In this document: piece after piece, positions 1 through 64,000 of the stretch
How the letters are laid out: each line of letters opens with the position of its first letter
Numbering within the stretch: position 1 is the first letter of the stretch
Source of the DNA: an uncultured virus (IMG/VR IMGVR_UViG_3300027708_002017)
Taxonomy: Duplodnaviria; Heunggongvirae; Uroviricota; Caudoviricetes
Direction: 5' to 3' (one strand)
Virus record (IMG/VR): IMGVR_UViG_3300027708_002017
Length of the DNA: 64,000 bases
Notes under the pieces: model-generated
The model's database searches: none
What the model was told of the DNA's origin: nothing
What the model saw: the letters and a program-made list of their open reading frames with translations, nothing else
Translations under genes and position numbers: made by a program

Positions 1-1143
1 TTTAAAAGATATTTTATTATTTTGATCTAGCCACGTATTGTATGTTATTCCTTTTTGGAATAGTTCTTCATCACCTTTAAATTGACTAGCTAAACTGTTT
101 AACTGCCAGCTATTTAAATCTGTGGATCTGTTTAGTATAATATCTTTATAAAAACTTGGCAACACACCGACTGATAAGAACACAGGATCATATACATAAT
201 TCATATGAACATGTAACCCTCTTGCCTGCATAAAATTATGAAATTCATTTACGTAGTATACATTTAGCCAGCTTATAGTTTGACATACACTTGTTTCAAT
301 CCAGGGAAATGATTGAAGTTTATCTAAATTATCAATAACAGTATCCCAGTCGGACCCGGCACGAATGTAATCATTACGTTTGCCTAAGTCATCTATGCTG
401 GCAGTTATTTGTACCTTTTTAAAGCTACTCCATAAATCAATTAACTTGTCTGGCAAGTTAGTCATGTTTATGTTATACCATAGAGTAATTTGTTTGTTTA
501 GACCACGTTTGATTAATTCTTCTAAGTAACGCCAGTGTTTCTCTACTAGTGTAGGCTCACCACCGTTGACATAAATTAGTTCAACATCTTTGCTATGCTC
601 GAACAGGTCATCCCAAAACTCGTCACTTTCGGTCCAGTCACTATTAATCTTTCTATCGTAGTGTGTTACAAATTTTAACTCTTGTTGTAGTTTTTGATAG
701 GGTTGTATCCAGTTTGTACTGCTAGCAGGATTACAGGTTCGGCATTTAAGATTACATAAGTTACCTAGTCGTAGTTCGATAAACTTAAAATTAACGGGTA
801 TAGTGCCATCTTTTTGTGTGATAGCACGAGCCATATCTTCTGTGAACCTTAGTTTGTCGTTTTCTTCTACACGTTTACTTCTAACACCGTTAGCTTCTTC
901 TTGGAAACAACGTTCACACGCCTTAGGTACAATACCGTTGAGCATTTCTAATCTGGTAGCCTTATAATAATCGCTATTCATAATATCACTTATTTTGTGA
1001 TTATTAAGATCAAGATATGTCAAAGGTTGATAATTTTTAGCTCGACTGGCGGCCCCACGATGATCACTTACACAGCATAATGTAGCACCCCCGTCAGGGT
1101 GCGTAGCTAAGTGTATCCAAGGTAAACTGCAATAGGTACTCAT
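1..1143 (-). CDS. Radical SAM enzyme with N-terminal SPASM/Twitch-like domain (3' end beyond window)
   Basis: Not in ORF track. Hand translation from ATG 1143: MSTYCSLPWIHLATHPDGGATLCC...CERC...LGNLCNLKCRTC...NGGEP. Confidence 0.88.
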   Translation of the reverse strand, partial: MSTYCSLPWIHLATHPDGGATLCCVSDHRGAASRAKNYQPLTYLDLNNHKISDIMNSDYYKATRLEMLNGIVPKACERCFQEEANGVRSKRVEENDKLRFTEDMARAITQKDGTIPVNFKFIELRLGNLCNLKCRTCNPASSTNWIQPYQKLQQELKFVTHYDRKINSDWTESDEFWDDLFEHSKDVELIYVNGGEPTLVEKHWRYLEELIKRGLNKQITLWYNINMTNLPDKLIDLWSSFKKVQITASIDDLGKRNDYIRAGSDWDTVIDNLDKLQSFPWIETSVCQTISWLNVYYVNEFHNFMQARGLHVHMNYVYDPVFLSVGVLPSFYKDIILNRSTDLNSWQLNSLASQFKGDEELFQKGITYNTWLDQNNKISFK

Positions 1144-2387
1144 TTAGGTCCTAGTTCCTTAATAAAGATTTCATCCATCCATGGATAAATTCCACGCCAG
1201 TTTTGTTTACGTCTGACATCTAGCTCATCAAGATAGTCTCTAAGTTCTTTCATTTGTTCTTTGTTAACTTCTGAACTTTTAATTTGTACAGCAAACCCTT
1301 CAAGATAATTTACATAAGAGTTATCGAGTCTAGAAGCAGAGTCTACTAACTTATCTGTATATTCTGTTAAGTAGTGGCCAAAGACACTTGGGTCTAAGAA
1401 TGTAGGATGTGCCACCACATTCCAACCTTGTCTAATATGTTTAATTTTATTCCACTCTACAATCTTATCTGTTAGTTTATATGCTGTAGGCAAGGTGATA
1501 GGACTTAATGTAGATTGTACAAACACACTTATTTCTGGAATGCTCAATAAAATATTAAAGTTATCTTCCCAGTTCTTTAAACTCATTCCGTTTCTGGCAT
1601 ACTCTTGTTCTTCGTCCCAGCAATCTATACTACAAACAATTTCAAAGCGACGGATCTTGTTTTGTTTAATCAAGTCAACAATTTTATTCATCTTAACTTC
1701 AAATTGTTGTGTATTATGTTTAAGATTACTAAATACTTTCCAGTTAAGATTTGGGTTGTTATGTGTTTCAAAAAAGTCTAAACATTCTTGAAACTCAGGT
1801 TGGAACATAGGCTCACCGCCTAACACTTGCAAATCATATAAATGATGTGCGTGTTCTTCCATCCATTCCCAAAACTCTCTTTTCCATTGTTCGTATAACG
1901 GTTTAGCACTCCAGTTACCATGCAAATTATATCTTTCACTGATAGGTCCAAACTTTTTAATTTCGTGTTCAATAACACTACTAAACATAGGGCTACAATA
2001 AACACACGATTGGTTGCACAAATTACTAAAATAAATTTCTAAAATTCGAGGTGTAACACGAGTTGCCGTTGGATCCGTTTCTAATTCTGGAGGAACCATA
2101 TCTAAATCGTTAATATAACCTGTACGCTCGCTGACACCACCTGCATCTTCAATTCGCTTACAATAGTTACATTCGTTCTCAGGCCACTCGCCGTTCAACA
2201 TTAATTCTCTATCTCTAATTTTTAATGGGAGATTATGAAAGTCTTTGAAATTTGTTTCATCTAAGTAGCCTCCCATCACCCTGTGGCAACTGCTAGTTGA
2301 TCCTTCGGATAAGAAGATACTACTCCATGCCCATTTATATTGGCATGCGGTTTCCGTTTTAATTGGAAAAACCTTTTGTTTTTTCAT
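1140..2387 (-). CDS. Radical SAM enzyme, N-terminal Twitch-like domain
   Basis: CNQSCVYC (CX3CX2C), LGGEP, N-terminal CxxxW..SCH..CNYC. Confidence 0.9.
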   Translation of the reverse strand: MKKQKVFPIKTETACQYKWAWSSIFLSEGSTSSCHRVMGGYLDETNFKDFHNLPLKIRDRELMLNGEWPENECNYCKRIEDAGGVSERTGYINDLDMVPPELETDPTATRVTPRILEIYFSNLCNQSCVYCSPMFSSVIEHEIKKFGPISERYNLHGNWSAKPLYEQWKREFWEWMEEHAHHLYDLQVLGGEPMFQPEFQECLDFFETHNNPNLNWKVFSNLKHNTQQFEVKMNKIVDLIKQNKIRRFEIVCSIDCWDEEQEYARNGMSLKNWEDNFNILLSIPEISVFVQSTLSPITLPTAYKLTDKIVEWNKIKHIRQGWNVVAHPTFLDPSVFGHYLTEYTDKLVDSASRLDNSYVNYLEGFAVQIKSSEVNKEQMKELRDYLDELDVRRKQNWRGIYPWMDEIFIKELGPK

Positions 2388-3766
2388 AAATTATTCCACC
2401 ACTTAATTAAGTCTTTATTTTGTGAATATATATCTTCTATAGTATACGTGTCTTTACGTATTGTTTCAAGTCGTTTGAGCCAGTTCTTTCCATTCCTAGC
2501 GGCTTTCTTATATTCATTAGGGTATGCTTCTTCGTGTGTCTGGCGAGTTTTCATCGACTCCAATGTGGTAATAAGTGTTTGCTGTTTATTTCCGGCAAGG
2601 GGTTTCATGTAAGATAGTAAGTCATCTATGACTGCATCGAGTATTGGCCTTGGCCATGCCATTGCAGTAAACATAATATCAGCATGAAATGCAAACATAA
2701 TTTTTGTTTCAATACGTACATCTAATTCGCGACTTAGGTCAAACAGTTCTTTAAGACTAAACATACCTGGCCCAGTTATAGTTAAATCTATAATCATCTT
2801 ATCCTTGCCGCCAGGTAGCTCGAGACCTTGTTTAAAGTTTTCTAACCATTCGTTCCATTTAAGCCCTGTACGGATATATTCGCCAATTTGTCCTGCGCCA
2901 TCTATACTAGCACACATCATCCAATCTTTAAACTTAGGCAAGTATTCGTACAAGTTCTTTTTACCAAACTGTACACGACTTAGGTTGCTGTTGTATCGCA
3001 TATAGCATGTTTTAGCAGATCCGTTATTAACCATTTCTTCTAACGCCCACCAATGTATATCATACATTAACGGCTCCCCGCCTACCCAATACATTTCTTC
3101 TACAATGCCACGTTGTATAGCATCTTTAAACTCGGGCTCTACTACAGTGCCTTGGAAATTTTCCATAGCACTTTTAATCTCAGGAATCATAAATGATTGA
3201 TTCTTCGGACTCCATAAACCATTTACTTTCTTTTCTGTTTCCCAACTACTGCTTAACTGTTCACCACACATGCGGCATTTAAAATTGCACAAGTTACTGA
3301 ATCTATAATCAAAGCTAATAGGCTCCATAGTAGTATGACCGGTTTCGTCGGTACTGTCAAATGCCTGCTGTATTTTATCTTTAAACAAGTTACCCGTAAA
3401 CCATTGTCGATATGTGCTAACACTTAGTAAATCTTTATTGCAAACATCACATTGTGGAATTTCTTCTCCACGCATTAACTTAACACGAATGTCGCGCAGG
3501 TACGGGCTATTCCAATGTTCTTTGAGGCTAACTGGATTATAGTCATCTAATGCTGTTTTGCTTTCTGTTACTTTGCCATACTTGCTGTCGTTACTGCTAT
3601 CGATGTATTGCTTTTGGAAACTGTGTTCTTCTCGGCTAGCACAACATAGTCTACGTTCGCTTTGTGGACTGATATAAGTATGGGTCCACGGAGCCATGCA
3701 AAATGTTTTGTTAGGACTGTTTGGGTTTATGCGTCCATGATCCCATATAGGTATGACTTTAGACAT
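2384..3766 (-). CDS. Radical SAM enzyme, N-terminal SPASM/Twitch-like domain
   Basis: CMAPW..LCC..CDVC; CNFKCRMC; VGGEP. Confidence 0.9.
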   Translation of the reverse strand: MSKVIPIWDHGRINPNSPNKTFCMAPWTHTYISPQSERRLCCASREEHSFQKQYIDSSNDSKYGKVTESKTALDDYNPVSLKEHWNSPYLRDIRVKLMRGEEIPQCDVCNKDLLSVSTYRQWFTGNLFKDKIQQAFDSTDETGHTTMEPISFDYRFSNLCNFKCRMCGEQLSSSWETEKKVNGLWSPKNQSFMIPEIKSAMENFQGTVVEPEFKDAIQRGIVEEMYWVGGEPLMYDIHWWALEEMVNNGSAKTCYMRYNSNLSRVQFGKKNLYEYLPKFKDWMMCASIDGAGQIGEYIRTGLKWNEWLENFKQGLELPGGKDKMIIDLTITGPGMFSLKELFDLSRELDVRIETKIMFAFHADIMFTAMAWPRPILDAVIDDLLSYMKPLAGNKQQTLITTLESMKTRQTHEEAYPNEYKKAARNGKNWLKRLETIRKDTYTIEDIYSQNKDLIKWWNNL

Positions 3767-5279
3767 TTTGTCCTAATGAATCGTTTTCGATGTCCCAGCC
3801 ATGTGCTACTTCATCGCTGACATAGCCTGCCTCTGTAGTAGCCGGATCGCCACCTAGTATAACTTCCCCACCAATGAGTTCTATACTATCGATAAAGTCT
3901 ACAAAGTCTTGCGGAAATGTAGTTCTAAAGTTTTTACCACGGCGCTGGTCATACTGCTCGTAGAAACTTCTAAAATCATTATATAGTTTAGGTTGCTCTG
4001 CTGTATTGCGGTGAGGTGTCTTAATGATATCTAAATAATCTATTAGACGATTAATTTGATCTACTTCGCCCATAGTAAGAATAGACTCGGTCCACGAACC
4101 TCTGTTAACTTTTTCACCTTCCGCTAGACGAGCATCTAACCATGTTTGTAGTTTATTCTTATAAAATTGTTTCATGTGATCAGGTAGGATTGCGGCACTT
4201 TGAAAGCTAGGGAAACGCAAAATATTTAAACTCATTGTAGGGCTAGTAGTTTGATGCTTACGTTTAAATGCTAATACATCGTCCATGAACTCTGTAATAC
4301 TAGCAAGACATAAACTGTTAATAGTCATCATCATATGTGCAGACTTTATATTACCCTCAACACATAACCGCTCCATGTTGTTCCACCATGTGGTATATTC
4401 CATGCCGTCACGAATATACTCGCTTTGTGCGCCTATACTTTCATTACTAGTGTAGATTTCCAAATGCGGAATACTGTGGCTCAGTTCAATTAATTTATCT
4501 AATATTTCTTGTTTGGGCACTAGATTACTATTGATGGCGAAACGCATTTTCTTTCCGCGATCGGGATTATTCTTAAACCATTCAAACAGTTTCCAAACAC
4601 TTGGTGCCATTAATGGTTCTCCGCCTGTAATGCGAATTTCTTCCAAACTGTCTGCTAAATCGCTTTCCCACCATTTCCAAAACGCTTGAATGTACGGGTT
4701 GTCGTCTTCATTCTTAGGACTTTCCGCCCATGGAGCAGTATCCATAAAATGTCCACGGCCGTCGCTTACAATATTAATGTATGGTCCGTTCTTTTTAATA
4801 TCACGAACCCAGCTGGTACTAAATGCCGGATTGCAATATGTACAGGCAAAATTGCAAGTGCGTTCAAAGCTAATCTCTAAAGTTTTAAGTGTAACATCAC
4901 TATCCCATGGCATTTCGCTAGATGCTTTAATATCTTCGTCGGAGTAGATATGAGTTTTAAAAACACGGTCACTAACCGCATCTCGACCCATGTCTTCGAC
5001 TTTCCAACAATATTCACATTCGTTAGGACGCTCGCCTTCTAACATCAACTTACGCATTAACTTTTTATGTTTTGTATTATGAATAGCACTAGGGTTAGTT
5101 TCAATTTCTGCAACATCAATTTTATGAGCTGGGGGATGATGGCAACTAGTAGTTTGACCGTGCCCTAACCAAATAGTAGCATTGTACCATTTTGCACCGC
5201 AGTAAGTATCGCTAATTGGATCGATGACCCTTAGTTTAAATTGTCTGTAAGTTTCTTTTTTGCTGTAATCTCTAGCCAT
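3759..5279 (-). CDS. Radical SAM enzyme, N-terminal Twitch-like domain
   Basis: CGAKW..SCHH..CEYC; CNFACTYC; TGGEP. Confidence 0.9.
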   Translation of the reverse strand: MARDYSKKETYRQFKLRVIDPISDTYCGAKWYNATIWLGHGQTTSCHHPPAHKIDVAEIETNPSAIHNTKHKKLMRKLMLEGERPNECEYCWKVEDMGRDAVSDRVFKTHIYSDEDIKASSEMPWDSDVTLKTLEISFERTCNFACTYCNPAFSTSWVRDIKKNGPYINIVSDGRGHFMDTAPWAESPKNEDDNPYIQAFWKWWESDLADSLEEIRITGGEPLMAPSVWKLFEWFKNNPDRGKKMRFAINSNLVPKQEILDKLIELSHSIPHLEIYTSNESIGAQSEYIRDGMEYTTWWNNMERLCVEGNIKSAHMMMTINSLCLASITEFMDDVLAFKRKHQTTSPTMSLNILRFPSFQSAAILPDHMKQFYKNKLQTWLDARLAEGEKVNRGSWTESILTMGEVDQINRLIDYLDIIKTPHRNTAEQPKLYNDFRSFYEQYDQRRGKNFRTTFPQDFVDFIDSIELIGGEVILGGDPATTEAGYVSDEVAHGWDIENDSLGQNV

Positions 5280-6837
5280 TTATTTTCTCGCATTCTGACC
5301 AATATTGGTACATTTCTGGAAACGTCTCCAGAAAGTTTGTTTGTCGCCTACTATCGTATTGTTTGATAAATTGATAAAACTGTCGTCTATTAGTAGTTAG
5401 TTGTTCTTGAGGCATGCCTTCTTTCATCATGGCCAAATTGCGTTTGAGCTTTAATATTTCGTGAGGCTTAAAACCTTCTAGTGTTCGACCATAATCTGCC
5501 GCCTGTTCATTTGCTTCCATAAATGCTACACAATCTTCGACAATTTCAATTAATTCAGGAGTTGCGTTTTTTACATCAAACCAGTTAGGATAGCTTAATA
5601 ATGGTATGTCAAAAAAGATTCTTTGAAAACGTTTTTGCTTGTATTTTTTATGAACTATGCCGTGTGCTTTTTCTTCGTCAGTTGCTTCTGGAGCAATTTC
5701 AAACTCTGTTTGATTGAGCCCGCCAAACTCTTGTCTTAGTTCTAATATAAGCTGTAGATAGCTACGCAAACTAGGTATGCTTAATAAATTAAATGTATTG
5801 ATAAAGCTAACAGTAGTGTAACGTGTTGAGTTTAAAAACTTGCGTATGTTATCTAGCATTAGATTATAGTTTAATCCTGTCCGCATGTACTCTGCTTGTT
5901 CGCCAGTGCCATCGAAACTAACATACAACCAGAAATGTTTAAAGCCCTTGTCCACATACCAATGATTGCCGCTATGCTCGTTAAAGTTATCTTTGTCTTC
6001 ATACGTGCGTATAACTTCAATAGCTTGTACTTTGCTGATAAAACGATCAAATAATTTAGGATCTGGAGGACACATGTTGCTAGTAATACTTAATTCCAGT
6101 TGCCCGTGAGGATTTTCATTCACATAATCTAACACCTTAAATGTGTTTTTATCCATTAGTGGTTCGCCACCTGTCATACGAAATACACGTAGGTTTCGAT
6201 ATATTTCTGGCCACCATTTCCAAAATGCTGTTACATACGGATTGTCTTTATTGGCAGATTCAATGGGCATGTAACCTTTTTGTTTAAGGCTAGTGATGTC
6301 GTTATGCCCGCCATGATCAAATTTATACGGCCCGAATTTTTCTATTTCTTCTTCCCACGTAGTACTGATATGCGGACTACAATACATACATTTGAAATTG
6401 CAAGCACGATTAAAATTAACTTCTACATAACGTGGAGTGATGTTAAAGTCAAATGGTTTACTCATTACTTCATCGTAGTGTGGCTCAGCCCACCATTCAC
6501 TAGACTTGTAATGCCTATCGCTTAGATTCTCTCCTTCGGCATCTTCGACACGCCAGCAATAACTGCAACCTTCGGGCCTTTTGCCTTCGAGCATCTGTTG
6601 TCGTTCCTGCTTCTTAAAGTTAGTGTTGTGTAAAGCACTGGCATTAATTGCAAGTTCCTCTAATGGAATAGGATGTGCAGGTGGATGATAGCAACTTTGT
6701 GTAGTTCCGTTAGTTAAATTAATGCTAACTTGTAACCATTTAGCAAGACACATACTAGGACTTACTGTATTCAGTTTATCCCGCATGTCCTCCGCACGTT
6801 GAAAGTATTCTGTGAATCCGTAATTTTTTCTTACCAT
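5272..6837 (-). CDS. Radical SAM enzyme, N-terminal Twitch-like domain
   Basis: CLAKW..SCYH..CSYC; CNFKCMYC; TGGEP. Start taken at the ATG overlapping the upstream stop (TAATG). Confidence 0.9.
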   Translation of the reverse strand: MVRKNYGFTEYFQRAEDMRDKLNTVSPSMCLAKWLQVSINLTNGTTQSCYHPPAHPIPLEELAINASALHNTNFKKQERQQMLEGKRPEGCSYCWRVEDAEGENLSDRHYKSSEWWAEPHYDEVMSKPFDFNITPRYVEVNFNRACNFKCMYCSPHISTTWEEEIEKFGPYKFDHGGHNDITSLKQKGYMPIESANKDNPYVTAFWKWWPEIYRNLRVFRMTGGEPLMDKNTFKVLDYVNENPHGQLELSITSNMCPPDPKLFDRFISKVQAIEVIRTYEDKDNFNEHSGNHWYVDKGFKHFWLYVSFDGTGEQAEYMRTGLNYNLMLDNIRKFLNSTRYTTVSFINTFNLLSIPSLRSYLQLILELRQEFGGLNQTEFEIAPEATDEEKAHGIVHKKYKQKRFQRIFFDIPLLSYPNWFDVKNATPELIEIVEDCVAFMEANEQAADYGRTLEGFKPHEILKLKRNLAMMKEGMPQEQLTTNRRQFYQFIKQYDSRRQTNFLETFPEMYQYWSECEKING

Positions 6838-7667
6838 TAGGTCCACAAACTTTGTCTAATTTTGATGAGTCGAATCATCATGGCTTCTTCTTCCGCTTCG
6901 TAAGCCTTTTCAATTTTTTGCAGTAACTTGTGAGCCTTGTCGCTAGCTTTTTTAAGCTCAGGATCTTTATCAGCACTAAAACTTAGTCGGCCACCGTTGG
7001 CAACACGACTTGCTTCACATGCCGCAGTCCAACCACTTGCTTCATATGCATCTGGACGATTACGATATGTAACAGTCCACCAAGTGTATAGCTCAATAAT
7101 TTCTTTTGCGGCATTGGCTTGATAAGTTGGTTCAGCTTCAGACTTTTTATCATCATCCAAGAACTCTTCGTTGGTAAGAGTGCTTGCCCATTTTAGATAT
7201 TCTAATCCAGCTTCTGGACAGCGCCATGTGCGTAAGCGCAACCAGCCACTACGATACCAAGGAACATTGAATTTCTTTTGTTCTTCATCGTTCCACATAC
7301 AGTAATGCCATGCTTGTTCTACTTCAACGAAATCCACAAGTTCTTTAAAAAGACAAGGGAGAAACCTATTACCAACGTCACACCAACTGCCAGGTCGGAT
7401 ATCACGAGGGTCGGCAGTAAGAGCATGACTCTTAGAAATGAAACGATTGTTGATGTAATATCTGACATCATTTAATTTATCCATAGGCCAGTTTATAAAA
7501 TTTTGTATTGCATCCAATGCATCTTCCGCCACCCAATAGCGAAAGTTGTGCTTCATCTTGGCAGTGGTACGCCATTCGTCCCATTCTTCACTTGTGGCGG
7601 CACTTAACTTTTTAGTGCCACGCACCCAATCTGCAAATTTACTGCATGACCAATAATTACTTCTCAT
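6837..7667 (-). CDS. Hypothetical Trp-rich phage protein
   Basis: 276-aa ORF coupled to both neighbours; no recognised motif. Confidence 0.75.
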   Translation of the reverse strand: MRSNYWSCSKFADWVRGTKKLSAATSEEWDEWRTTAKMKHNFRYWVAEDALDAIQNFINWPMDKLNDVRYYINNRFISKSHALTADPRDIRPGSWCDVGNRFLPCLFKELVDFVEVEQAWHYCMWNDEEQKKFNVPWYRSGWLRLRTWRCPEAGLEYLKWASTLTNEEFLDDDKKSEAEPTYQANAAKEIIELYTWWTVTYRNRPDAYEASGWTAACEASRVANGGRLSFSADKDPELKKASDKAHKLLQKIEKAYEAEEEAMMIRLIKIRQSLWT

Positions 7668-8989
7668 AATTTCTCACCTTGTGTAAAACCACGGAATCCT
7701 TTGAATCGAGGAAACCGCAAACTGTATGTACCGTCTTGATTCTGTGTTACAGCATCTGCTCTAACTTCAACAATATTTCCGCTAAGGCTATCACGGCTGC
7801 CCCAAAAACTATCACGATCACTATCTGTAAAGCCACTGCCAACGTTGACTCTGATTCGTTTTCCATCATCTTCTCCTTCGCATACTAGCGCACCAAGTTT
7901 ACCTACATTTTTACCTGTACCTTCTTCTACTGCGACTACTGCTAGACTAACTTCAATAAATGGCTTTAACTTGAGCCATGCAACACTACGCTTACATTCA
8001 TACGGCGCCTCGGGATCTTTAAGCATGATGCCTTCGTATCCACCAGCAATTGCCTTGGCATTAATTTCTTTGTAACGAACTTGTCCTACATCAGTATCCA
8101 ATCTACAAAGTTCATTGGCAACATAAGTTACATTAGGCAACAAGTCTTGATTCTGTTCCACCCAAAACTTAACCATGCTACTGCGAGTAGTTTGATCTTT
8201 ATTATACACGCCTTGTTCAAAGTCTGCAAGAGGAAGAACATCGAATAAGTTAAGCACAGCATCGCCTGCTTCTACATTGTCCTTGCGGTGTACCTGCTTC
8301 ATCAAGTCCTGGAAACTACTACTCATAATCTCACCATCTAGTACAACATCCATGCTATTGCTGGAACCTTTTAGTTGGATCACGTTTGAAATCTGTTGTG
8401 CTATATGAGGAAAATTAGCAAGTTCCTTACCATTACGGCTGAACATATCAACCCTACCATCACTACGTACAATAGTGATAACGCGAACGCCATCAAGTTT
8501 GACTTCGATGAGTTTCTTTCCTGTGACCTTAGACTCATGATTAGCACTGTCATGAGCAAGCTGACAACCAAAAATTGGAATAGCATATTGAGCATATTTT
8601 TTCTCCACTACCTTGTTAATTGTTTTTTCACTAGTACCACAGCGTAAGTCTTTGATAAGAATACGACGGTACCAACCATTCCACTCAGTTTGTGTGGCCT
8701 GTTTAATTAACGCATCAACGGCATCACGGCTGGCATTGCCTGTGAGGTCACGATTACGTAAACGCTCGACAACGCTAATAAAATTACTCCAACTAAGCCC
8801 AGGACCATCTTCATCTTTTTTCTCCGGTATTTGTTTCAATCCAAAAGTAATCATGGGATCCAGTGCCAAGCGACAACCGGCAAAGAATTCATCACAGTTA
8901 TCTTCTGCAATAGTTTGAATGATTGCTTCTTTGTTTAAACGGCTTGGATGACTTTCCAAACTCCAAATGTGACTGGCACAAACGCTCAT
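7664..8989 (-). CDS. lig: ATP-dependent DNA ligase
   Basis: EVKLDGVR (motif I), LDGEI, EGIMLK, WLKLK, SLRFPRF. Confidence 0.95.
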   Translation of the reverse strand: MSVCASHIWSLESHPSRLNKEAIIQTIAEDNCDEFFAGCRLALDPMITFGLKQIPEKKDEDGPGLSWSNFISVVERLRNRDLTGNASRDAVDALIKQATQTEWNGWYRRILIKDLRCGTSEKTINKVVEKKYAQYAIPIFGCQLAHDSANHESKVTGKKLIEVKLDGVRVITIVRSDGRVDMFSRNGKELANFPHIAQQISNVIQLKGSSNSMDVVLDGEIMSSSFQDLMKQVHRKDNVEAGDAVLNLFDVLPLADFEQGVYNKDQTTRSSMVKFWVEQNQDLLPNVTYVANELCRLDTDVGQVRYKEINAKAIAGGYEGIMLKDPEAPYECKRSVAWLKLKPFIEVSLAVVAVEEGTGKNVGKLGALVCEGEDDGKRIRVNVGSGFTDSDRDSFWGSRDSLSGNIVEVRADAVTQNQDGTYSLRFPRFKGFRGFTQGEKL

Positions 8990-9020
8990 ATTGACTCCGA
9001 TGATTAACTGTACAAATTAC

Positions 9021-9049
9021 ATTATACAGTATAATTATCAGTATGTCAA
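9021..9049 (-). promoter_or_regulatory. sigma70-type promoter for the ligase operon
   Basis: TTGACA-N17-TATAAT, exact consensus. Confidence 0.85.
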
Positions 9050-9763
9050 GTGTGTAGAGGTCTTAAATGGCTTGCCGTAGTAGGCATTTTCCAATTGGCG
9101 CATGATTAGATTTCGCATGCGGCATATGATTGGATGATTATGATTCCACTTAAACACTTTCAAATAATCACTCCAGGTGGAGTTTTTATGTTTACGGCAT
9201 TGATCAGAATCCAAATATTGGCCAATGATTGCGGGATCGTAACCAAAACGATCAATCAATTCACAGGCACAATTAAAGGCATGAGCACCCATTTCATCCC
9301 TGTCTCCGTAGTACTCTTGCTTTTTACGTTCTTTGGCGTATTCTGCTGTACTTTGATAGCCGGGAATATTTTTAAAATTTCTAGCACGGAATTGACGTTG
9401 ATGCACGATTTCGTGCAGGACCACATCGGCAAATCGAATGGCCATGCGTTTAAAACGATGATTGGTTAGTCGTAGCTTTCGATCTTCAGGATTGTAGTTG
9501 AAATTGACTTCTATGGCTGGTTTGCGTTTTTTGTCCAAATCACTGTAGTATACTCCACCCATGAAAATAAAGCCACGTGTGGTAGGAGCATAAATGCATT
9601 TTTTAAGTTTGATGGGCAAGTGCGCTTTGACATGCCTAATGATGCGTTTTTGTATCTGACTAGGAGAAAGCTCTTGCCCTACTATTTGGCCATTAAGCGA
9701 ATAGAACATGGAATACAAGTCACTTCGGGTAATTTCTGACCAATTGAATGGTAGTTGGGCCAC
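9038..9763 (-). CDS. Zincin-like (HExxH) protein
   Basis: LHEIVHQRQ...DEMGAHA; SD AGGAG and upstream TATAAATA (9784-9791). Confidence 0.65.
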   Translation of the reverse strand: MAQLPFNWSEITRSDLYSMFYSLNGQIVGQELSPSQIQKRIIRHVKAHLPIKLKKCIYAPTTRGFIFMGGVYYSDLDKKRKPAIEVNFNYNPEDRKLRLTNHRFKRMAIRFADVVLHEIVHQRQFRARNFKNIPGYQSTAEYAKERKKQEYYGDRDEMGAHAFNCACELIDRFGYDPAIIGQYLDSDQCRKHKNSTWSDYLKVFKWNHNHPIICRMRNLIMRQLENAYYGKPFKTSTHLTY

Positions 9764-9822
9764 AGTACACTCCTAGTTAATACTATTTATAGTATACTAG
9801 GCCCACCAGTTATATACACACT

Positions 9823-10413
9823 TTATGGGCGTTTTGTAATGATCTCGTCAACCAACCCAAAATCTAGGGCTTCCTGGGCACTCATAAAGTTATCTCTTTC
9901 CATACCTGCATGAAACTCATCAAATGTTTTGCCCTTGCTATTATGTTTGACGTAAATTTGTGTCAAACTCTGCTTCATTTTTAGGATCTCTTTCACTTGA
10001 ATTTCCATGTCCGTAGCTTGCCCGCCGGCGCCGCCTGAGGGCTGATGGATCATATGTCTGGCGTTTGGTAGTATTTTACGCTTGCCAGGAGCACCAGCAG
10101 TAGCAAGCAGACTTCCCATACTACAGGCTTGGCCCATAACGATGGTGCTAACGTCAGGCTTAATGAATTGCATAGTATCGTAAATAGCCATGCCAGCTGT
10201 AACCACTCCGCCCGGACTGTTGATAAAAAAATTGATATCTTCATTGCCTTGGCTTTCTAAAAATAGTAGCTGTGCTACAATCAAACTTGCCGAATGTTCG
10301 TTGACATCTGTGTCCAACATAACAATACGGTCTTTTAACAAACGACTATAAATGTCGTATGCACGTTCTCCTCGAGCTTCGGTCTCGATTACCATGGGTA
10401 CCAAATTAGGCAT
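9823..10413 (-). CDS. clpP: ATP-dependent Clp protease proteolytic subunit
   Basis: [28 protein letters not shown] (catalytic Ser), [13 protein letters not shown]. Confidence 0.97.
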
Positions 10414-10816
10414 AGATTTCCTCTTGTAAATATCTTTTTAATTCTTTGTCTGTTGGTTCAACATTGTAGTTGTGTTTGAAAAATATCTCATAACTGTCCG
10501 ATCCATATTTTCCAATACCATACAGCATTGTAGCATCTTCGCCGTCCCAGGTCAAGTAGTCCTTGCTCATACGCACCAATCTTTCATAGCGCACATTCAT
10601 CATGCCCAGAGGTGCCAAGATGGTTTTGACAAAGTCCTCATCAGCCTTGAGTAGGGCATGCGGTGTAGGGAACCAATATAGGAATTCTGGCAAGGTCAGC
10701 TTTACTGGTTTGCGGCCAGTTTGGTTCAGCATGATAACACCCACCATGTGTTCCCAACTATTTGAGATCTGTTGCTGGACCATTAGGTCATCACGTAAGG
10801 GCTCAAAGAACTTCAT
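10406..10816 (-). CDS. HhH-GPD DNA glycosylase, MBD4-like
   Basis: [27 protein letters not shown] resemble the MBD4 glycosylase domain. Confidence 0.8.
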
Positions 10817-11034
10817 CGCATAGCATCCATTGTTAATTCTTTTCCGTAAACATGCGCCACAGGTTTAAGCCACCCATTTTCATATGCTTGTGCTATAATT
10901 TTTTTATAGTTTGAAGGACAATCCTTAGAGATTTCTATACTAGCTCGTTGACACACTGTAAATGTATCTTTGAGTAAGAACTTTGGATCTCCAGGGCGGA
11001 TAGTTCTAATATTAGATTCAGCTACTGTGAACAT
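10813..11034 (-). CDS. Hypothetical protein
   Basis: Small ORF coupled to neighbours; ATG at 11034 chosen. Confidence 0.6.
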   Translation of the reverse strand: MFTVAESNIRTIRPGDPKFLLKDTFTVCQRASIEISKDCPSNYKKIIAQAYENGWLKPVAHVYGKELTMDAMR

Positions 11035-11473
11035 TGGATGTGTCGTAAGTCTGTGCAAAAATATCTTTTTTCACAACACCGTAATCTCCCGGGCCGTGAC
11101 GCACGATATAGTCTTCGCCTGCGGTGTAATTCAAATCACCCCAGCTGGCTTTTACCACACCACTGTGATCTGCTAGCTTGGCGTGTTTATGAATCTTCTT
11201 GGGAGTGGCAGTGCCATCCCGATTGTCATCATAGTAGTCAGCAAACTTTGCAGGGTTTACTGGATACTGTTCGCCCTTGGGGCCAGTAATAATTTTGAAT
11301 CCTGCTTGGTAGTCAACTGGACCTTCCAGTGTTTTTATAGTGCCTGGCTCAATCGCTGTTTTGTAGTGTATGGGTGTAGGATGTTTATAGGTTTCGAAAC
11401 TACCGCGAGCAAACCACTCATCGGTAATTCCGGCACCCATAGATTCTACAATATTGATAAACTCTCTAATCAT
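11018..11473 (-). CDS. PGDYG-domain protein
   Basis: TLEG..GPKGEQYPV and HGPGDYGVVKKDIF motifs. Confidence 0.7.
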   Translation of the reverse strand: MIREFINIVESMGAGITDEWFARGSFETYKHPTPIHYKTAIEPGTIKTLEGPVDYQAGFKIITGPKGEQYPVNPAKFADYYDDNRDGTATPKKIHKHAKLADHSGVVKASWGDLNYTAGEDYIVRHGPGDYGVVKKDIFAQTYDTSNVHSS

Positions 11474-12024
11474 TACTGCAATTCTTTCAAAGCCTCTGGC
11501 GCACGAGCGGCCATCTGTTCACGTACCTTAGCGGCTTCTTTAGCCTTACGCAATACGTTGGCATCCCCTGTCGGCAATGCTACCAGTACATAAGTACGGA
11601 AGCGTCCACCTTCGCCGATGTGTTTAATTTCTTTAACTTCGACACCAGTTAAGTCAACACTCTTGCAACTTGTACGCAAGGCCATTTCGCTAAACTCTGA
11701 ACTAGTTGTATCAGTGTCTGCACGATAGATCTTAGTGTTCTGGCTAGCAGTACCACCAGCGGCCATACAGATCTTACCATATGCGGCGGCCTTAGCCTTG
11801 ATATCGGCCATTGACCAATCTGAACTTACAGCAGTACCAGATTCAAAAACTGCACTGTTGCTCAGTGGAGGTTCTTTGAACCATTTAGGTGCTTGATCAA
11901 TAGCACGTTCAACATAGCGTTCATTACGTTCGCGTTCATTATCAGCACGTTTCTGATAAACATCAGTTGTACCACAAGCCGCAAGTACTGCAACCAAAGG
12001 AGCTAACATTAAAAACTTTTTCAT
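11473..12024 (-). CDS. Lipoprotein
   Basis: Signal peptide with lipobox LAAC. Confidence 0.75.
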   Translation of the reverse strand: MKKFLMLAPLVAVLAACGTTDVYQKRADNERERNERYVERAIDQAPKWFKEPPLSNSAVFESGTAVSSDWSMADIKAKAAAYGKICMAAGGTASQNTKIYRADTDTTSSEFSEMALRTSCKSVDLTGVEVKEIKHIGEGGRFRTYVLVALPTGDANVLRKAKEAAKVREQMAARAPEALKELQ

Positions 12025-12025
12025 T

Positions 12026-12148
12026 TTATTTTCCTGACATCTTTTCTTTTGTCCATTCTGCGGACGATTGAATATCCTTACCTACACCTGCTACTGTTCC
12101 GCAAGCGGCAAGGGCCGTTACTAAAATCAATGCTACTACAGTTTTCAT
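12026..12148 (-). CDS. Entericidin A/B-family small lipoprotein
   Basis: Below ORF-track cutoff: MKTVVALILVTALAACGTVAGVGKDIQSSAEWTKEKMSGK (lipobox plus C-x-T-x-x-G-x-G-x-D-I). Confidence 0.8.
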   Translation of the reverse strand: MKTVVALILVTALAACGTVAGVGKDIQSSAEWTKEKMSGK

Positions 12149-12273
12149 TTTGCCAACTCCACTGATTGTGTTTTAACAGTGTCTACGCCTTTGTCCAGCA
12201 TACGAGCGATTCCGCCAAAACCAACTGTAAAGAAAATACCGCCTGCGATAAAAACCACAATGTATTTCAACAT
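12145..12273 (-). CDS. Small membrane protein (42 aa)
   Basis: MLKYIVVFIAGGIFFTVGFGGIARMLDKGVDTVKTQSVELAK; SD AAAGG; ATGA overlap with next gene. Confidence 0.65.
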   Translation of the reverse strand: MLKYIVVFIAGGIFFTVGFGGIARMLDKGVDTVKTQSVELAK

Positions 12274-12311
12274 AGTAAACCTTTCTGTGTGTGTTTGTTG
12301 AACATGTTTAT

Positions 12312-12340
12312 ATTATACTGCCTTCGTTACCACTTGTCAA
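12312..12340 (-). promoter_or_regulatory. sigma70-type promoter
   Basis: TTGACA-N17-TATAAT. Confidence 0.85.
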
Positions 12341-12872
12341 CCACTACCCAAATGTCGTTCTGATCTTGTTGACAAATAACACCATTATATTCCACCGGAG
12401 CCTTGTTTCGAACATACTGCTCTTTGAATATACGACATTTTGAATATTGTTTGTACGGCCAATAGTGATTTAATCTAGTGTTCATACCAACTTCGTTTTC
12501 CAAAATTGTATCACCAATTTGGATCTTTTGTTTAACAGATTTACCTTCCTCGCATACCAAGTTAGCCTGTGTTTTGAATTGTCCGCCTAGATTGAGCAAC
12601 AATTCTCTACGGCTTCGTTCAACGGCATAGCCGCATAGTACGCTTTCGGATTCAGGACCATTAGCACGATAAACAACCATGTGTTCTGTACCGTCTACAT
12701 CAATTCTGTAAGATACACTACAACTGCCTTTGCCCGCATCGAAAATTTTGGATAGATTAGTTACCGGGCCGACTTTATGAGTATTTTCCAAAATACTAGC
12801 CGATTTCAAATTGCAGTTAGCCGACACAATTTGGCTAGCCAAGAGCAATGATAAGAGTAGATATTTTTTCAT
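12327..12872 (-). CDS. Secreted/periplasmic hypothetical protein
   Basis: Signal peptide MKKYLLLSLLLASQIVSA; Cys pairs. Confidence 0.7.
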   Translation of the reverse strand: MKKYLLLSLLLASQIVSANCNLKSASILENTHKVGPVTNLSKIFDAGKGSCSVSYRIDVDGTEHMVVYRANGPESESVLCGYAVERSRRELLLNLGGQFKTQANLVCEEGKSVKQKIQIGDTILENEVGMNTRLNHYWPYKQYSKCRIFKEQYVRNKAPVEYNGVICQQDQNDIWVVVDKW

Positions 12873-13147
12873 GACTTGTTGCACCTATAAGCAAACCACC
12901 AAATGTTAGATTTGATCATGCCATTCCATGCCCTATCATCTGCTGACAACTTATCAACATCTGAGTCAAAGTTAAACTTGGATTCAATAGCTCTAAGTTC
13001 CGCCAGCTGACTATCCGCCAGCTCACAGTTAAGCGGATAGTTAACCAAATACTCATAGGTCAAGTTTGGGGGTGCGGATACAGTTACACTTGCATTTTGA
13101 TTGCAAGCGCCTAGCAGTAGTGCTGAAAGCAATACAGCATACTTCAT
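12869..13147 (-). CDS. Lipoprotein
   Basis: Lipobox LGAC; SD AGGAG. Confidence 0.7.
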   Translation of the reverse strand: MKYAVLLSALLLGACNQNASVTVSAPPNLTYEYLVNYPLNCELADSQLAELRAIESKFNFDSDVDKLSADDRAWNGMIKSNIWWFAYRCNKS

Positions 13148-13179
13148 GAAATGCTCCTAATAACTGTTACGATATTAGT

Positions 13180-13208
13180 ATTATACAACCATTACTGATA
13201 CTTGTCAT
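13180..13208 (-). promoter_or_regulatory. sigma70-type promoter
   Basis: ATGACA-N17-TATAAT. Confidence 0.6.
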
Positions 13209-13638
13209 CCAGTTTGACACTCGAAAGTCCCGCGATGGTTTGGAACTTTTCCCAAGCCAATTTGGCTGTGGGATTGGTTTCTAATTCGCTATTTGGCAAG
13301 ACTGCTTCTAGCCAAATTTCTGGTCTGCGTGTTGGGTGTGCTCCAAATTGGCGAGGCTGATGGAACTTGCCACTTTCCCAAAGTTCGATGCTGACACTAC
13401 GGAACAAGTCTTCTTGATCATCGCCGTATCCTGCCCATTCCGGATTACTGCCACCGAAGAATCCACGCATCATGTTTGCATCAGTGCCGCCAGCATAGCC
13501 GTGCCAAATGCTCCGCCATTGTTCGTCATCGTGCGGATCAAAATTTGTACGAGCAATAATTACTAATACATCTTCGATATCCACTACACCGTCTACAATA
13601 TCTTTGACACAACGACTATAACTTAGACCAATTTTCAT
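13192..13638 (-). CDS. Hypothetical protein
   Basis: Start reassigned to MKIGLSYSRC. Confidence 0.7.
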   Translation of the reverse strand: MKIGLSYSRCVKDIVDGVVDIEDVLVIIARTNFDPHDDEQWRSIWHGYAGGTDANMMRGFFGGSNPEWAGYGDDQEDLFRSVSIELWESGKFHQPRQFGAHPTRRPEIWLEAVLPNSELETNPTAKLAWEKFQTIAGLSSVKLDDKYQ

Positions 13639-13639
13639 A

Positions 13640-13873
13640 TTATCTTCCCGTAGTAGTGCGACTAACCGTAGGACCTGCACTTTCAAAATCCATACCAGCA
13701 TTACGACCTTCATAACACCGGCCGTTCCATTTCATACTAATCTTAACTGCCTTGCCAACGATAACGTTCAGGATCTTGTGTTCTTCAAAATCCTGAACGA
13801 CTGCTTCAGTTAGTTTAGCAGACTTTGCCATTTTGATTTGACAAGTATCACTGTGCCTCAGTATTGTTGCCAC
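13640..13873 (-). CDS. Hypothetical protein
   Basis: 77-aa ORF with SD GGAGG. Confidence 0.65.
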   Translation of the reverse strand: MATILRHSDTCQIKMAKSAKLTEAVVQDFEEHKILNVIVGKAVKISMKWNGRCYEGRNAGMDFESAGPTVSRTTTGR

Positions 13874-14024
13874 TAGCGGCCTCCAATTCTGCTACACGTT
13901 TTTGTAGTTGTACAACACCTTCTTCCAGTTTGTCAATATGATCAGCAACTTGCTTCATAAATCCCAAACTGTTATCTGCTGTCAAGCGAATCATATCGCT
14001 TACTGATTTAACTTCTTCTGTCAT
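13848..14024 (-). CDS. Small coiled-coil protein (58 aa)
   Basis: Hand translation MTEEVKSVSDMIRLTADNSLGFMKQVADHIDKLEEG...; SD GGAGA. Confidence 0.6.
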   Translation of the reverse strand: MTEEVKSVSDMIRLTADNSLGFMKQVADHIDKLEEGVVQLQKRVAELEAASGNNTEAQ

Positions 14025-14909
14025 TTAGATCTCCAATAAAATATTAGGGTTCCAGCCAGTGTCTTCGCTGTAACCATCGTTTTCGTAACCACGTGGGTTA
14101 CATACAACTCGTGTTTCACCGATCATGTAATCAAATGGATGATGAGTATGTCCATGTGTCCACAACACAATCTGTGGGTGATCCAAAATGAACTCACTCA
14201 AGTCACTGTGGTAGCCACCATTCATCAAATGATCATTGCCGTACTGTTCGTGACAGCTTTGGAAACTTGGACTGTGATGTCCTACCACAACGCACTTTTT
14301 ATCCTTGTGTTCCTGCACAATCAGTTTGATGTAGGCAAGAGTCTTATCGTGACGTACAGCAACATCCAATGCACTCATACAAGCATAGCTTCTGTAGTCG
14401 TTACGGATGATGCGAAAGTCATTCATCATACCTTCGATAGCATGCATGGTCAGCGGATCGCGCTTGTTCATATCAGTCCAAAGTGTTCCGCCCACAAACA
14501 CCACATCAGAGACTTCACCGGTTTCTTTATTCCTATCTTGAATGATAACTGTATCTTGTTCCAGCATATGAATGTTAGGATACTTGGCGCACTCGTCACG
14601 CATGTAATCGATAGCACCATAGAACTTGCCGTGATAGAATTCGTGATTGCCCATGATGTAGATAACATGTGGGAACTGAAAACTGCAACGCTTCAAAAAG
14701 TCTCTGTAGGCCTGCGCTTTACGCTGTCTACGTCCGAGACCTTCTAAGTTAACATTAGAATACATACCATAGTCCATCTCAGGATGGTCGTGGAGATCTT
14801 GGGCGACCAAAATGTCACCGCCAAGAATCAAAACGTCATAGTTATTGTCGTTTTGAATGTTGATGTCACTGAACTCTAAATGTAGATCACTGACCAGTTT
14901 GATTCTCAT
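14025..14909 (-). CDS. Calcineurin-like metallophosphoesterase
   Basis: SDLH, GGD, GNHE, HH, HGHTH motifs. Confidence 0.9.
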   Translation of the reverse strand: MRIKLVSDLHLEFSDINIQNDNNYDVLILGGDILVAQDLHDHPEMDYGMYSNVNLEGLGRRQRKAQAYRDFLKRCSFQFPHVIYIMGNHEFYHGKFYGAIDYMRDECAKYPNIHMLEQDTVIIQDRNKETGEVSDVVFVGGTLWTDMNKRDPLTMHAIEGMMNDFRIIRNDYRSYACMSALDVAVRHDKTLAYIKLIVQEHKDKKCVVVGHHSPSFQSCHEQYGNDHLMNGGYHSDLSEFILDHPQIVLWTHGHTHHPFDYMIGETRVVCNPRGYENDGYSEDTGWNPNILLEI

Positions 14910-15558
14910 TTTTAACCTTCTTCAAAAAAGAATTTACATTCCAAGAATTATTTAATCCCCAAAAATCACAATAGTATCGGTCAACTTCATAGTTATTGCT
15001 AGATGACATGAATGTATCCAGATCATGATATTTGTCTACATCCAAAGTATCTTCAATAATCAAGTAGTCGCCTACCTCTAAAAATCTGTCAACTTGTCTG
15101 CATAACTCAACTACATTAGCATGGCAATCTTCTATTACAAGGATTGGCTTAGGTAGTTGTTTTAACACAACTAAATTATCATCGACATATTGTTGTATGT
15201 TGTTAACATCTAATTGTGTTATTACAATATCAGTATTATAGCACTTAATTGGATGTGTGTCAATGTCATACGTATAAATTGTGCAGTCATTTTTTATTGC
15301 ACGATTTACGTCAGACATCCATTGAGCACTGCCTCCATCAAACGATCCAAACTCAACGATAGTTTTTGGTTTTAAATCCTGTATCAATTGTTGATAAATG
15401 GACAAGGTCATGGGATCCTTCATTAGGGTAAGACCTTGCCATTTGAATCGTGTCCATTTAGTTTCTTTTATCGTCTGAGAATAATCGGGCAAAAATTCTT
15501 TTATAGCACTAACTATAGAATTAAATGTCTTCACTTTTCTTAAAAGGCCATTGTCCAC
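14887..15558 (-). CDS. CmcI-family (cephalosporin hydroxylase-like) SAM-dependent methyltransferase
   Basis: KDP..IYQQLI..LKPKTIVEFGS.DGGSA; VIED; YLIIED. Confidence 0.8.
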   Translation of the reverse strand: MDNGLLRKVKTFNSIVSAIKEFLPDYSQTIKETKWTRFKWQGLTLMKDPMTLSIYQQLIQDLKPKTIVEFGSFDGGSAQWMSDVNRAIKNDCTIYTYDIDTHPIKCYNTDIVITQLDVNNIQQYVDDNLVVLKQLPKPILVIEDCHANVVELCRQVDRFLEVGDYLIIEDTLDVDKYHDLDTFMSSSNNYEVDRYYCDFWGLNNSWNVNSFLKKVKNENQTGQ

Positions 15559-16114
15559 CTTCGGCTACCCACTGCTGGGCTTCTTCTTTAGTATACTCGC
15601 CTTTATTGACTTTATCAATAAAATCACGCAACATTTGATTAACAAAGTCGTTAAATGTCATGTTCTTTTCGTGCGCTTGTTTAAAAGCAAACATAAGAAT
15701 TTCGTCCGGCAAGTTGATTGGAATTGATACATCTGTACTGTAGTCTTCACCTGAACGAATAGCCAGCGCCTTTTGAATAAAGTCATCGACAACTTCTAAG
15801 TCTACATAATTGACATCGTCCCATGCTTCATTCAAATCGACATTGCGAGCTAGTGCTTCTTTACGATGTTTTTCTTGGAACTTTGGGTTTATCATTCTAT
15901 ATGCACGGTCGTTGGTATAATCGCTCATACTGACTTCGTATACCTTTTGACTTTTGGTACTGAACACAATACTAAAACTATACCCACCTTTGCCGTGGAC
16001 ACCATTCCAACTATCCAGGCAATAGGCATTTGGGCCATAGCAACTCCAACCATACTCACTACCTTCGGTAATTTTATAGTCAGTCAATTCCATCCATTCT
16101 TTAATTGTAATCAT
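15521..16114 (-). CDS. Hypothetical protein
   Basis: 197-aa ORF in operon. Confidence 0.7.
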   Translation of the reverse strand: MITIKEWMELTDYKITEGSEYGWSCYGPNAYCLDSWNGVHGKGGYSFSIVFSTKSQKVYEVSMSDYTNDRAYRMINPKFQEKHRKEALARNVDLNEAWDDVNYVDLEVVDDFIQKALAIRSGEDYSTDVSIPINLPDEILMFAFKQAHEKNMTFNDFVNQMLRDFIDKVNKGEYTKEEAQQWVAEGGQWPFKKSEDI

Positions 16115-16287
16115 TTAAATTCCTTTGTATCAATTAAAATAACTGTACCAACAACTAACCACAACATGCCATTAGTATAATCCCCAAAAGATATACTAAC
16201 GATGCCATCTATCACATTTAAACCGCCAACAGTATAACCAATAGTTTTACGGTGACGCCCAAACCAGTTTAAAAAATTATTCATCAT
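16111..16287 (-). CDS. Small two-helix membrane protein
   Basis: MMNNFLNWFG... with two hydrophobic segments. Confidence 0.6.
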   Translation of the reverse strand: MMNNFLNWFGRHRKTIGYTVGGLNVIDGIVSISFGDYTNGMLWLVVGTVILIDTKEFK

Positions 16288-16699
16288 TGTCTTCTTCACT
16301 TTCATAATCAATGCCGCCATGCTCTTTACAAGCAGTCTTAATCCAGCCACCGCTTGTTCTTGTGCCAGGGTTGCCGCAAGTTTCGCACATTATTCCTGAC
16401 ATGCTTTCTGCCATGCTTACAAGTCCGCTGATGTAGTCATCGCCGCCACTATAGTAAAATCTTAGTGTGCCAAACTTTTCTTTGACCTGTTCTAACACCA
16501 CTTGCGGAACCACTTCTTCTGTTCGATTCTTCCAATCAATGTGATGTTGGATATTACCCATGAGCTGATTGAGAATTGGGAACCAACCATCTCCACATTC
16601 AAATCCCCAGCACATACAAGTTTCAGTCATAGGTGCATTGCGGTTTACCATCATCTTTGGATATACCTTACAGAGGTATTCGTCATGTTCTTGTTTCAT
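16277..16699 (-). CDS. Conserved-looking phage protein with C-terminal Zn motif
   Basis: QVKEKFGTLRFY; CETCG..C..H. Confidence 0.7.
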   Translation of the reverse strand: MKQEHDEYLCKVYPKMMVNRNAPMTETCMCWGFECGDGWFPILNQLMGNIQHHIDWKNRTEEVVPQVVLEQVKEKFGTLRFYYSGGDDYISGLVSMAESMSGIMCETCGNPGTRTSGGWIKTACKEHGGIDYESEEDNDE

Positions 16700-16890
16700 T
16701 ACCAGCTCTCCACGCCTCTTACTTCAACTGAAATCTTTGCAGGGTAGCCGGCAATTTCAGTATCGTAAGTTAAAGTTAAAATACTACCAATGCCAGACTC
16801 ATCGGTCTGCCCTAGAGTAAAATACTCTGTGCCTACTTCCTCGCAGATTTTTTTAATCTTGTCCAATTCAAACACATTTAAATTAATCAT
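16699..16890 (-). CDS. Hypothetical protein
   Basis: Small coupled ORF. Confidence 0.6.
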   Translation of the reverse strand: MINLNVFELDKIKKICEEVGTEYFTLGQTDESGIGSILTLTYDTEIAGYPAKISVEVRGVESW

Positions 16891-17576
16891 CACTGTGCCG
16901 CTTTCACAAAGTTAAGTCTAGTAACATCATTTTGATGTTTCCAATGTTTAGTATGATCCTTAACTTTTGCCTTGACAATTACACAAGCACCTAAGTTAAG
17001 GGTTGTCTTGTTAAGCCAAGACGCCATCCTGTTGTTAATTATAGCAGAAATATTGTAGCCTTCATAGTTTTTTGACTTAACTGACTCAAGTATTTCGCAA
17101 TCTAAATCTTTCAACTGACTGCCAATCGCACCCAAATATCCTTCTTCAACTTGACGTGCAACTTTTTTGATTTTGTTTTGAGCACGATCTCTAACGTACA
17201 CACTGGGCAAGCAGGCCACATAACCAAACTGGTTTTGCTTCACTGCATCGCCGCTCAATATGGTATTGATGCTGGTCTGGAAATCATTTTCGCCTTCAAT
17301 AGCGGCAAACAACAATCGTTTAAAATAGTTTTTGATTTCTTCTGCTAGGGCAACATCTTCGGGCAGTACCTTTATGGGCGCAGGCCCACTGGATGGTTCA
17401 GCAGTCCAAATAGTAAAATCCAGTGTACACAACATCATCATTTTATTGGCATGTTTGGTGTACATGAATTTTCCGTCTTCGGCGTGAATGTGCTCGGGTT
17501 CTTTGATGTACGCACCGTTAATGCGCTGTGCCGCACAGGCCAACTCTAATACCTGTTGTGTGGGAAACTCTTTCAT
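16890..17576 (-). CDS. Hypothetical protein (possible C-terminal OB fold)
   Basis: 228-aa ORF; beta-rich C-terminus ending TRLNFVK. Confidence 0.65.
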   Translation of the reverse strand: MKEFPTQQVLELACAAQRINGAYIKEPEHIHAEDGKFMYTKHANKMMMLCTLDFTIWTAEPSSGPAPIKVLPEDVALAEEIKNYFKRLLFAAIEGENDFQTSINTILSGDAVKQNQFGYVACLPSVYVRDRAQNKIKKVARQVEEGYLGAIGSQLKDLDCEILESVKSKNYEGYNISAIINNRMASWLNKTTLNLGACVIVKAKVKDHTKHWKHQNDVTRLNFVKAAQ

Positions 17577-17605
17577 AACGCTCTCTGTGTGTTAATGTAC
17601 TTTGT

Positions 17606-17634
17606 ATTTTACATGAAAACGTATCTCTTGTCAA
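17606..17634 (-). promoter_or_regulatory. sigma70-type promoter
   Basis: TTGACA-N17-TAAAAT. Confidence 0.75.
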
Positions 17635-18271
17635 CTGTTTCCAAGTGATGATATATCTTTTTGGATAATTTTTTGGTGATACTGTTCAAGCCAAAATGGC
17701 TGATATATGCTCGTAGTTGGGGACTGGAAAATTGACTACCTGTACGCATTTTACTCAAAACGCTGATCCTACCCAATCTTCGTTTGGCACGTTCTACATC
17801 CATTGTGCGTAGCAGTTCAATAGCAATACTAAATGCATAGGCATCCAATTCATCATCATCTGCAAGGTATGCTTCATATGGTGTGTCAGCATGCTCTCCA
17901 TACTGGTTATGGTCTCTGCGCATACTTTGATATTGGTGACGGAATTCGTGTACAGTTGCATCAAATATTTCTGTGAGAAAACTAGTTATTTGGTGCGACC
18001 CAAATTCTTCGTCGCCGTGCAGGTTATGATAAACAATAACTTCTATAGCTGTATCTAAATTAAAATCATTTTCGCTATCGTAGTATGCCATAACATACCA
18101 CTTGTCCGCATCTAAGTCCCGATCTTTTTTGGTTTTGATTGCAATATCAAATTCATGTAGTTTGAATGTATTGCGAGTACGGCCTATTAGTTTTTTAAAA
18201 GTCGTTGGATCCGGGCTCTGTTCTCGAACTTGTTTACAAACATTATATACACGTTCGAGAATGATGTTCAT
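17609..18271 (-). CDS. Zincin-like (HExxH) protein, similar in layout to 9038-9763
   Basis: VHEFRHQYQ...DELDAYA. Confidence 0.65.
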   Translation of the reverse strand: MNIILERVYNVCKQVREQSPDPTTFKKLIGRTRNTFKLHEFDIAIKTKKDRDLDADKWYVMAYYDSENDFNLDTAIEVIVYHNLHGDEEFGSHQITSFLTEIFDATVHEFRHQYQSMRRDHNQYGEHADTPYEAYLADDDELDAYAFSIAIELLRTMDVERAKRRLGRISVLSKMRTGSQFSSPQLRAYISHFGLNSITKKLSKKIYHHLETVDKRYVFM

Positions 18272-18273
18272 AG

Positions 18274-18495
18274 TTACAACCTAAATGTTATTCTACCCTT
18301 GCTTAAATCATAAGGGCTAACTTCTAATTTGACATTATCACCTAAAATGATTCTAATCTTATGTTGCTTCAATCTACCACCCATATAGCATAATAGTGGG
18401 TTGGGCATATTTTCTACTTTTACTCTAAACATACTGCCGGGTAGTACTTCTTCAACTGCACCCACCAATTCTATTACGTCTTCTTTATTGCTCAT
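18274..18495 (-). CDS. infA: Translation initiation factor IF-1
   Basis: KEDVIEL.G.VEEVLP..MFRV..EN...IRIILGD.V.LEVSPYDLSKGRITFR. Confidence 0.95.
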   Translation of the reverse strand: MSNKEDVIELVGAVEEVLPGSMFRVKVENMPNPLLCYMGGRLKQHKIRIILGDNVKLEVSPYDLSKGRITFRL

Positions 18496-18655
18496 CTTTT
18501 ACTTTTGTAAGGCACCAAGTGCCGTCTCCGTTGTCTTTCCAATCAAGTGTGTCGCCTTCTTTCCAGCCTGCTTGTGCTAGAAAATCTTCAGGAAATGGAA
18601 GGATACAATCTCCAGTTTCTGGATCTTCTTCTACTGTTATGGTCCAAGTTGTCAT
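18485..18655 (-). CDS. AbrB/MazE-like small DNA-binding protein
   Basis: ILPFPEDFLAQAGWKEGDTLDW pattern. Confidence 0.6.
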   Translation of the reverse strand: MTTWTITVEEDPETGDCILPFPEDFLAQAGWKEGDTLDWKDNGDGTWCLTKVKDEQ

Positions 18656-18674
18656 AATATTATTTACACCTTTA

Positions 18675-19208
18675 TTAGTCATCTTCCCAAGGAACTGGTC
18701 TCCAACCTAAACGATTCAAGTCCAATTCAATCTCTTCAGTCACAACACCTTCCGGAACATAACCTGTGCCATCGGCACCAGTTAGGCCATTGCCTAATTC
18801 GGCATTACCGATACCGCTACAGTACCAGTCAATATAGTCACCCTTTTCTTGCATGTCAGCTATTATACCACCGGCACTGCGCCAACTGCAACTCCAAGTT
18901 TCGCCTTTCATCTCTTGCCAAAACTCTCTGCTTTGCCAAGTCATATTACACATGGCCGCATACAAGTTTTGGGCGTAGGTGTCACTGGCTTTAACTTTGT
19001 CGCAAATCCACTTGGTGCTACGTAGATCGTACTCCATGTTGTTCTTTTGCCAAGCAGGATCTAAAATTTCTTCTGCTTCCTGTTCCCGCCAACTTTCATA
19101 CATATTAACATAGTCGGGATTTGGTTCTTTGCCTTCTTCCTCGCAGTGTTTGATATACCCTTCTTTTTGAAAGGTATGGCGTTCAGGGCTTGAATTTACT
19201 TTGGTCAT
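18675..19208 (-). CDS. Hypothetical protein
   Basis: 177 aa; YAQNLYAAMCN, WSCSWRSAGG motifs. Confidence 0.7.
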   Translation of the reverse strand: MTKVNSSPERHTFQKEGYIKHCEEEGKEPNPDYVNMYESWREQEAEEILDPAWQKNNMEYDLRSTKWICDKVKASDTYAQNLYAAMCNMTWQSREFWQEMKGETWSCSWRSAGGIIADMQEKGDYIDWYCSGIGNAELGNGLTGADGTGYVPEGVVTEEIELDLNRLGWRPVPWEDD

Positions 19209-19525
19209 TTGTGAAACTTTCCTTGAAAGCAGTGGCGCATTTCATGTCCTACAGTCCAGTAGTCAGTATTCTTTGCTGTAATTATAATGCAGGTATCTTT
19301 CTTATCCCAAAAGCTACAGGCATCCATGTTTTTATTTCCTGTTTGGAAAGGTCCAAATCCACGCCGGGCATTTTCGGCATCGCATGCCGCCTTTACATTG
19401 TCCACAGTACGCCAAGTAATAGTTGTGGAATTGGTTACATTATTTTCGTTTGAGAATTTATCATAGGGAGTTTCAACTGCCCATGCATTGGATACAAACA
19501 ATAATAGTACAAGTGCCTTTTTCAT
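19205..19525 (-). CDS. Secreted protein with HExxH motif
   Basis: True start MKKALVLLLFVSNAWA (signal peptide); GHEMRHCFQG. Confidence 0.7.
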   Translation of the reverse strand: MKKALVLLLFVSNAWAVETPYDKFSNENNVTNSTTITWRTVDNVKAACDAENARRGFGPFQTGNKNMDACSFWDKKDTCIIITAKNTDYWTVGHEMRHCFQGKFHK

Positions 19526-19541
19526 TTTCTTTGCCTTAATT

Positions 19542-19658
19542 TGGTGTAGACGGGAAGATTCGAACTTCCAAAGCCACCCTAAGGGCAAGGCCCATTCCCT
19601 CCGTTCAGCTGGGGGTCAGCTTACTAGGAGGAGGTATACCGGTTCCACTCACGTCTAC
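19542..19658 (-). ncRNA. Atypical tRNA-like RNA (117 nt) with expanded anticodon arm
   Basis: Acceptor GTAGACG/CGTCTAC plus A-CCA, T arm GGAAG-TTCGAAT-CTTCC, D-loop GG, long variable arm, 24-nt anticodon loop. Confidence 0.75.
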
Positions 19659-19664
19659 CCTGTT

Positions 19665-19693
19665 AGTATACTATCATTTGTAAATACTGTCAA
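19665..19693 (-). promoter_or_regulatory. sigma70-type promoter for the tRNA-like RNA
   Basis: TTGACA-N17-TATACT, 6 nt upstream of the RNA 5' end. Confidence 0.8.
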
Positions 19694-20652
19694 TGCAATT
19701 TTCTACCATACCTTTTGAAAAGATCACATATTTTGGACAACAAACTATGTTGGATCGCCCGTTATTTAACGTAAGTTGGATATTGGGCAGATTTTGCAAT
19801 TATAAATGTAGTTACTGTTGGCCCTATGCAAGAACTGACATTCCAGATCACCAACCGCTTGAAGTATATAAATCTACTGTAGACGAGATTAAGCGTCAAG
19901 CACGAGCTAATGGGTTTAACCAGTTCCATTGGTCGTTCAGCGGCGGTGAACCAACTGCTTACAAATATTTATTAGACTTAACCAAACACTTGGATGACGG
20001 TGTAGCAACACCGTACCAAACAGTGCATATGACCACTAATCTAAGTCCCAGTTTGACATGGTGGCGCAACTGGCATAATGCAACCTGTTTGCTACAGCGT
20101 AGAAGCATTACTGCCAGTTATCACGCTGAGCATGCCAAAGAGTCCGAGTTCGGTGACAAGTGTTTGCAGTTGATGGAAGATTTAGTACATGTGACTATTA
20201 ATCAAGTTATGGTTCCTGATAAGTTTTTTGAAACCTTAGAGAGATGTGAACGTTTTCGTAAACGTGGCATCAATGTAACTCTTAAGCCTCAGAGTAATCC
20301 CAGCGCGACCAATATCGTAGACGGCTACACTCAGGAAATGATTGATATAATGAAGGACGATTTTGAACAACAAGAGGATAATCAGATCAGACTAACTGAC
20401 GGCAATCAAGATTATTACATAGATCAAGCAGAGCGTTTCAACGCATTAGACTTTAATAGTTTTACCCATTGGACTTGTAATAGCGGCTATCAAAGTGTTA
20501 TAATAAGAGGTAATGAAGTCAAGCGAGCCTATAGTTGCAAAGAAGAAAACTTAGGAACAATAGAAAAATTTACTTTGTTTTCCGCACCCAAAGTATGTGT
20601 AACTGATAGGTGTGTTAGTAGTGCAGACAGCAAGATACCAAAACGGAAATAA
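19693..20652 (+). CDS. Radical SAM enzyme with C-terminal Twitch-like Cys domain
   Basis: CNYKCSYC, SGGEP, W.CNSG...SC...C...C. Confidence 0.9.
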   Translation: MQFSTIPFEKITYFGQQTMLDRPLFNVSWILGRFCNYKCSYCWPYARTDIPDHQPLEVYKSTVDEIKRQARANGFNQFHWSFSGGEPTAYKYLLDLTKHLDDGVATPYQTVHMTTNLSPSLTWWRNWHNATCLLQRRSITASYHAEHAKESEFGDKCLQLMEDLVHVTINQVMVPDKFFETLERCERFRKRGINVTLKPQSNPSATNIVDGYTQEMIDIMKDDFEQQEDNQIRLTDGNQDYYIDQAERFNALDFNSFTHWTCNSGYQSVIIRGNEVKRAYSCKEENLGTIEKFTLFSAPKVCVTDRCVSSADSKIPKRK

Positions 20653-20653
20653 A

Positions 20654-21667
20654 ATGGAAATTACAGAAATAAAACAGAAATATACTAACCGTTTAGTAAG
20701 GGTAGGAGTAACCTTAAGTAACTACTGCAACTTTAAATGTTGGTACTGTTGGCCAGAGGCAAATGCCGGCACAATAAAATACCCCGATGCAGATGTGTTA
20801 ATTCCAAACTTGGCTCACTTGCTCGATTACTATCAGGAACATACAGGAAAAACTGAATTTGATTTTAATTTAGCAGGAGGTGAACCCACTAACTGGAAAC
20901 AATTTTTACCTTTTGTATCTTATTTTAAAAAGAATTATAATGTTAAAATGACAATGCATACCAACGGAAGTAGAAAACTAAGTTGGTGGGAAACGGTCTA
21001 TCCTTACTTAGACAATGTTTCTATTAGTGTGCATCACGAATTTGTCGATATAGAACATGTAAGGAACGTGGCGGATTTTTTATACAGCAAAAATGTGTTA
21101 GTTAGCTGTCAGGTATTAATGGACCCATCAGCTTGGGACAAGTGTATGGGCCTTGTTGAGGAGTTAAAGAAAAGTAAATATCATTGGTCTATTAGATATA
21201 ATGAAGTAATCCACCCAACATTAAATTACACAGACGAACAAAAAAATATTGTTAATTCTGTACGAGCTCGCGGTCAGTTATGGTGGTGGTTTTTGCTACA
21301 CAATCGTAGTTATAGAATAAACACCGTAGTAGTTGACACTAAAGGCAAATCTCATTCAGTCTCAGAAAATCATATTTTAGTAAACAAGATGAACAAATTT
21401 AAAGGATGGGAATGTAGTATAGGAGTCAACTGGCTTGCTGTAGGGCCGGAAGGCGGGCTAACAGGATACTGTGCAAACAGACTATTTGATAGTGATGTTA
21501 GATACAATTTATTTGATTCCAATTTTAAAGAAAAATTTAATCCTAATATAGTTCCTACTATTTGCGACCAGGAAGACTGCGTATGTGTTACTGATACCAA
21601 TATGCCTAAAAAAAGAATTGGAAATACGGTAACTAGAAAAATTATACCAATACGTTTAGAAAAATGA
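20654..21667 (+). CDS. Radical SAM enzyme with C-terminal Twitch/SPASM-like domain
   Basis: CNFKCWYC, AGGEP, WECSIG...C...CDQEDCVC. Confidence 0.9.
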   Translation: MEITEIKQKYTNRLVRVGVTLSNYCNFKCWYCWPEANAGTIKYPDADVLIPNLAHLLDYYQEHTGKTEFDFNLAGGEPTNWKQFLPFVSYFKKNYNVKMTMHTNGSRKLSWWETVYPYLDNVSISVHHEFVDIEHVRNVADFLYSKNVLVSCQVLMDPSAWDKCMGLVEELKKSKYHWSIRYNEVIHPTLNYTDEQKNIVNSVRARGQLWWWFLLHNRSYRINTVVVDTKGKSHSVSENHILVNKMNKFKGWECSIGVNWLAVGPEGGLTGYCANRLFDSDVRYNLFDSNFKEKFNPNIVPTICDQEDCVCVTDTNMPKKRIGNTVTRKIIPIRLEK

Positions 21668-22251
21668 AAATAGATTTAGATCATCTTCACTACTGGATGA
21701 ACGCAATCCGACAGAGTGCCAATCCTCTAAGGACCTTGGACGCTTTTTGGGCTGGACAAATTAAAAGCAAAGAATGGTTAATTGATAACTTGAAACCATT
21801 TGTTAATGATTCAGTTGATATAGAAATTTACGGAGGGTGGGTCGGCACACTTGCTAGTATGTTATTTCAAAGTGATGTTCCTATTAAGAAAATATTAAGT
21901 ATCGATATTGATCCTACTTGCGAGCATACTGCACACATGATGAATAAACTAGAAGAAATCGAAGGCAGATTTAAAGCTATAACTGAAGACATGTGTACAA
22001 TGTCGTCTACATGTGATGTGATAATAAATACCAGTTGCGAACATTTAACACAACCGCAATACGACTTGTGGTCGAGTAAGATGAAAGGACTGTTAGTGTT
22101 ACAGGGTAATAACTATGAAATTCCCGAACATGTGCGCCCATCTAAAAATCTGCAAGAGTTTAAAGACCAGTGCAAATTGAAGTTTGTACTGTGGGAAGGT
22201 GAATTAGAAACACCTGTATATACTCGATACATGGTTATAGGGCGTAAGTAA
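21664..22251 (+). CDS. Class I SAM-dependent methyltransferase-like protein
   Basis: IYGGWVG, SIDID, DVIINTSCEH. Confidence 0.7.
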   Translation: MKIDLDHLHYWMNAIRQSANPLRTLDAFWAGQIKSKEWLIDNLKPFVNDSVDIEIYGGWVGTLASMLFQSDVPIKKILSIDIDPTCEHTAHMMNKLEEIEGRFKAITEDMCTMSSTCDVIINTSCEHLTQPQYDLWSSKMKGLLVLQGNNYEIPEHVRPSKNLQEFKDQCKLKFVLWEGELETPVYTRYMVIGRK

Positions 22252-23327
22252 TGTTTAAGTTTTCTCAACTACGTCGAATACATTTGGAAATTACCAACAA
22301 CTGCCAAGCTAGTTGTCCTATGTGCAGTAGGAATATTAACGGCGGAGTAGTTAATCCTCTTATACAAGTTAATAATTGGACTCTAGAAAATTTTAAAAAT
22401 GTTATTAATTCCGAAGTGTTAACGAACCTAGAAGGTATAAACTTTTGTGGAAACTTTGGAGATCCATTATTAAACAACGATTTACTTGAAATGGTGGAAC
22501 ATGTAGTTGCCACTAATCCGTTTGTTTCTATACATATACACACAAATGGTAGTTTAAGAAATACTGCATGGTGGACTAGATTGGCCACAGCCCTTCCCAA
22601 ACGACATGTTGTAGTTTTTGCCATCGACGGATTAAAGGATACCCATAGCGTACATCGCATAGGTACAGATTATGATCAGGTTATTCACAATGCCAGTTCA
22701 TTTATAAAAGCCGGGGGCATTGCAGAGTGGACGTTTATTAGATTTAAACACAATGCACATGAAGTAGAATCTGCTAAAGTATTAGCTTCGGAATTAGGTT
22801 TTAAAAGTTTTGTTATGAAAGACAGTAGCAGATTTGTTGTAGATACAGAATTTCCAGTACTTGACAAACACGGTAATGTTACACATTATCTACAACCAGC
22901 AACTGAAAGTAAAATTGTTTTTCTTAAAAAACAAGATATATTAAATTATAAAAAAATAGCCGAAGACAGTATAATTGATTGCTATGCATTAAAGTACAAA
23001 GAAATCTACATAGATGCGTTTGGTAGATTATTCCCCTGTTGTTGGATAGCTAGTGCGCCTTATAATTACATAGATCTAGAATCGGAAATAGCACATGTCC
23101 GACAGGAAATTTTAAAACAATATCATATGTTGATTGAAGACTTAGGAGGCATTGATAATATCGATACTAAAAATAGGTCTGTAAAAGAAATAGTAGACTC
23201 TGAAGAATATCAAACAGTTTGGGACAAATATTGGCACGAACAAAAACTAATAACTTGTGCTAGGACATGCGGTACTAATAAACTTAGCAAGCCTAGAGAC
23301 CAATTCATCATCAGTGAAGAGCTATGA
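22251..23327 (+). CDS. Radical SAM/SPASM enzyme
   Basis: CQASCPMC, CGNFGDP, C...FPCCW...CARTC. Confidence 0.9.
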   Translation: MFKFSQLRRIHLEITNNCQASCPMCSRNINGGVVNPLIQVNNWTLENFKNVINSEVLTNLEGINFCGNFGDPLLNNDLLEMVEHVVATNPFVSIHIHTNGSLRNTAWWTRLATALPKRHVVVFAIDGLKDTHSVHRIGTDYDQVIHNASSFIKAGGIAEWTFIRFKHNAHEVESAKVLASELGFKSFVMKDSSRFVVDTEFPVLDKHGNVTHYLQPATESKIVFLKKQDILNYKKIAEDSIIDCYALKYKEIYIDAFGRLFPCCWIASAPYNYIDLESEIAHVRQEILKQYHMLIEDLGGIDNIDTKNRSVKEIVDSEEYQTVWDKYWHEQKLITCARTCGTNKLSKPRDQFIISEEL

Positions 23328-24625
23328 AAAATAATTTATGCCCGTTGCCTTGGATACATCTTGCTACACGACCTAACGGTGATGTGCGTGTGTGCTGTAC
23401 TGCCAATGCAAGCGGCGCGGGCGAAGAAGATGACAAAGGTGTTGGGTTAGTTACTGCTAATGGTAAGAACATGAATTTGCAAGATTACTCTCTTGCAGAA
23501 GTATGGAATAGTGAGTATATGAAATCTGTACGATTGCAGATGTTGAATAATCAAATTCCTCCTAGCTGTACTAAATGCTTTGAAGAAGAATCAAAAGGTA
23601 TTGTAAGTAAAAGACAATGGGAAACTATCGTTTGGAATGAACGTTTGGATATGCCTTTGATCATAAACAACACTAGTGCCGACGGCAGTTTGCCTGTTGA
23701 TATTCCATACTTTGATTTACGACTAGGAAATCTTTGCCAGCTCAAATGTATCATGTGCAGTCCGCATGATAGTAGCAGTTGGATCAAAGAATGGAAACTA
23801 CAATATCCTAAATATAAAACTATTGAACTAAGACAAGATCAGCAATGGAACAGTGACTTTGATTATACATGGTATAAAAAAAGTAGTTTTCTTAGCGATA
23901 TGAGATCCCAGGCACATAATATTCGCGAATTGTATTTTGCCGGAGGTGAGCCGTTGTTAATACCTGAACACTATAAAATTTTAGAGTTTATGGTAGAAAC
24001 TGGCGCGGCCAAGTCCTGCGTATTACGTTACAATTCAAACGGATTAGAATTGCCTGAAAACTTATTTGAATTGTGGAATCATTTTAAACAGGTAAAGTTT
24101 AATTTTAGTGTTGATGCTATTGGTATTCGTAATGATTACATACGTTATCCTAGCAAATGGGCCGATGTCGTTGCTAACTTAGAACGACTTGACGACACTC
24201 CTGATAACATTACAGTTAATATTGCCTGTGCTGTCCAATTGTTAAACGTGCTAACTGTGCCAGAGTTTGTACATTGGAAGGAAAGTAAAAATTTTAAAAA
24301 GATTAATCTTCCGCCTTACGGTGCTGGATTAATAGGAACACATTTAGTATATCTGCCAAGTTATTTAAATGTTAAAGTATTGCCACAACATTTAAAAAAT
24401 AAAGTAGCCAGACAGGTGGAATATTTCTGCTCTAGAAAAAGTACAGATGTTGAATTTATGAACAATCCATATGGGTTAAAACGCTGGCAAGGGCTAGTTC
24501 AATATATGATGTCAGAAGATTGGACTAACAAATTACCCATGTTGGAAGATTACTTAACTGTTACCGATGCTCAACGAGGAACAGACTTTAGGAAGATATT
24601 TCCTGAACTAGTAGATCTTTTTTAA
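23324..24625 (+). CDS. Radical SAM enzyme, N-terminal SPASM/Twitch-like domain
   Basis: CPLPW..VCC..CTKC; CQLKCIMC; AGGEP. Confidence 0.9.
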   Translation: MKNNLCPLPWIHLATRPNGDVRVCCTANASGAGEEDDKGVGLVTANGKNMNLQDYSLAEVWNSEYMKSVRLQMLNNQIPPSCTKCFEEESKGIVSKRQWETIVWNERLDMPLIINNTSADGSLPVDIPYFDLRLGNLCQLKCIMCSPHDSSSWIKEWKLQYPKYKTIELRQDQQWNSDFDYTWYKKSSFLSDMRSQAHNIRELYFAGGEPLLIPEHYKILEFMVETGAAKSCVLRYNSNGLELPENLFELWNHFKQVKFNFSVDAIGIRNDYIRYPSKWADVVANLERLDDTPDNITVNIACAVQLLNVLTVPEFVHWKESKNFKKINLPPYGAGLIGTHLVYLPSYLNVKVLPQHLKNKVARQVEYFCSRKSTDVEFMNNPYGLKRWQGLVQYMMSEDWTNKLPMLEDYLTVTDAQRGTDFRKIFPELVDLF

Positions 24626-25685
24626 TTTGTATAAAATCTGTTAAGTCTTTTGCTTTGGGTACACACATGCCGCACCCGCATCGAGTATTAGGGCAGACAA
24701 TACTTTCTTTACTCTGCAAACGCATTTCTAAATCTGCAATCAATTGATCCGCATCTTTAAGCAAGCCTACAGGCCCACGCTTGTTTCCGTGTAATGCTTG
24801 GCATGTTTGATGATGATACACTGTATCAGTTTCTTGGTCGATATGTAAGAAATAGTGATCTACCATACAACTCCAACCTTTGAAGTGTGTATCGACTAGT
24901 TTAATAGCTTGCCACTCTCCGTTGACTTTGCCTGTAGTACAACGCCTACCGCAACAAGTTCTGCCAATGTCTGTTCCTTCCTTGTTATCGTTAGGAGCAC
25001 TACCTACACCCATTTTGTTATAGAACCACGCAATCTGTTCTGGATTGTATTCGTGGCTAGTTCTACGCATAACACCAGTACTATCACTAAACCAACCTTT
25101 GCGAGTTATATTTCCATCACCGATTGGTCTTGGATTATATTTGATACCTAGTTGATCTAACTGTTCGCACACTCCAACAGTTTCATCCCAAAAATCTGTA
25201 TGTAACATAACATTAACTTGTAACCAAACATTTGATTTACTTAAACTGATAATGTTATCAATGACTTGCTTTTTAAGATTTGGGTGTGCTTCAGCATGAT
25301 AGCTAACAGTAACACCGGAAAAGTTTTTTATAATACGGTCTGTAAATTTTGGACTCCACGCACCATTAGTTGTTAGACTTAAATTGTATCCAGGTTGTTG
25401 ATTAACAAATTCTACAAAATCAAAAAAGTGTGGGTTACTGGTAGGTTCGCCGCCTGTGAAATTAATGTTAGTTACAGACATATTACGTTGTGCATTATAC
25501 AATTTAGTCCATCGTTGTATGAAGTCAAATGTGATTTTTAATTCTTTTATAGTACGATGCTTGCTAGTATTATTATGTCTTGTATCTTCGCAGTAGGTGC
25601 AGTCGTAATTACATCGACGCCCGACATCCCATGTTACCATCATAGACTCTGGATGTTCTAAATTAATTGCAGTAGTTTTAATCAT
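24588..25685 (-). CDS. Radical SAM enzyme with Cys-rich C-terminus
   Basis: CNYDCTYC, TGGEP, CCGRRC, CPNTRCGCGMC. Confidence 0.9.
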   Translation of the reverse strand: MIKTTAINLEHPESMMVTWDVGRRCNYDCTYCEDTRHNNTSKHRTIKELKITFDFIQRWTKLYNAQRNMSVTNINFTGGEPTSNPHFFDFVEFVNQQPGYNLSLTTNGAWSPKFTDRIIKNFSGVTVSYHAEAHPNLKKQVIDNIISLSKSNVWLQVNVMLHTDFWDETVGVCEQLDQLGIKYNPRPIGDGNITRKGWFSDSTGVMRRTSHEYNPEQIAWFYNKMGVGSAPNDNKEGTDIGRTCCGRRCTTGKVNGEWQAIKLVDTHFKGWSCMVDHYFLHIDQETDTVYHHQTCQALHGNKRGPVGLLKDADQLIADLEMRLQSKESIVCPNTRCGCGMCVPKAKDLTDFIQIKKDLLVQEISS

Positions 25686-26178
25686 GGGTACTTACTTGTA
25701 AGATGATGCGTGGTACATATCCAATGTTGGCCGCGCCATGTAATGCGTTAGCATCTTCGTACATATAAACATCGCCTTTTTTGTAATTTGTAATAACTCG
25801 ATCTTCATACATCATAATATGTCCAGGTTGCCAATCTTGAAAAGCTACCCAGAACCGTTGACTGCTATGCTGATACAGTGTGTGTGGATCAACATGCATG
25901 GGCATAAAGTTTCCAGGATTCATTTTTGTAAACCACCAGTGATACTTTTGATCTGTAAAAGGTACGGACAACTCGAAGGGAAAATTTTCTGGTGTAAACA
26001 TGTAAAAATACTTGGCGTCGTCTTTGTATCCAGCAGTTCTTGCTTTTTGATACTCTGCCAGTTCTTGGGGACTATCTGGTTTCTTTCCTTCGGCCGGCCT
26101 TCCAAATCCAGTATTCTCAAGAATAAAATCAATCCATTGTTGATCAATCCAACCACTATAGTTACCTACATATTTCAT
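25678..26178 (-). CDS. 2OG-Fe(II)/cupin oxygenase
   Basis: PMHVD...LHGAAN...R. Confidence 0.75.
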   Translation of the reverse strand: MKYVGNYSGWIDQQWIDFILENTGFGRPAEGKKPDSPQELAEYQKARTAGYKDDAKYFYMFTPENFPFELSVPFTDQKYHWWFTKMNPGNFMPMHVDPHTLYQHSSQRFWVAFQDWQPGHIMMYEDRVITNYKKGDVYMYEDANALHGAANIGYVPRIILQVSTHD

Positions 26179-27080
26179 GGTGCTACCTTTGTCAGTGGAA
26201 TGTCTGCCGCGCAGGTACAGAAATTTCTATCGCATCTAACGGGTTCGCTAGGTGCAACGAAGTCGCCTTCGTATATGTTTCCTAGACTACCACCGACTCT
26301 ACAAGTGGCGCGATGTACATCACCGTCCCAATTTATCATTAGGCTTTCTATACCTGCGTTGCAAGTCCAACCATTAAATTTATTTAGATGTAGTTTGATA
26401 ACATCATTAGCATGCTTGAGCCTCGGCATATCAGGCTCTTCTTTCAAAAACATTACTGTATTTTCTGGCACAGTGGAATCCATTTCTTTGAGCCAGTTTA
26501 AATCATTTGTATTGTAGCGCATATCATCAAACAAATCATGATCGCCTTGTGTCCAACGTATACGTCTAACCGTGTTGGGTATCTTTGCTAACAAACATTT
26601 GGCTCGTAATTGTATTACTGCCGGCATATGATCTTGGTGAGCCATAATTTGTGCAATGACTTTTATTTCAGTTATATTATTAATACTTTCAATAGTATTG
26701 AACACACGTTTCCAATCGTATTCTAAATGAACACTAATTACATATTGATCAACAGGTAACCCTGCATAAAATTCATACGGGCGTGTTCCGTTTGTTGTTA
26801 CACTAATCCAACCGATACCCACATGTTTACAATACTTAACTAACTCATCGAACTTAGGATGCACACAAGGTTCGCCTCCAGTAAAACTTAGACGTATAGG
26901 CTTGCCTAATGTTACAAGTTTGTCTACTGCACGTTTAAGAATTTCTACATCGGTATGCGGACTTGAATTGTCATGTATACTAGCAGGGCAGTAACTACAA
27001 TCATAGTTACAGCGTTTACCAAGATTCCATTCGACCTTGATACTGTCTTGGTGCGGCCACCGACTGGTAACTTTAAGCAT
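26175..27080 (-). CDS. Radical SAM enzyme with C-terminal Twitch/SPASM-like domain
   Basis: CNYDCSYC, TGGEP, WTCNAG..TC..LGNI..CDRNFCTC. Confidence 0.9.
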   Translation of the reverse strand: MLKVTSRWPHQDSIKVEWNLGKRCNYDCSYCPASIHDNSSPHTDVEILKRAVDKLVTLGKPIRLSFTGGEPCVHPKFDELVKYCKHVGIGWISVTTNGTRPYEFYAGLPVDQYVISVHLEYDWKRVFNTIESINNITEIKVIAQIMAHQDHMPAVIQLRAKCLLAKIPNTVRRIRWTQGDHDLFDDMRYNTNDLNWLKEMDSTVPENTVMFLKEEPDMPRLKHANDVIKLHLNKFNGWTCNAGIESLMINWDGDVHRATCRVGGSLGNIYEGDFVAPSEPVRCDRNFCTCAADIPLTKVAP

Positions 27081-28326
27081 ACGGCCTAAACTCCGGCGTA
27101 ACATCGAGAAAACTTTGTCCTCTGCTGGCATCTAGTTTGCGATTAAATTCCAAACACTCCTGCCATAAATGCGAACGGTCTACTTTAAGGTAATTAATAA
27201 CGCCGTCAATTTGTTTGTAAGTTATACCTATAAGTATAGGATTTTCTAAAACATATTTAAATCCATGTACTCGACTGCGTATTGCTTGTAGCCTTGTTAT
27301 GGCTTCCAATCGTAAATTCTTTGGCATTGCTTGTACTGACAGCGCAGTCGGATAATTAACCATGTTGGTATAGAATACAACACCTAAGTCGTTTAAAAAA
27401 TATTCTATCATTTTGTCCAGCACCATTACATTGCTAACTTGTACAGCCACTGCGCCAACAATACGACTGATATTAGGAATAGTTTGTATTTGTTTAATGT
27501 TATTGATTAATTCTGCCCAAGATGCGTTACCTCGAACGTATTCATAACTTGCATCAATTCCATCAATACTAACATTAACAGCAACTGACTTAAACTTGGG
27601 CCAGTATTGCCAAATAGTTCTGTTGTTCTTACCTAGCATAGTTAAATTAGTAGCGTACTTGATTTCAATGTTATTACCGTAAGGTGCAAGCATATCGAGT
27701 ATTTTATAATGTGTAGGATCCATCAGAGGTTCACCGCCTGCAAACTCTACTCGTCTAAAGTAAGGCAACAGTTTTTCAAAACTTTCCCACCAGTTATCTG
27801 TGTCTACAAAACTATCTAAGAAAGGTTTGTTTTTAAGATTTAAGTCATTAATCTTTTTTACTAGAAAGTTATCTTCTTTTTGATAATGACTTTCAATCTC
27901 CTGCCAATCATTCCAGCTTGTACTATCCATAGGATTACACATTCGGCATTTAAGGTTGCACAGATTGTTTAATTTGATCTCCATTGTTGGAAGTTCAAAC
28001 GGCATAGTGTAATTTTCACGCATGGTGCTAACAGCATTTGGATAAAGTGTAATGCGTGACTCCGGAATAACATCGGCAATATGACGTTGACGTAAACTTT
28101 CAACACCTTGGTCTTCTAAATTAAAACACGGAGCGCACTCGGGCGGTCTTTCATCAGACAGCACTTGTTTACGTATGCGTTGCATGTTATCGTTATTCCA
28201 AATTTCTTCAAGAGTGCTATCTTGTATAAATCCAATAGGGTGACTACGGCAACATACTTTAACTGCTCCGTCTTCTCTAGTAGCTAGGCCTGTGAAAGGA
28301 TGCATACAAAATGTTTTACTTTGCAT
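27073..28326 (-). CDS. Radical SAM enzyme, N-terminal SPASM/Twitch-like domain
   Basis: Start MQSKTFCMHPF; VCC; CAPC; CNLKCRMC; AGGEP. Confidence 0.9.
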   Translation of the reverse strand: MQSKTFCMHPFTGLATREDGAVKVCCRSHPIGFIQDSTLEEIWNNDNMQRIRKQVLSDERPPECAPCFNLEDQGVESLRQRHIADVIPESRITLYPNAVSTMRENYTMPFELPTMEIKLNNLCNLKCRMCNPMDSTSWNDWQEIESHYQKEDNFLVKKINDLNLKNKPFLDSFVDTDNWWESFEKLLPYFRRVEFAGGEPLMDPTHYKILDMLAPYGNNIEIKYATNLTMLGKNNRTIWQYWPKFKSVAVNVSIDGIDASYEYVRGNASWAELINNIKQIQTIPNISRIVGAVAVQVSNVMVLDKMIEYFLNDLGVVFYTNMVNYPTALSVQAMPKNLRLEAITRLQAIRSRVHGFKYVLENPILIGITYKQIDGVINYLKVDRSHLWQECLEFNRKLDASRGQSFLDVTPEFRPYA

Positions 28327-29002
28327 TGTCAATGCCCCACCGGCGTTCTTTACACCAAAAACAAACTCCGCATGTAGGAACTTCTTGTCCGGGAACATAG
28401 TTACTTTGATCCAACTCTTCAAAGTCGCCCTCACAGCTACGAGTGATGTTAAACAAATCCCATAGATTAAGTTTTTTATATTGTGATACTACATAATCTT
28501 TATGTACAGTTGAATAAGGTTGGCATGCAAATCCTCCTAGATGTTCTCTAATAGGTTGCATTGTAGTACCCTCTATACTTCGATCAATTGGGCCGCCTGT
28601 TACATCTGCTGGATTTAATGTATCACCTGCATAATATGCGGAGACACCTTCTTTAACACAGACGTATTCGGCATAACTACGTGTAATAATTTGATTGCCC
28701 ATCTTAGGGCCGATGTACACTCCTTCTAATTCAGGAGGAATAAAATTTTCATGCCTAACAAATTTTATGTTAGGGAATTTTCTTACAAAATAGTTAAACA
28801 CATCTAAACTGTTATATTTTTGCCAAGGGCGTGTCTTCCACATTCTTACATTGGATATCACATGAATAGTCGTATCTTCTACTAGTGTGCATAGCTGATG
28901 TGTTAATAGAGCACTGTCGCATCCACCGCTTAAACTTATAGCAATGTTTTTCCATGCAGGATCGAACGGGATAGCTACTCCGTCAAAATTATGTAATATC
29001 AC
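28316..29002 (-). CDS. QueC-like PP-loop ATP pyrophosphatase
   Basis: SLSGGCDS PP-loop; TRSC...CGVCFWCKER; start uncertain (GTG 29002). Confidence 0.75.
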   Translation of the reverse strand: MILHNFDGVAIPFDPAWKNIAISLSGGCDSALLTHQLCTLVEDTTIHVISNVRMWKTRPWQKYNSLDVFNYFVRKFPNIKFVRHENFIPPELEGVYIGPKMGNQIITRSYAEYVCVKEGVSAYYAGDTLNPADVTGGPIDRSIEGTTMQPIREHLGGFACQPYSTVHKDYVVSQYKKLNLWDLFNITRSCEGDFEELDQSNYVPGQEVPTCGVCFWCKERRWGIDNAK

Positions 29003-30174
29003 TTCCAATCTCCGTTCATATGCCATGTTGGAGTTTTCAATTTATTGATAGGAATTACTCCATTGCGTATATCTGTAAATCCGTCACAACTACGCTGACT
29101 AATCAATACGTTCCATGTTGATGGCAACTTAGATAATAGCATATTTTCCATGTGCAGTCTATATTTTAGGCTACAAAACATAGCAGTTCCTTCGTAGCAA
29201 AATATGTTGCTGATATTGATTAATGTTTTTTTCTCTGGGAATTTGATAAAGTTATCGATATTTGAAATGCCCATTAAATCAATTTTGACAAATTCAATAT
29301 TCTTCCAGGTTATAACATCTCGATAATAATCTAAGGATTTTTGATTATAATCATATACGATTACATTTGCATCCGGCGTTGCATACTTTAGCAATTCTAC
29401 ACCGCTTGCTGTAATAATAAGTTGATCATACGTGTCATTAATATGAAAAATTTCTGTGTGAGAAGTATGAACAAACTCTGTCATACAATAGTTGTATCTA
29501 GCGTGTGCCCAGGATATTTGATTTAGAAACTCAATTGGGTTTTCGGGATAGTAATACTTTTTATATTGTCGAATGTTTTCAGAAAATGCTACAATTTGAT
29601 ATCCTTGCATTAATCCTTTGCTAATAAGATTATGCCCGTGCATCTTATGTTTATATAAAGTTTGAGAACTACCCGGCGATATAAACAAAGGTGTATAATC
29701 GTCGTGTAAATTTTCAACAGTTCTAACAGGCGATATCTGCATGTGAGTTGAACCGAGTGTTTGTTGTCCAACTGCCGGTTGTCCTAATATATTATATTTT
29801 TCTAAATTTATCAAGTAACATTGATGATGCAGTTCGTAGTACGCCTCTTGCCTGTCTAAAATATGCCCGTAGATAAAAAAATCAGTTTTGGATAGTTTTT
29901 CAATTTCTTTAAAAAAATTAGTTCCAACAATAAATTCTGTACCTGTGCTAAAAACAACTGCATGTTGGTAGCCTAAATTTGCTACATGTGATAGTATAGT
30001 ATCTTCGTCCAACGAAACAAATACGTCATACCCTTCGCCATACAAATTTGAAATTGTGTAATCGCTTATGTTTTTCATTAGCTCTACAGTATAACCGTCT
30101 TTGTAGTCTGCGGTGTTATCTACAATGCAGTATGCTATGCTTTTTGAGTTGTGTCTATATTCGATTACGTTCAT
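28999..30174 (-). CDS. Hypothetical protein (possible transferase domains)
   Basis: Long ORF; ATG 30174 lies 5 nt after TATAAATA. Confidence 0.65.
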   Translation of the reverse strand: MNVIEYRHNSKSIAYCIVDNTADYKDGYTVELMKNISDYTISNLYGEGYDVFVSLDEDTILSHVANLGYQHAVVFSTGTEFIVGTNFFKEIEKLSKTDFFIYGHILDRQEAYYELHHQCYLINLEKYNILGQPAVGQQTLGSTHMQISPVRTVENLHDDYTPLFISPGSSQTLYKHKMHGHNLISKGLMQGYQIVAFSENIRQYKKYYYPENPIEFLNQISWAHARYNYCMTEFVHTSHTEIFHINDTYDQLIITASGVELLKYATPDANVIVYDYNQKSLDYYRDVITWKNIEFVKIDLMGISNIDNFIKFPEKKTLINISNIFCYEGTAMFCSLKYRLHMENMLLSKLPSTWNVLISQRSCDGFTDIRNGVIPINKLKTPTWHMNGDWK

Positions 30175-30214
30175 ATTAATATTTATAGGTACTATCCTAC
30201 CGCTAAATAATTTC

Positions 30215-30889
30215 ATGCTAATACCTACCAATTATACAGTTGATATAACATTGTTCCAAGAAGCATGTCACCGTTTGCCAAAAGGTGCGATGAAAACAAC
30301 TATTAACAACCCAACCGGTGACTTCTTTTACGATCCATGGGTCATAAAGGATGAATATAAAGGAACAGTTTGGGAAACACTTTATAACAGTTTGCCTGAG
30401 GTTAAAGGAGAAGCAAGGATCATTATTTTAGATCCAGGGCAATGTTATCAAGTCCATGCAGACATTGATGACCGTTATCATTTGAATGTATTAGGCGATA
30501 ACAGTTACTTAATTGATTTAGTTCGTGAAACAATGCACCCGCTTGTACAAGATGGCATTTGGTATGACATGGATGCTAGTTTTTTACATACAGCTACTAA
30601 CTTTGGGCGCAGGGCAAGAGTTCAGCTGGTTGTTAGGAAGTTACTAAAAAAGAACAAACTAACAAATCCAGTCGCGGTGTCTGTAGTTACTAGTATTGAC
30701 AATCCTAACTACGCTAGATTTTTATTTGATAATACAATGAGTCCATGGTTTAACGAAGCAAACAAACTAGGATTCATAAACAGTTTTGTTCAAGGCGAAG
30801 TAACAATAAAGTTTAATATAGAACAAGATCGTTTACAATCTCTAAAACGTATTTTGCCTAGTGAATTTATTATAACTTCTAACAATTAG
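30215..30889 (+). CDS. Asp/Asn beta-hydroxylase-like 2OG-Fe(II) oxygenase
   Basis: HADID...LHTATN...R; start MLIPTNY. Confidence 0.7.
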   Translation: MLIPTNYTVDITLFQEACHRLPKGAMKTTINNPTGDFFYDPWVIKDEYKGTVWETLYNSLPEVKGEARIIILDPGQCYQVHADIDDRYHLNVLGDNSYLIDLVRETMHPLVQDGIWYDMDASFLHTATNFGRRARVQLVVRKLLKKNKLTNPVAVSVVTSIDNPNYARFLFDNTMSPWFNEANKLGFINSFVQGEVTIKFNIEQDRLQSLKRILPSEFIITSNN

Positions 30890-31495
30890 TTCCGAAAATT
30901 CTTTCTTTCGATTTCCTACAATACAATGTGCTATCATGTGCATACGTGGAACTGAGCTTGGATTAACTACTGAATGTGTATCAGTTATATTAATTGTAAA
31001 TGCTTTTCCTTCGGCCCACGGCACTCTGCCGTACTTGTCTAAATTCATATAACATTCAGTTGGATGCGTTATAGCAACGTTAATTGGTATCATATGATCC
31101 ATCATATCAAACTCTGTATTTTTAATACCATTAGGTGCATCGCAATGAGGCGCAATAGAACCGCCGGGTGCTAATTCCATGAACCGTAGTCTAACAAATT
31201 GTTCTGTAGGAAAAGATTTCCAGAATTTAGTAATAGAAGGACATAGTTCAGTTAATTTAGTCCAGTGATAATTTTCAATAGGTTCTAACGGACGAGTTCC
31301 TGTAATATCGATATCCAGCCCGTGCAGACAACAACTGCGCCATCCATCATGCCCATCGCCCTCTCTATGGTTTACTAGATAGTTTGTTATGTTGTTTGCT
31401 TCTTTTTTCCATTGATCTAAATCAAAATCTATATCCAGTTCGATCCATCCAATAGGTTTTCTTAGAATTTCAGTAGCTTGAGCAATTATGTCCAT
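30842..31495 (-). CDS. Asp/Asn beta-hydroxylase-like 2OG-Fe(II) oxygenase
   Basis: RLRFMELAPGGSIAPHCD...HSVVN...RMH. Confidence 0.8.
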   Translation of the reverse strand: MDIIAQATEILRKPIGWIELDIDFDLDQWKKEANNITNYLVNHREGDGHDGWRSCCLHGLDIDITGTRPLEPIENYHWTKLTELCPSITKFWKSFPTEQFVRLRFMELAPGGSIAPHCDAPNGIKNTEFDMMDHMIPINVAITHPTECYMNLDKYGRVPWAEGKAFTINITDTHSVVNPSSVPRMHMIAHCIVGNRKKEFSELIVRSYNKFTRQNTF

Positions 31496-31533
31496 ATCTA
31501 TATTTAACTGTTAACTGGGCATATAAATAATTT

Positions 31534-32085
31534 ATGAAATTATACATTGCCACACTTAGCACAACGTACTGTGAGGAAATTTTGTCCGAGTTGACTAATC
31601 ACAACGTCGAGCCAAGTAACGGCCACATGGTTTTAGATTCTTCAAATTCTTATTATCAAGAGTATGCTAGCCAAACACAGATGTTAGAGTCTGCCGGTTA
31701 TACTACTGATACAGTAGAATATCGACATTATCAATCTGGAAAACATTTTCATCACAAATACGAAGATGCTATTAGTAATCTAGTTGGAGCCATTCCATTA
31801 ATGTGTTGGGTAAGTGAAATACGCCCAGGCAAGTGTACACCATGGCATTGGGATATTAATCCCTGGGAAGAAGAACATAAAGCATTAGGCACAATAGTTA
31901 GATATTTTTGTTTTTTAAGTAAGCCTGCCCACGGGCACGTATTTGTTACAGAACACGATGCATATTACAATGAACCTCAAGGAACTATATACCAGTATGA
32001 AAATATACACTCCTGGCATGCCGGTTCTAATGTAGGACTAGTGCCTAAGTTTTTATTAACCTTTACGGGTTACAAGAAATTCTAG
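31534..32085 (+). CDS. 2OG-Fe(II)/cupin oxygenase
   Basis: PWHWD...WHAGSN...K; similar to 25678-26178. Confidence 0.75.
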   Translation: MKLYIATLSTTYCEEILSELTNHNVEPSNGHMVLDSSNSYYQEYASQTQMLESAGYTTDTVEYRHYQSGKHFHHKYEDAISNLVGAIPLMCWVSEIRPGKCTPWHWDINPWEEEHKALGTIVRYFCFLSKPAHGHVFVTEHDAYYNEPQGTIYQYENIHSWHAGSNVGLVPKFLLTFTGYKKF

Positions 32086-33630
32086 TAATGGGGTAAAATA
32101 CTCTTTTTCAATTTGGTCAAGCATAGCTTGTTTAATATCGCGTCCACCTAGGTAATTGTTATATTCTTCCCAAGTAGACATTTTCATTAGTGTATTATAA
32201 TCTACATCTGCTAAACAACTAACATAAAAGAAACTTTTGTATAACTGTATGTGACTGGTTAATTTATGGTGCCATTTAACAGCAACTTCTGTAGCTTTTT
32301 CAAATGTATCTATATCAGTGCCGTCATCCTTAGTCCATTGCCATGGCACACTTTCGTTGGGAAATGCATAACCATATTTGTCTGCGTTTAATTCAAATTC
32401 TGCATTGAATCTGTACTTGGTAAAATCAGAATGTTTAATAATACGCAACGGAGTTACATTAACGTTGCCTACAGGTCTATCTGGTTTGTCAAAATAACTG
32501 CAACTTGCTTCAAACGTTTCTACAGAATCCTTGGGTAATCCGCATATAAGTCCAGTTTCAATCCACACTTCAGGTCCCCATTCTTTGGCACACATCTCGA
32601 GTGTATCTGTTATGCGTTTAGGATCTAATCCTTTTCCTATAACTTTGCCTGCTTCTCGATTCAAAGTTTCAATGCCAAAGTATACTTCGCGCACACCAAT
32701 ATCTTTAGCAAGTTGTATCTGATTAGGATCTGCAACAATTAAGTCTAATCGCATATAACACCAAAACACAGGAGTAAACGGTAAATTATTAACTACACGT
32801 TTCATCATTTCTAATTTTTCTGTGCTGTCATTAAACGTGTCATCTACAATAATATAGCGTGTAGTTCCCCAACGTCTATAATTGTCCATAAGCTCGTTGT
32901 ACAAGCATTGTTCAAACTTAAGATAGTCTGCAATATTCTTTTGTCCTATTAGTGGGTATGAACAAAACTTGCAATTGAATCGACAACCTCTACCGACTTC
33001 TAGTATCAGTGTTTCGCTAGGTAGAATAAAACTTTCAGGTTCGTAATCTATTTTGGACTTACGAAAGTCCCAAGAAGGGGTCTGTGCTTTTTTATCGTAG
33101 TCGATAATCTTATTGAATATACGCTTAGGTCTCTTACCACTTAAACTATCCAAGTAGTCAATGATCATAGTTTCTGCGTGACCAATAAAACAAGCATCAA
33201 CAGGTGTGTGCAAATACATAAACACTTTGGCACCGCCTAGTATTATTTTAGTCTTTGAATTTATACTTTTAATTAGATCTATATACTTGTTAATCTCTGA
33301 TGTAGAAAACTCTGTAGGTAAACATTCATCTATATTATTTGATTCTTGATTGAAACGTACACTAGGCTTACTAGGTTCACGCTGAACAGATGTGCCATCC
33401 GGTAAAATAAATGGAAACCATGTAGTACTAAAACCAACAGCAAGTGTGTTAGGGCCAACAGCAAGTTCTATAATCTGTTTAAATCTGTTGTAGTTAATGT
33501 AATTAGCAAAGTCTACTACAAGTACACTATATCCGTGTTCTCGTATTTCTGTAGCAATCCTGTGAGATCCTGACGATCTAGCATAGGTTGTTAGATCGGG
33601 CATATCACCAAACAATATTACATCATACAT
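32056..33630 (-). CDS. B12-binding-domain radical SAM enzyme (class B methylase-like)
   Basis: N-terminal AVGFSTT..KIILGG Rossmann-like region; EVGRGCRFNCKFC; VDDTFN; FGIET; ICGLP. Confidence 0.85.
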   Translation of the reverse strand: MYDVILFGDMPDLTTYARSSGSHRIATEIREHGYSVLVVDFANYINYNRFKQIIELAVGPNTLAVGFSTTWFPFILPDGTSVQREPSKPSVRFNQESNNIDECLPTEFSTSEINKYIDLIKSINSKTKIILGGAKVFMYLHTPVDACFIGHAETMIIDYLDSLSGKRPKRIFNKIIDYDKKAQTPSWDFRKSKIDYEPESFILPSETLILEVGRGCRFNCKFCSYPLIGQKNIADYLKFEQCLYNELMDNYRRWGTTRYIIVDDTFNDSTEKLEMMKRVVNNLPFTPVFWCYMRLDLIVADPNQIQLAKDIGVREVYFGIETLNREAGKVIGKGLDPKRITDTLEMCAKEWGPEVWIETGLICGLPKDSVETFEASCSYFDKPDRPVGNVNVTPLRIIKHSDFTKYRFNAEFELNADKYGYAFPNESVPWQWTKDDGTDIDTFEKATEVAVKWHHKLTSHIQLYKSFFYVSCLADVDYNTLMKMSTWEEYNNYLGGRDIKQAMLDQIEKEYFTPLLEFLVTRKG

Positions 33631-34436
33631 CAATGGCTCTCCAAATTATCAACGCCTAACTGTTTGCGAAATTCTTCTGTAAACTTGCCATCAATGCGCA
33701 AACCATAGCTCTGTTCCATAGTAGCGTTGCCTCCGTGCCAGTCTTGGTCATTCCACCATGCGGCGCGAGTATTAATATATGTATGATTACGTTTTTCAGG
33801 ATCCCACAAGTAGAAAGGTTTTTTTAAATTTGGTCGTATATGAATGAATTCATTTATATTATCAGTGTATCCGTCTTGTATACCTTTGGTCCCGTCTAAA
33901 TCTCTATGTTCAAACGGAACACCCCCTGCTTCGCAATGAAAGAAAATTACACGGCCAATGTTTTCAAAGATACTGTTAGTGATTAAATTTTCAACCCATG
34001 TAACGGTATTTGGAAAATAGGCAGCTTCGGGAGTAAGTTTGCGTGGTGTGCTACGATCATCCCACGAACCTTGTTCCCACAAGAAATAATAAATGTAAGG
34101 GTCGTAAGCACCCATGGCCATTTTAATATAGCGTGTAAATCGATTACGAACACGAAAGTCTTGAAAATCTCTATATAAATCTATGCCACCTTGTTTAACT
34201 GGATCTTCATCTGGCAATGCTAGGAACTCTTCAATAGCTTTGTATATTGGTTTCCAATTTGGGATATAGCTCATGTCTTCTATTTTAAAAGCAGGTTTCA
34301 TCCATGTACCTTCTTTGGCAAACTCTCTTGCATCTGCAAAGCCTCGGAGTATTTCAGGCTGTAACTGATCAAAAGAATCCATGTCGAGATACGGCGATAT
34401 GTCTATGTAGGGAACATTTTTTATGCCTTTAATCAT
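33630..34436 (-). CDS. Probable double-stranded beta-helix (2OG-Fe(II)-like) oxygenase
   Basis: PFEHRD...DWHGG...LRIDG. Confidence 0.55.
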   Translation of the reverse strand: MIKGIKNVPYIDISPYLDMDSFDQLQPEILRGFADAREFAKEGTWMKPAFKIEDMSYIPNWKPIYKAIEEFLALPDEDPVKQGGIDLYRDFQDFRVRNRFTRYIKMAMGAYDPYIYYFLWEQGSWDDRSTPRKLTPEAAYFPNTVTWVENLITNSIFENIGRVIFFHCEAGGVPFEHRDLDGTKGIQDGYTDNINEFIHIRPNLKKPFYLWDPEKRNHTYINTRAAWWNDQDWHGGNATMEQSYGLRIDGKFTEEFRKQLGVDNLESH

Positions 34437-35124
34437 ATATTCTTTTAGCCTGTTCTATAAAATCATCTGGATAGTTAGATCTAAAACTTTCAAAACACAA
34501 CTGTTGTAATTTATCTAAGGACTGTGGTTCGTCCCAATCTAAACCCATTGCTTCCACTTGTTTACGCATAATTGCTTGCCTTGCACTGTATATATGACTG
34601 CTGTGGTCTGCAATACTAATAGGGCCTTCATTACTGCTATATGTAAAAAAGTAATTGATGCTTTTTAATTTGCCGTCTACTACAAAGTAACTGCTAGGGT
34701 GCAAACTGTACTTGTACCATCCTCTGTCTTTATGTGCTTGTAATATTGCTAACATTTGCTCTTGCCAATCAGGTAAGACTACATCGTAGTTTTCAATACT
34801 ACATTTTGCTAGATTCCAAAAATCTTCGCCGTCTATTTCTAAATAAATTTTCTTCTCTGGGATGTTAACTTCTATAATCTTTGGAACCATGTCTGGGTTA
34901 TGCCAAGCCATATTTTGTAAAAAATGTAATTCTCGATGAAACTTGTCATTCATCAATTTGGGATCAACAACTTCATTTTGTCCTTTGTGATATTCGGTAT
35001 CGTTATAATACCATTGTACAAATATCTTGTTATCTTCGCTAATAAGACTTGTATAGATTAAATTGTTTCTACTAGGCGTTTCGCCGGGTACATTGTTGTA
35101 ATAGTAATTGTAGTTCATATTCAT
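34429..35124 (-). CDS. Hypothetical protein, possible degenerate kinase-like fold
   Basis: FHREL.FL..VPKIIEV..YLE; catalytic HxD/DFG not intact (YSLHPSSY, INYF). Confidence 0.5.
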   Translation of the reverse strand: MNMNYNYYYNNVPGETPSRNNLIYTSLISEDNKIFVQWYYNDTEYHKGQNEVVDPKLMNDKFHRELHFLQNMAWHNPDMVPKIIEVNIPEKKIYLEIDGEDFWNLAKCSIENYDVVLPDWQEQMLAILQAHKDRGWYKYSLHPSSYFVVDGKLKSINYFFTYSSNEGPISIADHSSHIYSARQAIMRKQVEAMGLDWDEPQSLDKLQQLCFESFRSNYPDDFIEQAKRIYD

Positions 35125-36317
35125 TTATATAGTGTTAATAAGTTTAGTGGACTTTTATCTGGATTACGATTAAACTTGTATCTTTCAGGCGGAGTATCTG
35201 GCAAAGGTAATCCTTTATTTTTCCACACATCTCTACGAATAATTTGATGTAGAAAATTTGTAACTCCATCGGGTACAAAATCGCACCATGGGCCGGAGCG
35301 TAGTTCTTCCATGTCAATGTCTGTTTCATCGCACCATTGAATTATACGTATATCTTTGCCTTCTACATTGGCCATAACATGATAGATATTATTGTCAGCT
35401 TCTATAATACGTTCAAACGATTTGTTGTTTAACTTGCACCAAGATGAAATTGCTTTATAGACATCGCTAACAAAAATTCTTTCTTGTCCAGGGTTACGTC
35501 CGATGTCACTGCCATAGCGTATTCTAAAGTTTTTACTCAGCCATTTGTTGCTACATATTTCTTTCATTATAAAACCAACTTCGTTTAATGACATCATTGT
35601 GTAACTTATATAACTAATAGATATTCCTTCAAGATGTATATTTTCAATTGCTGACAATTGTTTTTTTCTAATAGTTGCATGGTCGTTATAACTAGGATGA
35701 TTTAGCCCTATGTTAACACTACTCAATCCGCTGGTCTTTGCATGCCGTACATAATCCAAGTCAGAAAAACATATTCCGTTAGTCATTACAGAAACTGTGA
35801 CACTGGGATCTAATTTTACAATTTCACTTATTAATTTGTTAAAATCTTTTCTTAATGTGGGTTCCGCTCCACTAAGTATAACCCTATGTATTGCATCTTC
35901 ACCTAACGGCCATTTTTTAATCTGCAACAAAATTGACTTAATTGGCTGATCTGTTAAACTGTTATCAGGTTCGTGATAACAGTGAGGGCATGTTAAATTA
36001 CATCGATCAGTTACTTCAATTAAAACACCGCCATTGAAATTATATTGCGGATTATCTTGAGTATAATAAATGCCAGCATAAAATTCATAATCGTTTTCAA
36101 TCATATGATGGCTAATTCCGTGTAATTTGCAATTTTTAGCAATGTAAACTTTTCCGTCTTTATGATATCGCCATGCAGGAACATGACTGTGACAATGATG
36201 GCATAGACTTACAGTAGGTAACAATACATTGCCATCAACGCCTTTGATTTCAGAGTGTATTTTATCTACGGCTGATTCTGTAAATTGATCAAGTCCTGCA
36301 AATACAATATTAGTCAT
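35121..36317 (-). CDS. Radical SAM enzyme with Tes/MJ0619-like N-terminal metal-binding domain
   Basis: TVSLCHHC..VPA..DGKVYIAKNCKLHG; EVTDRCNLTCPHC; SGAEPT. Confidence 0.85.
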   Translation of the reverse strand: MTNIVFAGLDQFTESAVDKIHSEIKGVDGNVLLPTVSLCHHCHSHVPAWRYHKDGKVYIAKNCKLHGISHHMIENDYEFYAGIYYTQDNPQYNFNGGVLIEVTDRCNLTCPHCYHEPDNSLTDQPIKSILLQIKKWPLGEDAIHRVILSGAEPTLRKDFNKLISEIVKLDPSVTVSVMTNGICFSDLDYVRHAKTSGLSSVNIGLNHPSYNDHATIRKKQLSAIENIHLEGISISYISYTMMSLNEVGFIMKEICSNKWLSKNFRIRYGSDIGRNPGQERIFVSDVYKAISSWCKLNNKSFERIIEADNNIYHVMANVEGKDIRIIQWCDETDIDMEELRSGPWCDFVPDGVTNFLHQIIRRDVWKNKGLPLPDTPPERYKFNRNPDKSPLNLLTLYK

Positions 36318-36961
36318 AGATACACCGCCCGACTTTTAAATTTTTTTAAACTTCTTGACAATAATGCTTCATGTTTTTCGTTATCGATAATTCCAGCCAA
36401 TGTTAAAATAATTTTTGGCCTGTCATTCTTTACTGCGCCGTGCCATACATCGGTATTGTTAAAAACAAAACACGAGTATTCGGGATCAATACTAATCAAC
36501 ACTCTTTCACTGTTCTCAGTTTTAGAAACATAAAATGTATTGTATTCTGGATTAGTTAAGTAGATAGTATATCGCCTTGGTTCGGTGGGATAATGTGTAT
36601 CTACAGTATCCTGATGTGTGGGTATTTCGTTCATTTGATACAACATTCCACTAACAGTAAGTTGTTTGAATGGTAGTTGTTTTATGCAATTAGCAATTTC
36701 TGGAAACGTTTCTTCAAACCCAGGATGAAATAACACACCTTGATTTTCACTTTCAATCCTTCGATTTTCCCACATAGTAGGATCAAACCTACGCCAGTCG
36801 TCTGGCATTTTACAAGCAGATACTAACGCCCAAGTATGCCGACCTTTCTGATATTCCCAGTAATCGGTATCTAACAATTTATGATGTTCAAACCAATCTA
36901 ACAATTTCTGTTCATCAAGTATTGGCATAGGTATATCAATTGGTAAGTATGCTAGATTCAT
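36314..36961 (-). CDS. 2OG-Fe(II)/cupin oxygenase
   Basis: IPTHQD...WHGA...K. Confidence 0.65.
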   Translation of the reverse strand: MNLAYLPIDIPMPILDEQKLLDWFEHHKLLDTDYWEYQKGRHTWALVSACKMPDDWRRFDPTMWENRRIESENQGVLFHPGFEETFPEIANCIKQLPFKQLTVSGMLYQMNEIPTHQDTVDTHYPTEPRRYTIYLTNPEYNTFYVSKTENSERVLISIDPEYSCFVFNNTDVWHGAVKNDRPKIILTLAGIIDNEKHEALLSRSLKKFKSRAVYL

Positions 36962-37578
36962 ATAATTCCGCTTATGGACAATAAGTTATTGAGATGTGTA
37001 TTATTCAATCTAAAAATAATTGTAACTCGATCTTGATTAGAACTATTGTAAGTATAGTGCGGAACCGTGGTATCTAACAAATAAGCACTGCCATTACTTT
37101 CCAAATAGTATTCTTTATTTTCATCAGGCATGGCAAATGTAATTGCAACTCCATTAGTATATATAGGAATCCACACAGTACATTCATTTTCTTGATCGCT
37201 ATGCAGACTAACTTTCCCTCCAGAAGGTTGAACACTCACTGCCCATCTGTACCCGTATGGGATAGCAGTTTGTAATCTTTCTATAATGCCAAAAACCAAT
37301 TCTGTGTTCCTGTATTCTGTAGTTTCCAGTGTGCTAATATCCCATGGAGGGCACGGAACTGTTAAATCTTTCAAATTGCTCTGTATTGCCCATCCATGTG
37401 TTAACAAGTTTGCAGGATCGGCATAAGCGGCTTCTTTCCATTGTTCAACAATAGTGTCCCCACAACGCTCCCAACTCCAATCCAAATGGTCGTATTTTCC
37501 TGTTAGAATACTGTAGTAATCTTTTAATTCTTGTATATCAACAGCAAAGTTTAATTTAGTAAGGATATTTTCTAGCAT
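36958..37578 (-). CDS. Asp/Asn beta-hydroxylase-like 2OG-Fe(II) oxygenase
   Basis: LHSD..VWIPIYTN..LDTTVPHYTYN..DRV. Confidence 0.8.
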   Translation of the reverse strand: MLENILTKLNFAVDIQELKDYYSILTGKYDHLDWSWERCGDTIVEQWKEAAYADPANLLTHGWAIQSNLKDLTVPCPPWDISTLETTEYRNTELVFGIIERLQTAIPYGYRWAVSVQPSGGKVSLHSDQENECTVWIPIYTNGVAITFAMPDENKEYYLESNGSAYLLDTTVPHYTYNSSNQDRVTIIFRLNNTHLNNLLSISGII

Positions 37579-37614
37579 CTTGTATTTACGTTAAATATAT
37601 GCTACTATAAAAAA

Positions 37615-38229
37615 ATGTACAGATACGACCTAACCAATACTGAAATCAAAATATACTACGAGACTTGTCCGGAGTTTGAATCGGTGCGAGAGCTGTGTTT
37701 ACAAGAAGATAATTGGTTACGTAATAACTATACCAAAGAAAGCCTAGTTCTAGAGCAACATACAGGATACGGAGTAGTTTACCAAAAGTCTACTGGCAAC
37801 CCTATGCTTATGGCAGGGGTATTCCATGATGTTCGATATCCATCCAATGTAGCCAAAATGGTTAATCGGTTGTATACTTTTCCAGATTTCAGAACTAATC
37901 GTTCAAACATGGTAGATGGATTCCGGGTCGCAGATAAATTAATAAAAGAATTAATTCAAATTAATTGTTTTAATATATATCTTGTAACTATGCAAAATAG
38001 GCCGCATCGGGGTGGAAAACGTTGGTGGGATATTTGGTGTAATGCTATGAACACTGCAAGTAATAATATGTGGACGGTCGGAACAGGTTATATTCAGACT
38101 TGTCCATGGCCTGTACAAAAATGTTGGCAGAATTTTGTTTATCACGAGCTACTACCTGGAAAGTTTGCCGAATGGAACCCTGTAGTTATTAATGACGAGG
38201 AATGGGCCAACATGCCCGAAGGTGTATGA
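37615..38229 (+). CDS. Hypothetical protein (possible GNAT-like fold)
   Basis: 204 aa; AKMVNRLYTFPDFR segment reminiscent of GNAT motif A. Confidence 0.55.
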   Translation: MYRYDLTNTEIKIYYETCPEFESVRELCLQEDNWLRNNYTKESLVLEQHTGYGVVYQKSTGNPMLMAGVFHDVRYPSNVAKMVNRLYTFPDFRTNRSNMVDGFRVADKLIKELIQINCFNIYLVTMQNRPHRGGKRWWDIWCNAMNTASNNMWTVGTGYIQTCPWPVQKCWQNFVYHELLPGKFAEWNPVVINDEEWANMPEGV

Positions 38230-38993
38230 ATTTAAATAACAAACTTAGATTATTACAGGCATTTAATCATATAGCGACTATTCCTGCTATCTTTTATGCT
38301 ATCTATACACAGCAATATTATCTATTTGTAATTACTGTTATATCCTGGTTGATTATTGGCCCCATTAGTAGTGTTATTACTCTGCATCGTTTATTAACAC
38401 ATCGTAGCTTTAAAACGTATGCTTGGTTGGAAAAATTGTTAAGTTACATTACTGTATTATCAACAGTAGGGACTACAATTAATTGGGTAGCATTACATCG
38501 ACAGCACCATGCAACATCTGATAAAGATGGAGATCCGCATAGTCCTTATATTGATGGCAAATTTAATATTATCCAGGCAATAAAAGTTTGGTTAGTATAT
38601 GATTGGCAAGTGCCAAATATACCAATTAAGTATGTCAAAGATTTAATGCGTAGCCCAACGCACAAGTTTATCTTTAATAACTATTTTAAAATCATCTTTG
38701 CATTTTCATTGGTTCTACTTTTAATTAATCCAGTATTATGGTTATTTGTTTATGTCGTGCCTGCCAGCATGACTGTACATCTTATTGGAGTTGTAAATGT
38801 ATTAGGTCACAGTCACGGTTATAGAAGTTATGAAACTGCTGATAAAAGTACTAACAGCTGGATTGCCAATATTGTTAGCCTTGGCGACGGCTGGCACAAC
38901 AACCATCATGCAAATGGGGGCAAATATTATTCTGGCGAAAAGTGGTGGGAGTGGGATTTGATGGGCAGACTCATTCAGCTTATTAAAATATAA
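38226..38993 (+). CDS. Membrane fatty-acid (Delta9-type) desaturase
   Basis: His boxes HRLLTH, HRQHH, HNNHH; GDPHSP; TM segments. Confidence 0.92.
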   Translation: MNLNNKLRLLQAFNHIATIPAIFYAIYTQQYYLFVITVISWLIIGPISSVITLHRLLTHRSFKTYAWLEKLLSYITVLSTVGTTINWVALHRQHHATSDKDGDPHSPYIDGKFNIIQAIKVWLVYDWQVPNIPIKYVKDLMRSPTHKFIFNNYFKIIFAFSLVLLLINPVLWLFVYVVPASMTVHLIGVVNVLGHSHGYRSYETADKSTNSWIANIVSLGDGWHNNHHANGGKYYSGEKWWEWDLMGRLIQLIKI

Positions 38994-39601
38994 TGGGCAC
39001 CTTTTATATCGCTAGACCGGAAATTAGTTACATACACGTGCCTCGCACTGGCATGGCTATGAAAAAGATTATTAGCGACTGGCTCAAAACTAATTTTATA
39101 GTCATCGATAATGAAGATTGGATGATTGATCATCCTAACTTACAAATGGTTCGTGAACTTATACCTACAGGTAAAACTATGAGTGTTGTTCGCAATCCTT
39201 GGCAACGTGTGTACAGTTTATATCGTAAAGTAAGCACAGAAGGCTACTGGTTAGATTGGAATGGAAAAACTTTATTAGATTTAAAACCTATAAATGAGTG
39301 GGTAATAGATTATTGTAATCCAGATCTTCCGTTTGAATTTCCTAGATGGTTTAATAAATCTACTAACCAAGTAGATTTTTTAAATTACAATGGTAACTGG
39401 GTAGATTTTATTATCAAAGCAGAAGAGATTGCAACAGAATTTAAACCAGTACAAGAATATTTGGAATGTAAAAGACCGTTGCCTGACTTGTCTGGTTACG
39501 ATCATTGGGAATTTAAAAAATACTTTAATGATGCAAGTATTAAATCTATAAGTAAGGTGCATGAAAGAGATATAGATTTTTTTAAGTACAGCATATCATG
39601 A
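38993..39601 (+). CDS. Sulfotransferase-family protein
   Basis: YIHVPRTG (5'-PSB-like) and VRNPWQRVYS (3'-PB-like). Confidence 0.8.
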   Translation: MGTFYIARPEISYIHVPRTGMAMKKIISDWLKTNFIVIDNEDWMIDHPNLQMVRELIPTGKTMSVVRNPWQRVYSLYRKVSTEGYWLDWNGKTLLDLKPINEWVIDYCNPDLPFEFPRWFNKSTNQVDFLNYNGNWVDFIIKAEEIATEFKPVQEYLECKRPLPDLSGYDHWEFKKYFNDASIKSISKVHERDIDFFKYSIS

Positions 39602-40524
39602 AACCTCGATTAAAATATACAGAAATATATATCACCAATGTGTGTAATTACAGTTGTACTCATTGTCAGAGCCTTAATAATTTTTCTTTTAAAGGTCATC
39701 AACTGTGGGAAGATTACTGTAAAGAATATACAGATATAAGTAATCTTATTGAGTTTGATACTATTCAAATTATAGGAGGAGAGCCTACTTTAAATCCTGA
39801 TTTTGAAAAATGGGTCAATGGTATTTCTAATCTATGGCCTGATTCTAAACTACAAATTGCTACCAATGGAACACGTCTTGATAAATTGGATGATAAAATT
39901 TATCAAATATTATCAAAAAACAAAGGCACACTTTGGATAACATGTCATGATATACAGTTGTATGACGGGTTCTTAGATTTTTCTAAAACATTTCTTAATA
40001 ATATTGTCTCAGATACTTTTGATAGCAATTACAATTTTAAAACTGAATATGAAAAATCTAAAACTGATCCAACAGTAAAATTAAACACAGTGTCTAGGAA
40101 AATGATCGATGAAAAAGGTGTTGAAGTAATACTTGACTGGTCGCAGGCTTTTGTGCCAAGTGTTGTAGATGTGTTAGATGATCAAAGTCTGGCAATGAAA
40201 TATAATAGCGACATAGTTCAAGCACATGATATTTGTGGGTTTAAAACATGTCATCAAATAAACAAGGGCAAACTATACAAATGTCCGTTGGTTAGTGTAT
40301 TACCAGATTTCTTAGATCAATTTGATGTTGCTATGTCTACCGACGATAGAATTTTAGCGCATTCATATAGACCACTAACTGTTAGTAGCAATGCTTCCGA
40401 GTTTGTTAATACAATAAACGACCCTATACCACAATGCAAGTTTTGTCCTGTTGATTACACTAGGAATAATTTTATAGGAACAGAAAAAAAGATTAAAATT
40501 GTTCCACGTAAATCAACAAATTAA
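39598..40524 (+). CDS. Radical SAM enzyme
   Basis: CNYSCTHC, IGGEP, GKLYKC, CKFC. Confidence 0.9.
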   Translation: MKPRLKYTEIYITNVCNYSCTHCQSLNNFSFKGHQLWEDYCKEYTDISNLIEFDTIQIIGGEPTLNPDFEKWVNGISNLWPDSKLQIATNGTRLDKLDDKIYQILSKNKGTLWITCHDIQLYDGFLDFSKTFLNNIVSDTFDSNYNFKTEYEKSKTDPTVKLNTVSRKMIDEKGVEVILDWSQAFVPSVVDVLDDQSLAMKYNSDIVQAHDICGFKTCHQINKGKLYKCPLVSVLPDFLDQFDVAMSTDDRILAHSYRPLTVSSNASEFVNTINDPIPQCKFCPVDYTRNNFIGTEKKIKIVPRKSTN

Positions 40525-41945
40525 GTTACCCAATCGCCAACTATTAATGCTTCTTCAAGGTCTTTATAATCCTGAAGTTTATCAAGTGTTTTCTGTTTCC
40601 ACAACTCGTATCTTTCTTCCATTCCATCAGTTATTGATTTTTCTGCTACTTCTTTACTAAATTTCCCAAGTCCTGCTAACACATGATTCCACGCCCTATA
40701 ACTTAAATTGTTATAAGGATTAGGAATGTCTTCTGCTGTTAACATTCTTGTTTTAGCAATTTCTAAAATTTCATCAACACGCGGTGTTGAAATAGTATTA
40801 ACATGACGCCAGAATTCAGTATCGTCTCTACCGCCTTTGTAATGTAACACAATAAAGTCTTTTATATCGTCATACAATTTAGACATATCGTTGTTATAAA
40901 GATTCTTGGACGATTGATTTTTTAGAGATTCACCTAGTGCATCTATTTGTATTTTTGTAGCATGAATACTCGTAGCTTCTAAGGGTTCTACAAATGCGCC
41001 TGCAAGTCCTAACGCTACACAATTCTTATGCCATAATTTTTCTAACCTACCTGCGTCAAACTTTATATGTTTAGCCGGATTGATTTCAAATTCTGGATAG
41101 CGGTTTTCTAATTCTTTAATCACTTCTGGGTAGTCAATAAATTTATCACAGTAAACGTATCCTACTCCTACTTTGTCAAACAATGGTATGTTCCAAGTCC
41201 ATCCAGCTGTTCTTGCTTCTGCTCCAGTAAACACACCTACGGGTCTTCTGTACGGAACTCTAAACGGAACTGCACTATTCATGATTAGGCAATCGCTGTA
41301 TGAAATCCATTTATTATTTAGACTGTTCATTAGTAATTTCTTAAAGCCAGTACAGTCAATATACAAATCGCCAGTAACTGATCCGACATCTTCTAACGTT
41401 AATCCAGTTATGCCGTTTTTATCTATACTAACTTCTGTAATTACGTTGTCTATTACTTCGACATTTTCGCATTTACCTTTCAACCATTGTCCGACTAAAT
41501 GTCCGTCAAAGTGATAACTCCATTCGGTCTCTGTCCACACGCCTGTTTCGTCTTTTCGGATAGGTACCTTATCTTCGCTTATAAACATACCTAATGCAGA
41601 TACTTCGTGAATACTTTTGTTTTGTGAAATCATCAAGGGTAAGAAATCTTCCCTGTCTGTGTTTGGAAGTACATCGAGTGGTAGATAGTAAGAGTTGGGC
41701 CAGCCTCTATGCTGTACAGCAATTTTCATACTTCCTTGCGTCTGCTCCATAAACTCTCTAGGACTGAATCCAAGGTCACTATTGCTGTTAATTAACGATC
41801 CTACTACATGAGTGCCGCCTTCGCCGACACCAATAATACCTATCTTACTAGATTCTATCACAGTAACAGAATGTTTATAAAACTTGCTTAATAATAGGGC
41901 GGCTAACCAACCTGCTGTGCCTCCTCCGACTATTACTATCTTCAT
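40521..41945 (-). CDS. Flavin-dependent (tryptophan halogenase-family) enzyme
   Basis: GGGTAGW, IGVGE, catalytic-position Lys (GSMK), WTWNIP, FVEPLEATSI. Confidence 0.9.
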   Translation of the reverse strand: MKIVIVGGGTAGWLAALLLSKFYKHSVTVIESSKIGIIGVGEGGTHVVGSLINSNSDLGFSPREFMEQTQGSMKIAVQHRGWPNSYYLPLDVLPNTDREDFLPLMISQNKSIHEVSALGMFISEDKVPIRKDETGVWTETEWSYHFDGHLVGQWLKGKCENVEVIDNVITEVSIDKNGITGLTLEDVGSVTGDLYIDCTGFKKLLMNSLNNKWISYSDCLIMNSAVPFRVPYRRPVGVFTGAEARTAGWTWNIPLFDKVGVGYVYCDKFIDYPEVIKELENRYPEFEINPAKHIKFDAGRLEKLWHKNCVALGLAGAFVEPLEATSIHATKIQIDALGESLKNQSSKNLYNNDMSKLYDDIKDFIVLHYKGGRDDTEFWRHVNTISTPRVDEILEIAKTRMLTAEDIPNPYNNLSYRAWNHVLAGLGKFSKEVAEKSITDGMEERYELWKQKTLDKLQDYKDLEEALIVGDWVT

Positions 41946-42012
41946 AGATTTCCTTTGAGTATTACTCTTATAAAATATTTATCACCATTTACTGCCCTAA
42001 ATAAATAACAAC

Positions 42013-42264
42013 ATGACATTAGAACAAGCATGGAATTTACTAGAATCACTCAACGATAGTGCTAACCAACAAGCTAGTGAACTGTGGCTCGCTAATAATC
42101 TTGCCGAAGCAATTTCGTATCAGTCTGCTTGTTTTAGGAAAAAATGCTTAGAACTGGATGCAACTCAACAGCAATTAGTACAGCATTGGATTAGTAATGA
42201 TGACGAATTTCAAGATTACTTTAAGTGCTTATCCGGCGTGAATAATGTTGTAGATGCTGTCTGA
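42013..42264 (+). CDS. Hypothetical protein
   Basis: 83 aa; ATG 5 nt after TAAATA. Confidence 0.6.
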   Translation: MTLEQAWNLLESLNDSANQQASELWLANNLAEAISYQSACFRKKCLELDATQQQLVQHWISNDDEFQDYFKCLSGVNNVVDAV

Positions 42265-42813
42265 AAAACTAGCATGAGAACTAGCATCCGGATGGCAGTT
42301 GTCGTCTGCCTTTCCTAGCATTTCAAACAGCCCTAATATCTTAATCTGATTCCACGCTGGTATTTCTATATCTGGATACTCTATTACAAAGTTATAATTT
42401 TTTACACCTATGTTATTAAGATAGGATTGCACATGATTTAGCCGCCCGTAGAAGTCCAATACCATATCATGCCTGTTGCTGTAATTCATGTAATAAAGTT
42501 TTTCGTCATCCTTCCACGGATTTATTCTTCGTATGCTATCGGATTTAATAATACAGAATCTGCTAAAGTAAGTCCACGTAATAATAACAATGTCATCCTC
42601 TTGAAATTTAAAATTTAAAATATCGTGCCATATCTCTTTATTGCTATTACCGGACTTGCCAAGATTAACAGATTCACAGTTTAACTTGTTTGCTAGCAAC
42701 GCAGGGAAGGCTAACTTACTAGGATTAGGACCTTGAGTTATTTTATCTTCTTCTAAGCAGTCGGCTAAACCGTGACCATATGTATAACTGCACCCGAACG
42801 CAATAACTCTCAT
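42229..42813 (-). CDS. SGNH/GDSL hydrolase-like protein
   Basis: AFGCSYTYG, NLGKSGNSN, DNCHP. Confidence 0.7.
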   Translation of the reverse strand: MRVIAFGCSYTYGHGLADCLEEDKITQGPNPSKLAFPALLANKLNCESVNLGKSGNSNKEIWHDILNFKFQEDDIVIITWTYFSRFCIIKSDSIRRINPWKDDEKLYYMNYSNRHDMVLDFYGRLNHVQSYLNNIGVKNYNFVIEYPDIEIPAWNQIKILGLFEMLGKADDNCHPDASSHASFSDSIYNIIHAG

Positions 42814-42814
42814 C

Positions 42815-43426
42815 TTAATCTGTATCCAAATTAAATTCAGCGGCTATGCACATTCGAGGTTCTGCTATAGCATGAGCATCTACTGCGTGTAATATCGAAT
42901 TATCAAAGATAATAATATTGCCTGCTTCAATTGAGATTTTAACCATATCTGCTTCCGGACAGTCACTAACCCACTGGCCGTACTTACTGTTGTGTATAAA
43001 CACTAAGTTGGATCCGCCTTTAGATGCGTCGGGGTAGAATAAAGTTATTAATGATTTGAAACTAGTGTCTTCAAATTTATCATAATGATTTTTAATCTCG
43101 CACCCTTCAAAAGTTAGATTCATCCAAGTGTTATCAAATTTTAAATTGTTAACTACTTTGTCTGTGAATAGGTACGAATACTTTAAACCTGTTTCTTGTA
43201 AAAAATCTAGCAAAGGCTGTAAACGATTAATCTTATCTTTGTTCATTGTAAGATTAAGATCAGTTGTACAAATTTTGCCACCTCTGGAATACGGATGGTC
43301 AACAAACTTGTTTCCGGGAGCCATAAGATAATCAACCATTTCTTTATATACTTCGTTTGGAAATAGTGTTTCTACATCGGCAGTCTTAAGAACTACAACC
43401 GGAGAGCCAAAAATTATTTGTATCAT
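42815..43426 (-). CDS. 2OG-Fe(II) oxygenase
   Basis: TWMN..HYD..LHAV..RMCIA. Confidence 0.75.
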   Translation of the reverse strand: MIQIIFGSPVVVLKTADVETLFPNEVYKEMVDYLMAPGNKFVDHPYSRGGKICTTDLNLTMNKDKINRLQPLLDFLQETGLKYSYLFTDKVVNNLKFDNTWMNLTFEGCEIKNHYDKFEDTSFKSLITLFYPDASKGGSNLVFIHNSKYGQWVSDCPEADMVKISIEAGNIIIFDNSILHAVDAHAIAEPRMCIAAEFNLDTD

Positions 43427-43465
43427 AAAGATATTTATTACATAATTTTTCTGATAAGTAGTGTT

Positions 43466-44065
43466 ATGAAAATATACAAAGATTACATCATTACAGCTAG
43501 GCTAAACTTAGACTTGGCTGAAATAACAGATAGCTGTTATAAAATGAAAAGTGTAATTGACAAGAATTTTGGAGAGAAACTCCTTGCGATTGAATACAAT
43601 GAAGACGAAGGAAAATTAACTCCCTTAACAACCCAAGGGTTTGAGCATTATAATTTATTGATGTACGGCTTTGATGGATTTCATTCTTTGTATTTTGAAA
43701 TACAAAAGCTGTTTCGGCAAGTTAAAAAACACGATGAACCTTATTATATTCGGTGCTGGCTTAACATATACGAACAAGGCAATTTTGTTGATTGGCATAA
43801 TCATTATCCTCCCAAGTGTAATTCTTGGCACGGATTCTTTTGTGTAGATTGTGAGCCTAGTAAGACAACATATCAATTGCCTAACGTATCAGAACCCGTT
43901 GATATTATAAGCGAGAACAATTTATTAGTACTAAGTAAGAGTGACGGCGATAAGCATCGTACTTGGCCTTGGGAATACGAAGACCGTGATAGAATAACCA
44001 TAGCGTTTGATATTGTGCCAGCATCGCATACCGGCGAATTCTTAAATCATTGGATCCCAATATAA
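43466..44065 (+). CDS. 2OG-Fe(II) oxygenase
   Basis: CWLN..WHNH..KHRT..RITIAFD. Confidence 0.75.
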   Translation: MKIYKDYIITARLNLDLAEITDSCYKMKSVIDKNFGEKLLAIEYNEDEGKLTPLTTQGFEHYNLLMYGFDGFHSLYFEIQKLFRQVKKHDEPYYIRCWLNIYEQGNFVDWHNHYPPKCNSWHGFFCVDCEPSKTTYQLPNVSEPVDIISENNLLVLSKSDGDKHRTWPWEYEDRDRITIAFDIVPASHTGEFLNHWIPI

Positions 44066-44862
44066 TGCTTCCACATAAACATTTATTAATAAGAGCACAA
44101 ATTAATAACCATATATCGGATATTGATACGATATCACATTGGGTCTCAAATTTGGTAGAAACAATTCAAATGAAAATATTGCACGGCCCGGTGGCAGTGT
44201 ATTGCGATAAGACAGGTAACCGAGGCATTACAGCATTTGCTATAATCGAAACTAGTCATATTGTCTTACATACGTGGGATGAAACTGATCCGGGAACGCT
44301 TCAGTTGGATGTGTATACTTGTTCAGATTTAGAAATAGATTGTGTGTTTAAAGCTCTTACTATTTTCCAACCTATAACAATAGACTATAAGTTTTTAGAT
44401 AGAGAACAAGGATTTTTAGAAATTACAGATTCACCGATACAGGTAGTAGGAAAATGGGTGAGTAGGATAACTAAGAAACACGATGACATTGGAGGTAATC
44501 GCATTTGCCCGTTTGCTAAAATGCCCAGGGTTGTTTCTGTTGAAAAATTATGTTTTGAAGACTTCATAGGCATCGCTGACGAACTTACAATATATATGGA
44601 AAATGGAGTTCGTAGTAGCTATGACGAATTAGAAGAACTTTGCAGAAATCTTAAAAGTCTTAATCCAAATTTTGTGTTCCTACCCGACCACCCTTACAAA
44701 CCTAATTATATTAACGGTCACGAAACGGGCAACGGTGTGTTTCCTTGTATCATTGTACAAACTAAGCAAGAATTAGATTCAGCTAGATCTGCATTGGAAA
44801 AAACTGATTATTATCAGCATTGGGACAACGACTATTTGGCTGAAATCAAAAGTTTTGATTAA
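44065..44862 (+). CDS. speD: Pyruvoyl S-adenosylmethionine decarboxylase-like domain fused to a C-terminal CPFA-motif domain
   Basis: HKHLLI, GITAFAIIETSHIVLHTW, LDVYTCS; C-terminal RICPFAK domain (DUF1415-like). Confidence 0.75.
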   Translation: MLPHKHLLIRAQINNHISDIDTISHWVSNLVETIQMKILHGPVAVYCDKTGNRGITAFAIIETSHIVLHTWDETDPGTLQLDVYTCSDLEIDCVFKALTIFQPITIDYKFLDREQGFLEITDSPIQVVGKWVSRITKKHDDIGGNRICPFAKMPRVVSVEKLCFEDFIGIADELTIYMENGVRSSYDELEELCRNLKSLNPNFVFLPDHPYKPNYINGHETGNGVFPCIIVQTKQELDSARSALEKTDYYQHWDNDYLAEIKSFD

Positions 44863-45935
44863 ATTATAGATCTGTTACTGCCGCGGCGTTTTGTATCTAG
44901 AGTAGAACAATGTATGCCACCTTCCCAGAACAACATATGGCGTTGTTCGCAGACATGACATTCGATCCCAAAAGTTTTTAAATACTGAAATAGTTCAGGA
45001 AGTGCCCTACCAAATATAATGTTGTGTCTATCGATAATTAGCACGTTAAGATCAAAACAAACATCTTGATTATATCCTCGCCAGTTATCTAGATACTGAT
45101 CGATCCATGACAAGTTATATCTTCCACCTGCATTAATATAATCTTGTTTATATTGGGCAGTTTTTGGTTGAGGAACATATTGTTCAACATCGATTAGTCT
45201 AAGATGCCGAAGGGCTTGAGGCACCCATTCTATTCCTGCGTGTATAACCGTTTCATCATCAATTAAAATAAATCCGTGGTCGATGTGTCCGTAGTTATCG
45301 GCATGGCAGTCAGTGTTTTCTATAAACTCAAATTCTGGAAGATTTCTTTTAAGCCACTCATATCCCAATGCGTTTCCTGGCCCTTTGGCATTTATAATAA
45401 TTTTGTCACCCACAGGAAACATAGTAGCTGTATGGAATAACAAGCGATCTTTTAATTTCGTATCATATATAGATCCAGTTTCGTTCCAAACATACCACAG
45501 ATCCGATGGAGTAACCGGCACTAAAGGAGGAGTAGGTTGGCTGACCCAGTTATATCCTTGTTTGAACATATCTGCAAATATTTTATAATAACTAAGCCCA
45601 TCAAAATATCTATCAGTAAGACTAGTATAAGTTTGAAGGATAGTTTTTCCCTGTACTTTGTATTGATCTCTAGGTACTGTAGGACCCATGGGAAATTTTA
45701 CATCAAACCCGCTCATAGATATATGGTCAGGATACTTCATAACCTCAGGTCTGCAAACTTTTATATTGCCTTTGATCAGGAAGTCGGATAAATTATCAAA
45801 ATCTCGTTTGGTTTCTTCTAGTATTCGATTAAACGAAAATAGAGATTTATTAGGAAACAAATGATCTAAGTCCCCAGGTAAGTAAGAGTCCGCTACAATA
45901 ACTTCTTCTAGAGGGTCGTATTCTGTGTAAACCAT
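44859..45935 (-). CDS. Amidinotransferase (Gly/inosamine amidinotransferase family)
   Basis: EYDPLEEVIV, PRD, GHIDH, GGIHCSTLD (catalytic His/Cys). Confidence 0.85.
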   Translation of the reverse strand: MVYTEYDPLEEVIVADSYLPGDLDHLFPNKSLFSFNRILEETKRDFDNLSDFLIKGNIKVCRPEVMKYPDHISMSGFDVKFPMGPTVPRDQYKVQGKTILQTYTSLTDRYFDGLSYYKIFADMFKQGYNWVSQPTPPLVPVTPSDLWYVWNETGSIYDTKLKDRLLFHTATMFPVGDKIIINAKGPGNALGYEWLKRNLPEFEFIENTDCHADNYGHIDHGFILIDDETVIHAGIEWVPQALRHLRLIDVEQYVPQPKTAQYKQDYINAGGRYNLSWIDQYLDNWRGYNQDVCFDLNVLIIDRHNIIFGRALPELFQYLKTFGIECHVCEQRHMLFWEGGIHCSTLDTKRRGSNRSII

Positions 45936-47041
45936 TTTAAGTTATCCTTTAATACTTCAAAATATTCATCGTCAGCATTTATTGGAATAATGTAAAAAAT
46001 CTTTTCTTGTCCATTAAACACTTTAAAATGTAGACCAAATCTATGTACAATTTTATACTCACTAGCTTCAAAAATAGAAGTAGCATGTTCTACTAACTTG
46101 TCGTGGTTGGCCAATAAGTTGTCTCTTTCTAAAATGTCTAAATATTTCATGGCACTAGCTATACCTGCTAGACTAAAGCTATAGGTAAATCCGTGTTCCC
46201 ATTTAAAATTGTCTGGAAGAGCATCTTCAATTTTTTTGTTATAAAGGACCATACTTAATGGAAAAAACCCTGCGGTTATTGCTTTACCCATGGTAGAAAT
46301 ATCGGGTACAATATTAAATTTCCTCCAACCTACATAATCTCCAGTTTTGCCTGCACCCATGAATATGTCATCGATTATTATTAGTACATCGTGTTCTTGT
46401 CGGATACGATCTAATTTTGCCCAAAATTCTGAAGATTCAGGTACCATCACATCTGGACCGTAGGCGCATGTTTCTATCATAATAGCGGCTACCGAATCCC
46501 AATCGACTGAATTTTCTTCAAAATTTCTAGGTATACGTTTGACTGACTGATATGGATCTAGCGTATAGAAAGGTTTATCCATAAAATTATCATAACCGAC
46601 ACTCATAGTCATCCATGTACTACCGTGATAACTTTTTTCAAATCCTACAATAGTTTTCTTATGATGATTACCTTTTTGATATTGATAGGCACTTGCTAAT
46701 TTAATTGCACCTTCGTTAGCATCAGATCCGCTAAGTGAGAAAAATTGTTTCATCCCAGTTAACTTATAAATTCTTTCTGAAAAATCAAAACTGATATGAT
46801 TTAATCTAACATCATAGGTTTTGGGCATAAATGGTTCTGCTATTTCTGGTTTATTATTCTTAACAACATTCATGACAGAGTCTATAATTTCTTCATTTTC
46901 GTAACCCAATACAAAACATCCGTAATGTAATATAGGATCAATAATTTTTCTGCCATCTCTTACTTCGCCGTATTTCCAACGAGGTAACGGAAGCGAAACT
47001 TCCTGTTGTTGCATGTTTGGTATTAAACCTTGGTATTTCAT
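45908..47041 (-). CDS. Class III PLP-dependent aminotransferase
   Basis: SGSDANEGAIK, SYHG, IIDDIFMG.GKTG, PDISTMGK, HGFTYS. Confidence 0.9.
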   Translation of the reverse strand: MKYQGLIPNMQQQEVSLPLPRWKYGEVRDGRKIIDPILHYGCFVLGYENEEIIDSVMNVVKNNKPEIAEPFMPKTYDVRLNHISFDFSERIYKLTGMKQFFSLSGSDANEGAIKLASAYQYQKGNHHKKTIVGFEKSYHGSTWMTMSVGYDNFMDKPFYTLDPYQSVKRIPRNFEENSVDWDSVAAIMIETCAYGPDVMVPESSEFWAKLDRIRQEHDVLIIIDDIFMGAGKTGDYVGWRKFNIVPDISTMGKAITAGFFPLSMVLYNKKIEDALPDNFKWEHGFTYSFSLAGIASAMKYLDILERDNLLANHDKLVEHATSIFEASEYKIVHRFGLHFKVFNGQEKIFYIIPINADDEYFEVLKDNLKWFTQNTTL

Positions 47042-47042
47042 T

Positions 47043-47660
47043 TTATTCCAGTATGTAATTTTTAAATATTTCTAAAGCTCTTTGAACAGTTAATAATTCA
47101 TTATTTTCTAATAGTGTAAAACACAACGTCCAACGGTGTTCTGTGGGAGACGGATTCCATGTAGAATGCAATTGACTTATATTAAGAAGACTGGGTCTAT
47201 CAATAACGGCTTCATAAACTAAATCGGCATCTTCGTGGTCTGCGAACAACACATACTCAATATCTATGTCAGGAATAATTCCTGCTTCTAAAAACTTTGT
47301 ATTGGCGTTTCCATCATTGATATAATATTTTTTTAATTTAGATTCATCTTTAATCTTATACCATTGAGTAGTGCTGTCAACTGATCCCCAGGTAAAGTTT
47401 AATTTACACACATCATTTGTACCAGGCATATAGCTGGTATCTGAATGTAACGGAACTCTTCCTCCGTTTGGTTTAGTATAAAATGCTTCCAAAACATTTG
47501 AAATTTTCAAACCAAGGCTGTTAATCCATTCTTCAAATGGAGGATGGATCTGATCTCGATTGATTAAAACAGAATAAGTATCTGCAGGCTGGTTAAATCT
47601 TGTTGGCTTTGGAAAATCAAAAGGAAGATTTAGATATTTGTGATAAACGGTATCGGTCAT
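47043..47660 (-). CDS. Probable 2OG-Fe(II)/cupin oxygenase
   Basis: PLHSD..KLNFTW..LHSTWN..RW. Confidence 0.6.
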   Translation of the reverse strand: MTDTVYHKYLNLPFDFPKPTRFNQPADTYSVLINRDQIHPPFEEWINSLGLKISNVLEAFYTKPNGGRVPLHSDTSYMPGTNDVCKLNFTWGSVDSTTQWYKIKDESKLKKYYINDGNANTKFLEAGIIPDIDIEYVLFADHEDADLVYEAVIDRPSLLNISQLHSTWNPSPTEHRWTLCFTLLENNELLTVQRALEIFKNYILE

Positions 47661-47708
47661 TGTGGAATATTTATGTGGTTGATTACACATGTTGAATTTT
47701 CTTGAGCC

Positions 47709-47740
47709 AAAAAAAAATCCACAAACAAAGTGTGGATTTT
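47709..47740 (-). terminator. Intrinsic terminator after the tail-fibre-like gene
   Basis: AAATCCAC-loop-GTGGATTT followed by a T-run. Confidence 0.7.
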
Positions 47741-47758
47741 TCAGATATAAAAATTATT

Positions 47759-48946
47759 TTAATGCAAAGCTACCCAGTTGGATCCATCATATGCAACAAC
47801 TTTATTAGTTACAGCCGGACTAGTTCCAGCAGACATCAACACCATCATGCCTTTTGCAGGAGTAGGAATGGCTGTGGTACGTGCCGCATCGTTGGCATAA
47901 ACTGCAAGTTGTGTATATTTACTAGCAACAAATGCGTTTGAAGTTACAACACCGTTAGATGTAAGAATTAGTGCGTTTGCTGGATCTTGACCTGAATCAG
48001 TGGCAGCTGATAGAACAATTTGAGATTTAATATAATTGCCACCTGCAATCACTGCTGTTGGGTCAACAACAAAACTAATAATACCTGCAACACCCGATGT
48101 TGAACTGTTGGTGTTGCCTCTTATTGCTATGCCGCCTAATTCGTCACCAGCTTGTACTGCTGTTGGTGATACAAGTGTGCCTCTACTCAATGTTGTTGTA
48201 ATATACCCGTATGAATTTATTCCGTCTACAACTCGACGAAGCTGTAAATCAGTTGTTAAATTTATTGATACCCCACCTGTCATAGCAATATAACCAGTGC
48301 CATTAATATTATAACCGTTTAATGGTAAGTTAGCGCCAAGGCCTTGTGTTGCTGAAATAGTTCCGCTAGTACTAAAATTACCTCCTGTTACAATGCCACT
48401 AGCTGTAATATAACCGGTTGTGTTGATATTACCAGTTCCAGTAATATTAAAACCGTTCAGTGGTAGATTAGCACCAAGGCCGGTATTAGCACGTATAGTA
48501 GTAGCAGTAATTGCTCCAGTGATGTTAATAGACCCTGTACCGTTAACTGCATAATTATTTAAATTTAAATTTCCGCCTAATCCGCCTGCAAGATTAGCTG
48601 TGCCAGTGGTACTCAATGATCCAGTAATACTTATATTACCAGTGCCGCCAATATTGTTAGAATTTAACGATAAATTGCCGCCCAATTGAGGATTTGTATC
48701 TTGTACAATTGCAGTAATGCCACCACCACCGCCACCACCGCCGCCTGTGGCTGTGATATACGGAATGCCATTTACGTCGGCCCAAGCTAGTCCTGTTCCT
48801 AAACGTATAAGAGGAACGCCTCCGGGTGTAACGCCGTCGCCGATGTATAATTTTTGTTTATCAATGGTCCATACTGGCTCCCCTAAATCAAAAGCAGGCG
48901 ATGCCGCTCTTTGAGCCTCTGTTCCTCGTCTTATGCGAAATGACAT
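47759..48946 (-). CDS. Virion structural / tail-fibre-like protein
   Basis: N-terminal IRRGT..GEP..T.D..KLYIGDG (Mtd-N-like), poly-Gly linker, Gly/Asn/Thr repeats, C-terminal YDGSNW. Confidence 0.75.
   Translation of the reverse strand: MSFRIRRGTEAQRAASPAFDLGEPVWTIDKQKLYIGDGVTPGGVPLIRLGTGLAWADVNGIPYITATGGGGGGGGGITAIVQDTNPQLGGNLSLNSNNIGGTGNISITGSLSTTGTANLAGGLGGNLNLNNYAVNGTGSINITGAITATTIRANTGLGANLPLNGFNITGTGNINTTGYITASGIVTGGNFSTSGTISATQGLGANLPLNGYNINGTGYIAMTGGVSINLTTDLQLRRVVDGINSYGYITTTLSRGTLVSPTAVQAGDELGGIAIRGNTNSSTSGVAGIISFVVDPTAVIAGGNYIKSQIVLSAATDSGQDPANALILTSNGVVTSNAFVASKYTQLAVYANDAARTTAIPTPAKGMMVLMSAGTSPAVTNKVVAYDGSNWVALH
48275..48690 (-). repeat. Four imperfect LGxNLxLNxxxIxGTGxI protein repeats (coordinates approximate)
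   Basis: LGGNLSLNSNNIGGTGNI / LGGNLNLNNYAVNGTGSI / LGANLPLNGFNITGTGNI / LGANLPLNGYNINGTGYI. Confidence 0.8.
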
Positions 48947-49002
48947 GTACTATCTCCGGTATTCTATAGTATATTTATTCTCTACGCACAGAAGCTATAG
49001 TC

Positions 49003-49029
49003 AAAAAAATAGGGCCCGAAGGCCCTATT
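49003..49029 (-). terminator. Intrinsic terminator with UUCG loop
   Basis: AATAGGGCC-TTCG-GGCCCTATT followed by a T-run. Confidence 0.9.
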
Positions 49030-49044
49030 AAAGTGCTACTATTA

Positions 49045-49650
49045 TTACATAGTAGGACCGTTTCCGTTCTTAAAACCTACGCTACCACCCTCTGCTTCTA
49101 TGTTCTTAATGACATCTTCAAACAAGATAGGTGCAAAATCGGGTGTTTGCTCTACGCAAACGCAATGGTAGCGAACATCGTTTTCATCGCTGTACAAGAT
49201 TTCGCCTGTTCTAGCATCAACTCCACGAGCTTTTTTTACACGATTAGCGTGAGTGTGTCCATGAATGTTAGTACCAAAACGACCCATTGAATCTGAGTGT
49301 AACGGAATATGGCTAAGGATCATACCGTTCATAACGTGATAAGCTCTAAGTTCTCTAAAGTACTGACGATATTCGTCGTCCCTAAAGATATCGTGATTGC
49401 CACGAATTAAAACCTTGTCGCCGTTAAGTCTGGATAAGATTTTTAACGCCTTACGATTGATGACAACATCACCCAAATGGTAGACCTTGTCAGTGGGCTT
49501 TACCCGTTCGTTCCACGCCTTAACCATAGCTTCGTCCATTTCATCTGGATCAGTCCAGGGACGAAGTTTTGTAACACCATCGTTACGTGTGAAGCGACAT
49601 ACACCAGTGTGTCCAAAGTGCGTGTCGCTTACTAAGAATACACTTGGCAT
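49045..49650 (-). CDS. Calcineurin-like phosphoesterase
   Basis: SDTHFGH, HLGD, GNHD, SHIP, HGHTH. Confidence 0.9.
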   Translation of the reverse strand: MPSVFLVSDTHFGHTGVCRFTRNDGVTKLRPWTDPDEMDEAMVKAWNERVKPTDKVYHLGDVVINRKALKILSRLNGDKVLIRGNHDIFRDDEYRQYFRELRAYHVMNGMILSHIPLHSDSMGRFGTNIHGHTHANRVKKARGVDARTGEILYSDENDVRYHCVCVEQTPDFAPILFEDVIKNIEAEGGSVGFKNGNGPTM

Positions 49651-49665
49651 ATTCGCCTCCTTTCT

Positions 49666-49839
49666 TTAATAAGTTTCTTTGATAATGTTGTACTCTTCAG
49701 CTGGCCATTTGGCCTTAAATTCGTCAGTTTTCACATAGTCATTAAATGATTTAGCATCAAAAAACACTTTGTGAAATTCAGTTTTAAATGCACCTTTTTT
49801 GGTTACAGTTAAGTAAACCGATTTTGCTTTGCCAGCCAT
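49666..49839 (-). CDS. Hypothetical protein
   Basis: MAGKAKSVYL...; SD AAAGG; directly after a promoter. Confidence 0.65.
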   Translation of the reverse strand: MAGKAKSVYLTVTKKGAFKTEFHKVFFDAKSFNDYVKTDEFKAKWPAEEYNIIKETY

Positions 49840-49866
49840 TGAGTACCTTTCGTTGTTTAATAATGT

Positions 49867-49895
49867 ATTATAACAGCTATTTAACAACTAGTCAA
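49867..49895 (-). promoter_or_regulatory. sigma70-type promoter
   Basis: TTGACT-N17-TATAAT with TG extension. Confidence 0.75.
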
Positions 49896-50063
49896 TCAAT
49901 GCACACTTTCTTTTGCATCTACTTCGCACTCAACTACCCAATTATCAAACTGGGTAAACTTGTTTACTTCCACACCTAAGCCAACTGCTTCGTTTACAAA
50001 ATGCTGTAACAGCGCATTGTACAGTTCGTCGGGCATAGTGTCTTTATCAAACTTGATCTTCAT
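49896..50063 (-). CDS. Hypothetical protein (55 aa)
   Basis: Hand translation MKIKFDKDTMPDELYNALLQHFVNEAVG...; ATGA overlap. Confidence 0.6.
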   Translation of the reverse strand: MKIKFDKDTMPDELYNALLQHFVNEAVGLGVEVNKFTQFDNWVVECEVDAKESVH

Positions 50064-50338
50064 AGTTTCTCCAAGTCATGTTTCAAACGACGATGAAAAC
50101 TGTCTTCACCATCATCACCACTTACTAACCAATCAATGCGCTGGGCATAGACGTGTGCTTGACGCAGTAGCACAAGGGCTTTTTTAAACTCAGCAACAGT
50201 TTCTGGAGTAAAATGGCAACCTTTTCGATCGCCCCATTGATCCAGTTCTTCACTGTCGTTATCAATAATCAATTGTTCAACTTCGTCACCAATGTTGCCA
50301 ATTTCCCATTGTTTATATTGAAAATGTCCGCCACTCAT
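50060..50338 (-). CDS. Hypothetical protein
   Basis: MSGGHFQY...IDWLVSGDDGEDSF. Confidence 0.7.
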   Translation of the reverse strand: MSGGHFQYKQWEIGNIGDEVEQLIIDNDSEELDQWGDRKGCHFTPETVAEFKKALVLLRQAHVYAQRIDWLVSGDDGEDSFHRRLKHDLEKL

Positions 50339-50649
50339 GCTACTACCCAATTCATTTCGTCTTTGATTTCAATGCTTTCGGCGCCATCATACTCGTGTAT
50401 ACGAAAGGCTGTGCCTACTGGAACCCAATGCACAACAAGATCCGCAACTCCGCCGTCATACGCTTCTGGGAAACGCATGGTAACGTATGTTTTGGCTTCA
50501 TCCATTTTGCCTTCATCTATGTAGGCGGCCAACACTGGATCAAAAATCAAGTCTTCACCATAGGTGTGATCCCATGTGCTCCAGCCTGCGCCGAATCCTG
50601 GGCTGACTAATACAGCCACTCGTCCATCACGTATTAATTTTTCCATCAT
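50335..50649 (-). CDS. Hypothetical protein
   Basis: VAVLVSPGFGAGWSTW...FRIHEYDGAE. Confidence 0.7.
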   Translation of the reverse strand: MMEKLIRDGRVAVLVSPGFGAGWSTWDHTYGEDLIFDPVLAAYIDEGKMDEAKTYVTMRFPEAYDGGVADLVVHWVPVGTAFRIHEYDGAESIEIKDEMNWVVA

Positions 50650-50873
50650 AATCTCTCTTTCTTTACACGGCCAATACGGCTTGCTTTGTTCCAATCATAT
50701 GCCACACCATCAGGGCATACACCATTCTTGACACTGTCTACACCAAAACGTCCAACTACTTCAAAGTCATCACTTCGAATAGTTACAAACTGATCAATTG
50801 ACTTTGCATGCGCCATTGCTGAATTCAAATCAGCAAACTCCGTTTCTACGTCATTAGCAATTACTCTATACAT
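50646..50873 (-). CDS. Hypothetical protein
   Basis: 75-aa coupled ORF. Confidence 0.65.
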   Translation of the reverse strand: MYRVIANDVETEFADLNSAMAHAKSIDQFVTIRSDDFEVVGRFGVDSVKNGVCPDGVAYDWNKASRIGRVKKERL

Positions 50874-51409
50874 TCTTTCTTTCTTTTTCTATACGTTTCA
50901 TTATTACAATAAGGCCAAATTGTGGGTATCACTGCTTCTTCTATTTCACTTATTTGTTCAGCAGTCAAATGTTCAAGATTCCAAACCAGCACAGGTAGGG
51001 TGTCTATTTCTACCAGGTGCTTTACTGGGAAACTTAGAACGCCGGGTCCTACTTTTCCTTTCTGGATTCGGATCCAGTGGGCTGGAATTGTTTTTACGTC
51101 TTCTAACAGGTATTTGCATACACCCTCCTTAAAACCTTCTGGAAACTGCCAACGCGGTTCCTTCTTTTCTTTCACAGGCCCATACAATGTAGCCAAATCT
51201 ACATCCAATTTGGGACGATGTGTTTGATGGCGATTGATAACCGTGTTGGTTGCGGCCTTGCCAAAATAAAAATTCTTGTCAGGGTAGATGTAATACAAGC
51301 CTCGATGGTCGCCCACTTCTTGCCTGTTGATTGCACCTTCAGTTGTGCTGTAAGGCTCGACCCATGCATAACCCAATTGCCCAAACACTTGACGAATTTG
51401 TGCTATCAC
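50861..51409 (-). CDS. Possible GIY-YIG-like nuclease
   Basis: GLYYIY..FYFGKA..RH..H..E..I..N pattern. Confidence 0.5.
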   Translation of the reverse strand: MIAQIRQVFGQLGYAWVEPYSTTEGAINRQEVGDHRGLYYIYPDKNFYFGKAATNTVINRHQTHRPKLDVDLATLYGPVKEKKEPRWQFPEGFKEGVCKYLLEDVKTIPAHWIRIQKGKVGPGVLSFPVKHLVEIDTLPVLVWNLEHLTAEQISEIEEAVIPTIWPYCNNETYRKRKKECIE

Positions 51410-51597
51410 ATCAAACCTACCATTCTAAAATATTCATCGTGCGGCACATAGAAATCCGTTTTGGGATCCCAGTACTTGCCTTCTTTTGGATCGTAGTACA
51501 AGATACGTCCTGCAACTAAAAATGGACCTTCAAGTTTAGGCAACGGGCCGTAGCCTTGATACAAGTCTGCTGTTCTGCCTAAAATTTTAAATGCCAT
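51406..51597 (-). CDS. Hypothetical protein
   Basis: LEGPF..GRILYYDPKEGKYWDP.TDFY; SD AGGAG. Confidence 0.7.
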   Translation of the reverse strand: MAFKILGRTADLYQGYGPLPKLEGPFLVAGRILYYDPKEGKYWDPKTDFYVPHDEYFRMVGLM

Positions 51598-51626
51598 TAT
51601 TCGCTCCTGTTTGTGTGTATGTATTA

Positions 51627-51655
51627 ATTATACTGTCTTTTGGCTAATACGTCAA
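51627..51655 (-). promoter_or_regulatory. sigma70-type promoter
   Basis: TTGACG-N17-TATAAT. Confidence 0.75.
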
Positions 51656-52050
51656 TCGATTGCCCTACGAAATATCAATTCTTGTTTACTAAACGCATCT
51701 ATTTCCCAAGGTTGTTGCAAATACGCAACACTTCTTCCGTAGAATTTGCCCTTCCATTTTAACCCTCTCGGAACAGGTTGTAATGTACCTTTGGCAAACT
51801 GTGCTACGTGAGCCAACTCGTGCGCCAGTGTTACACCTAGATCTACTCTATTGCGTTGCGGTTTAAGTACTACAAGAATAGTATCAATGCCCAACAATGG
51901 AACGGTTGTGCCATTGTCTTCTAACTCTTTGTCAATTTTTATGTGTAAAAGTTTTTTACTTTTGGTCAACTTCAATTGAGCCAGCATTGAGGGTAATAAT
52001 GTTTCAATGTATCTTTTGGTGCTGGAGCCAGCTTCAATATAAAATTCCAT
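51652..52050 (-). CDS. Zincin-like metallopeptidase
   Basis: TLAHELAHVAQ...PWEIDA. Confidence 0.7.
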   Translation of the reverse strand: MEFYIEAGSSTKRYIETLLPSMLAQLKLTKSKKLLHIKIDKELEDNGTTVPLLGIDTILVVLKPQRNRVDLGVTLAHELAHVAQFAKGTLQPVPRGLKWKGKFYGRSVAYLQQPWEIDAFSKQELIFRRAID

Positions 52051-52079
52051 ATCGCTCTCTGTTTTGTTGCTATGTGTAT

Positions 52080-52108
52080 ATTATAACATCAAAAAGAAAC
52101 CCTGTCAA
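52080..52108 (-). promoter_or_regulatory. sigma70-type promoter (its -35 lies inside the terminator hairpin)
   Basis: TTGACA-N17-TATAAT. Confidence 0.8.
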
Positions 52109-52116
52109 GCAGGGTT
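52091..52116 (-). terminator. Intrinsic terminator at the end of the tRNA array
   Basis: AACCCTG-CTTGA-CAGGGTT-TCTTTTT. Confidence 0.75.
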
Positions 52117-52118
52117 AA

Positions 52119-52196
52119 TGGAGCAACGGGAGGGATTTGAACCCCCGGTTTTAGGGATTTGCAATCCCTTGCATTGGACCTCTCTGCCACCGTTGC
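52119..52196 (-). tRNA. tRNA-Cys(GCA)
   Basis: Cloverleaf, AGGGA-TTGCAAA-TCCCT, U73, CCA. Confidence 0.93.
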
Positions 52197-52200
52197 ATAA

Positions 52201-52276
52201 TGGTAGGACGTGACGGGTTCGAACCGCCGACATTCTGCGTGTAAGGCAGACGCTCTACCAACTGAGCTAACGTCCT
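52201..52276 (-). tRNA. tRNA-Val(TAC)
   Basis: TCTGC-CTTACAC-GCAGA, CCA. Confidence 0.95.
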
Positions 52277-52282
52277 AAGTTT

Positions 52283-52558
52283 TTATTTGTATTGTGCTCT
52301 GCGATCAATTGCACGATCTCGCGGAGTATCAAATTTGATTTTCTTGATATAGTCTACGCCACACTCGCCTGATTGGAAATCAAGCAATGCACTAACATTA
52401 CTGTGCAAGTGTTCAAATTTTTGACTATCTTTGTTCTGTCGACGAATTTCTCGACTACGTGCGGCCGCCATAATGACAAGATTAAATCTATTGCCACCGG
52501 ACATTTCTACAATTTTGTCATTATCTAATTGGCCTACGCGGCTAGCTGTTTTAATCAT
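52283..52558 (-). CDS. rpoZ: RNA polymerase omega subunit-like protein
   Basis: GNRFNLVIMAAARSREI...ALLDF resembles the RpoZ core. Confidence 0.75.
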   Translation of the reverse strand: MIKTASRVGQLDNDKIVEMSGGNRFNLVIMAAARSREIRRQNKDSQKFEHLHSNVSALLDFQSGECGVDYIKKIKFDTPRDRAIDRRAQYK

Positions 52559-52577
52559 GTTCTATCCTTAAAATTGT

Positions 52578-52606
52578 ATTATACTGTCTAGCTGACAGAA
52601 TGTCAA
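52578..52606 (-). promoter_or_regulatory. sigma70-type promoter for rpoZ-tRNA-Val-tRNA-Cys
   Basis: TTGACA-N17-TATAAT. Confidence 0.85.
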
Positions 52607-53163
52607 CTATATTGCACGTCTGCAGCCAAAATAAATCTATAGTCTTCACTTTGGGCAATGCCTGGACGATGCCATAAATGACTAGGATAAATTAGCCATG
52701 TATAGTAGCTAGGGCGCACAAAAAACTTTTGATCACCTTCTGGTCCGTTTAAGGCAATCTCTGTCCCGCACGTATCCGAGTCTGCAACATCTTCAGGAAT
52801 ATGCAAATACATAATGCCACTGATGCCCTGTCCACCGTGTTTATCATGATGATGCCAGAGTGTATCTCTATCCGGCTGAGTAGACTGTTTAGTCATAAAA
52901 CTCCATGCCATCATGTTACTAACCCTTGCTTCATGTCCTAGATATAAGAATACACTGGTCAGGAATGTCATTCTATACTTTAACCAAATTGCCTCACTGC
53001 GTCCAAACAAATTTTCTTCTGTTTGGAATGGAGGGCTATTTTTAAAGTACTTGCCGCTTTCGATTATACTTTTGATAATGCCTATAGCTGTGTCGTTTTC
53101 GGTAGCTGTGATCAAGCTACTGTAATCATACTTACGGCAAATTTCGTTTTGATCTATAATCAT
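52603..53163 (-). CDS. 2OG-Fe(II) oxygenase
   Basis: WHHH..SGIMYL..IYPSHLWH..RFILAAD. Confidence 0.8.
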   Translation of the reverse strand: MIIDQNEICRKYDYSSLITATENDTAIGIIKSIIESGKYFKNSPPFQTEENLFGRSEAIWLKYRMTFLTSVFLYLGHEARVSNMMAWSFMTKQSTQPDRDTLWHHHDKHGGQGISGIMYLHIPEDVADSDTCGTEIALNGPEGDQKFFVRPSYYTWLIYPSHLWHRPGIAQSEDYRFILAADVQYS

Positions 53164-53720
53164 ATATTAAATGCAAACACCTTGCGGACGTTATCATTGA
53201 GTTTTTGTGGAATCTCATGTTCTAACCAGGCATTCCACAACATTATCATACCTGTTTCTGCTTTCACTTCAAATTCATGTGATCTGTTATCGCCAAATAC
53301 AGATGCGGCCCGGGGATCATGGAATACTATAGGCGGAACATCTTCACCTATATCTAAATACACAATACCCGAGAATGTAGCATTAGAATGCATATGACGT
53401 TTCATATAAGCATACTGTTTCATCGAATGAAAAAATCCGTAAGGATTAAATTTAATTTCGTTGTAAGGTATGCCACATTCTTCTGCTAGTGCGGCCGCAT
53501 GATTGTTCATAATATATGATAACACTTGCTGGACAACCAATTCAGAATTTACCGATTGATTATGTCTGGAATTGTATGTCGTAGGAAAATTATCTACACC
53601 AAACAACGCTGTATCCGTGTCGGGCAAATACTTGTCGCAAACAAGCAACAATTCTTTTGCAATATCCAAATTTACACTTTTTACAATGCAAGTTGGAAAG
53701 ACACGGTCTACAGTTATCAT
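53160..53720 (-). CDS. 2OG-Fe(II) oxygenase (TIGR02466-like)
   Basis: HMHSNATFSGIVYL..FHDPR..WLEHEI..RKVFAFN. Confidence 0.85.
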   Translation of the reverse strand: MITVDRVFPTCIVKSVNLDIAKELLLVCDKYLPDTDTALFGVDNFPTTYNSRHNQSVNSELVVQQVLSYIMNNHAAALAEECGIPYNEIKFNPYGFFHSMKQYAYMKRHMHSNATFSGIVYLDIGEDVPPIVFHDPRAASVFGDNRSHEFEVKAETGMIMLWNAWLEHEIPQKLNDNVRKVFAFNI

Positions 53721-53986
53721 GCAGTGCGCAAAATCAAATGATAGCCAAATTGTGTTTGCACTGGCTCACTTAATGCGCCGGGCTCTAATGCAAATGTTGC
53801 ATCTTCGAATGGCTTGACCATTTGTCCGCGACCAAACGGACCTAAGTTCCCACCTTGACGACCGCTAGGGCATTTACTGACTTGACCGGCAATGGTGGCA
53901 AAATCTCCGCCGTTAAGAAGCTCATCATGAATCTTCGATGCTTGTTCTTGTGTTTCTACTAAAATGTGACTTGCTGTTACTTGCAT
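53717..53986 (-). CDS. ppiC: Parvulin-type peptidyl-prolyl isomerase
   Basis: ASHILV, SKCPSG..GGNLG.F.RGQMVKPFE, PVQTQFGYHLI. Confidence 0.95.
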   Translation of the reverse strand: MQVTASHILVETQEQASKIHDELLNGGDFATIAGQVSKCPSGRQGGNLGPFGRGQMVKPFEDATFALEPGALSEPVQTQFGYHLILRTA

Positions 53987-53997
53987 GTTTTTTCCTT

Positions 53998-54510
53998 TTA
54001 TAAAATAGTTTCTAATAATTTTCTAATTTCTAAATTTAGCAAAGGTAGATTATTAAATGTTGTATTATTTTTACAAATCCAATTTGTTACTTTTACACCT
54101 TTAGCTAAGTTAAATTGTCCGCTTTTATGTACATAGTTGGCATTACATTCTGCCCACGTTAACTGTGCGATAGCAAAATTTGCAGGGTTTGACTGTATAC
54201 AAAGCAAATAATCAAACGAGTGCGCAAACGTTTGTTTGTTAGTATTCGCCAATGAAATTCTGCCAACTATGTCATCTCCTTTGAACATTTCAAAGGTCGA
54301 TTTTAATTCATATTTTAACCCAGTTTGCTGATCAATGCTATCGTATCCTTCAGCGTCTACATACTCTAATCTACCACCAGTGGCTTTTTCCAAAGCCAGG
54401 GCAATAACATCGCCTTTAAGGAATCGCAAATTCGGTTTATTAAATTGATTTCCTAATCTATCTAACATATCGACTACCGGTTGGTAGTCTACATTTACTA
54501 AAAAACTCAT
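53998..54510 (-). CDS. PD-(D/E)XK nuclease-like protein
   Basis: GYDSID...KYELKS. Confidence 0.5.
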   Translation of the reverse strand: MSFLVNVDYQPVVDMLDRLGNQFNKPNLRFLKGDVIALALEKATGGRLEYVDAEGYDSIDQQTGLKYELKSTFEMFKGDDIVGRISLANTNKQTFAHSFDYLLCIQSNPANFAIAQLTWAECNANYVHKSGQFNLAKGVKVTNWICKNNTTFNNLPLLNLEIRKLLETIL

Positions 54511-54525
54511 AGGTTCCTTTAAAAT

Positions 54526-54602
54526 TGGTCGGAGTACAAGGATTCGAACCTTGGACCCCCTGGTCCCAAACCAGGTGCGCTACCAGACTGCGCTACACTC
54601 CG
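54526..54602 (-). tRNA. tRNA-Pro(TGG)
   Basis: CCTGG-TTTGGGA-CCAGG, CCA. Confidence 0.95.
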
Positions 54603-54608
54603 AAATAA

Positions 54609-55256
54609 TTACCAGCCGAAAGATACTCGGCTTGCCTGTGCATCACCTACGCCTAAATTGCCAGATATGCTGATTCTATAGTCATCCGAACTGTAAAACG
54701 GATGCACCGAATGATTGAGCAGTGCTGGAAACAATATCATTGTACCTTCATAGGTCTTGTCTGCTGGAATAGCCCAAGGATTAATACACCCTAATATATC
54801 AAGATATTGGAATGTAAAGTTTCCAGAACAATTCCTATCTTCTAATACATAGCTGGTAGCTTCTTTTTCTTCTTGTATTGTGTAGGGAATCTTAACCCAG
54901 AGCACATACGAAAAATTACCACTATGACTATGCAACGGATTAAATTCGCCTTTGCGTTGAAAATTTACCCACGACTCGCCTGCTTTGTATTCTTCAAGAG
55001 GTCTAGTTTTATAACTAAATGCTTGTGCAAATCCGCCAATTAAATTTCTAGCCAGTTTTTCCAAAAGGTCGTGATTCTTAACCATTTGGTATTCGTGAGC
55101 CAATTGTCCCACCAAACTCTTTTGCATGGGAATAGCTTTTGTAAAATCTTCCTGGATTTCTGCAACTTCTGCTAGAATAGGTGCAAATTCTTCTTCTGTA
55201 AGTTTAGCACCCACAAATCCAAAATTTGGAAAACTACAATTATAATAATCTATCAT
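54609..55256 (-). CDS. 2OG-Fe(II) oxygenase
   Basis: WVNFQ..EFNPLHSH..FPALLNHSVHPF..RISISGN. Confidence 0.85.
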   Translation of the reverse strand: MIDYYNCSFPNFGFVGAKLTEEEFAPILAEVAEIQEDFTKAIPMQKSLVGQLAHEYQMVKNHDLLEKLARNLIGGFAQAFSYKTRPLEEYKAGESWVNFQRKGEFNPLHSHSGNFSYVLWVKIPYTIQEEKEATSYVLEDRNCSGNFTFQYLDILGCINPWAIPADKTYEGTMILFPALLNHSVHPFYSSDDYRISISGNLGVGDAQASRVSFGW

Positions 55257-55274
55257 GTGTATACCTTTTTATAA

Positions 55275-55348
55275 TGGAGCGGGATAAGAGAATCGAACTC
55301 TTGACCGAAGATTGGAAATCTGCTGTTTTACCATTAAACTAATCCCGC
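55275..55348 (-). tRNA. tRNA-Gly(TCC)
   Basis: Loop TTTCCAA, U73, CCA. Confidence 0.93.
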
Positions 55349-55456
55349 ACTTTATTAAAACAAACTAAGGTGTATTAAGTATGCTAGCTATGCCGAGCAG
55401 TGACTGGGATACCAAACCTGATCTTTTTACGGATTCTAATTTGTTTTAATAAAGTG
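55348..55456 (-). ncRNA. Stem-enclosed RNA cassette A
   Basis: Perfect 17-bp inverted repeat (55348-55364 / 55440-55456) around about 75 nt. Confidence 0.55.
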
Positions 55457-55650
55457 TTTAGCTACCCTCTCCCGAAGGCCCTAAACTGGGCGTAGTATCC
55501 GTACTGCATATTTCTATATGGACAGTTAATGCTCTGTCCTACGATTTTTTAAGTCTCCCGACATGGGTCTGTAAGGCAAGATCGTAAGCGCCTGATGGAT
55601 CTGGTAACCATCTACCCACTTTTAATTACCCTCAAAGTGTAACGGGGGAA
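55457..55650 (-). ncRNA. Putative multibranch structured RNA
   Basis: Helices GGCG/CGCC, TTACGAT/ATCGTAG, GACAG/CTGTC, CATAT/ATATG, AGTA/TACT, GATGG/CCATC. Confidence 0.5.
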
Positions 55651-55651
55651 C

Positions 55652-55727
55652 TGGTGCCCCTTGTCCGACTCGAACAGACCACCTACTGATTACAAATCAG
55701 TTGCTCTACCAGATGAGCTAAAGGGGC
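55652..55727 (-). tRNA. tRNA-Thr(TGT)
   Basis: ACTGA-TTTGTAA-TCAGT, CCA. Confidence 0.95.
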
Positions 55728-55737
55728 AAATAATTAA

Positions 55738-55950
55738 TTATGCTTCCGGTGCGGCCTCAGGTGCAACATATGGTGCATTACCACGAGCTGGTCCGCGATC
55801 GTTACGTGTAGGAGTTTTGATAACAACTTCACTACACAGCTGAGCATCAATCATCATGCGCTTGTATTGATTGCGTTGTTCTGTGTTAACAATACTGCAC
55901 AACATACGTTTGGTTTGTTTGCTTAAATTAAATGTCTTACCTGGTTTCAT
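55738..55950 (-). CDS. Small basic hypothetical protein
   Basis: 70 aa MKPGKTFNLSKQTKRML..., between tRNAs. Confidence 0.65.
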   Translation of the reverse strand: MKPGKTFNLSKQTKRMLCSIVNTEQRNQYKRMMIDAQLCSEVVIKTPTRNDRGPARGNAPYVAPEAAPEA

Positions 55951-55968
55951 ATTTTCTCTTTTTAAAAA

Positions 55969-56056
55969 TGGCGGAGTATGTAGGAATCGAACCTACTCAC
56001 CCATTGCTGAATGACAGATTAGCAATCTGTTGCCTTAACCGGTCGGCCAATACTCC
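55969..56056 (-). tRNA. tRNA-Ser(GCT)
   Basis: ACAGA-TTGCTAA-TCTGT, long variable arm, G73. Confidence 0.94.
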
Positions 56057-56086
56057 ATGTTTGGTATTTTACTTATATCATCTAAC

Positions 56087-56171
56087 TGGTGCGACTGCCC
56101 GGAATCGAACCGGGACGCTGTTAAGCGAGAGATTTTAAGTCTCTTGTGTCTACCTATTTCACCACAGTCGC
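56087..56171 (-). tRNA. tRNA-Leu(TAA)
   Basis: AGAGA-CTTAAAA-TCTCT, long variable arm. Confidence 0.95.
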
Positions 56172-56177
56172 GATATC

Positions 56178-56251
56178 TGGCGTACCCCCAGGGACTCGAA
56201 CCCCGACGAACAGTTTTGGAGACTGTGATGCTGCCATTACATTAGGGATAC
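56178..56251 (-). tRNA. tRNA-Trp(CCA)
   Basis: ACAGT-CTCCAAA-ACTGT, G73. Confidence 0.93.
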
Positions 56252-56256
56252 ATGAT

Positions 56257-56346
56257 TGGCGGAAACGGTGAGATTTGAACTCACGGTGCCTTTCGACACG
56301 ACAGTTTTCAAGACTGTTGCAATAAACCGGACTCTGCCACATTTCC
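56257..56346 (-). tRNA. tRNA-Ser(TGA)
   Basis: ACAGT-CTTGAAA-ACTGT, long variable arm. Confidence 0.95.
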
Positions 56347-56421
56347 ATATAGAAACACACTAGCGGCAATGCCATCTTACTATCCCAGTATGTCGGGTGT
56401 TGGCTAATGTGTTTGTATATG
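56346..56421 (-). ncRNA. Stem-enclosed RNA cassette B
   Basis: CATATACAAACACATTAGC / GCTAGTGTGTTTCTATATG (18 of 19 pairs) around 38 nt. Confidence 0.55.
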
Positions 56422-56502
56422 GTGCCCCAACCGAGACTCGAACTCGGACGCTTGCGCACTGGCTTCTAAGACCAGCGTGTCTACCAATTCCACCATCGGG
56501 GC
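56420..56502 (-). tRNA. tRNA-Leu(TAG)
   Basis: CTGGT-CTTAGAA-GCCAG. Confidence 0.95.
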
Positions 56503-56516
56503 AAAACTTTTTATAA

Positions 56517-56529
56517 TTTTTAAAGAACA
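56517..56529 (-). promoter_or_regulatory. boxA-like Nus antitermination element
   Basis: TGTTCTTTAAAAA (boxA consensus GYTCTTTAANA) between promoter and tRNA-Leu. Confidence 0.6.
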
Positions 56530-56556
56530 AATTTACTAATTGCTTAGTATGTGACT

Positions 56557-56585
56557 ATTATATAACACATACGATACAATGTCAA
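56557..56585 (-). promoter_or_regulatory. sigma70-type promoter
   Basis: TTGACA-N17-TATAAT. Confidence 0.85.
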
Positions 56586-56604
56586 CAACTATTTAATATT
56601 ATCT

Positions 56605-56679
56605 TGGCCGGTCCTGAGAGGATCGAACTCCCACCGTCGGTTTCGAAGACCGAAATGATATCCATTTCACCAAGGACCG
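56605..56679 (-). tRNA. tRNA-Arg(TCG)
   Basis: TCGGT-CTTCGAA-ACCGA. Confidence 0.92.
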
Positions 56680-56680
56680 A

Positions 56681-57874
56681 TTATGCTTTTAACTTTGTTA
56701 AATCTATTTTATAGCCTTTTAAATAGGCTGTCATCATGGACACATCTGTTGGATAATATCCAGTGATTGTACCAGTTGCTTCAACTTCAGCAAGCCATTT
56801 TTGCCATCTTGCAGATTTCTTTAAATGGTCAACTGAACGTATTTTTAATGCGTTCCAAAAAGGACTGTCGATTTGATTATCACCGCAGTAGTTTAACGCC
56901 ATCAAATTTTGTATGTCTTCCATAGCCTCGTTATTAAATTTATTGATAACATGATTCATTTCGTCTATAGATGCTTTATTTAAAACACCATCAATAAAAC
57001 AATCGGACAACAATGCATAGTAATGCAATGGCATTGCCTGTTGCGGTTCATATAGATATAATCTGTTGCCCATGGATAAAATTCTTCCATCTATAGCACG
57101 AGCTTTTCTATAAGGCCGCCAGCTAAAATTTCTCAGTGTTGATGCATCTATGCCTTTGATTTTACTAAAATCTTCTACGGCTTCTTTGTAGGAAGTAAAC
57201 TCTTTGTTATAACAATACCCAAATGCTTTTCTTAATGTTAGAGGAACACCAAACATCCACCCATTGTTGTGTACATACGCCGATGTATTATTTTCCTGAT
57301 AGTCTTTAAAATCAGGATTCAATATCACAGAATTAACTGATTGAAATACATCTGTTACATAAGTGTCACTGTCTAATTCTTCTGCTTTTGGAGATCCTGA
57401 ACAATCTACTACAAAATCAAATGTATAGCTGTCGGCTTTGCCTTTGACTAACACACTGTTCTCTTGATTCTCTACAGATATTACTTCATCAAATATTTCA
57501 TGAAAATAGCTATATTTGTCAACGAGCTTTTTAAAAACATAATTACTCCACTTATCGCTGTTTAAATGTAAACCGGGAGTGTAGTAACGAATAGTAAAAT
57601 CGTTGCCGTTGGCATCTGCCCAAAAATATTTTGTATAATATCTGAGTGTGCCGTCGTACTTTTCTAATTCTTCTAAAAAACCTACACCTAACACATCTCG
57701 CATGGTATCATGTACAAGTCCGCTAGTACTTTCTCCCACTTGTGCTGTGGGCTTTGTGGGATCACTTAGACAATACAGTTCTATATCCGTGAACTTGCCG
57801 CGGGTTAGAGTTTGTATCATAATTAATATTGATATTGCACTGGCCGTGCCGGCTCCTATAATTCCTATTTTCAT
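56681..57874 (-). CDS. Tryptophan halogenase-like flavoprotein (divergent)
   Basis: IGAGTAS, VGEST, VDCSG, GWMFGVP, GNRLYLYEP. Confidence 0.75.
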   Translation of the reverse strand: MKIGIIGAGTASAISILIMIQTLTRGKFTDIELYCLSDPTKPTAQVGESTSGLVHDTMRDVLGVGFLEELEKYDGTLRYYTKYFWADANGNDFTIRYYTPGLHLNSDKWSNYVFKKLVDKYSYFHEIFDEVISVENQENSVLVKGKADSYTFDFVVDCSGSPKAEELDSDTYVTDVFQSVNSVILNPDFKDYQENNTSAYVHNNGWMFGVPLTLRKAFGYCYNKEFTSYKEAVEDFSKIKGIDASTLRNFSWRPYRKARAIDGRILSMGNRLYLYEPQQAMPLHYYALLSDCFIDGVLNKASIDEMNHVINKFNNEAMEDIQNLMALNYCGDNQIDSPFWNALKIRSVDHLKKSARWQKWLAEVEATGTITGYYPTDVSMMTAYLKGYKIDLTKLKA

Positions 57875-58461
57875 TTTATATACACCACTCGGTTTTTACT
57901 AGCTTTAACTAGTGATTCAATAGTTTCTTCTAATCTGTTTACATTAAAAGATATAGATCTTCTTTTTGTATTAGTTGTCTTAAGCGGAATACGATGTGGT
58001 GTTTCGGCTGGCCAAATCATCATCTTTCCAAGTTTGGATTCATACGGTGTAGCAACACCGTTGATTCTAAATTCTATACGGGACTCTGGTTCTGTAAATT
58101 CATGATAGTAAACACCGGACAACATAGTAGGCTTATGATTGTGCCAAAGTGCCGCACTGCCTTCTTGCATGTCAGTTGCCCAACAGTCTACAATTTTAAA
58201 ATTTGTATCGCCTAGATAATCTTCAACGTTTTTTGTAATAACACTTTTTAAAACATCAAGATTATGGAGATCTATAATGTTAATCATCATGTCTCCATAA
58301 CTAGTAGCCACACGCGGTGTGCCAATAGGTTTACCTTGTTTTATATCTTCGTCGTCGAATTGATTAGAATAATGTAAAGGCAAATTATAAAAGTCACCTA
58401 GTTCTTTTTGTAAATCTTCAAAGTATTGTCCCGTGACTTGGTATTCTTTAATTTTACTCAT
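57871..58461 (-). CDS. 2OG-Fe(II) oxygenase
   Basis: WHNH..LSGVYY..WPAETPH..RRSISFN. Confidence 0.85.
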   Translation of the reverse strand: MSKIKEYQVTGQYFEDLQKELGDFYNLPLHYSNQFDDEDIKQGKPIGTPRVATSYGDMMINIIDLHNLDVLKSVITKNVEDYLGDTNFKIVDCWATDMQEGSAALWHNHKPTMLSGVYYHEFTEPESRIEFRINGVATPYESKLGKMMIWPAETPHRIPLKTTNTKRRSISFNVNRLEETIESLVKASKNRVVYIK

Positions 58462-59197
58462 TGGGCATCCTTGGCTGACTTAATCTATACCACATTAGCC
58501 CGTCTACTAATTCGTTATATTGACTTGCATCTAAATTACAAAATTCAAATATGGGCTGTAAGAATGCATTTTCATCGCCGTCTAAATAATCAGCGTATGA
58601 TATGTGCAGTACATTATCTAATACATATTTCTTTTTGGCAGAAACAAATAAGATTTCTTCGTCGAGCCATTTAAAGAATTCAAGATTTTCTAAATTTAGA
58701 TGTTGTATTCGATTGACACATTCATTGTAATCCTGCTTGTATTTTTCTACTAAGCCTGTCAGCAAACTAACATTACCACTGATTGATTTGTGTAGAACAT
58801 TAAATCTGCATCGCTTTATTTGATCACTAGTAGTGTCTATACAAATAAATTTTGCAGTAGGAAACGCTTCTATGAATATGTCAAGATTAGCACAATGTAA
58901 TGATATTACTGTTGGCCTATAAAAGGGTATTATAAAATTTTGTAAGTGCTCTATTCGTTGCGCAGTGGTCCACGTTTCATAGTGTGTATCATCTACAATA
59001 GCTCTGCCGATATCACTAAACAAATGGTCTTTGTATACACCTTGTATATGACTAATATAAGTGTTGCCGTGTCCCGAACCTTTACTGTCTACAATAAGAT
59101 TGACTTCAGGTGTTAGAGCTTTCTGTATCATACTGGCTAGAAAAGTTCCGCCTGCACCTAACGGATAGCATATAAAAATAATAGGGTGATCATTCAT
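58454..59197 (-). CDS. Sulfotransferase-like / P-loop protein
   Basis: ICYPLGAGGTFLASMI; FPTAKFI; ISYAD. Confidence 0.5.
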   Translation of the reverse strand: MNDHPIIFICYPLGAGGTFLASMIQKALTPEVNLIVDSKGSGHGNTYISHIQGVYKDHLFSDIGRAIVDDTHYETWTTAQRIEHLQNFIIPFYRPTVISLHCANLDIFIEAFPTAKFICIDTTSDQIKRCRFNVLHKSISGNVSLLTGLVEKYKQDYNECVNRIQHLNLENLEFFKWLDEEILFVSAKKKYVLDNVLHISYADYLDGDENAFLQPIFEFCNLDASQYNELVDGLMWYRLSQPRMPNE

Positions 59198-59218
59198 CAA
59201 CTATATATCTTATTTAAG

Positions 59219-59293
59219 TGGCCCGGCTAGCAGGAATCGAACCCACATTCTAGAGGTAGAAGCTCTATGTACTATCCATTGTACTATAGCCAG
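59219..59293 (-). tRNA. tRNA-Arg(TCT)
   Basis: TAGAG-CTTCTAC-CTCTA. Confidence 0.92.
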
Positions 59294-59300
59294 ATAATCT

Positions 59301-59329
59301 ATTATATGTTATTTACTAGCATGTGTCAA
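59301..59329 (-). promoter_or_regulatory. sigma70-type promoter
   Basis: TTGACA-N17-TATAAT, 7 nt before tRNA-Arg(TCT). Confidence 0.85.
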
Positions 59330-59330
59330 G

Positions 59331-59418
59331 TGGTGCCCTGGATGAGATTCGAACTCACAACTAGGTTTTTCCTTCTTCCTTTTGAGAGAAGTGCGTCTAC
59401 CAATTTCGCCACCAGGGC
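59331..59418 (-). tRNA. tRNA-Leu(CAA)
   Basis: CTTCT-CTCAAAA-GGAAG, long variable arm. Confidence 0.9.
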
Positions 59419-59420
59419 AA

Positions 59421-60002
59421 TTATTTCAATTCAAAATTACCTAGATTAAAACTCATACTAATACGTTCAACGCTTGAATGAAACGGATGTACTGAATGAT
59501 TTAAATCTGCTGGAAACAATAGTATGTCTCCGCTATTAGGTTTAATAGCATATTTTTGATCATCGTGAGCAAATTCAATATGACCTGCAAGATTATCTTC
59601 AAAAATTTCTTCAGGAATGTCTATGTAAATCACAGCACTCATTTCGCCACCGTGTGCGTGAAAATCTATATATTCGTTTTCTGTTTGAAAATTTATCCAA
59701 GCCACTGGCATATAAAAATTAACACTGGTATATTCACTTTGTTCCGCAGTATTAATATAATTTAGAATATGTGATCCTATACAATTAGTGAATATGCTAA
59801 TTTGTTCGTTAGTAAATCCAACTTTCAAATGATTTTTTAGTGCGGATGTATTATCTGCCCATAAGTTTGCTCCAACATTTTCGTTATGTTGTCTAGTTTC
59901 TTCTGCTATATTTTTTAAAAATAACAAAAAATCTTTATCAATTGTGCTACTATACATAGTAGGACCGTTATTTCCAAAATGCTTAGTTACTTTATAAGTC
60001 AT
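59421..60002 (-). CDS. 2OG-Fe(II) oxygenase
   Basis: Start MTYKV; WINFQ..FHAH..SAVIY..FPADLNHSVHPF..RISMSFN. Confidence 0.85.
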   Translation of the reverse strand: MTYKVTKHFGNNGPTMYSSTIDKDFLLFLKNIAEETRQHNENVGANLWADNTSALKNHLKVGFTNEQISIFTNCIGSHILNYINTAEQSEYTSVNFYMPVAWINFQTENEYIDFHAHGGEMSAVIYIDIPEEIFEDNLAGHIEFAHDDQKYAIKPNSGDILLFPADLNHSVHPFHSSVERISMSFNLGNFELK

Positions 60003-60018
60003 ATAATATCCAAATAAG

Positions 60019-60092
60019 TGGAGCGGGATAGGAGAATCGAACTCCTGACTAAACCTTGGCAAGGTTTCGTTTGACCATTAAACTAATCCCGC
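60019..60092 (-). tRNA. tRNA-Gly(GCC)
   Basis: AAACC-TTGCCAA-GGTTT. Confidence 0.93.
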
Positions 60093-60358
60093 ATAAAGAT
60101 ATTAATAGAAAGCACTAAAAGTTTTGGTCCTCGTCAAAGAAAACATGGCTACCCAGGTCTTACAGTCCTGCTCTATTTGTCTAGCAAACATGGGGCACCT
60201 TTGCCGCGCTTAGAATCTCCCAGACTGTAAATCCTGATTCTTATCACTGCCGGCTTGCATACAGTTTATAACTGTCCTTTCTCCGCAACTTTCCGAGTTA
60301 CAAATACTTGTTGTTTCCAAATGCGTGTATGCCTTGTGCTTTCTATTAATAACTTTAT
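60093..60358 (-). ncRNA. Stem-enclosed RNA cassette D (about 220-nt structured cargo)
   Basis: 22 of 23 bp terminal stem (core ATTAATAGAAAGCAC/GTGCTTTCTATTAAT); internal GCATAC/GTATGC, TTACAGTC/GACTGTAA. Confidence 0.6.
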
Positions 60359-60411
60359 TTATAAAGTGTCAGATTGTTCTCCGCACAACCTGACAAAGCG
60401 GGGGTCTGTCT

Positions 60412-60487
60412 TGGTACACCCTGTTGGAATCGAACCAACTTCAACGGCTCTTCAGACCGCCGCTATGACCACATCAGCTAAAGGTGC
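60412..60487 (-). tRNA. tRNA-Phe(GAA)
   Basis: GCGGT-CTGAAGA-GCCGT. Confidence 0.92.
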
Positions 60488-60489
60488 AT

Positions 60490-60581
60490 TGGTACCAGCG
60501 GAGGGGATCGAACCCTCTCAAGAACGCTAATCTGGCGCTAAAAGGTGTATAAGACCTCTCTGACTTCCAAGTCTCGCTGGC
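60490..60581 (-). tRNA. Atypical tRNA with TAT anticodon (Ile-UAU?)
   Basis: GCCAGCG/CGCTGGT-A-CCA; mini D arm ACT-TGGA-AGT; AGAGGT-CTTATAC-ACCTTT; long variable arm. Confidence 0.75.
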
Positions 60582-60590
60582 AAAAAAAAT

Positions 60591-60666
60591 TGGGGTATCC
60601 TACCGGTATCGATCCGGTACTACCGCTTTCACAGAGCAGGGTGCAGGCCACTACACTAAGGACACC
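60591..60666 (-). tRNA. tRNA-His(GTG)
   Basis: Encoded G-1:C73; CTGCT-CTGTGAA-AGCGG; T-loop ATCGATA. Confidence 0.9.
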
Positions 60667-60671
60667 GTAGA

Positions 60672-61343
60672 TTAAAACTGTTTGATTTGATATTGACGTG
60701 ACCTGACATAGTTTTGATATGCAGGATTTTGAAACTCTTGTTTCATTATATCTTCAAGACCTTCGATTAAAGGCTGGGGAATATTTAATAAGAAACTGTT
60801 TGTACTGTATCGCACACCAGTTTCGACTGGGTCTACTCCATGCACCCAAAAATAATCTGCTGGCCAAATCATTCCTTCGCCGGCAGATAGTTTAACACGA
60901 TGTTCGCCGTTCCAAAATACAAAATCTCCGCCAGTATAATCATCATTCAAATTAAATGTAGCACTGCCGTACACATGAGGACCATGATCCGTGTGTGGAT
61001 GTATTTTGGCGCCAGGTTCATATTTTAACAGTCGATACATGTGACTGAACACCATACTGCGTCTAGCAAACACATGGAACATTTTAAATGTGTCCAAATA
61101 GTCCATGTACTCATTGATAAGAGTTTCATTGGCTTTGAAAACCAAATTCCACGCTTCGGTACCGTATACTAATTCGCCTCTTTTAAATGTGCTCTGTGTG
61201 TTGACACCGGTATTTGCATCTGGGCAATTTTCCAAAGTATCATTATTTTCTAATTTAGCGTATTCTTCAATTAAAAATTGACATTCCTCTTTGCTGAACG
61301 CATTTTTTTTATGAAAAATTAATTGAGTTAAGTTTATAGTCAT
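60672..61343 (-). CDS. Prolyl-4-hydroxylase-like 2OG-Fe(II) oxygenase
   Basis: Start MTINL; LLKYEPG..HPHTD..LNDDYTGG..WVHGV..RYS. Confidence 0.88.
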   Translation of the reverse strand: MTINLTQLIFHKKNAFSKEECQFLIEEYAKLENNDTLENCPDANTGVNTQSTFKRGELVYGTEAWNLVFKANETLINEYMDYLDTFKMFHVFARRSMVFSHMYRLLKYEPGAKIHPHTDHGPHVYGSATFNLNDDYTGGDFVFWNGEHRVKLSAGEGMIWPADYFWVHGVDPVETGVRYSTNSFLLNIPQPLIEGLEDIMKQEFQNPAYQNYVRSRQYQIKQF

Positions 61344-61365
61344 GCAACTATTTATTTTGCAGTTC

Positions 61366-61440
61366 TGGTACCGCCACAAGGAATCGAACCTCAATTACCA
61401 GTTCCGCAAACTAGTGTATTATCCATTATACGATAGCGAT
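61366..61440 (-). tRNA. tRNA-Arg(GCG)
   Basis: CTAGT-TTGCGGA-ACTGG; D-loop A20. Confidence 0.88.
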
Positions 61441-61445
61441 AAATT

Positions 61446-61521
61446 TGGCACCCCCTGATGGACTCGAACCACCGCGTGTCGGAATCAAAATCCGATGCCT
61501 TACCAACTTGGCGAAGAGGGT
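61446..61521 (-). tRNA. tRNA-Gln(TTG)
   Basis: TCGGA-TTTTGAT-TCCGA, G73. Confidence 0.93.
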
Positions 61522-61523
61522 AT

Positions 61524-61599
61524 TGGTGGTAATAGCTGGACTCGAACCAGCGATAGACTGCGTATGAAGCAGTTGCATTAGCCACTATGCTATATTACC
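61524..61599 (-). tRNA. tRNA-CAT (elongator Met, or Ile2)
   Basis: ACTGC-TTCATAC-GCAGT, G1:C72. Confidence 0.9.
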
Positions 61600-61687
61600 A
61601 TATAGAAACACACTCGGACCGTTTTCATCAGCAGACGGTGGTCTTGCCTTATGTAAACTATGTCTACATCGAATATGTTTTTATATG
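61599..61687 (-). ncRNA. Stem-enclosed RNA cassette C
   Basis: CATATAAAAACATATTCG / CGAGTGTGTTTCTATATG (17 of 18 pairs, G-U pairs only on the minus strand); 3' arm shared with cassette B. Confidence 0.55.
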
Positions 61688-61760
61688 GTGCGGGCAGAGG
61701 GATTCGAACCCACGACCAATAGATTAAAAGTCTACTGCTCTACCACTGAGCTATACCCGC
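61686..61760 (-). tRNA. tRNA-Lys(TTT)
   Basis: GTAGA-CTTTTAA-TCTAT. Confidence 0.95.
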
Positions 61761-61812
61761 GATCATCTTGCCACTCTTGTCACTATTCATGACAGATCTC
61801 CTTTTAAAAATT

Positions 61813-61887
61813 TGGTACTCCGAACGAGTATCGATCTCGCTTCTTCGCCTTGAAAGGGCAACGTTCTAGCCACTAAACTACCGGAGT
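61813..61887 (-). tRNA. tRNA-Glu(TTC)
   Basis: TTGCC-CTTTCAA-GGCGA; T-loop ATCGATA. Confidence 0.88.
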
Positions 61888-61892
61888 GTATT

Positions 61893-61967
61893 TGGTAGCC
61901 AATGATGGGAACGATCCATCGACCCTCGCCTTATCAAGACGATGCTCTACCACTGAGCTAATTGGCT
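61893..61967 (-). tRNA. tRNA-Ile(GAT)
   Basis: TCGTC-TTGATAA-GGCGA; T-loop ATCGTTC. Confidence 0.9.
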
Positions 61968-61970
61968 GTT

Positions 61971-62046
61971 TGGTGGAGGATACAGGGATCGAACCTGCGA
62001 CCTATTGCTTGCAAAGCAACCGCTCTCCCAACTGAGCTAATCCCCC
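61971..62046 (-). tRNA. tRNA-Ala(TGC)
   Basis: G3:U70; GTTGC-TTTGCAA-GCAAT. Confidence 0.95.
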
Positions 62047-62315
62047 AAAATGCTCTGACGTCCCCCGGCGGTAATTATAGTGTATCAGAAATTTCGTCAA
62101 GTTGCCCCAACTAGTCTATTCATCACTTACACCTTCCACCCGCTTCCCGACAGGGACCGCTCTCGTGTTGCTAACGCCGGTTAGGTTGGACCGCACATAC
62201 ATCCATGTTCTATCATGGCCTCTGTGTGAAACTTTTACGTTTCAGAACCACCCGTAGTTGTCACACTACTTCTCATCGTCTGGGTCAGACTATCCAGTGA
62301 CGCTGGAACGTTCTT
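62047..62315 (-). ncRNA. Putative structured RNA(s) between tRNA-Asn and tRNA-Ala
   Basis: GC-richer non-coding stretch with hairpins TCCAG/CTGGA, GTAGT/ACTAC, TGAAAC/GTTTCA, CCATG/CATGG and GTCCC/GGGAC. Confidence 0.5.
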
Positions 62316-62391
62316 TGGCTCCCCGAGGTGGGTTCGAACCACCGACCTGCGGATTAACAGTCCGTCGCTCTACCGACTGAGCTATCAGGGA
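62316..62391 (-). tRNA. tRNA-Asn(GTT)
   Basis: Loop CTGTTAA, G73. Confidence 0.95.
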
Positions 62392-62397
62392 ACAATT

Positions 62398-62471
62398 TGG
62401 TTGCGGGACCTAGAATCGCACTAGGAACTGTAGCTTATGAGACTACCGAGATACTATTTCTCTATCCCGCG
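62398..62471 (-). tRNA. Initiator-like tRNA-fMet(CAT), atypical
   Basis: C1:A72 mismatch, CGCGGG acceptor; anticodon stem GTAGT/GCTAC lacks the 3GC pairs. Confidence 0.82.
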
Positions 62472-62477
62472 ATAACC

Positions 62478-62553
62478 TGGTACACGGTACGGGAATCGAA
62501 CCCGTCTTACTGACGTGAAAGGCCAGTGTCCTAAACCGATAGACGAACCGTGC
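62478..62553 (-). tRNA. tRNA-Glu(TTC), second copy
   Basis: CTGGC-CTTTCAC-GTCAG. Confidence 0.92.
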
Positions 62554-62562
62554 ATACTAACT

Positions 62563-62637
62563 TGGCGGCTCCAAGGGGAATCGAACCCCTATTAATGGCG
62601 TGACAAGCCACCGTACTAACCATTATACTATGAAGCC
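62563..62637 (-). tRNA. tRNA-Asp(GTC)
   Basis: GTGGC-TTGTCAC-GCCAT, G73. Confidence 0.94.
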
Positions 62638-62644
62638 TAAAACT

Positions 62645-62729
62645 TGGTGGAGAAAGTAAGATTCGAACCTACTCACCCGAAGGAACAGATTTACAGTCTG
62701 CCGCGCCTCTCCCACTGCGCCGTTTCTCC
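62645..62729 (-). tRNA. tRNA-Tyr(GTA)
   Basis: GCAGA-CTGTAAA-TCTGT, long variable arm, A73. Confidence 0.93.
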
Positions 62730-62737
62730 ATGTCTTA

Positions 62738-62766
62738 ATTATAACACTCTCCCGCTATGCTGTCAA
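62738..62766 (-). promoter_or_regulatory. sigma70-type promoter embedded in hairpin cassette E, upstream of tRNA-Tyr
   Basis: TTGACA-N17-TATAAT. Confidence 0.65.
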
Positions 62767-62794
62767 CCGCTGTGCAGGCGGAGGTGGAGAGTGT

Positions 62795-62855
62795 GTATTA
62801 AAGCACTCTACATGGATGAACCCACTTGCCTTACGGCCTGAGAATGCTTTAATAC
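62795..62855 (-). ncRNA. Stem-enclosed RNA cassette F
   Basis: GTATTAAAGCATTCT / AGAGTGCTTTAATAC (15 bp) around 31 nt. Confidence 0.55.
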
Positions 62856-62966
62856 GCTACGATTTTTCGATCCAGAAGAGGAGTTTCATCCCGTAGGCCG
62901 CCCATTCGCCCATGTTTAGAGTGCAGGCTAGGATCTCGTTTCCTATACACACTTTTTCGAAAGTCT

Positions 62967-63006
62967 AAAAACAAAAAACCCCAGGGTTTTTAATCCTAGG
63001 GTCCTT
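62967..63006 (-). terminator. Intrinsic terminator (attenuator) ahead of the tRNA array
   Basis: GGACCCTAGG-ATTAAAAAC-CCTGGGGTTT followed by TTTGTTTTT. Confidence 0.85.
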
Positions 63007-63028
63007 GGAGTTTGAATGTAAACTGTGT

Positions 63029-63175
63029 TTACAAAATGTCCTCCCGGACCCTGTGATTCTCTGGTGTACGATCATATGATAAACTTCCGCCATTAATCGA
63101 TGACCAAGAACAGGCTATAATGCCTGCCTGCTTGGGCATTGTATTAAACAGCTGATGTCTAAAATTTGATTGCAT
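63029..63175 (-). CDS. Putative leader peptide (48 aa)
   Basis: MQSNFRHQLFNTMPKQAGIIACSWSSINGGSLSYDRTPENHRVREDIL; purine-rich upstream (GAGA); stop sits inside the antiterminator. Confidence 0.6.
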   Translation of the reverse strand: MQSNFRHQLFNTMPKQAGIIACSWSSINGGSLSYDRTPENHRVREDIL

Positions 63176-63233
63176 TTTGTTTCTCGTTTATCTCTTCTTT
63201 AAAATTAGCTAGCATCTTTGCTAACTAGTCTCT

Positions 63234-63262
63234 ATTGTAGCACCTTGCTACCATGTTGTCAA
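63234..63262 (-). promoter_or_regulatory. sigma70-type promoter P2 of the leader/tRNA array
   Basis: TTGACA-N17-TACAAT. Confidence 0.8.
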
Positions 63263-63316
63263 CACTTTTTAAAAAATATTTTGAAAATTTTTCTGGAGCA
63301 CTAACAACATGTCTTT

Positions 63317-63345
63317 ATTGTATGTTTATTTAGTCTCTTTGTCAA
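63317..63345 (-). promoter_or_regulatory. sigma70-type promoter P1 of the leader/tRNA array
   Basis: TTGACA-N17-TACAAT. Confidence 0.8.
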
Positions 63346-63369
63346 CTACTTGATTGAAATGTTGTATTT

Positions 63370-64000
63370 TTACGACATCCCAAGATCTTTTCTGATTTTT
63401 GTAGCACTGATGTCGGTGATACTGCTGTCAAAAGTTTCTTGTTCAATTCGGTAGCCAACATCTCGACCATATGTTATGTTTACAATGTTAGGCACTATCT
63501 GTATAGTATACTGCCCTTGATACAACATGTCAAGATCTCTTTGAATAAATTTCTTAACTTTTTCAATTTCAAACGGATTGCTTCCTTGCCAGCCTTGACA
63601 ATCGCGGATCATGATACACACTTGACCAGTCTTAGCAATGGCACGATCAAACAATGCTCTGTGGCCATCATGCCATGGCTGCCAACGACCCAGCATCTGC
63701 ACTGTTTCCTTTTGCCAGTCAAACGTCGGACGTCTACGATTGTCAATGATATGTGCGGCAACAAACTCGCCCCACTTTTCTGAGTTTTGTTCAGTGATTC
63801 TAAAATCGTATTCTGCTGGTTCGACAAACATAGCGTTAGTATCCGCATAACGTCCTTCACGGATTGTGTCTACCCAAATAGTCCAATCTGCTTTGAAGTT
63901 GTGGCGCATTTCTGCCAATGGCGCAACAAAGTCACAGATAACATAATCCATATCAGTCATGCTGTCAGCTAGTTCTCGCATACGCAGACTTTGACGAATA
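63370..64000 (-). CDS. Adenylyl-sulfate-kinase-like domain fused to an HIGH-type nucleotidyltransferase (5' end beyond window)
   Basis: Frame open to window edge (IRQSLRMR); VICDFVAP..MFVEP; GRWQPWHDGH; ISATKIR. Confidence 0.75.
   Translation of the reverse strand, partial: IRQSLRMRELADSMTDMDYVICDFVAPLAEMRHNFKADWTIWVDTIREGRYADTNAMFVEPAEYDFRITEQNSEKWGEFVAAHIIDNRRRPTFDWQKETVQMLGRWQPWHDGHRALFDRAIAKTGQVCIMIRDCQGWQGSNPFEIEKVKKFIQRDLDMLYQGQYTIQIVPNIVNITYGRDVGYRIEQETFDSSITDISATKIRKDLGMS

Follow-up and report, generated by a model that had tools for sequence, protein, structure and literature searches.

A phage-borne family of tRNA-Leu-framed RNAs lacking an anticodon loop, and its possible use as a tRNA decoy

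The DNA analyzed here, a stretch of 64,000 nucleotides from an uncultured virus (IMG/VR record IMGVR_UViG_3300027708_002017) that we refer to as the window, belongs to a large T4-like phage and carries genes for ClpP, DNA ligase and translation initiation factor IF-1, together with many radical SAM and 2OG-Fe(II) genes. At positions 19542-19658 (minus strand) lies a gene for a 117-nt RNA, framed as a tRNA-Leu and devoid of an anticodon, which scores 99.4 bits with our family model R1, of which the window sequence is itself part. From its 5' end, and all on the minus strand, the RNA is composed of the 5' strand of the acceptor stem, G1-G7 (19652-19658, pairing with 19546-19552); a Leu-type D arm (19632-19651) with A14, A15, G18G19 and A20a, its 3-bp stem bearing one bulged pyrimidine; a 34-nt closed hairpin at the place of the anticodon arm (19598-19631; 5 bp, an internal loop, 5 bp and a 5-nt loop); a 4-nt linker and a 23-nt variable arm (19571-19597), the latter made of 5 bp, a 2-nt bulge, 4 bp and a triloop with a central U; U48 and the T arm (19553-19570), with G49-C65 and the weak EF-Tu pair A51-U63; and the 3' strand of the acceptor stem, followed by the discriminator A73 and an encoded CCA (19542-19552). 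A sigma-70-type promoter, TTGACA-17-TATACT, is located upstream (19665-19693, minus strand), with 11 of 12 consensus matches and the end of its -10 box 6 nt before G1 (19658). These observations bear out the preliminary description of this DNA, which had pointed out a 117-nt RNA with a 7-bp acceptor stem, A73-CCA, a canonical T arm and a long variable arm, a TTGACA-N17-TATACT promoter ending 6 nt upstream, and some 32 kb between the RNA and the tRNA array; the array begins at 52119, 32.5 kb away. It had also described a 5-bp stem that encloses 24 nt, among them an inner 5-bp hairpin, and this is indeed present; the 5-nt/4-nt gap between the helices is, however, no plain loop but fits the AGUA/GAA sarcin-ricin motif, a bulged-G internal loop (19626-19622/19606-19603, minus strand; motif as defined in PMC1865062).

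The same description had proposed ARAGORN and Rfam as checks, and neither Rfam nor ARAGORN in its default mode detects the RNA. Rfam 15, including the YrlA/Y-RNA models, gave no match to it, the only two hits, at 13.5-13.7 bits, being due to chance (the gathering score is 40). The ARAGORN tmRNA search of the window found none, and with introns allowed the program reads the RNA as Thr(agt) with a 21-nt intron. Folding of the single sequence is weakly distinctive (z-score of -1.76, with 10 of 200 shuffles equally good). Ordinary tRNAs are represented by 29 ARAGORN calls at 52-63 kb, including a tRNA-Tyr(GTA) and three tRNA-Leu genes. As a separate observation, positions 60490-60581 (minus strand) hold an abnormal tRNA-Ile(TAT) of 92 nt, called by ARAGORN and missed by Rfam, with a 4-bp D stem and 4-nt loop, a 7-bp anticodon stem and a long variable arm; a long-armed TAT tRNA of different sequence also occurs in the related phage record G002 (L257 13786-13877), and UAU is reported among the predominant anticodons of allo-tRNAs (PMC5389517). 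Adjoining the array, 52283-52558 (minus strand) shows a weak match to the RNA polymerase omega subunit (TIGR00690, E 8.5e-4, below cut-off).

Downstream of the RNA, the first gene (19205-19525, minus strand) starts 16 nt past the CCA, with an A/U-rich flank and no terminator-like site between the two, and encodes a 106-aa protein with a hydrophobic N-terminus, for which no Pfam, PHROG or NCBIfam hit was found. An HExxH-like motif is present in this protein and in the product of 17609-18271 (minus strand), which suggests that both may be zinc peptidases. Relatives of the 106-aa gene are located between tRNA genes in two other loci (L037 and L048). The most frequent neighbour of the RNA is a conserved 177-aa protein (18675-19208, minus strand), found in 59 of 70 loci; its relatives make up at least 7,944 clusters, and it has conserved C-terminal W/C/Y motifs. 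Its fold is confidently predicted (pLDDT of 89.7), and comparison with BFVD and with 48,161 PDB chains returned no clear match (best Z 3.5), the Atlas no hit, and cultured phages a single weak one. The same downstream gene run includes IF-1 (18274-18495, minus strand; PF01176 and TIGR00008, above cut-off), which is present in 49 of the 70 loci. On the opposite side, a divergent radical SAM gene (19693-20652, plus strand; PF04055) stands at the edge of a biosynthetic island. Dense radical SAM-like islands occupy positions 1-6846 and 19693-47690 of the window, with at least ten such genes having Pfam hits in 19693-40524, and on mixed strands they also hold Asp/Asn hydroxylase-like, desaturase, Trp-halogenase-like, AdoMet decarboxylase and aminotransferase genes.

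The RNA has many relatives, with at least 206 distinct sequences in at least 343 loci, hence at least 207 when the window is included. First searches with a 3'-end pattern returned 9 viral loci, and those with the downstream 106-aa gene 39 loci, 26 of which carry the RNA; a pattern combining the D and T arms matched at least 120 stretches in IMG/VR, and a looser one at least 119 in metagenomes. The positions of A73 and CCA are outside these D-arm/T-arm patterns, and A73 is found in 206/206 members and ACCA in 197/206. Applied to 185,579 prokaryote genomes, the D-arm/T-arm pattern, an exact one that would miss distant forms, gave no match; blastn against 50,697 cultured-phage records returned T-arm pieces only, none covering 80%, and thus no family member, while R1 reached at most 48 bits on four cultured jumbo relatives and T5. 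When loci were chosen through the 177-aa neighbour with the RNA disregarded (the best 80 of 298), 78 of the 80 had the RNA within 6 kb, and in one of the other two the same record has the RNA inside a tRNA array, with its own promoter. From the neighbour-fetched set, 57 HMM hits that failed the regular expression (T-loop or D-loop variants and cut ends) were left out, many being regained by a looser expression. Related RNA-bearing records span 266-400 kb, and five of them (G001-G005) were used for genome-scale comparisons in place of the window's own genome; G001 and G002, from related phages, have one RNA copy each, and the G002 capsid protein shares 67-73% identity with its counterparts in Sinorhizobium phage Phosso, Vibrio phage 2.275.O, Pseudomonas phage PA5oct and Serratia phage BF.

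Among 85 diverse members, 94.2% of cells are paired and two-sided changes occur in 16 of 25 pairs (in the acceptor stem, 6 of 7 pairs and 99.3% of cells). The covariation score was reached by 0 of 500 shuffles, a test inflated by the relatedness of members, and slid controls were 33-55% paired. As the covariation among homologues stands far above both controls, the fold is not due to chance. The preliminary description had suggested precisely a homologue search with covariation analysis, and this shows stems that are compensated rather than randomly decaying. A decaying tRNA pseudogene could be imagined from the failure of Rfam and default ARAGORN and from the weak folding z-score, but the compensatory changes in the acceptor, variable and T stems, the retained promoter and the RNA's presence in 78 of 80 loci chosen blind to it leave this reading a practically negligible chance. 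Judging from these comparisons, the RNA is a real, conserved, phage-specific and maintained family of structured RNAs. A literature search, covering sources other than subscription papers and older T5 work, returned no description of it. In PMC10690425, which lists 10,006 candidate RNAs, those seen to overlap tRNA calls (DNAVirus_1423, 215 and 2961) have 56-87 nt and 5-130 members; the ones checked do not obviously match the family, which may be among the 10,006.

What sets these RNAs apart from tRNAs is the arm in the anticodon position. Its length ranges from 12 to 35 nt (SD 7.2 nt), no member out of 207 having 17 nt, and it is capped by UUCG (44/207), CUUG (13/207) and GNRA tetraloops, among others. 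A 5-bp anticodon stem with a 7-nt loop and U33 was sought and not found in the family of 207. With a looser test (at least 4 of 5 stem pairs plus U33) 26 of 206 members pass formally. In 22 of these a perfect 6-bp hairpin with a UNNG tetraloop has been forced into register, at the cost of a C.A mismatch and with 'anticodons' that vary, and the remaining 4 are chance registers. In fact, ARAGORN assigns members to eight isotypes (Gly, Arg, Pro, Gln, Thr, Ser, Ala and Asn) or to intron tRNAs. The variable region behaves differently: linker plus variable arm have 27 nt in 117 of 207 members (SD 1.5 nt), the arm's pairs covary, and its triloop is TTA, ATT, ATA, CTA or GTA in 190 of 207, with a middle base that is nearly always U. 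Sixty of the 207 members have the AGUA/GAA motif, whose flanking sequence agrees with the E. coli 23S loop at 2654 (9 of 9 nt on the 5' side). What looks like an insert in the window extends the stem and contains an AGUA/GAA internal loop, which members can dispense with. Two further ideas were considered and rejected, namely that a full mimic of the sarcin-ricin loop is the core role (147 of 207 members are without the motif, and the ribosomal one-pair-plus-GAGA cap is absent among the arm types listed), and that a Leu(UAG) anticodon arm has been displaced into the variable-arm position (the covariation favours a tight triloop).

The preliminary description had weighed a tRNA-Tyr with a short protein-spliced intron against a non-decoding tRNA mimic, and had noted that removing 17 nt could yield a GTA anticodon, albeit without U33. 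The latter point holds, with a purine at position 37, and ARAGORN proposes an intron when allowed to; moreover, tRNA introns have been reported from Lak phages (10.1101/356790), and 26 members pass the formal stem and U33 test. Several findings speak against splicing into tRNA-Tyr(GTA) or any other decoder: U33 results from none of the 8 ways to excise 17 nt from the 24-nt loop, the 26 formal passes dissolve into out-of-register UNNG hairpins and chance registers, a 12-nt arm (the shortest) leaves no room for an anticodon loop, in short relatives the arm is a tetraloop hairpin, and the body has a Leu-like frame; in addition, Tyr identity requires U35, and an ordinary tRNA-Tyr(GTA) is already in the window. 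The intron reading thus keeps a very small probability. Since the arm drifts and is capped by tetraloops, U33 is missing, and normal tRNA-Tyr and tRNA-Leu genes are in the window, the RNA can be neither a decoder nor an intron tRNA. The other option of the preliminary description, a non-decoding mimic, is supported by the variable, tetraloop-capped arm with no usable anticodon loop, and that the RNA is both non-decoding and maintained can be held with high confidence, the family having retained the 7-bp acceptor stem, discriminator, CCA and T arm of decoding tRNAs.

The spacing of the promoter is also a family trait. In 140 of 159 members exactly 6 nt separate the -10 box from G1, a spacing seen in 0 of 12 ordinary tRNA genes, these 12 being the ones with a promoter-like site within 16 nt (eleven at 7-15 nt, one at 3) among 185 distinct ordinary tRNA genes of the same loci. 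With a 6-nt spacing, the usual sigma-70 geometry places +1 at G1. From the fixed spacing and this geometry, transcription is predicted to start at G1, so that the RNA would be leaderless, would need no RNase P and would keep its 5' triphosphate. Among public RNA runs, 8 contain 5-7% of the query words, and the four examined are contigs of distant relatives, some of which span promoter DNA.

In most of 70 loci the RNA heads a run encoding the 106-aa and 177-aa proteins, an AbrB/MazE-like protein, IF-1, and proteins of 220 and 228 aa, the 220-aa one having returned only unnamed clusters and metallopeptidase-like leads at 0.90 or below; a second RNA subfamily heads a different gene run. The RNA might therefore be a cis-acting operon head, that is, a tRNA-shaped cap at the 5' end, or a processing signal, through which the IF-1-containing mRNA gains stability or is cut, any charging being incidental. 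The short, terminator-less and A/U-rich passage into the first gene and the leading position in most loci are consistent with this possibility. However, the RNA heads two unrelated operons and, in record G010, is located within a tRNA array, while relatives without the RNA have a promoter directly before the same genes; moreover, the fixed A73, CCA, A15:U48 and A51-U63 would not all be needed in such a role. We consider the cis-acting reading unlikely. The RNA and its promoter move together, between two different operons and also into an array of tRNA genes, which rather suggests that the RNA acts in trans.

In E. coli, LeuRS identity is described as A73, A15-U48, G18G19 and A20a, and charging survives loss of the anticodon arm (PMC9976931). 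The family carries A73, A14, A15:U48, G18G19, A20a and the T-loop partners. As some of these positions are fixed by the search patterns, they were counted in RNA-blind sets, i.e., loci fetched by neighbouring proteins and parsed without fixing identity positions, although detection was still by the family HMM: A14, A15, A20a, U48, A73 and A51-U63 are present in 52/52 and 43/43 members, and G18G19 in 51/52 and 42/43. Tyr and Ser identity were not found: TyrRS requires U35, and Ser identity relies on the variable arm with G2-C71 and G73 (PMC9976931), and the family has no anticodon, never G at position 2, and A73 in all 206 members. When R1 was run on the ordinary tRNAs of the window, T4 and T5, the four best were all Leu (39-41 bits), all others scoring at most 32; the window's Leu(UAG) is absent among the 34 matches listed. 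Given the retained identity set and the Leu frame in R1, the RNA can probably be charged with leucine.

The T stem points to weak EF-Tu binding. In the affinity model of PMC3239215, A51-U63 is the weakest 51-63 pair, and it is present in 206/206 members versus 1 of 20 phage tRNA-Leu. Predicted binding is -9.4 kcal/mol for 187 members and -9.6 for 19, versus a mean of -10.2 for the 20 phage tRNA-Leu; in the same model, bacterial Leu classes range from -9.9 to -10.4 kcal/mol. Charged members would thus be expected to bind EF-Tu about 0.8 kcal/mol, or roughly four-fold, more weakly than a normal tRNA-Leu, a mild shift (1-2 SD) to a value that Tyr, Trp, Arg and Ile bodies also have. The pair recurs in unrelated Leu-frame mimics, namely T5 RNA1, Serratia BF 289744-289855 and Vibrio 2.275.O 210989-211123, and three further non-Leu phage mimics have A51-U63 or U51-A63, several A51-U63 mimics having first been flagged by R1, a model that favours that pair; T4 rnaC, with G51-C63, is an exception.

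A chargeable RNA with weak EF-Tu binding could serve as a dedicated leucine donor for a non-ribosomal transferase, the main rival to the reading we prefer, and one that retains a small but real probability. Its most plausible form would involve the host L/F-transferase feeding a phage-encoded ClpS-ClpAP N-degron route. L/F-transferase competes poorly with EF-Tu, and this competition is stated to be an open problem for the enzyme (PMC4105747; PMC4810233), and the optimal substrate of the E. coli enzyme is given as G3:C70 with C72, A4:U69 and C68 (PMC4105747). In the family, the 3-70 pair is G3-C70 in 97, A3-U70 in 96 and G3.U70 in 13 of 206 members, the poor C3-G70 never occurring, whereas 4-69 is G4-C69 in 188 and the preferred A4-U69 in just 18; by sequence, then, the acceptor-stem preferences would be only half satisfied. 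G002 encodes ClpS (L259 175-474), ClpA/B (L253 1512-3785) and ClpP (L255 11620-12207), besides DnaK, DnaJ and GroES-like chaperones, and ClpP is also in the window. ClpS is present in 4 of 5 family-bearing records, in favour of this route, but also in 4 of 4 cultured jumbo relatives, including PA5oct, whose examined region showed no mimic, and it is absent from T5, which has RNA1; going by these genomes, ClpS does not track the tRNA mimic. Further against a donor role, neither L/F-transferase nor CDPS was found in the 5 related records, although the positive controls were detected, and no aaRS or Fem-type protein among the 282 of 382 G002 ORFs scanned.

The preliminary description had instead suggested an amino-acid carrier for the adjacent biosynthetic island. 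As a matter of position this stands, the radical SAM neighbour being adjacent to the RNA in 53 of 70 loci; when 73 loci of the radical SAM gene were inspected (7 of 80 were left out, their upstream DNA being missing), the RNA was directly adjacent in 58, 0.9-1.7 kb away in 5 and absent within the examined DNA (up to 3 kb) in 10. As a carrier the case is weak: the neighbour is optional, and no tRNA-dependent transferase was found. In fact, G002 has the RNA while its best relative of the radical SAM gene is only 27% identical, and in G001 a 44% relative lies far from the RNA. Supplying leucine to an enzyme of the island would be less likely than supplying it to the host L/F-transferase.

The variable arm, fixed in length and with U at its tip, is not accounted for by the needs of LeuRS, as the E. 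coli enzyme does not require a variable arm (PMC9976931). This feature points to a protein contact beyond LeuRS, and it would suit a regulator with little or no charging that attaches to a host sensor of tRNA (RelA, LeuRS or a variable-arm partner) and damps the starvation response. The 5' triphosphate that a leaderless start would leave is in line with such a regulator, and activation of RelA requires binding at the A site (PMC4810233), which is impossible for a codon-blind RNA. On the other hand, it is only in a charged RNA that a tuned EF-Tu site matters, the complete set of Leu identity positions is an argument for charging, and no partner was found, the 177-aa neighbour having no clear fold match. 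On balance, a regulator of this kind appears quite improbable.

We tentatively favour the view that the RNA is a phage gene derived from tRNA-Leu that has retained the features read by LeuRS and lost decoding, and its use as a decoy for effectors of the tRNA body, while also held tentatively, is the likeliest main one. Under this proposal, transcription from its own promoter would begin at G1 and give the mature 5' end with no RNase P step, whereas the 3' end would be trimmed at CCA out of the downstream operon transcript. Host LeuRS, needing no anticodon, would charge the RNA with leucine, and weak EF-Tu binding would let it accumulate as a free tRNA body outside translation. It would then bait host effectors that read the tRNA body (acceptor/CCA end, T arm and elbow) rather than the anticodon, so that the real tRNA pool would be protected during infection, while the closed, tetraloop-capped arm would spare the RNA from anticodon nucleases. 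Effectors of the required kind have been described: Cas12a3 binds the EF-Tu-bound region of tRNA and cuts the CCA tails of free tRNA (PMC12851939), and Cash cuts tRNA T loops (PMC13462974). As both ignore the anticodon, they would be suitable targets for a free tRNA-body bait. Nucleases that act on the anticodon arm, e.g., RorSlfn5 (PMC13056530; reviewed in PMC13434031), are of another kind, and the suggestion in the preliminary description of a decoy for anticodon nucleases fits poorly with an RNA that has no anticodon loop, while a decoy aimed at tRNA-body-binding factors is compatible with it. The decoy reading has its limits: it cannot be paired with any particular defence system of a host, a decoy need not be leucine-chargeable, and other phage mimics observed in this work have non-Leu frames.

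Among known RNAs, the closest appears to be T5 RNA1, which with RNA2 (NC_005859.1 30501-30644 and 32959-33083) is annotated as 'tRNA-like stable RNA with unknown functions'. By sequence, the family would be of the same type, i.e., a phage RNA with a tRNA body, a Leu-type D loop and a closed long hairpin as anticodon arm; a long variable arm, together with a T arm, is also shared, and both RNA1 and RNA2 have A51-U63. Unlike the family, with its A73-CCA, own promoter and fixed-length variable arm, RNA1 has neither encoded CCA nor A73 and lies within a tRNA operon, and the two are not homologous beyond the generic tRNA frame (R1 gives 17 bits, partial, below ordinary tRNA-Leu). T4 species 1 and 2 (rnaC and rnaD) are likewise small stable RNAs of a tRNA region whose role is unexplained (PMC3014915), rnaC ending in a T arm after long helices, but they have no Leu-type D loop or encoded CCA, show G51-C63 and are not stand-alone. 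Class II tRNA-Leu (RF00005) shares the D-loop layout, A15:U48, G18G19, A20a and A73 as well as a long variable arm, and includes the ordinary tRNAs nearest to R1; the family differs in having no 7-nt anticodon loop, an extra D-stem base, a Y2-R71 pair that is often U-A, A51-U63 and a score below the Rfam gathering threshold. Non-proteinogenic tRNA-Gly of staphylococci, an aminoacyl donor with weak EF-Tu binding, keeps its anticodon arm and has known Fem acceptors. Like the family, this tRNA has a weak T stem for its class (-9.5 versus -10.8; PMC3239215), the shift in EF-Tu affinity being smaller in the family. The tRNA-like domain of tmRNA and the Y RNA YrlA are also tRNA mimics without an anticodon arm, but in the family G3.U70 is found in just 13 of 206 members, with no tag reading frame and no Rfam match; G002, a 345-kb phage record, has a separate two-piece (permuted) tmRNA gene (L258 3032-3475, ARAGORN), and no Ro60/TROVE hit was found among its scanned proteins. 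The RNA is neither an allo-tRNA with an 8/4 or 9/3 acceptor branch (PMC5389517) nor an intron tRNA of the Lak type (10.1101/356790).

Other tRNA-shaped RNAs without a normal anticodon arm were observed in cultured phages. Serratia phage BF has three, at 289744-289855, 294918-295036 and 296567-296691, two unannotated and one annotated as a pseudo-tRNA, all with a weak 51-63 pair, and Vibrio phage 2.275.O has a 135-nt Leu-frame mimic with no ARAGORN call (210989-211123) and a 119-nt multi-armed mimic (171224-171342).

As to the wider meaning of these results, it is conceivable, if still rather doubtful, that large phages have repeatedly remodelled tRNA-Leu into charged, codon-blind and EF-Tu-weak decoys against immunity that targets the tRNA body, or into private leucine donors. 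Within that scenario, the present family would add an RNase-P-independent start, a variable arm used as a protein handle and a sarcin-ricin-like module (60 of 207 members). Its more than 200 natural variants show selection keeping the LeuRS set, the CCA, the weak EF-Tu pair, the G1 start and the length of the variable arm, while the anticodon arm drifts. For phage tRNA-like RNAs without an assigned function (T5 RNA1 and RNA2, T4 rnaC and rnaD), the puzzle could be reduced to two or three simple assays, for which T5 RNA1 and the unannotated RNAs of Serratia BF and Vibrio 2.275.O are cultured stand-ins and possible bench models. Moreover, given the false isotype and intron labels assigned by ARAGORN, counts of tRNAs and of tRNA introns in phages may include such mimics. 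If the remodelling scenario is true, these RNAs would represent an undescribed RNA-based form of counter-defence, one that would also account for the orphans T5 RNA1 and RNA2.

Follow-up and report, generated by a model that had tools for sequence, protein, structure and literature searches.

The tRNA gene cluster of phage T4 contains RNAC and RNAD, the species 1 and 2 stable RNAs, whose function is unknown. RNase III processing stems occur in rRNA operons and at the early mRNA sites of phage T7, and REP/BIME, Correia elements and MITEs are small palindromic repeats of bacteria. In the E. coli proline tRNA transcripts proK, proL and proM, RNase E cuts directly after CCA and removes in one step a stem-loop that is the Rho-independent terminator at the transcript end (PMC5291269). 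In the PeSLs of T4-type phages, which lie between protein genes in hyperplastic regions, an early promoter comes after a stem-loop of the terminator type (PMC4122927). Phage tRNA islands can also carry GOLLD and ROOL, large ornate noncoding RNAs with conserved cores (bioRxiv 10.1101/2024.12.08.627333).

We analyzed a tRNA array on the minus strand of a 64,000-nucleotide stretch of DNA (the window) from an uncultured virus of the Caudoviricetes (IMG/VR record IMGVR_UViG_3300027708_002017). An initial annotation had described six spacers between tRNA genes (A to F), each closed by a long stem and enclosing a small RNA cargo. On sequence evidence, hairpins B and C, with A as a more distant relative, are members of a family of tRNA-array spacer hairpins in a clade of uncultured lake phages of ~170-225 kb, and we found no description of these hairpins in Rfam or the literature. 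Like T4 RNAC and RNAD, they are non-tRNA RNAs on the tRNA strand of a phage tRNA cluster, presumably co-transcribed and freed by the tRNA-processing machinery. Unlike the T4 RNAs, they form a family with one conserved AT-rich stem sequence, repeated two to five times per genome on well over 100 viral contigs, with tRNA ends as their edges and hypervariable loops. A blastn search with positions 55200-63000 against 50,697 GenBank phage records returned tRNA matches only and no similarity to the T4 RNAs, and a search with the C hairpin alone gave one chance match.

As in proK, proL and proM, a stable stem-loop stands immediately after an encoded CCA, but the phage hairpin is internal and AU-rich, has no U-run and is followed at once by the next tRNA. 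Like RNase III stems, the hairpins bracket an RNA in a polycistronic precursor by long-range pairing over some two helical turns (17-25 bp), with an internal mismatch in the stem; in the phage hairpins, however, stem sequence and not structure alone is conserved, and cleavage is a prediction. The family also resembles PeSLs in being a short conserved intergenic stem-loop motif, repeated in the genome and tied to modular shuffling of its neighbors. The phage element has a much longer stem than a PeSL, lacks a promoter consensus and occurs at tRNA ends only; the three perfect (12/12) promoter matches in the array lie outside A, B, C, D and F, and only E overlaps one. With REP/BIME, Correia and MITE repeats the hairpins share inverted terminal arms, a variable center, multiple copies, hairpin transcripts and spread in the genome, but they differ in their fixed orientation, their restriction to tRNA arrays, their phage setting and, at the one comparable junction, the lack of a visible target duplication. 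GOLLD and ROOL are likewise structured RNAs of phage tRNA islands, whereas the present elements are simple hairpins. In Rfam scans, no GOLLD or ROOL match was found in the window, and in relatives only tRNA, GOLLD and tmRNA reached gathering scores.

Table 1. Hairpins, neighboring tRNA genes, predicted promoters and a further structured RNA in the tRNA array (positions in the window).
Feature	Position	Strand	Description
Hairpin A	55349..55456	-	Stem 20-21 bp; 3' arm abuts tRNA-Gly(UCC); cargo ~67 nt, conserved in relatives
Hairpin B	56347..56419	-	Core family member; stem 18 pairs, 38 nt enclosed; inverted-repeat scan, folding, covariance model 62.9 bits
Predicted promoter P3	56557..56585	-	12/12; upstream of tRNA-Leu(UAG), hairpin B and, farther on, hairpin A
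Predicted promoter P2	59301..59329	-	12/12; fills the tRNA-Leu(CAA)/tRNA-Arg(UCU) spacer
Hairpin D	60093..60358	-	Stem 23-25 bp; 3' arm abuts tRNA-Gly(GCC); 212-220 nt of strongly folded RNA enclosed
tRNA-Met(CAU)	61524..61599	-	First base is the last base of the hairpin C 3' arm
Hairpin C	61600..61685	-	Core family member; stem 17 pairs, 53 nt enclosed; inverted-repeat scan, folding, covariance model 62.7 bits
tRNA-Lys(UUU)	61686..61760	-	Hairpin C 5' arm begins with the encoded CCA end of this tRNA
Conserved structured RNA	62047..62315	-	269 nt, between tRNA-Asn and tRNA-Ala; 14/47 predicted pairs compensatory (5 sequences)
Predicted promoter P1	62738..62766	-	Sigma-70-type, 12/12, TG-extended; just before tRNA-Tyr
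Stem E	62744..62794	-	Weak, 9 bp, GC-rich; the -35 hexamer of the perfect P1 match lies inside it
Hairpin F	62795..62855	-	Stem 15 bp; stem and cargo conserved; upstream of the array's first tRNA and the predicted promoter start

An inverted-repeat scan of positions 55200-63100 listed 58 pairs, the four longest of which were D (23-nt arms, 96% complementary, 220 nt apart), A (20 nt, 95%), B (20 nt, 90%) and C (20 nt, 85%). F ranked twelfth (15 nt, 93%), and E was absent from the best 25 of the 58. When the tRNA (minus) strand was folded and compared with 200 dinucleotide shuffles, z scores were -4.16 for A and -3.74 for B (no shuffle as good in either case), -4.33 for C (one), -5.11 for F (none) and -2.84 for E (two); D folded together with its 53-nt upstream piece reached -4.59, with none of 100 shuffles as good. 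The stems are real, and A, B, C, D and F fold far better than shuffles; E is weak. With stems of 15 bp (F), 17-18 bp (B and C), 20-21 bp (A) and 23-25 bp (D), the hairpins have roughly the two helical turns of double strand that bracket the released RNA in RNase III processing. The G-U pairs said to form solely on the tRNA strand were seen in A, B, C and F.

The stems had also been described as sharing a related 3' arm. All four arm strings quoted in support are present and B and C share an exact 16-mer, which has four matches at up to three mismatches in the window (1.24 expected). A covariance model built from B/C-type hairpins also detects A (31.2 bits, E 6e-5). D and F were not detected by this model at E <= 1, so that their kinship to the family is one of resemblance only. 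Rfam covariance models gave no match at E <= 1 in A-F or in any other spacer over positions 51000-64000.

Hairpin B takes up the whole gap between tRNA-Leu(UAG) and tRNA-Ser(UGA), its 5' arm beginning 2 nt inside CCA and the final base of its 3' arm being the tRNA +1 position. Hairpin C is likewise the gap between tRNA-Lys(UUU) and tRNA-Met(CAU), and it still forms when co-folded with both tRNAs. The stems measure 17-18 bp, or 20-21 bp with the CCA/GG(U) pairs counted. On the tRNA strand, a B/C-type element reads (tRNA...C)CA-UAUAAAAACACAUU, variable loop, AGUGUGUUUCUAUAU-(G, tRNA +1). Because its edges are tRNA ends, the element coincides exactly with the stretch of precursor that has to be cut away to leave the mature ends of the two tRNAs. 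The majority of junctions in the same arrays are spacers of 2-10 nt with no hairpin.

The B/C 3'-arm 16-mer occurs in at least 126 IMG/VR loci, with tRNA genes in 120 of the matches listed, counts that are not independent events because the sequences are related and were gathered by exact match to one arm. Among these 120 listed loci, the motif lies on the tRNA strand in almost all. Control 16-mers from the D and A arms had tRNA genes at 0/36 and 8/118 IMG/VR loci, respectively, and in bacterial genomes the B/C 16-mer had a tRNA in 8/81 loci, all of them short MAG contigs. Across five viral records (168-225 kb), the 16-mer matched 20 times at up to two mismatches, every time inside a tRNA-array zone (reversed-pattern control, 0), and arrays hold two to five copies each. 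A reciprocal scan with the 5' arm showed that 88 of 133 occurrences begin at the CA of a tRNA CCA, and placed 103 on the tRNA strand and 4 on the opposite strand, those 4 being perfect palindromes read twice. All 16 model matches in the window and five long loci scored higher on the tRNA strand; since the model was built from that strand, this result speaks to consistent orientation only. Downstream of 120 unique hairpins, the next feature is a tRNA within 12 nt in 57 and, at a relaxed threshold, in 11 more; one hairpin lies too near the locus end, and the other 51 are followed by something else. The lack of a recognizable tRNA directly after these 51 of 120 counts against excision of the hairpin during tRNA processing.

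Pairing within the stem is maintained at the RNA level, by G-U and compensatory changes. In 110 unique hairpins, 41 changes in the 5' arm preserve pairing as wobbles, versus one that creates an A-C mismatch. Alignment A1 has 89.3% of its cells paired (shuffles, 86.1%) and a covariation score of 0.138 (shuffles, 0.091); none of 500 shuffles reached the observed value in either case, and slid controls were 27-56% paired. Pair 21-82 of this alignment, an inner pair, occurs as six pair types, with both sides changed in 25 of 64 sequences, and relatives hold compensatory variants. At stem position 7, an A-C mismatch is the majority state (89/110 hairpins), and the standard pair is restored in 18 of 102 3'-arm variants. 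Together, the wobble-preserving substitutions and the one covarying inner pair support RNA-level selection on the tRNA strand, as the initial annotation had proposed.

The loops behave differently from the arms. In B/C-type members, the 16-base arms are spaced 29-123 nt apart, and in the shortest of them most of the inter-arm sequence pairs as an extended stem. The 110 hairpins carry loops of 88 clusters, and 16 of the 17 multi-member clusters are found in more than one tRNA context. At five loci, median loop identity was 0.49 versus 0.86 for a nearby 52-nt spacer, and loops were unrelated between phages in which that spacer is 77-90% identical. Given that the same loop occurs in different tRNA contexts, B/C-type loops look like filler. 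They are the least conserved part of the element, and with this turnover B and C are unlikely to belong to the modular system for releasing functional small RNAs that had been envisaged. A tRNA T-arm-like piece beside the 3' arm was present in 7/110 loops versus 0-1 in shuffles. A bacterial Y RNA (YrlA)-like identity, which would combine a long stem and a tRNA-like module with an associated Rsr/Ro protein, is not supported, given this low frequency, the lack of an Rfam match and the absence of a TROVE domain from five related records.

The cargo is conserved in A and F. Hairpin A is retained in four distinct relatives, in which every arm change is a 5'-arm wobble change and a small inner hairpin of the cargo covaries. 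F is kept in four relatives (five sequences), with two compensatory stem pairs. A and F are probably longer-lived members, with a conserved enclosed RNA that may itself be functional. For D, the sole other copy found (locus L491) is 99.8% identical, and no diverged homologue was detected. The D cargo is matched exactly over 60098-60295 by an RNA-library contig, an assembled sequence that carries no start, end, strand or abundance information; contigs of the same kind, with ends, strand and abundance likewise not readable, also cover part of C and a relative's B. The gap between the upstream tRNA and the 5' arm is 195 nt in A and 53 nt in D.

Three 12/12 promoter matches lie on the tRNA strand, each upstream of tRNAs, and support the prediction of tRNA transcription units that include hairpins A to D. 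P1 (TTGACA-17-TATAAT with TG; TTGACA at 62766-62761, TATAAT at 62743-62738) overlaps the loop and 3' arm of E. Its start is predicted ~1-2 nt before tRNA-Tyr, which puts E and F upstream of the start of that transcript. A, B, C and D lie between tRNA genes as described, but E and F precede the first tRNA (Tyr), and E is better regarded as a promoter region, the counterpart of a mini-hairpin that comes after F in relatives.

We tentatively favor, with slightly under even confidence, the view that the B/C-type elements are transcribed spacer hairpins excised during tRNA maturation and spread by recombination. The hairpin would form inside the polycistronic tRNA precursor, RNase P would cut its 3' edge, and a cut at or near its 5' edge would be made either by an RNase E-type enzyme right after CCA or by RNase III within the ~17-21 bp stem, releasing a hairpin-capped RNA as by-product. 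Recombination or gene conversion between copies would keep the arms near-identical, carry them to new tRNA junctions and also reshuffle the adjacent tRNAs. No RNase III gene was found in five related viral records (three rated complete); a host enzyme could still act. Since most junctions are 2-10 nt long and lack a hairpin, the hairpin cannot be a general requirement for processing. The A-C mismatch that most hairpins carry at stem position 7 also counts against this view. Moreover, a nuclease that reads structure only, such as RNase III, would need far less sequence conservation than the arms show; a partner that recognizes the sequence, or a selfish repeat evolving in concert, fits at least as well. 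That the family is such a repeat (REP, Correia or MITE-like), colonizing tRNA junctions at no benefit to the phage and escaping counterselection through its removal from the transcript by tRNA processing, strikes us as rather unlikely; on that reading the RNA pairing signal would reflect only a need to leave neighboring tRNAs undisturbed. Near-identical arms at different junctions of many divergent phages, freely varying loops and the reappearance of one hairpin at junctions of other tRNAs (16 of 17 multi-member clusters) are in favor of a selfish repeat, as are tandem hairpins with no intervening tRNA (L037), a Lys-to-Tyr junction of 9 nt in one locus (L209) that is a hairpin plus 9 nt in another (L210), and the many junctions that manage without a hairpin. 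However, cut-and-paste elements usually insert in both orientations, and here orientation is locked to tRNA transcription, the only exceptions to 103 occurrences being palindromes. In whole records the copies are restricted to tRNA arrays, no target-site duplication is seen at the one comparable junction (L209 versus L210, where the 9-nt spacers differ), we saw no candidate transposase in the gene content of the window, and the wobble-only substitutions and covarying pair indicate selection for the fold.

The proposal that the stems are RNase III excision signals that free functional small RNAs (decoys, antitoxin mimics or anti-defense RNAs) from the tRNA polycistron appears improbable. It gains from the A and F cargos, conserved with their stems, from the covarying inner hairpin of A, from the strong structure and exact library match of the D cargo, from the excess of T-arm-like pieces over shuffles and from a GOLLD RNA in the array of one relative; non-tRNA RNAs such as GOLLD and ROOL are known from phage tRNA islands (bioRxiv 10.1101/2024.12.08.627333). 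It is hard to reconcile with the hypervariability of B/C-type loops, some of which all but disappear and which close relatives do not share, with the lack of a diverged homologue of D, with the identity of E as a promoter and the position of F upstream of the predicted start, with the absence of an Rfam family match for any cargo, and with cargo complementarity elsewhere in the window that does not exceed chance. We consider it very unlikely that the inverted arms work as DNA, offering short stretches of homology or hairpin sites through which co-infecting phages exchange cassettes of tRNA gene plus loop in the manner of PeSL shuffling. Short conserved intergenic motifs of the PeSL type can drive modular shuffling (PMC4122927), and tRNA neighbors around the same hairpin and tRNA order among relatives both vary, with loops replaced rather than slowly diverged. 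Yet the one-strand bias of G-U substitutions points to RNA and not duplex DNA, the element lacks the promoter consensus of PeSLs, no recombinase was identified, and any repeated sequence could yield shuffling as a side effect. Just as speculative is a reading in which the arms would delimit cassettes and the hypervariable loops would form a library open to exchange. Each phage would make a few hairpin-capped small RNAs out of a very large pool (88 clusters in 110 copies), with the shared arms allowing loops to move from junction to junction and from phage to phage. Diversifying selection would act on this pool, whose RNAs might serve, for instance, to decoy or compete with RNases or RNA-targeting defenses of the host, and a dedicated partner would read the invariant stem. 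If true, tRNA operons would conceal an RNA version of cassette arrays.

The array also contains a 269-nt conserved structured RNA between tRNA-Asn and tRNA-Ala (Table 1), which had been missing from the initial annotation; it has no closing AT-rich stem and no Rfam match. An encoded CCA is present in 170 of 172 array tRNAs, and position -1 is U in 130 of the 172.

All 29 tRNA genes of the window lie on its minus strand between 52119 and 62729. Other genes sit among them and encode, for example, 2OG-Fe(II) oxygenases and a tryptophan-halogenase-like protein. Elsewhere the window encodes radical-SAM proteins, an ATP-dependent DNA ligase and a head maturation protease; its source is a large phage. 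Metagenome runs labelled freshwater or lake contain most of the window (best two shares 0.73 and 0.67). In blastn searches for cultured relatives, the region and hairpin C gave only tRNA or chance matches, and because the window's ligase shares no more than 30-36% identity with those of Bacillus-group phages, there is no close cultured phage. A protein search with the 2OG-oxygenase adjoining stem D found no relatives. In five related viral records we found neither an RNase III gene nor a TROVE/Ro gene. No psbA was found in them either, and a cyanophage identity is not established, although 2OG-Fe(II) oxygenase and halogenase genes are numerous in the window.

To locate stems without bias, we scanned 55200-63100 for inverted repeats. 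The longest four of 58 pairs were D, A, B and C; F ranked 12th, and E was absent from the 25 pairs shown. Folds of A, B, C and F on the tRNA strand gave z values of -3.7 to -5.1, equalled by 0-1 of 200 shuffles, D reached -4.59 when folded with a 53-nt upstream piece, and E only -2.84. Thus, of the six AT-rich stems proposed in the initial annotation, A, B, C, D and F hold up in the scan and the folds, and E is weak. The claimed arm identity of B and C is exact over an outer-arm 16-mer. In A, B, C and D the 3' arm stops at, or one base inside, the next tRNA. For B and C the 5' arm starts within the CCA of the preceding tRNA, and for A and D it starts 195 and 53 nt after that tRNA. Hairpin C persists when folded with both flanking tRNAs, and its pairing extends into ACCA/UGGU.

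Stems, predicted promoters and a conserved RNA of the tRNA region
Feature	Coordinates	Strand	Description
A	55349..55456	minus	AT-rich stem
B	56347..56419	minus	AT-rich hairpin, core member of the B/C family
Predicted promoter	56557-56585	minus	12 of 12 TTGACA-17-TATAAT
Predicted promoter	59301-59329	minus	12 of 12 TTGACA-17-TATAAT
D	60093..60358	minus	AT-rich stem
C	61600..61685	minus	AT-rich hairpin, core member of the B/C family
Conserved 269-nt RNA	62047-62315	minus	between tRNA-Asn and tRNA-Ala
Predicted promoter	62738-62766	minus	12 of 12 TTGACA-17-TATAAT, TG extension; overlaps E
E	62744..62794	minus	weak GC-rich stem
F	62795..62855	minus	AT-rich stem

On the tRNA strand, the B/C 16-mer is the 3' arm of the hairpin. 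Scanning IMG/VR with it recovered at least 126 loci, so that the family of related AT-rich stems initially seen in this one stretch is real and far larger; 120 of the 126 matches listed contain tRNA genes. As controls, the D-arm 16-mer gave 36 loci, all of them chance and none with a tRNA, and the A-arm 16-mer gave 118 loci, 8 with tRNAs. The B/C 16-mer itself had 81 loci in 596 Gb of bacterial and archaeal genomes, 8 of which carried tRNA arrays, all short MAG contigs. The tRNA association of the B/C 16-mer therefore exceeds what these controls show to be chance for an AT-rich 16-mer. Its commonest 5' partner arm among the matches listed, CATATAAAAACACATT, begins two bases before the end of the upstream tRNA, mostly Lys, Gln or Glu. 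A reciprocal scan with this arm recovered at least 124 loci and at least 133 occurrences. Among the matches listed, 103 lie on the tRNA strand and 4 on the opposite one, each of these 4 being a perfect palindrome that was read twice; a further 26 listed occurrences fall in tRNA-less loci, mostly without a partner arm, and in 88 of the 133 listed the arm begins with the CA of a terminal CCA. Five related records of 168-225 kb, three of them rated complete, placed 20 of 20 matches (at most 2 mismatches) within the tRNA-array zone, and a reversed-pattern control in the same records had no matches. Arrays hold about 2-5 copies. Downstream of 120 unique hairpins (among the matches listed), a tRNA follows within 12 nt in 57, and relaxing the ARAGORN threshold adds 11; 51 precede other things, namely another hairpin, small two-hairpin elements or odd tRNA-like genes, and one is too close to the locus end for a downstream reading. 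An Rfam scan gave no match in any window spacer or A-F cargo (the RNA enclosed by a stem), and in the literature beyond subscription papers we found no description of such tRNA-array hairpins. The B/C type is a sequence-conserved, orientation-locked RNA hairpin with its edges at mature tRNA ends, absent from Rfam.

Sequence variation within the stem mostly preserves pairing. Among 110 unique hairpins with a fixed 3' arm (matches listed), changes in the 5' arm are nearly all C-to-U where the partner is G, or A-to-G where it is U (41 cases, position 15 counted apart), and only one creates an A-C mismatch. Of the 110, 82 have U-G and 28 have C-G at stem position 15, and 89 have an A-C mismatch at position 7. 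For 102 3' arms with a fixed 5' arm (matches listed), the two main changes both restore standard pairs (35 cases), and about 9 changes create mismatches. In a 64-sequence alignment anchored on the arms, whose sequences are related and were picked by exact match to one arm, 89.3% of cells pair and the covariation score reaches 0.138; column shuffles give 86.1% and 0.091, and none of 500 equalled either observed value. The alignment A5, which contains both strands of each hairpin, was excluded from pair counts. Shifting the partner by 1-3 columns lowers pairing to 27-56%. At the first pair within the conserved block, six pair types occur, and both sides have changed in 25 of the 64 sequences; fully compensated arm variants are present in relatives. 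In five sequences of A, the 3' arm is invariant and all five 5'-arm changes lead to G-U. Together, the one-sided wobble changes and the covarying pair bear out the earlier suggestion of RNA-level selection through G-U pairs.

The loops behave differently from the stems. The segment between the 16-base arms measures 29-123 nt and, in the shortest members, is mostly paired as an extended stem; B/C-type loops form 88 clusters among 110 hairpins (matches listed). Loop G+C is 0.49, close to that of tRNAs (0.51) and higher than that of the loci (0.42). In five loci with the order spacer, tRNA-Lys, hairpin, median identity is 0.86 for the 52-nt spacer preceding tRNA-Lys versus 0.49 for the loops, which is the noise level for global alignment; loops have therefore been replaced rather than slowly diverged. 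Of 17 multi-member loop clusters, 16 span different tRNA pairs, and one hairpin is flanked by Leu/Ala in one contig and by Lys/Arg in another. A T-arm-like tRNA piece lies beside the 3' arm in 7 of 110 loops versus 0-1 in shuffles; an origin of the loops as decayed tRNAs was rejected, as it fits only these 7.

The initial annotation had read the stems as releasing a set of small RNA cargos, possibly decoys, antitoxin mimics or anti-defence RNAs, through RNase III. For the main type, B and C, this reading fails, since the loop is the least conserved part of the hairpin. Conservation of the cargo across relatives is found for A and F: that of A is kept in four distinct relatives and includes a small covarying hairpin, and that of F is conserved in four. 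For D, an 18-mer of the cargo had no locus in IMG/VR and 7 in JGI metagenomes, one of them genuine (L491, 99.8% identical). Cargo complementarity to the rest of the window was confined to 9-13-nt matches with chance E-values. A, F and D may still carry functional cargos. The spacer RNAs worth functional testing are A, F and the 269-nt RNA, which are conserved with covariation, and not the B and C loops. In the 195-nt stretch between tRNA-Thr and A (55457-55651, minus), another hairpin lies just upstream of A, and the string CCATATAGAAAT resembles the family 5' arm. This upstream hairpin is kept in relatives, and A may be the 3' portion of a longer conserved RNA.

In the E. coli-type arrangement, tRNA ends are made by RNase P and by an endonuclease plus trimming. 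CCA is encoded by 170 of 172 array tRNAs, U is found at -1 in 130 of 172, and the orientation-locked hairpin fills exactly the RNA discarded between two mature tRNA ends. We rate it as a structured spacer or processing hairpin of the phage tRNA cluster, behaving as a repeat family. The hairpin would form within the tRNA precursor, RNase P would cut its 3' edge, and its 5' edge would arise either from a cut right behind CCA or from RNase III cleaving the stem, with trimming afterwards. Arm-mediated recombination or gene conversion would be consistent with the arm identity and with the mobility of hairpins and loops. Alternatively, a selfish palindromic repeat could be colonising tRNA junctions without benefit to the phage. 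We consider this unlikely; what speaks for it is the presence of hairpins at only some junctions, most making do with 2-10 nt spacers. An element of the cut-and-paste kind is disfavoured by the fixed orientation and the restriction to arrays.

Among the closest known systems to these hairpins are the stable RNAs RNAC and RNAD of T4, RNase III processing stems and bacterial palindromic repeats. Another is the removal of a CCA-abutting stem-loop by RNase E, which cuts directly after CCA where a stem-loop abuts the CCA of E. coli proline tRNAs (PMC5291269). PeSL shuffling motifs differ in that they combine a terminator with a promoter and lie between protein genes (PMC4122927). Annotation usually treats phage tRNA arrays as a set of tRNA genes separated by junk spacers. 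The hairpins offer a handle on the cutting of long phage tRNA polycistrons and on the reshuffling of tRNA gene order between phages, and they raise the question of whether a CCA-abutting stem-loop is a general one-step 3'-end signal.

A consensus promoter scan of 8.4 kb found three 12-of-12 matches, all on the tRNA strand and immediately upstream of tRNAs, where about 0.003 are expected by chance (our own arithmetic). The tRNA cluster is predicted to be driven by these three perfect host-type promoter matches. The TG-extended match has its -35 hexamer in the loop of E and its -10 hexamer right after E's 3' arm; E is a predicted promoter. Since the predicted start lies 1-2 nt before tRNA-Tyr, E and F would be upstream of the transcript. 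Two of the matches would put starts at, or within 1-2 nt of, the mature 5' ends of tRNA-Tyr and tRNA-Arg(UCU), which would yield nearly leaderless transcripts. F recurs in four relatives at 85-90% identity with two compensatory stem pairs, followed by a mini-hairpin equivalent to E and then a tRNA for Tyr, Trp or Gln; in these four relatives the module lacks a -35 hexamer. Because of this order, E and F are not spacers between tRNA genes, as had been supposed, but a conserved module ahead of the first tRNA of the array segment. Farther upstream than F, inspection by eye shows a terminator-like hairpin and T-run (about 63002-62967, minus), which escaped the scan because its loop is 9 nt. TTGACA is also present in 7 B/C-type loops, with no properly spaced second hexamer nearby by eye.

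Assembled contigs from four lake or freshwater metatranscriptome runs, which report presence only and not ends, strand or level, with DNA carry-over possible, matched several of these elements. One matches the D cargo exactly (60098-60295), another (61412-61641) joins part of C to tRNA-Met, Gln and Arg, and others match the F region and a relative's B hairpin with both flanks. ORF bins at 56897-58251, 59607-59877 and 60691-60961 have near-zero RNA-contig cover, which carries no weight for contigs.

The arrays contain further RNA elements. The 269-nt RNA is conserved in at least five relatives, shows compensatory changes at 14 of 47 predicted pairs in a set of five sequences only, has no Rfam match and is represented among the lake metatranscriptome contigs. 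We list it as a new candidate among the structured RNAs of phage tRNA arrays. Phage tRNA islands house GOLLD and ROOL RNAs (bioRxiv 10.1101/2024.12.08.627333). Inside one relative's tRNA array we found GOLLD (RF02032, 194 bits) with an embedded tRNA (L209, 8097-8562, minus), and in another a tmRNA (L211, 5513-5957, plus) matching betaproteobacterial and permuted models, a weak clue as to the host group.

The 52-nt spacer between tRNA-Glu and tRNA-Lys (within 61740-61812, minus) is 77-94% identical in at least 11 relatives. It contains AGGAG, 6 nt and an ATG at 61790, which opens a 16-codon mini-ORF (MNSDKSGKMIAGIAQW) entering the tRNA-Lys(UUU) gene. The same ribosome-binding site, ATG and S-D-K-S-G/D-K core occur in 18 of 70 distinct tRNA-Lys(UUU) upstream regions of the fetched loci, and in those 18 the third-base changes in the core are synonymous. 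Judging from sequence, the mini-ORF could encode a Lys-codon leader peptide through which maturation of the phage tRNA-Lys is tied to how much charged tRNA-Lys is available.

Directly after the 3' arm, six relatives (L209, L210, L031, L033, L062, L071) have tRNA-like genes missed by default ARAGORN, among them one that resembles tRNA-Ser(UGA) and has a long arm and one that resembles tRNA-Lys(CUU) but has an odd T-loop; array tRNA counts are underestimates for this reason. L211 has a CUA-anticodon tRNA, labelled tRNA-Pyl by ARAGORN, between tRNA-Asp and tRNA-Arg, and such a tRNA was seen by eye downstream of hairpins in L003, L035, L050 and L064 (110-nt piece, no tool call). The CUA-anticodon tRNA of these relatives is a possible amber suppressor.

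Follow-up and report, generated by a model that had tools for sequence, protein, structure and literature searches.

A conserved leader open reading frame and terminator/antiterminator pair upstream of phage tRNA arrays: a candidate attenuator that would sample every amino acid

Organization of the leader region

The window, i.e. the whole 64,000-nt stretch of DNA analysed here, comes from a large uncultured lake-water phage and carries, outside the region described below, radical-SAM, ligase, halogenase and 2OG-oxygenase genes. The leader lies on the minus strand, downstream of a kinase or cytidylyltransferase-like gene of the same strand that ends at 63370. It is preceded by two sigma70-type promoters of the form TTGACA-17-TACAAT, a distal one at 63345–63317 and a proximal one at 63262–63234 that also has TG before its −10 element; each matches the consensus at 11 of 12 positions. 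The leader transcript would open with a 5′ terminal hairpin (63227–63206), predicted by folding and accompanied by two-sided changes among relatives, followed by an A-rich 5′ UTR (63205–63176) with a weak GAGA Shine–Dalgarno-like motif. Such motifs are weak or absent in the genes of the window generally, 24 of the 63 having none. The open reading frame (ORF) that comes next (63175–63029) has 48 codons, ends in TAA (63031–63029) and encodes a peptide with 20 kinds of amino acids, for which it uses 35 kinds of codons. Within it, the stretch 63109–63059 (CTTGGTCATCGATTAAT ... GATCGTACACCAGAG) is conserved at the nucleotide level, with invariant third positions, and contains a candidate helix. The leader transcript as a whole is predicted to fold with −85.9 kcal/mol, compared to −53.8 ± 4.5 for its shuffled versions (z = −7.07), none of the 200 shuffles being as good.

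Downstream of the ORF stop lies an intrinsic terminator (63001–62967), in which CCCTAGG (63001–62995) and CCTGGGG (62985–62979) form a 7-bp stem closed by a 9-nt loop and followed by the T-run TTTTTTGTTTTT (62978–62967); it escaped our consensus scan, in which the permitted loops range from 3 to 8 nt. The last seven codons of the ORF and its stop codon are predicted to sit inside a three-part hairpin, P1–P2–P3, that would act as the antiterminator. In P1, AGGGTCC (63052–63046, within codons 42–44) pairs with GGACCCT (63004–62998), whose CCCT is also the start of the terminator 5′ arm. P2 joins GGAG (63044–63041) to CTCC (63010–63007), and P3 is the hairpin TGTAAAC-ACA-GTTTACA (63033–63017), which contains the stop codon, 30 nt upstream of the terminator stem. 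The tandem promoters, the 48-codon ORF with its 20 amino acids and 35 different codons, the terminator ending at 62967 and the nested pairings with the stop codon in the inner stem were all found on the minus strand where the original prediction had placed them. Folding of both conformers, which had been proposed as a check, gave mutually exclusive structures of close energy: with the transcript taken as far as the GGGG that completes the terminator stem, −26.5 kcal/mol for the antiterminator fold versus −24.9 kcal/mol for the terminator fold. P2, P3 and the inner UCC:GGA of P1 are compatible with the terminator, so that the two folds compete for CCC(U) alone. When the footprint of a ribosome at the stop codon was kept unpaired, only the terminator hairpin (−10.7) folded. 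We found no convincing anti-antiterminator in the leader, the pairing of CCC (codons 13–14) with the GGG of P1 amounting to just 3 bp, and no second leader-switch unit within the window.

Read-through of the terminator would first yield a structured RNA of ~200 nt (62966–62767), with a hairpin at 62945–62929 (loop AACGAGA), and would then reach tRNA-Tyr (62729–62645), the first of 29 tRNA genes in an array that runs from 62729 down to 52119. A further sigma70-type promoter (62766–62738), which scores 12/12, lies 8 nt before tRNA-Tyr, and the earlier caveat that it could bypass the attenuator was correct for the window. Because the array has this promoter of its own, the switch in the window would gate the ~200-nt RNA and only add to transcription of the tRNAs.

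Searches of Rfam did not assign the leader to any known class. The segment 62967–63230, searched at E-values up to 1, gave only a chance-level hit to RT-6 on the opposite strand (22.1 bits versus a gathering threshold of 46.7), and 10 relatives, searched at E-values up to 0.1, gave the tRNA clan and two chance-level hits to Plastid-ycf2, also on the opposite strand. The covariance models Trp_leader, His_leader, Leu_leader, Thr_leader and T-box (RF00230) were not matched, and a T-box was rejected on this ground; the downstream RNA likewise matched no Rfam family. A tmRNA was discounted, as ARAGORN finds none and the 3′ end of the leader is the terminator. The leader peptide had no match in Pfam and PHROGs at E-values up to 1.

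Conservation of the reading frame and the switch

The leader DNA had no match among 50,697 phage records. Relatives were sought in IMG/VR by three pattern scans: with a 22-mer from the ORF core (scan 1, 51 loci), with an RNA-switch pattern that ignores the ORF (scan 2, more than 120 matches, of which 80 loci were taken) and with a 15-mer upstream of the switch that makes no use of P1 (scan 3, 80 loci taken, ~49 of them true homologues). The first two sets and the window add up to 132 locus records from uncultured phage contigs, with some contigs common to both sets, and contain 86 unique ORF sequences and 85 unique peptides. These relatives were selected by sequence pattern, which by itself makes the P1 core of set 2 invariant, and they share ancestry, so that the counts given below are not independent events. 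Proteins called from the leader ORF form 21 clusters in the protein database, all of them unnamed or ‘hypothetical’. The kinase-like gene upstream was also used to seek relatives; the leader was present in just one of 80 such loci (L013), and synteny with that gene is therefore not conserved.

On the downstream side, a same-strand tRNA gene follows the terminator within the available sequence in 82 of the 90 distinct contexts, at a median distance of 418 nt past the T-run; in seven of the other eight, the flank is shorter than 560 nt. A sigma70-like site scoring at least 10/12 lies between the T-run and the tRNA in 24 of the 82 contexts (12/12 in 8), which leaves 58 contexts where the scan for sigma70-type sites found none at this threshold before the tRNAs. 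A structured RNA that has a hairpin with loop AACGAGR and covarying stems lies downstream in all relatives. An ORF of at least 30 codons starts no more than 70 nt past the T-run, most often ~12 nt past it, in 59 of the 82 contexts. Fifty-one of these 59 ORFs belong to a single family of ~50-residue, Lys/Glu-rich proteins with a clear coding signature; the window has no small gene at this place. When variants of this gene were compared with Pfam and PHROGs, one had no match and three others had chance-level PHROG hits only (E-values of 0.03–0.2, unknown function). On the upstream side, a promoter scoring at least 10/12 is present at −150 to −20 of the ATG in 78 of the 86 unique relatives, with a 12/12 match in 48 of these, and the 5′ hairpin has both sides changed at pairs 7:22 and 8:21 in 13 and 14 sequences, respectively, of a 37-sequence alignment.

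An ATG-initiated ORF is open in all 132 records, with lengths of 38–50 codons by script-called starts and 43–50 codons if the ATG that brings the length nearest to 48 codons is taken. Its frame is stop-free in all 86 unique leaders, whereas one of the alternative frames contains 2.8 stops on average and is open in 2 leaders, and the other contains 4.6 and is open in none; an overlapping +1-frame ORF of the window (63093–62965), open in 2 of the 86, was set aside as a candidate. Derived triplets, i.e. those differing from the column consensus, include no stop codon among 524 types in frame compared to 53 among 879 types off-frame, with 31.6 expected in frame (P ~7e-15). In the 37-sequence alignment, every indel within the ORF either has a length divisible by three or belongs to a +2/+1 pair by which the frame is regained. 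The ORF ends 20–27 nt past the start of GGGTCC (20–24 nt in 85 of 86), at TAA in 81 leaders and TAG in 5, although GGGTCC itself is not read in a fixed frame, the three frames being used in 50, 34 and 2 leaders.

At the protein level, we found little sign of constraint. The pN/pS ratio is 0.77 in the ORF core and 1.05 in its tail, entropies at codon positions 1, 2 and 3 are 0.95, 0.82 and 0.99, and the synonymous share of differing codon pairs is 0.163 in frame versus 0.158 and 0.131 off-frame; the same measure in the adjacent small gene, available for 48 of the same loci, is 0.211 versus 0.072 and 0.059. The most conserved leader codons, GAT, ACA, CCA and GAG, are nearly invariant at their third positions as well, and DNA identity is 68% in the ORF core versus 53% in the neighbouring small gene. 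Thus, judging from the open frame and the codon data, selection acts on the translation of the leader but mostly not on the peptide made, and the RNA is under a constraint of its own. Conservation of the ORF core exceeds what an attenuator would need, which points to a further RNA-level role, perhaps as a pause hairpin, in the binding of a partner or as a trans-acting leader RNA. The candidate RNAalifold helix at 63109–63059 possibly represents a pause or synchronising hairpin; it has few two-sided changes, and the ORF-internal helices in general differ between the 37- and 86-sequence alignments. We also considered a RiPP precursor for the radical-SAM and halogenase genes, and rejected it: these genes are separated from the leader by at least 14 kb and by the tRNA array, the peptide is almost free of protein-level constraint and the conserved link is with tRNA arrays.

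The switch is conserved as a structure. The outer pair of P1, located just before GGGTCC and just after GGACCC, lies outside every search pattern and could be counted by anchoring on these motifs; in 85 unique 3′ domains it is A-U in 48, G-C in 32 and G-U in 5, with no mismatches. Among the 45 unique homologues from scan 3 that keep GGGTCC/GGACCC, the outer pair is A-U in 24, G-C in 20 and G-U in one. The P1 core varies in four scan 3 homologues, which include a compensatory change to GGGTTC/GAACCC (L254), an extra U-A pair inserted on both strands to give GGGTTCC/GGAACCC (L276), a single mismatch (L287) and a shorter helix (L293). In the 37-sequence alignment, a pair of P2 covaries (GC in 13, AU in 13 and GU in 10) and P3 is changed on both sides. 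In the 86-sequence alignment, the covariation score of the named structure is 0.218 compared to 0.140 ± 0.006 for shuffles, with none of 500 shuffles reaching it and all slid-structure controls scoring lower; MAFFT shifted the GGGGTCC rows out of register, so that per-pair counts taken from this alignment understate P1. The terminator is conserved in all relatives examined, with a U-G pair of its stem replaced by C-G in 32 of 86 and a compensatory G-C to U-A exchange in one (L120). The predicted antiterminator is the more stable fold in all 86 variants, by 0.8–6.4 kcal/mol (median 1.9). Alignment of related leaders had been suggested as a check on the ORF, on the place of its stop codon and on covariation between AGGGTCC and GGACCCT; both the ORF and the pairing proved to be conserved.

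Parts of the leader are represented among the contigs of four metatranscriptome runs from lakes or fresh water, a weak hint that it is transcribed. One, of 151 nt, is identical over 63204–63054, another, of 181 nt, spans 63053–62872 and bridges the terminator, and one run has short contigs over 63128–62963 at a word depth of 140–280 versus 10–28 over tRNA parts. Such assembled contigs give no ends, strand or level, their depth sums relatives, library DNA may be present, and uncovered bins are uninformative.

Amino acid and codon content of the leader

In the window alone, the presence of all 20 amino acids is not beyond chance: 8 of the 212 small ATG ORFs of the window have it too, which bears out the caution, voiced with the original prediction, about the codon diversity of one sequence. 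The significance of the all-20 content comes from the relatives. All 20 amino acids are present in 74 of the 85 unique peptides; with the start nearest to 48 codons, the number rises to 76, with seven peptides having 19 amino acids and two having 18. The expected proportion of complete peptides is 4.1% if 48-residue segments are cut from window proteins, 3.4% if residues are drawn from the pooled composition of the leaders, 2.0% with uniform codons, and 5–7% if the residues imposed by the search are held fixed. Off-frame translations of the leaders are never complete (0 of 172).

Shuffling residues within alignment columns gave 17.6 ± 3.3 complete peptides, with a maximum of 29 in 2000 shuffles, compared to 75 observed among 86. 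Exactly one Cys occurs in 76 of the 86 peptides, spread over 18 alignment columns, and a single His and a single Tyr are found at nine and eight columns, respectively. Clustering at 70% identity resulted in 32 clusters, 23 of which have a complete member. Twenty-two peptides that were selected by the RNA pattern lack the DRTPE motif; of these, 16 contain every amino acid and 20 contain no fewer than 19. Scan 3 adds 24 new peptides, 20 of them complete. The idea that stalling at almost any codon could be sensed gains support from this maintenance of all-20 content across divergent relatives.

The codons of the leader can be compared with the tRNA set of the phage. By strict wobble rules, just one of the 27 anticodons in the array, Val-UAC, has no codon in the window leader; the 26 covered compare with 19.4 ± 1.9 for random 48-codon pieces of window genes (P(≥26) = 3e-4) and with a mean of 23.2 for the same peptide with codons drawn from window usage (P = 0.05). 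Across the 86 leaders, the mean coverage is 24.9 versus 22.7 by synonymous resampling, with 85 of them exceeding the expected value. Ser is encoded from both of its codon boxes in 86 leaders, Arg in 78 and Leu in 76, and 75 leaders use ATA as well as ATY. The excess at the codon level, though consistent, is modest, and the figures are corrected neither for relatedness nor for RNA constraints. With these codons, the leader would match regulatory codons to tRNA supply in a variant form that covers all amino acids.

How much of the ORF could serve for sensing depends on the reach of the ribosome, i.e. the number of nucleotides covered beyond the first A-site base, which is an assumed value, so the counts change with the reach chosen. 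With a reach of 12 nt, ribosomes stalled at codons 1–37 would leave P1 free, whereas later stalls and the stop codon would block it. The sensing part then holds at least 19 kinds of amino acids in 69 of 86 leaders and all 20 in 17 (4% and 0.3%, respectively, in the nulls); with a reach of 8 nt, the corresponding numbers are 79 and 60 of 86. In the window leader, Glu and Val are confined to the last ten codons. A conserved GAG precedes P1 by 9 nt in 40 leaders and by 11 nt in 15.

Proposed attenuation mechanism and comparison with known systems

The reading that we favour, and hold to be fairly probable from these sequence comparisons, is one of ribosome-mediated transcription attenuation, in which the leader would sample every amino acid and control transcription into the downstream RNA and tRNAs; the phage would probably make more of its own tRNAs when ribosomes decode slowly. 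What we infer in this reading is that the ORF is translated, how the ribosome is placed on it, which way the switch works and which physiological signal it answers to. In the proposed scheme, a strong sigma70-type promoter would start a leader of ~260 nt, and close coupling of transcription and translation in the host is presumed. A ribosome close behind the polymerase, at about codon 38 or at the stop codon, would hold the 5′ strand of P1, so that the terminator forms and transcription ends. With a ribosome lagging at an earlier codon, or with none loaded, P1 would form first, and its 3′ strand GGACCC, which lends its CCC to the terminator 5′ arm, would pre-empt the terminator and let the polymerase continue; the slightly greater stability of P1 would aid this pre-emption. 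Read-through would reach the small gene in most relatives, and the structured RNA and the tRNA array in all. Since every amino acid and almost all tRNA classes of the phage are represented in the ORF, a shortage of any one charged tRNA should raise tRNA transcription. A broader version, which we put forward as a tentative suggestion, would make the leader a universal decoding sensor: whenever any host tRNA is depleted, uncharged or cut, as in an attack by an anticodon nuclease, the phage would turn on its own tRNA array (and the small protein in the relatives), and the array would then be an inducible counter-defence rather than a constitutive aid to codon usage.

It weighs against the attenuator that, without ribosomes, the antiterminator wins in all 86 leaders, and the terminator may simply be leaky. 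The same preference for the antiterminator would suit an ordinary small phage gene followed by a leaky terminator, whose 48-residue product is functional, with P1–P3 as a 3′ stabilising structure and constitutive partial read-through. The conserved length and position of the ORF, its having been called as a gene in 21 protein clusters, and its recurrent residues (the DRTPE motif and a Trp at one column in 74 of 86 peptides) also speak for such a gene. We nevertheless regard it as unlikely, as the ORF has almost no protein-level signature, unlike the neighbouring small gene, its conserved codons are fixed at third positions too, GGGTCC is kept though it is read in three frames, Pfam and PHROG searches give no match, and the maintained all-20 content with its wandering single Cys is left unexplained.

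A somewhat better, but still small, chance is to be given to the leader being chiefly a structured regulatory RNA, either a protein- or ligand-binding leader or a trans-acting sRNA released at the terminator, with translation of the ORF being a mere side effect or serving some second purpose; such a role and attenuation could exist side by side. It would account for the stable fold (z = −7.07), for nucleotide conservation above that of the neighbouring gene, for the covarying 5′ hairpin and, as weak evidence summed over relatives, for the metatranscriptome word depth of 140–280 over the leader versus 10–28 over tRNA parts. Selection against in-frame stops and the all-20 content, however, both require translation, the ORF-internal helices depend on the alignment and have few two-sided changes, and Rfam gave no match at E-values up to 1 for the window and up to 0.1 for 10 relatives. 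The same parts might also work by another logic, with translation promoting read-through or with polymerase speed or nucleotide pools being sensed, as in pyrBI; the direction of the switch comes from footprint geometry only, and a leader of ~48 codons resembles the 44-codon leader of pyrBI. This we consider very improbable, as a nucleotide-pool sensor has no need of all 20 amino acids and a ribosome terminating 30 nt before the terminator stem cannot cover the terminator.

Phage tRNA arrays are usually regarded as a fixed cargo, which either suits codon usage or makes good the tRNAs lost to host defences. If the proposed sensor is true, it would make this cargo a feedback-controlled or attack-induced response, in which decoding trouble at any amino acid opens the way to tRNA transcription. 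Phage tRNAs can evade retron and other defences, as one study has shown (PMC11555353).

Among known systems, the closest in layout are the leader-peptide attenuators of amino acid operons, such as trpL, hisL, pheL, leuL, thrL and ilvL, and pheM of pheST. Attenuation of this kind is dealt with in PMC1183508 and PMC3082878. Like the amino acid operon attenuators, the phage leader has a short ORF near its promoter and an intrinsic terminator whose folding excludes that of an antiterminator; in the scheme proposed here, it also shares the choice of fold by ribosome position, with stalling leading to read-through. Unlike them, it has no codon run for a single amino acid and keeps every amino acid instead; its stop codon lies within the antiterminator hairpin, and there is no convincing 1:2 anti-antiterminator; and its targets, in a phage setting, are tRNAs and a structured RNA, not biosynthetic enzymes.

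Leader-ORF attenuators are also found before resistance genes, bmrB-bmrCD being one of them. Those of vmlR (PMC9226507), msrD (PMC10314930) and B. subtilis loci (PMC13689557) are reported to sense general translation inhibition. The likeness is that a stalled ribosome, rather than the lack of one particular amino acid, favours the antiterminator and turns on genes that relieve the translation problem; the resistance-gene attenuators, however, respond to drug-bound ribosomes at particular peptide motifs, whereas the phage leader shows no sign of a drug or an arrest motif and is distinguished by its coverage of all amino acids and its tRNA output. T-boxes (RF00230) resemble the phage leader in sensing tRNA status by a choice between terminator and antiterminator and in targeting tRNA and aminoacylation systems, but a T-box works by direct binding of one uncharged tRNA and can do without an ORF, whereas the phage leader carries a selected one.

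The pyrBI and pyrE attenuators of E. coli have a leader ORF of ~44 codons, and the spacing between ribosome and polymerase sets the outcome: a ribosome that translates on into the terminator keeps it from forming, and close coupling therefore leads to read-through. In the phage leader, with its stop codon 30 nt before the terminator stem, close coupling should instead result in termination. Our literature search for leader-peptide control of phage tRNA genes found no description of it. The class of mechanism is a textbook one, tied to single amino acids, whereas a leader complete for all amino acids and directed at tRNA genes appears to be undescribed and, if true, would extend leader-peptide attenuation in two respects, by sensing every amino acid and by acting on tRNA genes.

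Arrangement upstream of the leader

In three of the relatives (loci L089, L122 and L125), a tRNA-Arg(TCT) gene lies directly 5' of the leader promoter; the switch there is located within the tRNA region and not at its head. The stretch between the tandem promoters contains a short hairpin, GTTGTA-AAAA-TACAAC, in many relatives; in the window (63263-63316, minus strand) its sequence is different.

A small gene behind the terminator

Of the 82 relatives with a same-strand tRNA downstream, 59 contain an ORF, 30 codons long or longer, that starts no more than 70 nt past the leader terminator, mostly ~12 nt after it, and has no promoter of its own. Fifty-one of these 59 ORFs form a single family of ~50-residue, Lys- and Glu-rich proteins (example stretch ...LTKEQLQKLIQDKFERA...) with a clear coding signature; the L013 copy occupies positions 5054-5209 of that locus. 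Searches of Pfam and of PHROGs turned up nothing convincing for this family. The window has no such gene, and its absence there is a loss.

An odd tRNA call and modifying enzymes

ARAGORN reports a 'tRNA-Ile' (anticodon TAT at position 31) at 60490-60581 on the minus strand, with an unusual length of 92 nt; in Rfam it scores no better than 28.1 bits, as a weak match resembling tRNA-Sec. Many relatives (L092, L093, L108, L124, L127 and L131) have this odd gene as well.

Elsewhere in the window (1140-6846, 23324-24625 and 27073-28434) there are modifying-enzyme genes, comprising at least five for radical-SAM-domain proteins, two for tryptophan-halogenase-like proteins and two for 2OG-Fe(II) oxygenases, a load that is unusual for a phage segment.

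Structured RNA ahead of the first tRNA

The interval between the leader terminator and the first tRNA (62767-62966, minus strand) contains a conserved structured RNA, also present in the downstream intervals of relatives L081-L211, for which Rfam returned no family match. Its hairpin at 62945-62929 (minus strand) has a loop, AACGAGR, that is invariant in the window and these relatives, and a 5-bp stem that covaries freely (TAGGG/CCCTG, TAGGA/TCCTA, CAGGA/TCCTG, CCAGT/ACTGG, GAGGT/ACCTC and others). Another hairpin lies 3' of this one; its loop sequence, CACUNUAAACA, resembles the boxA of the rrn and lambda nut antitermination sites.
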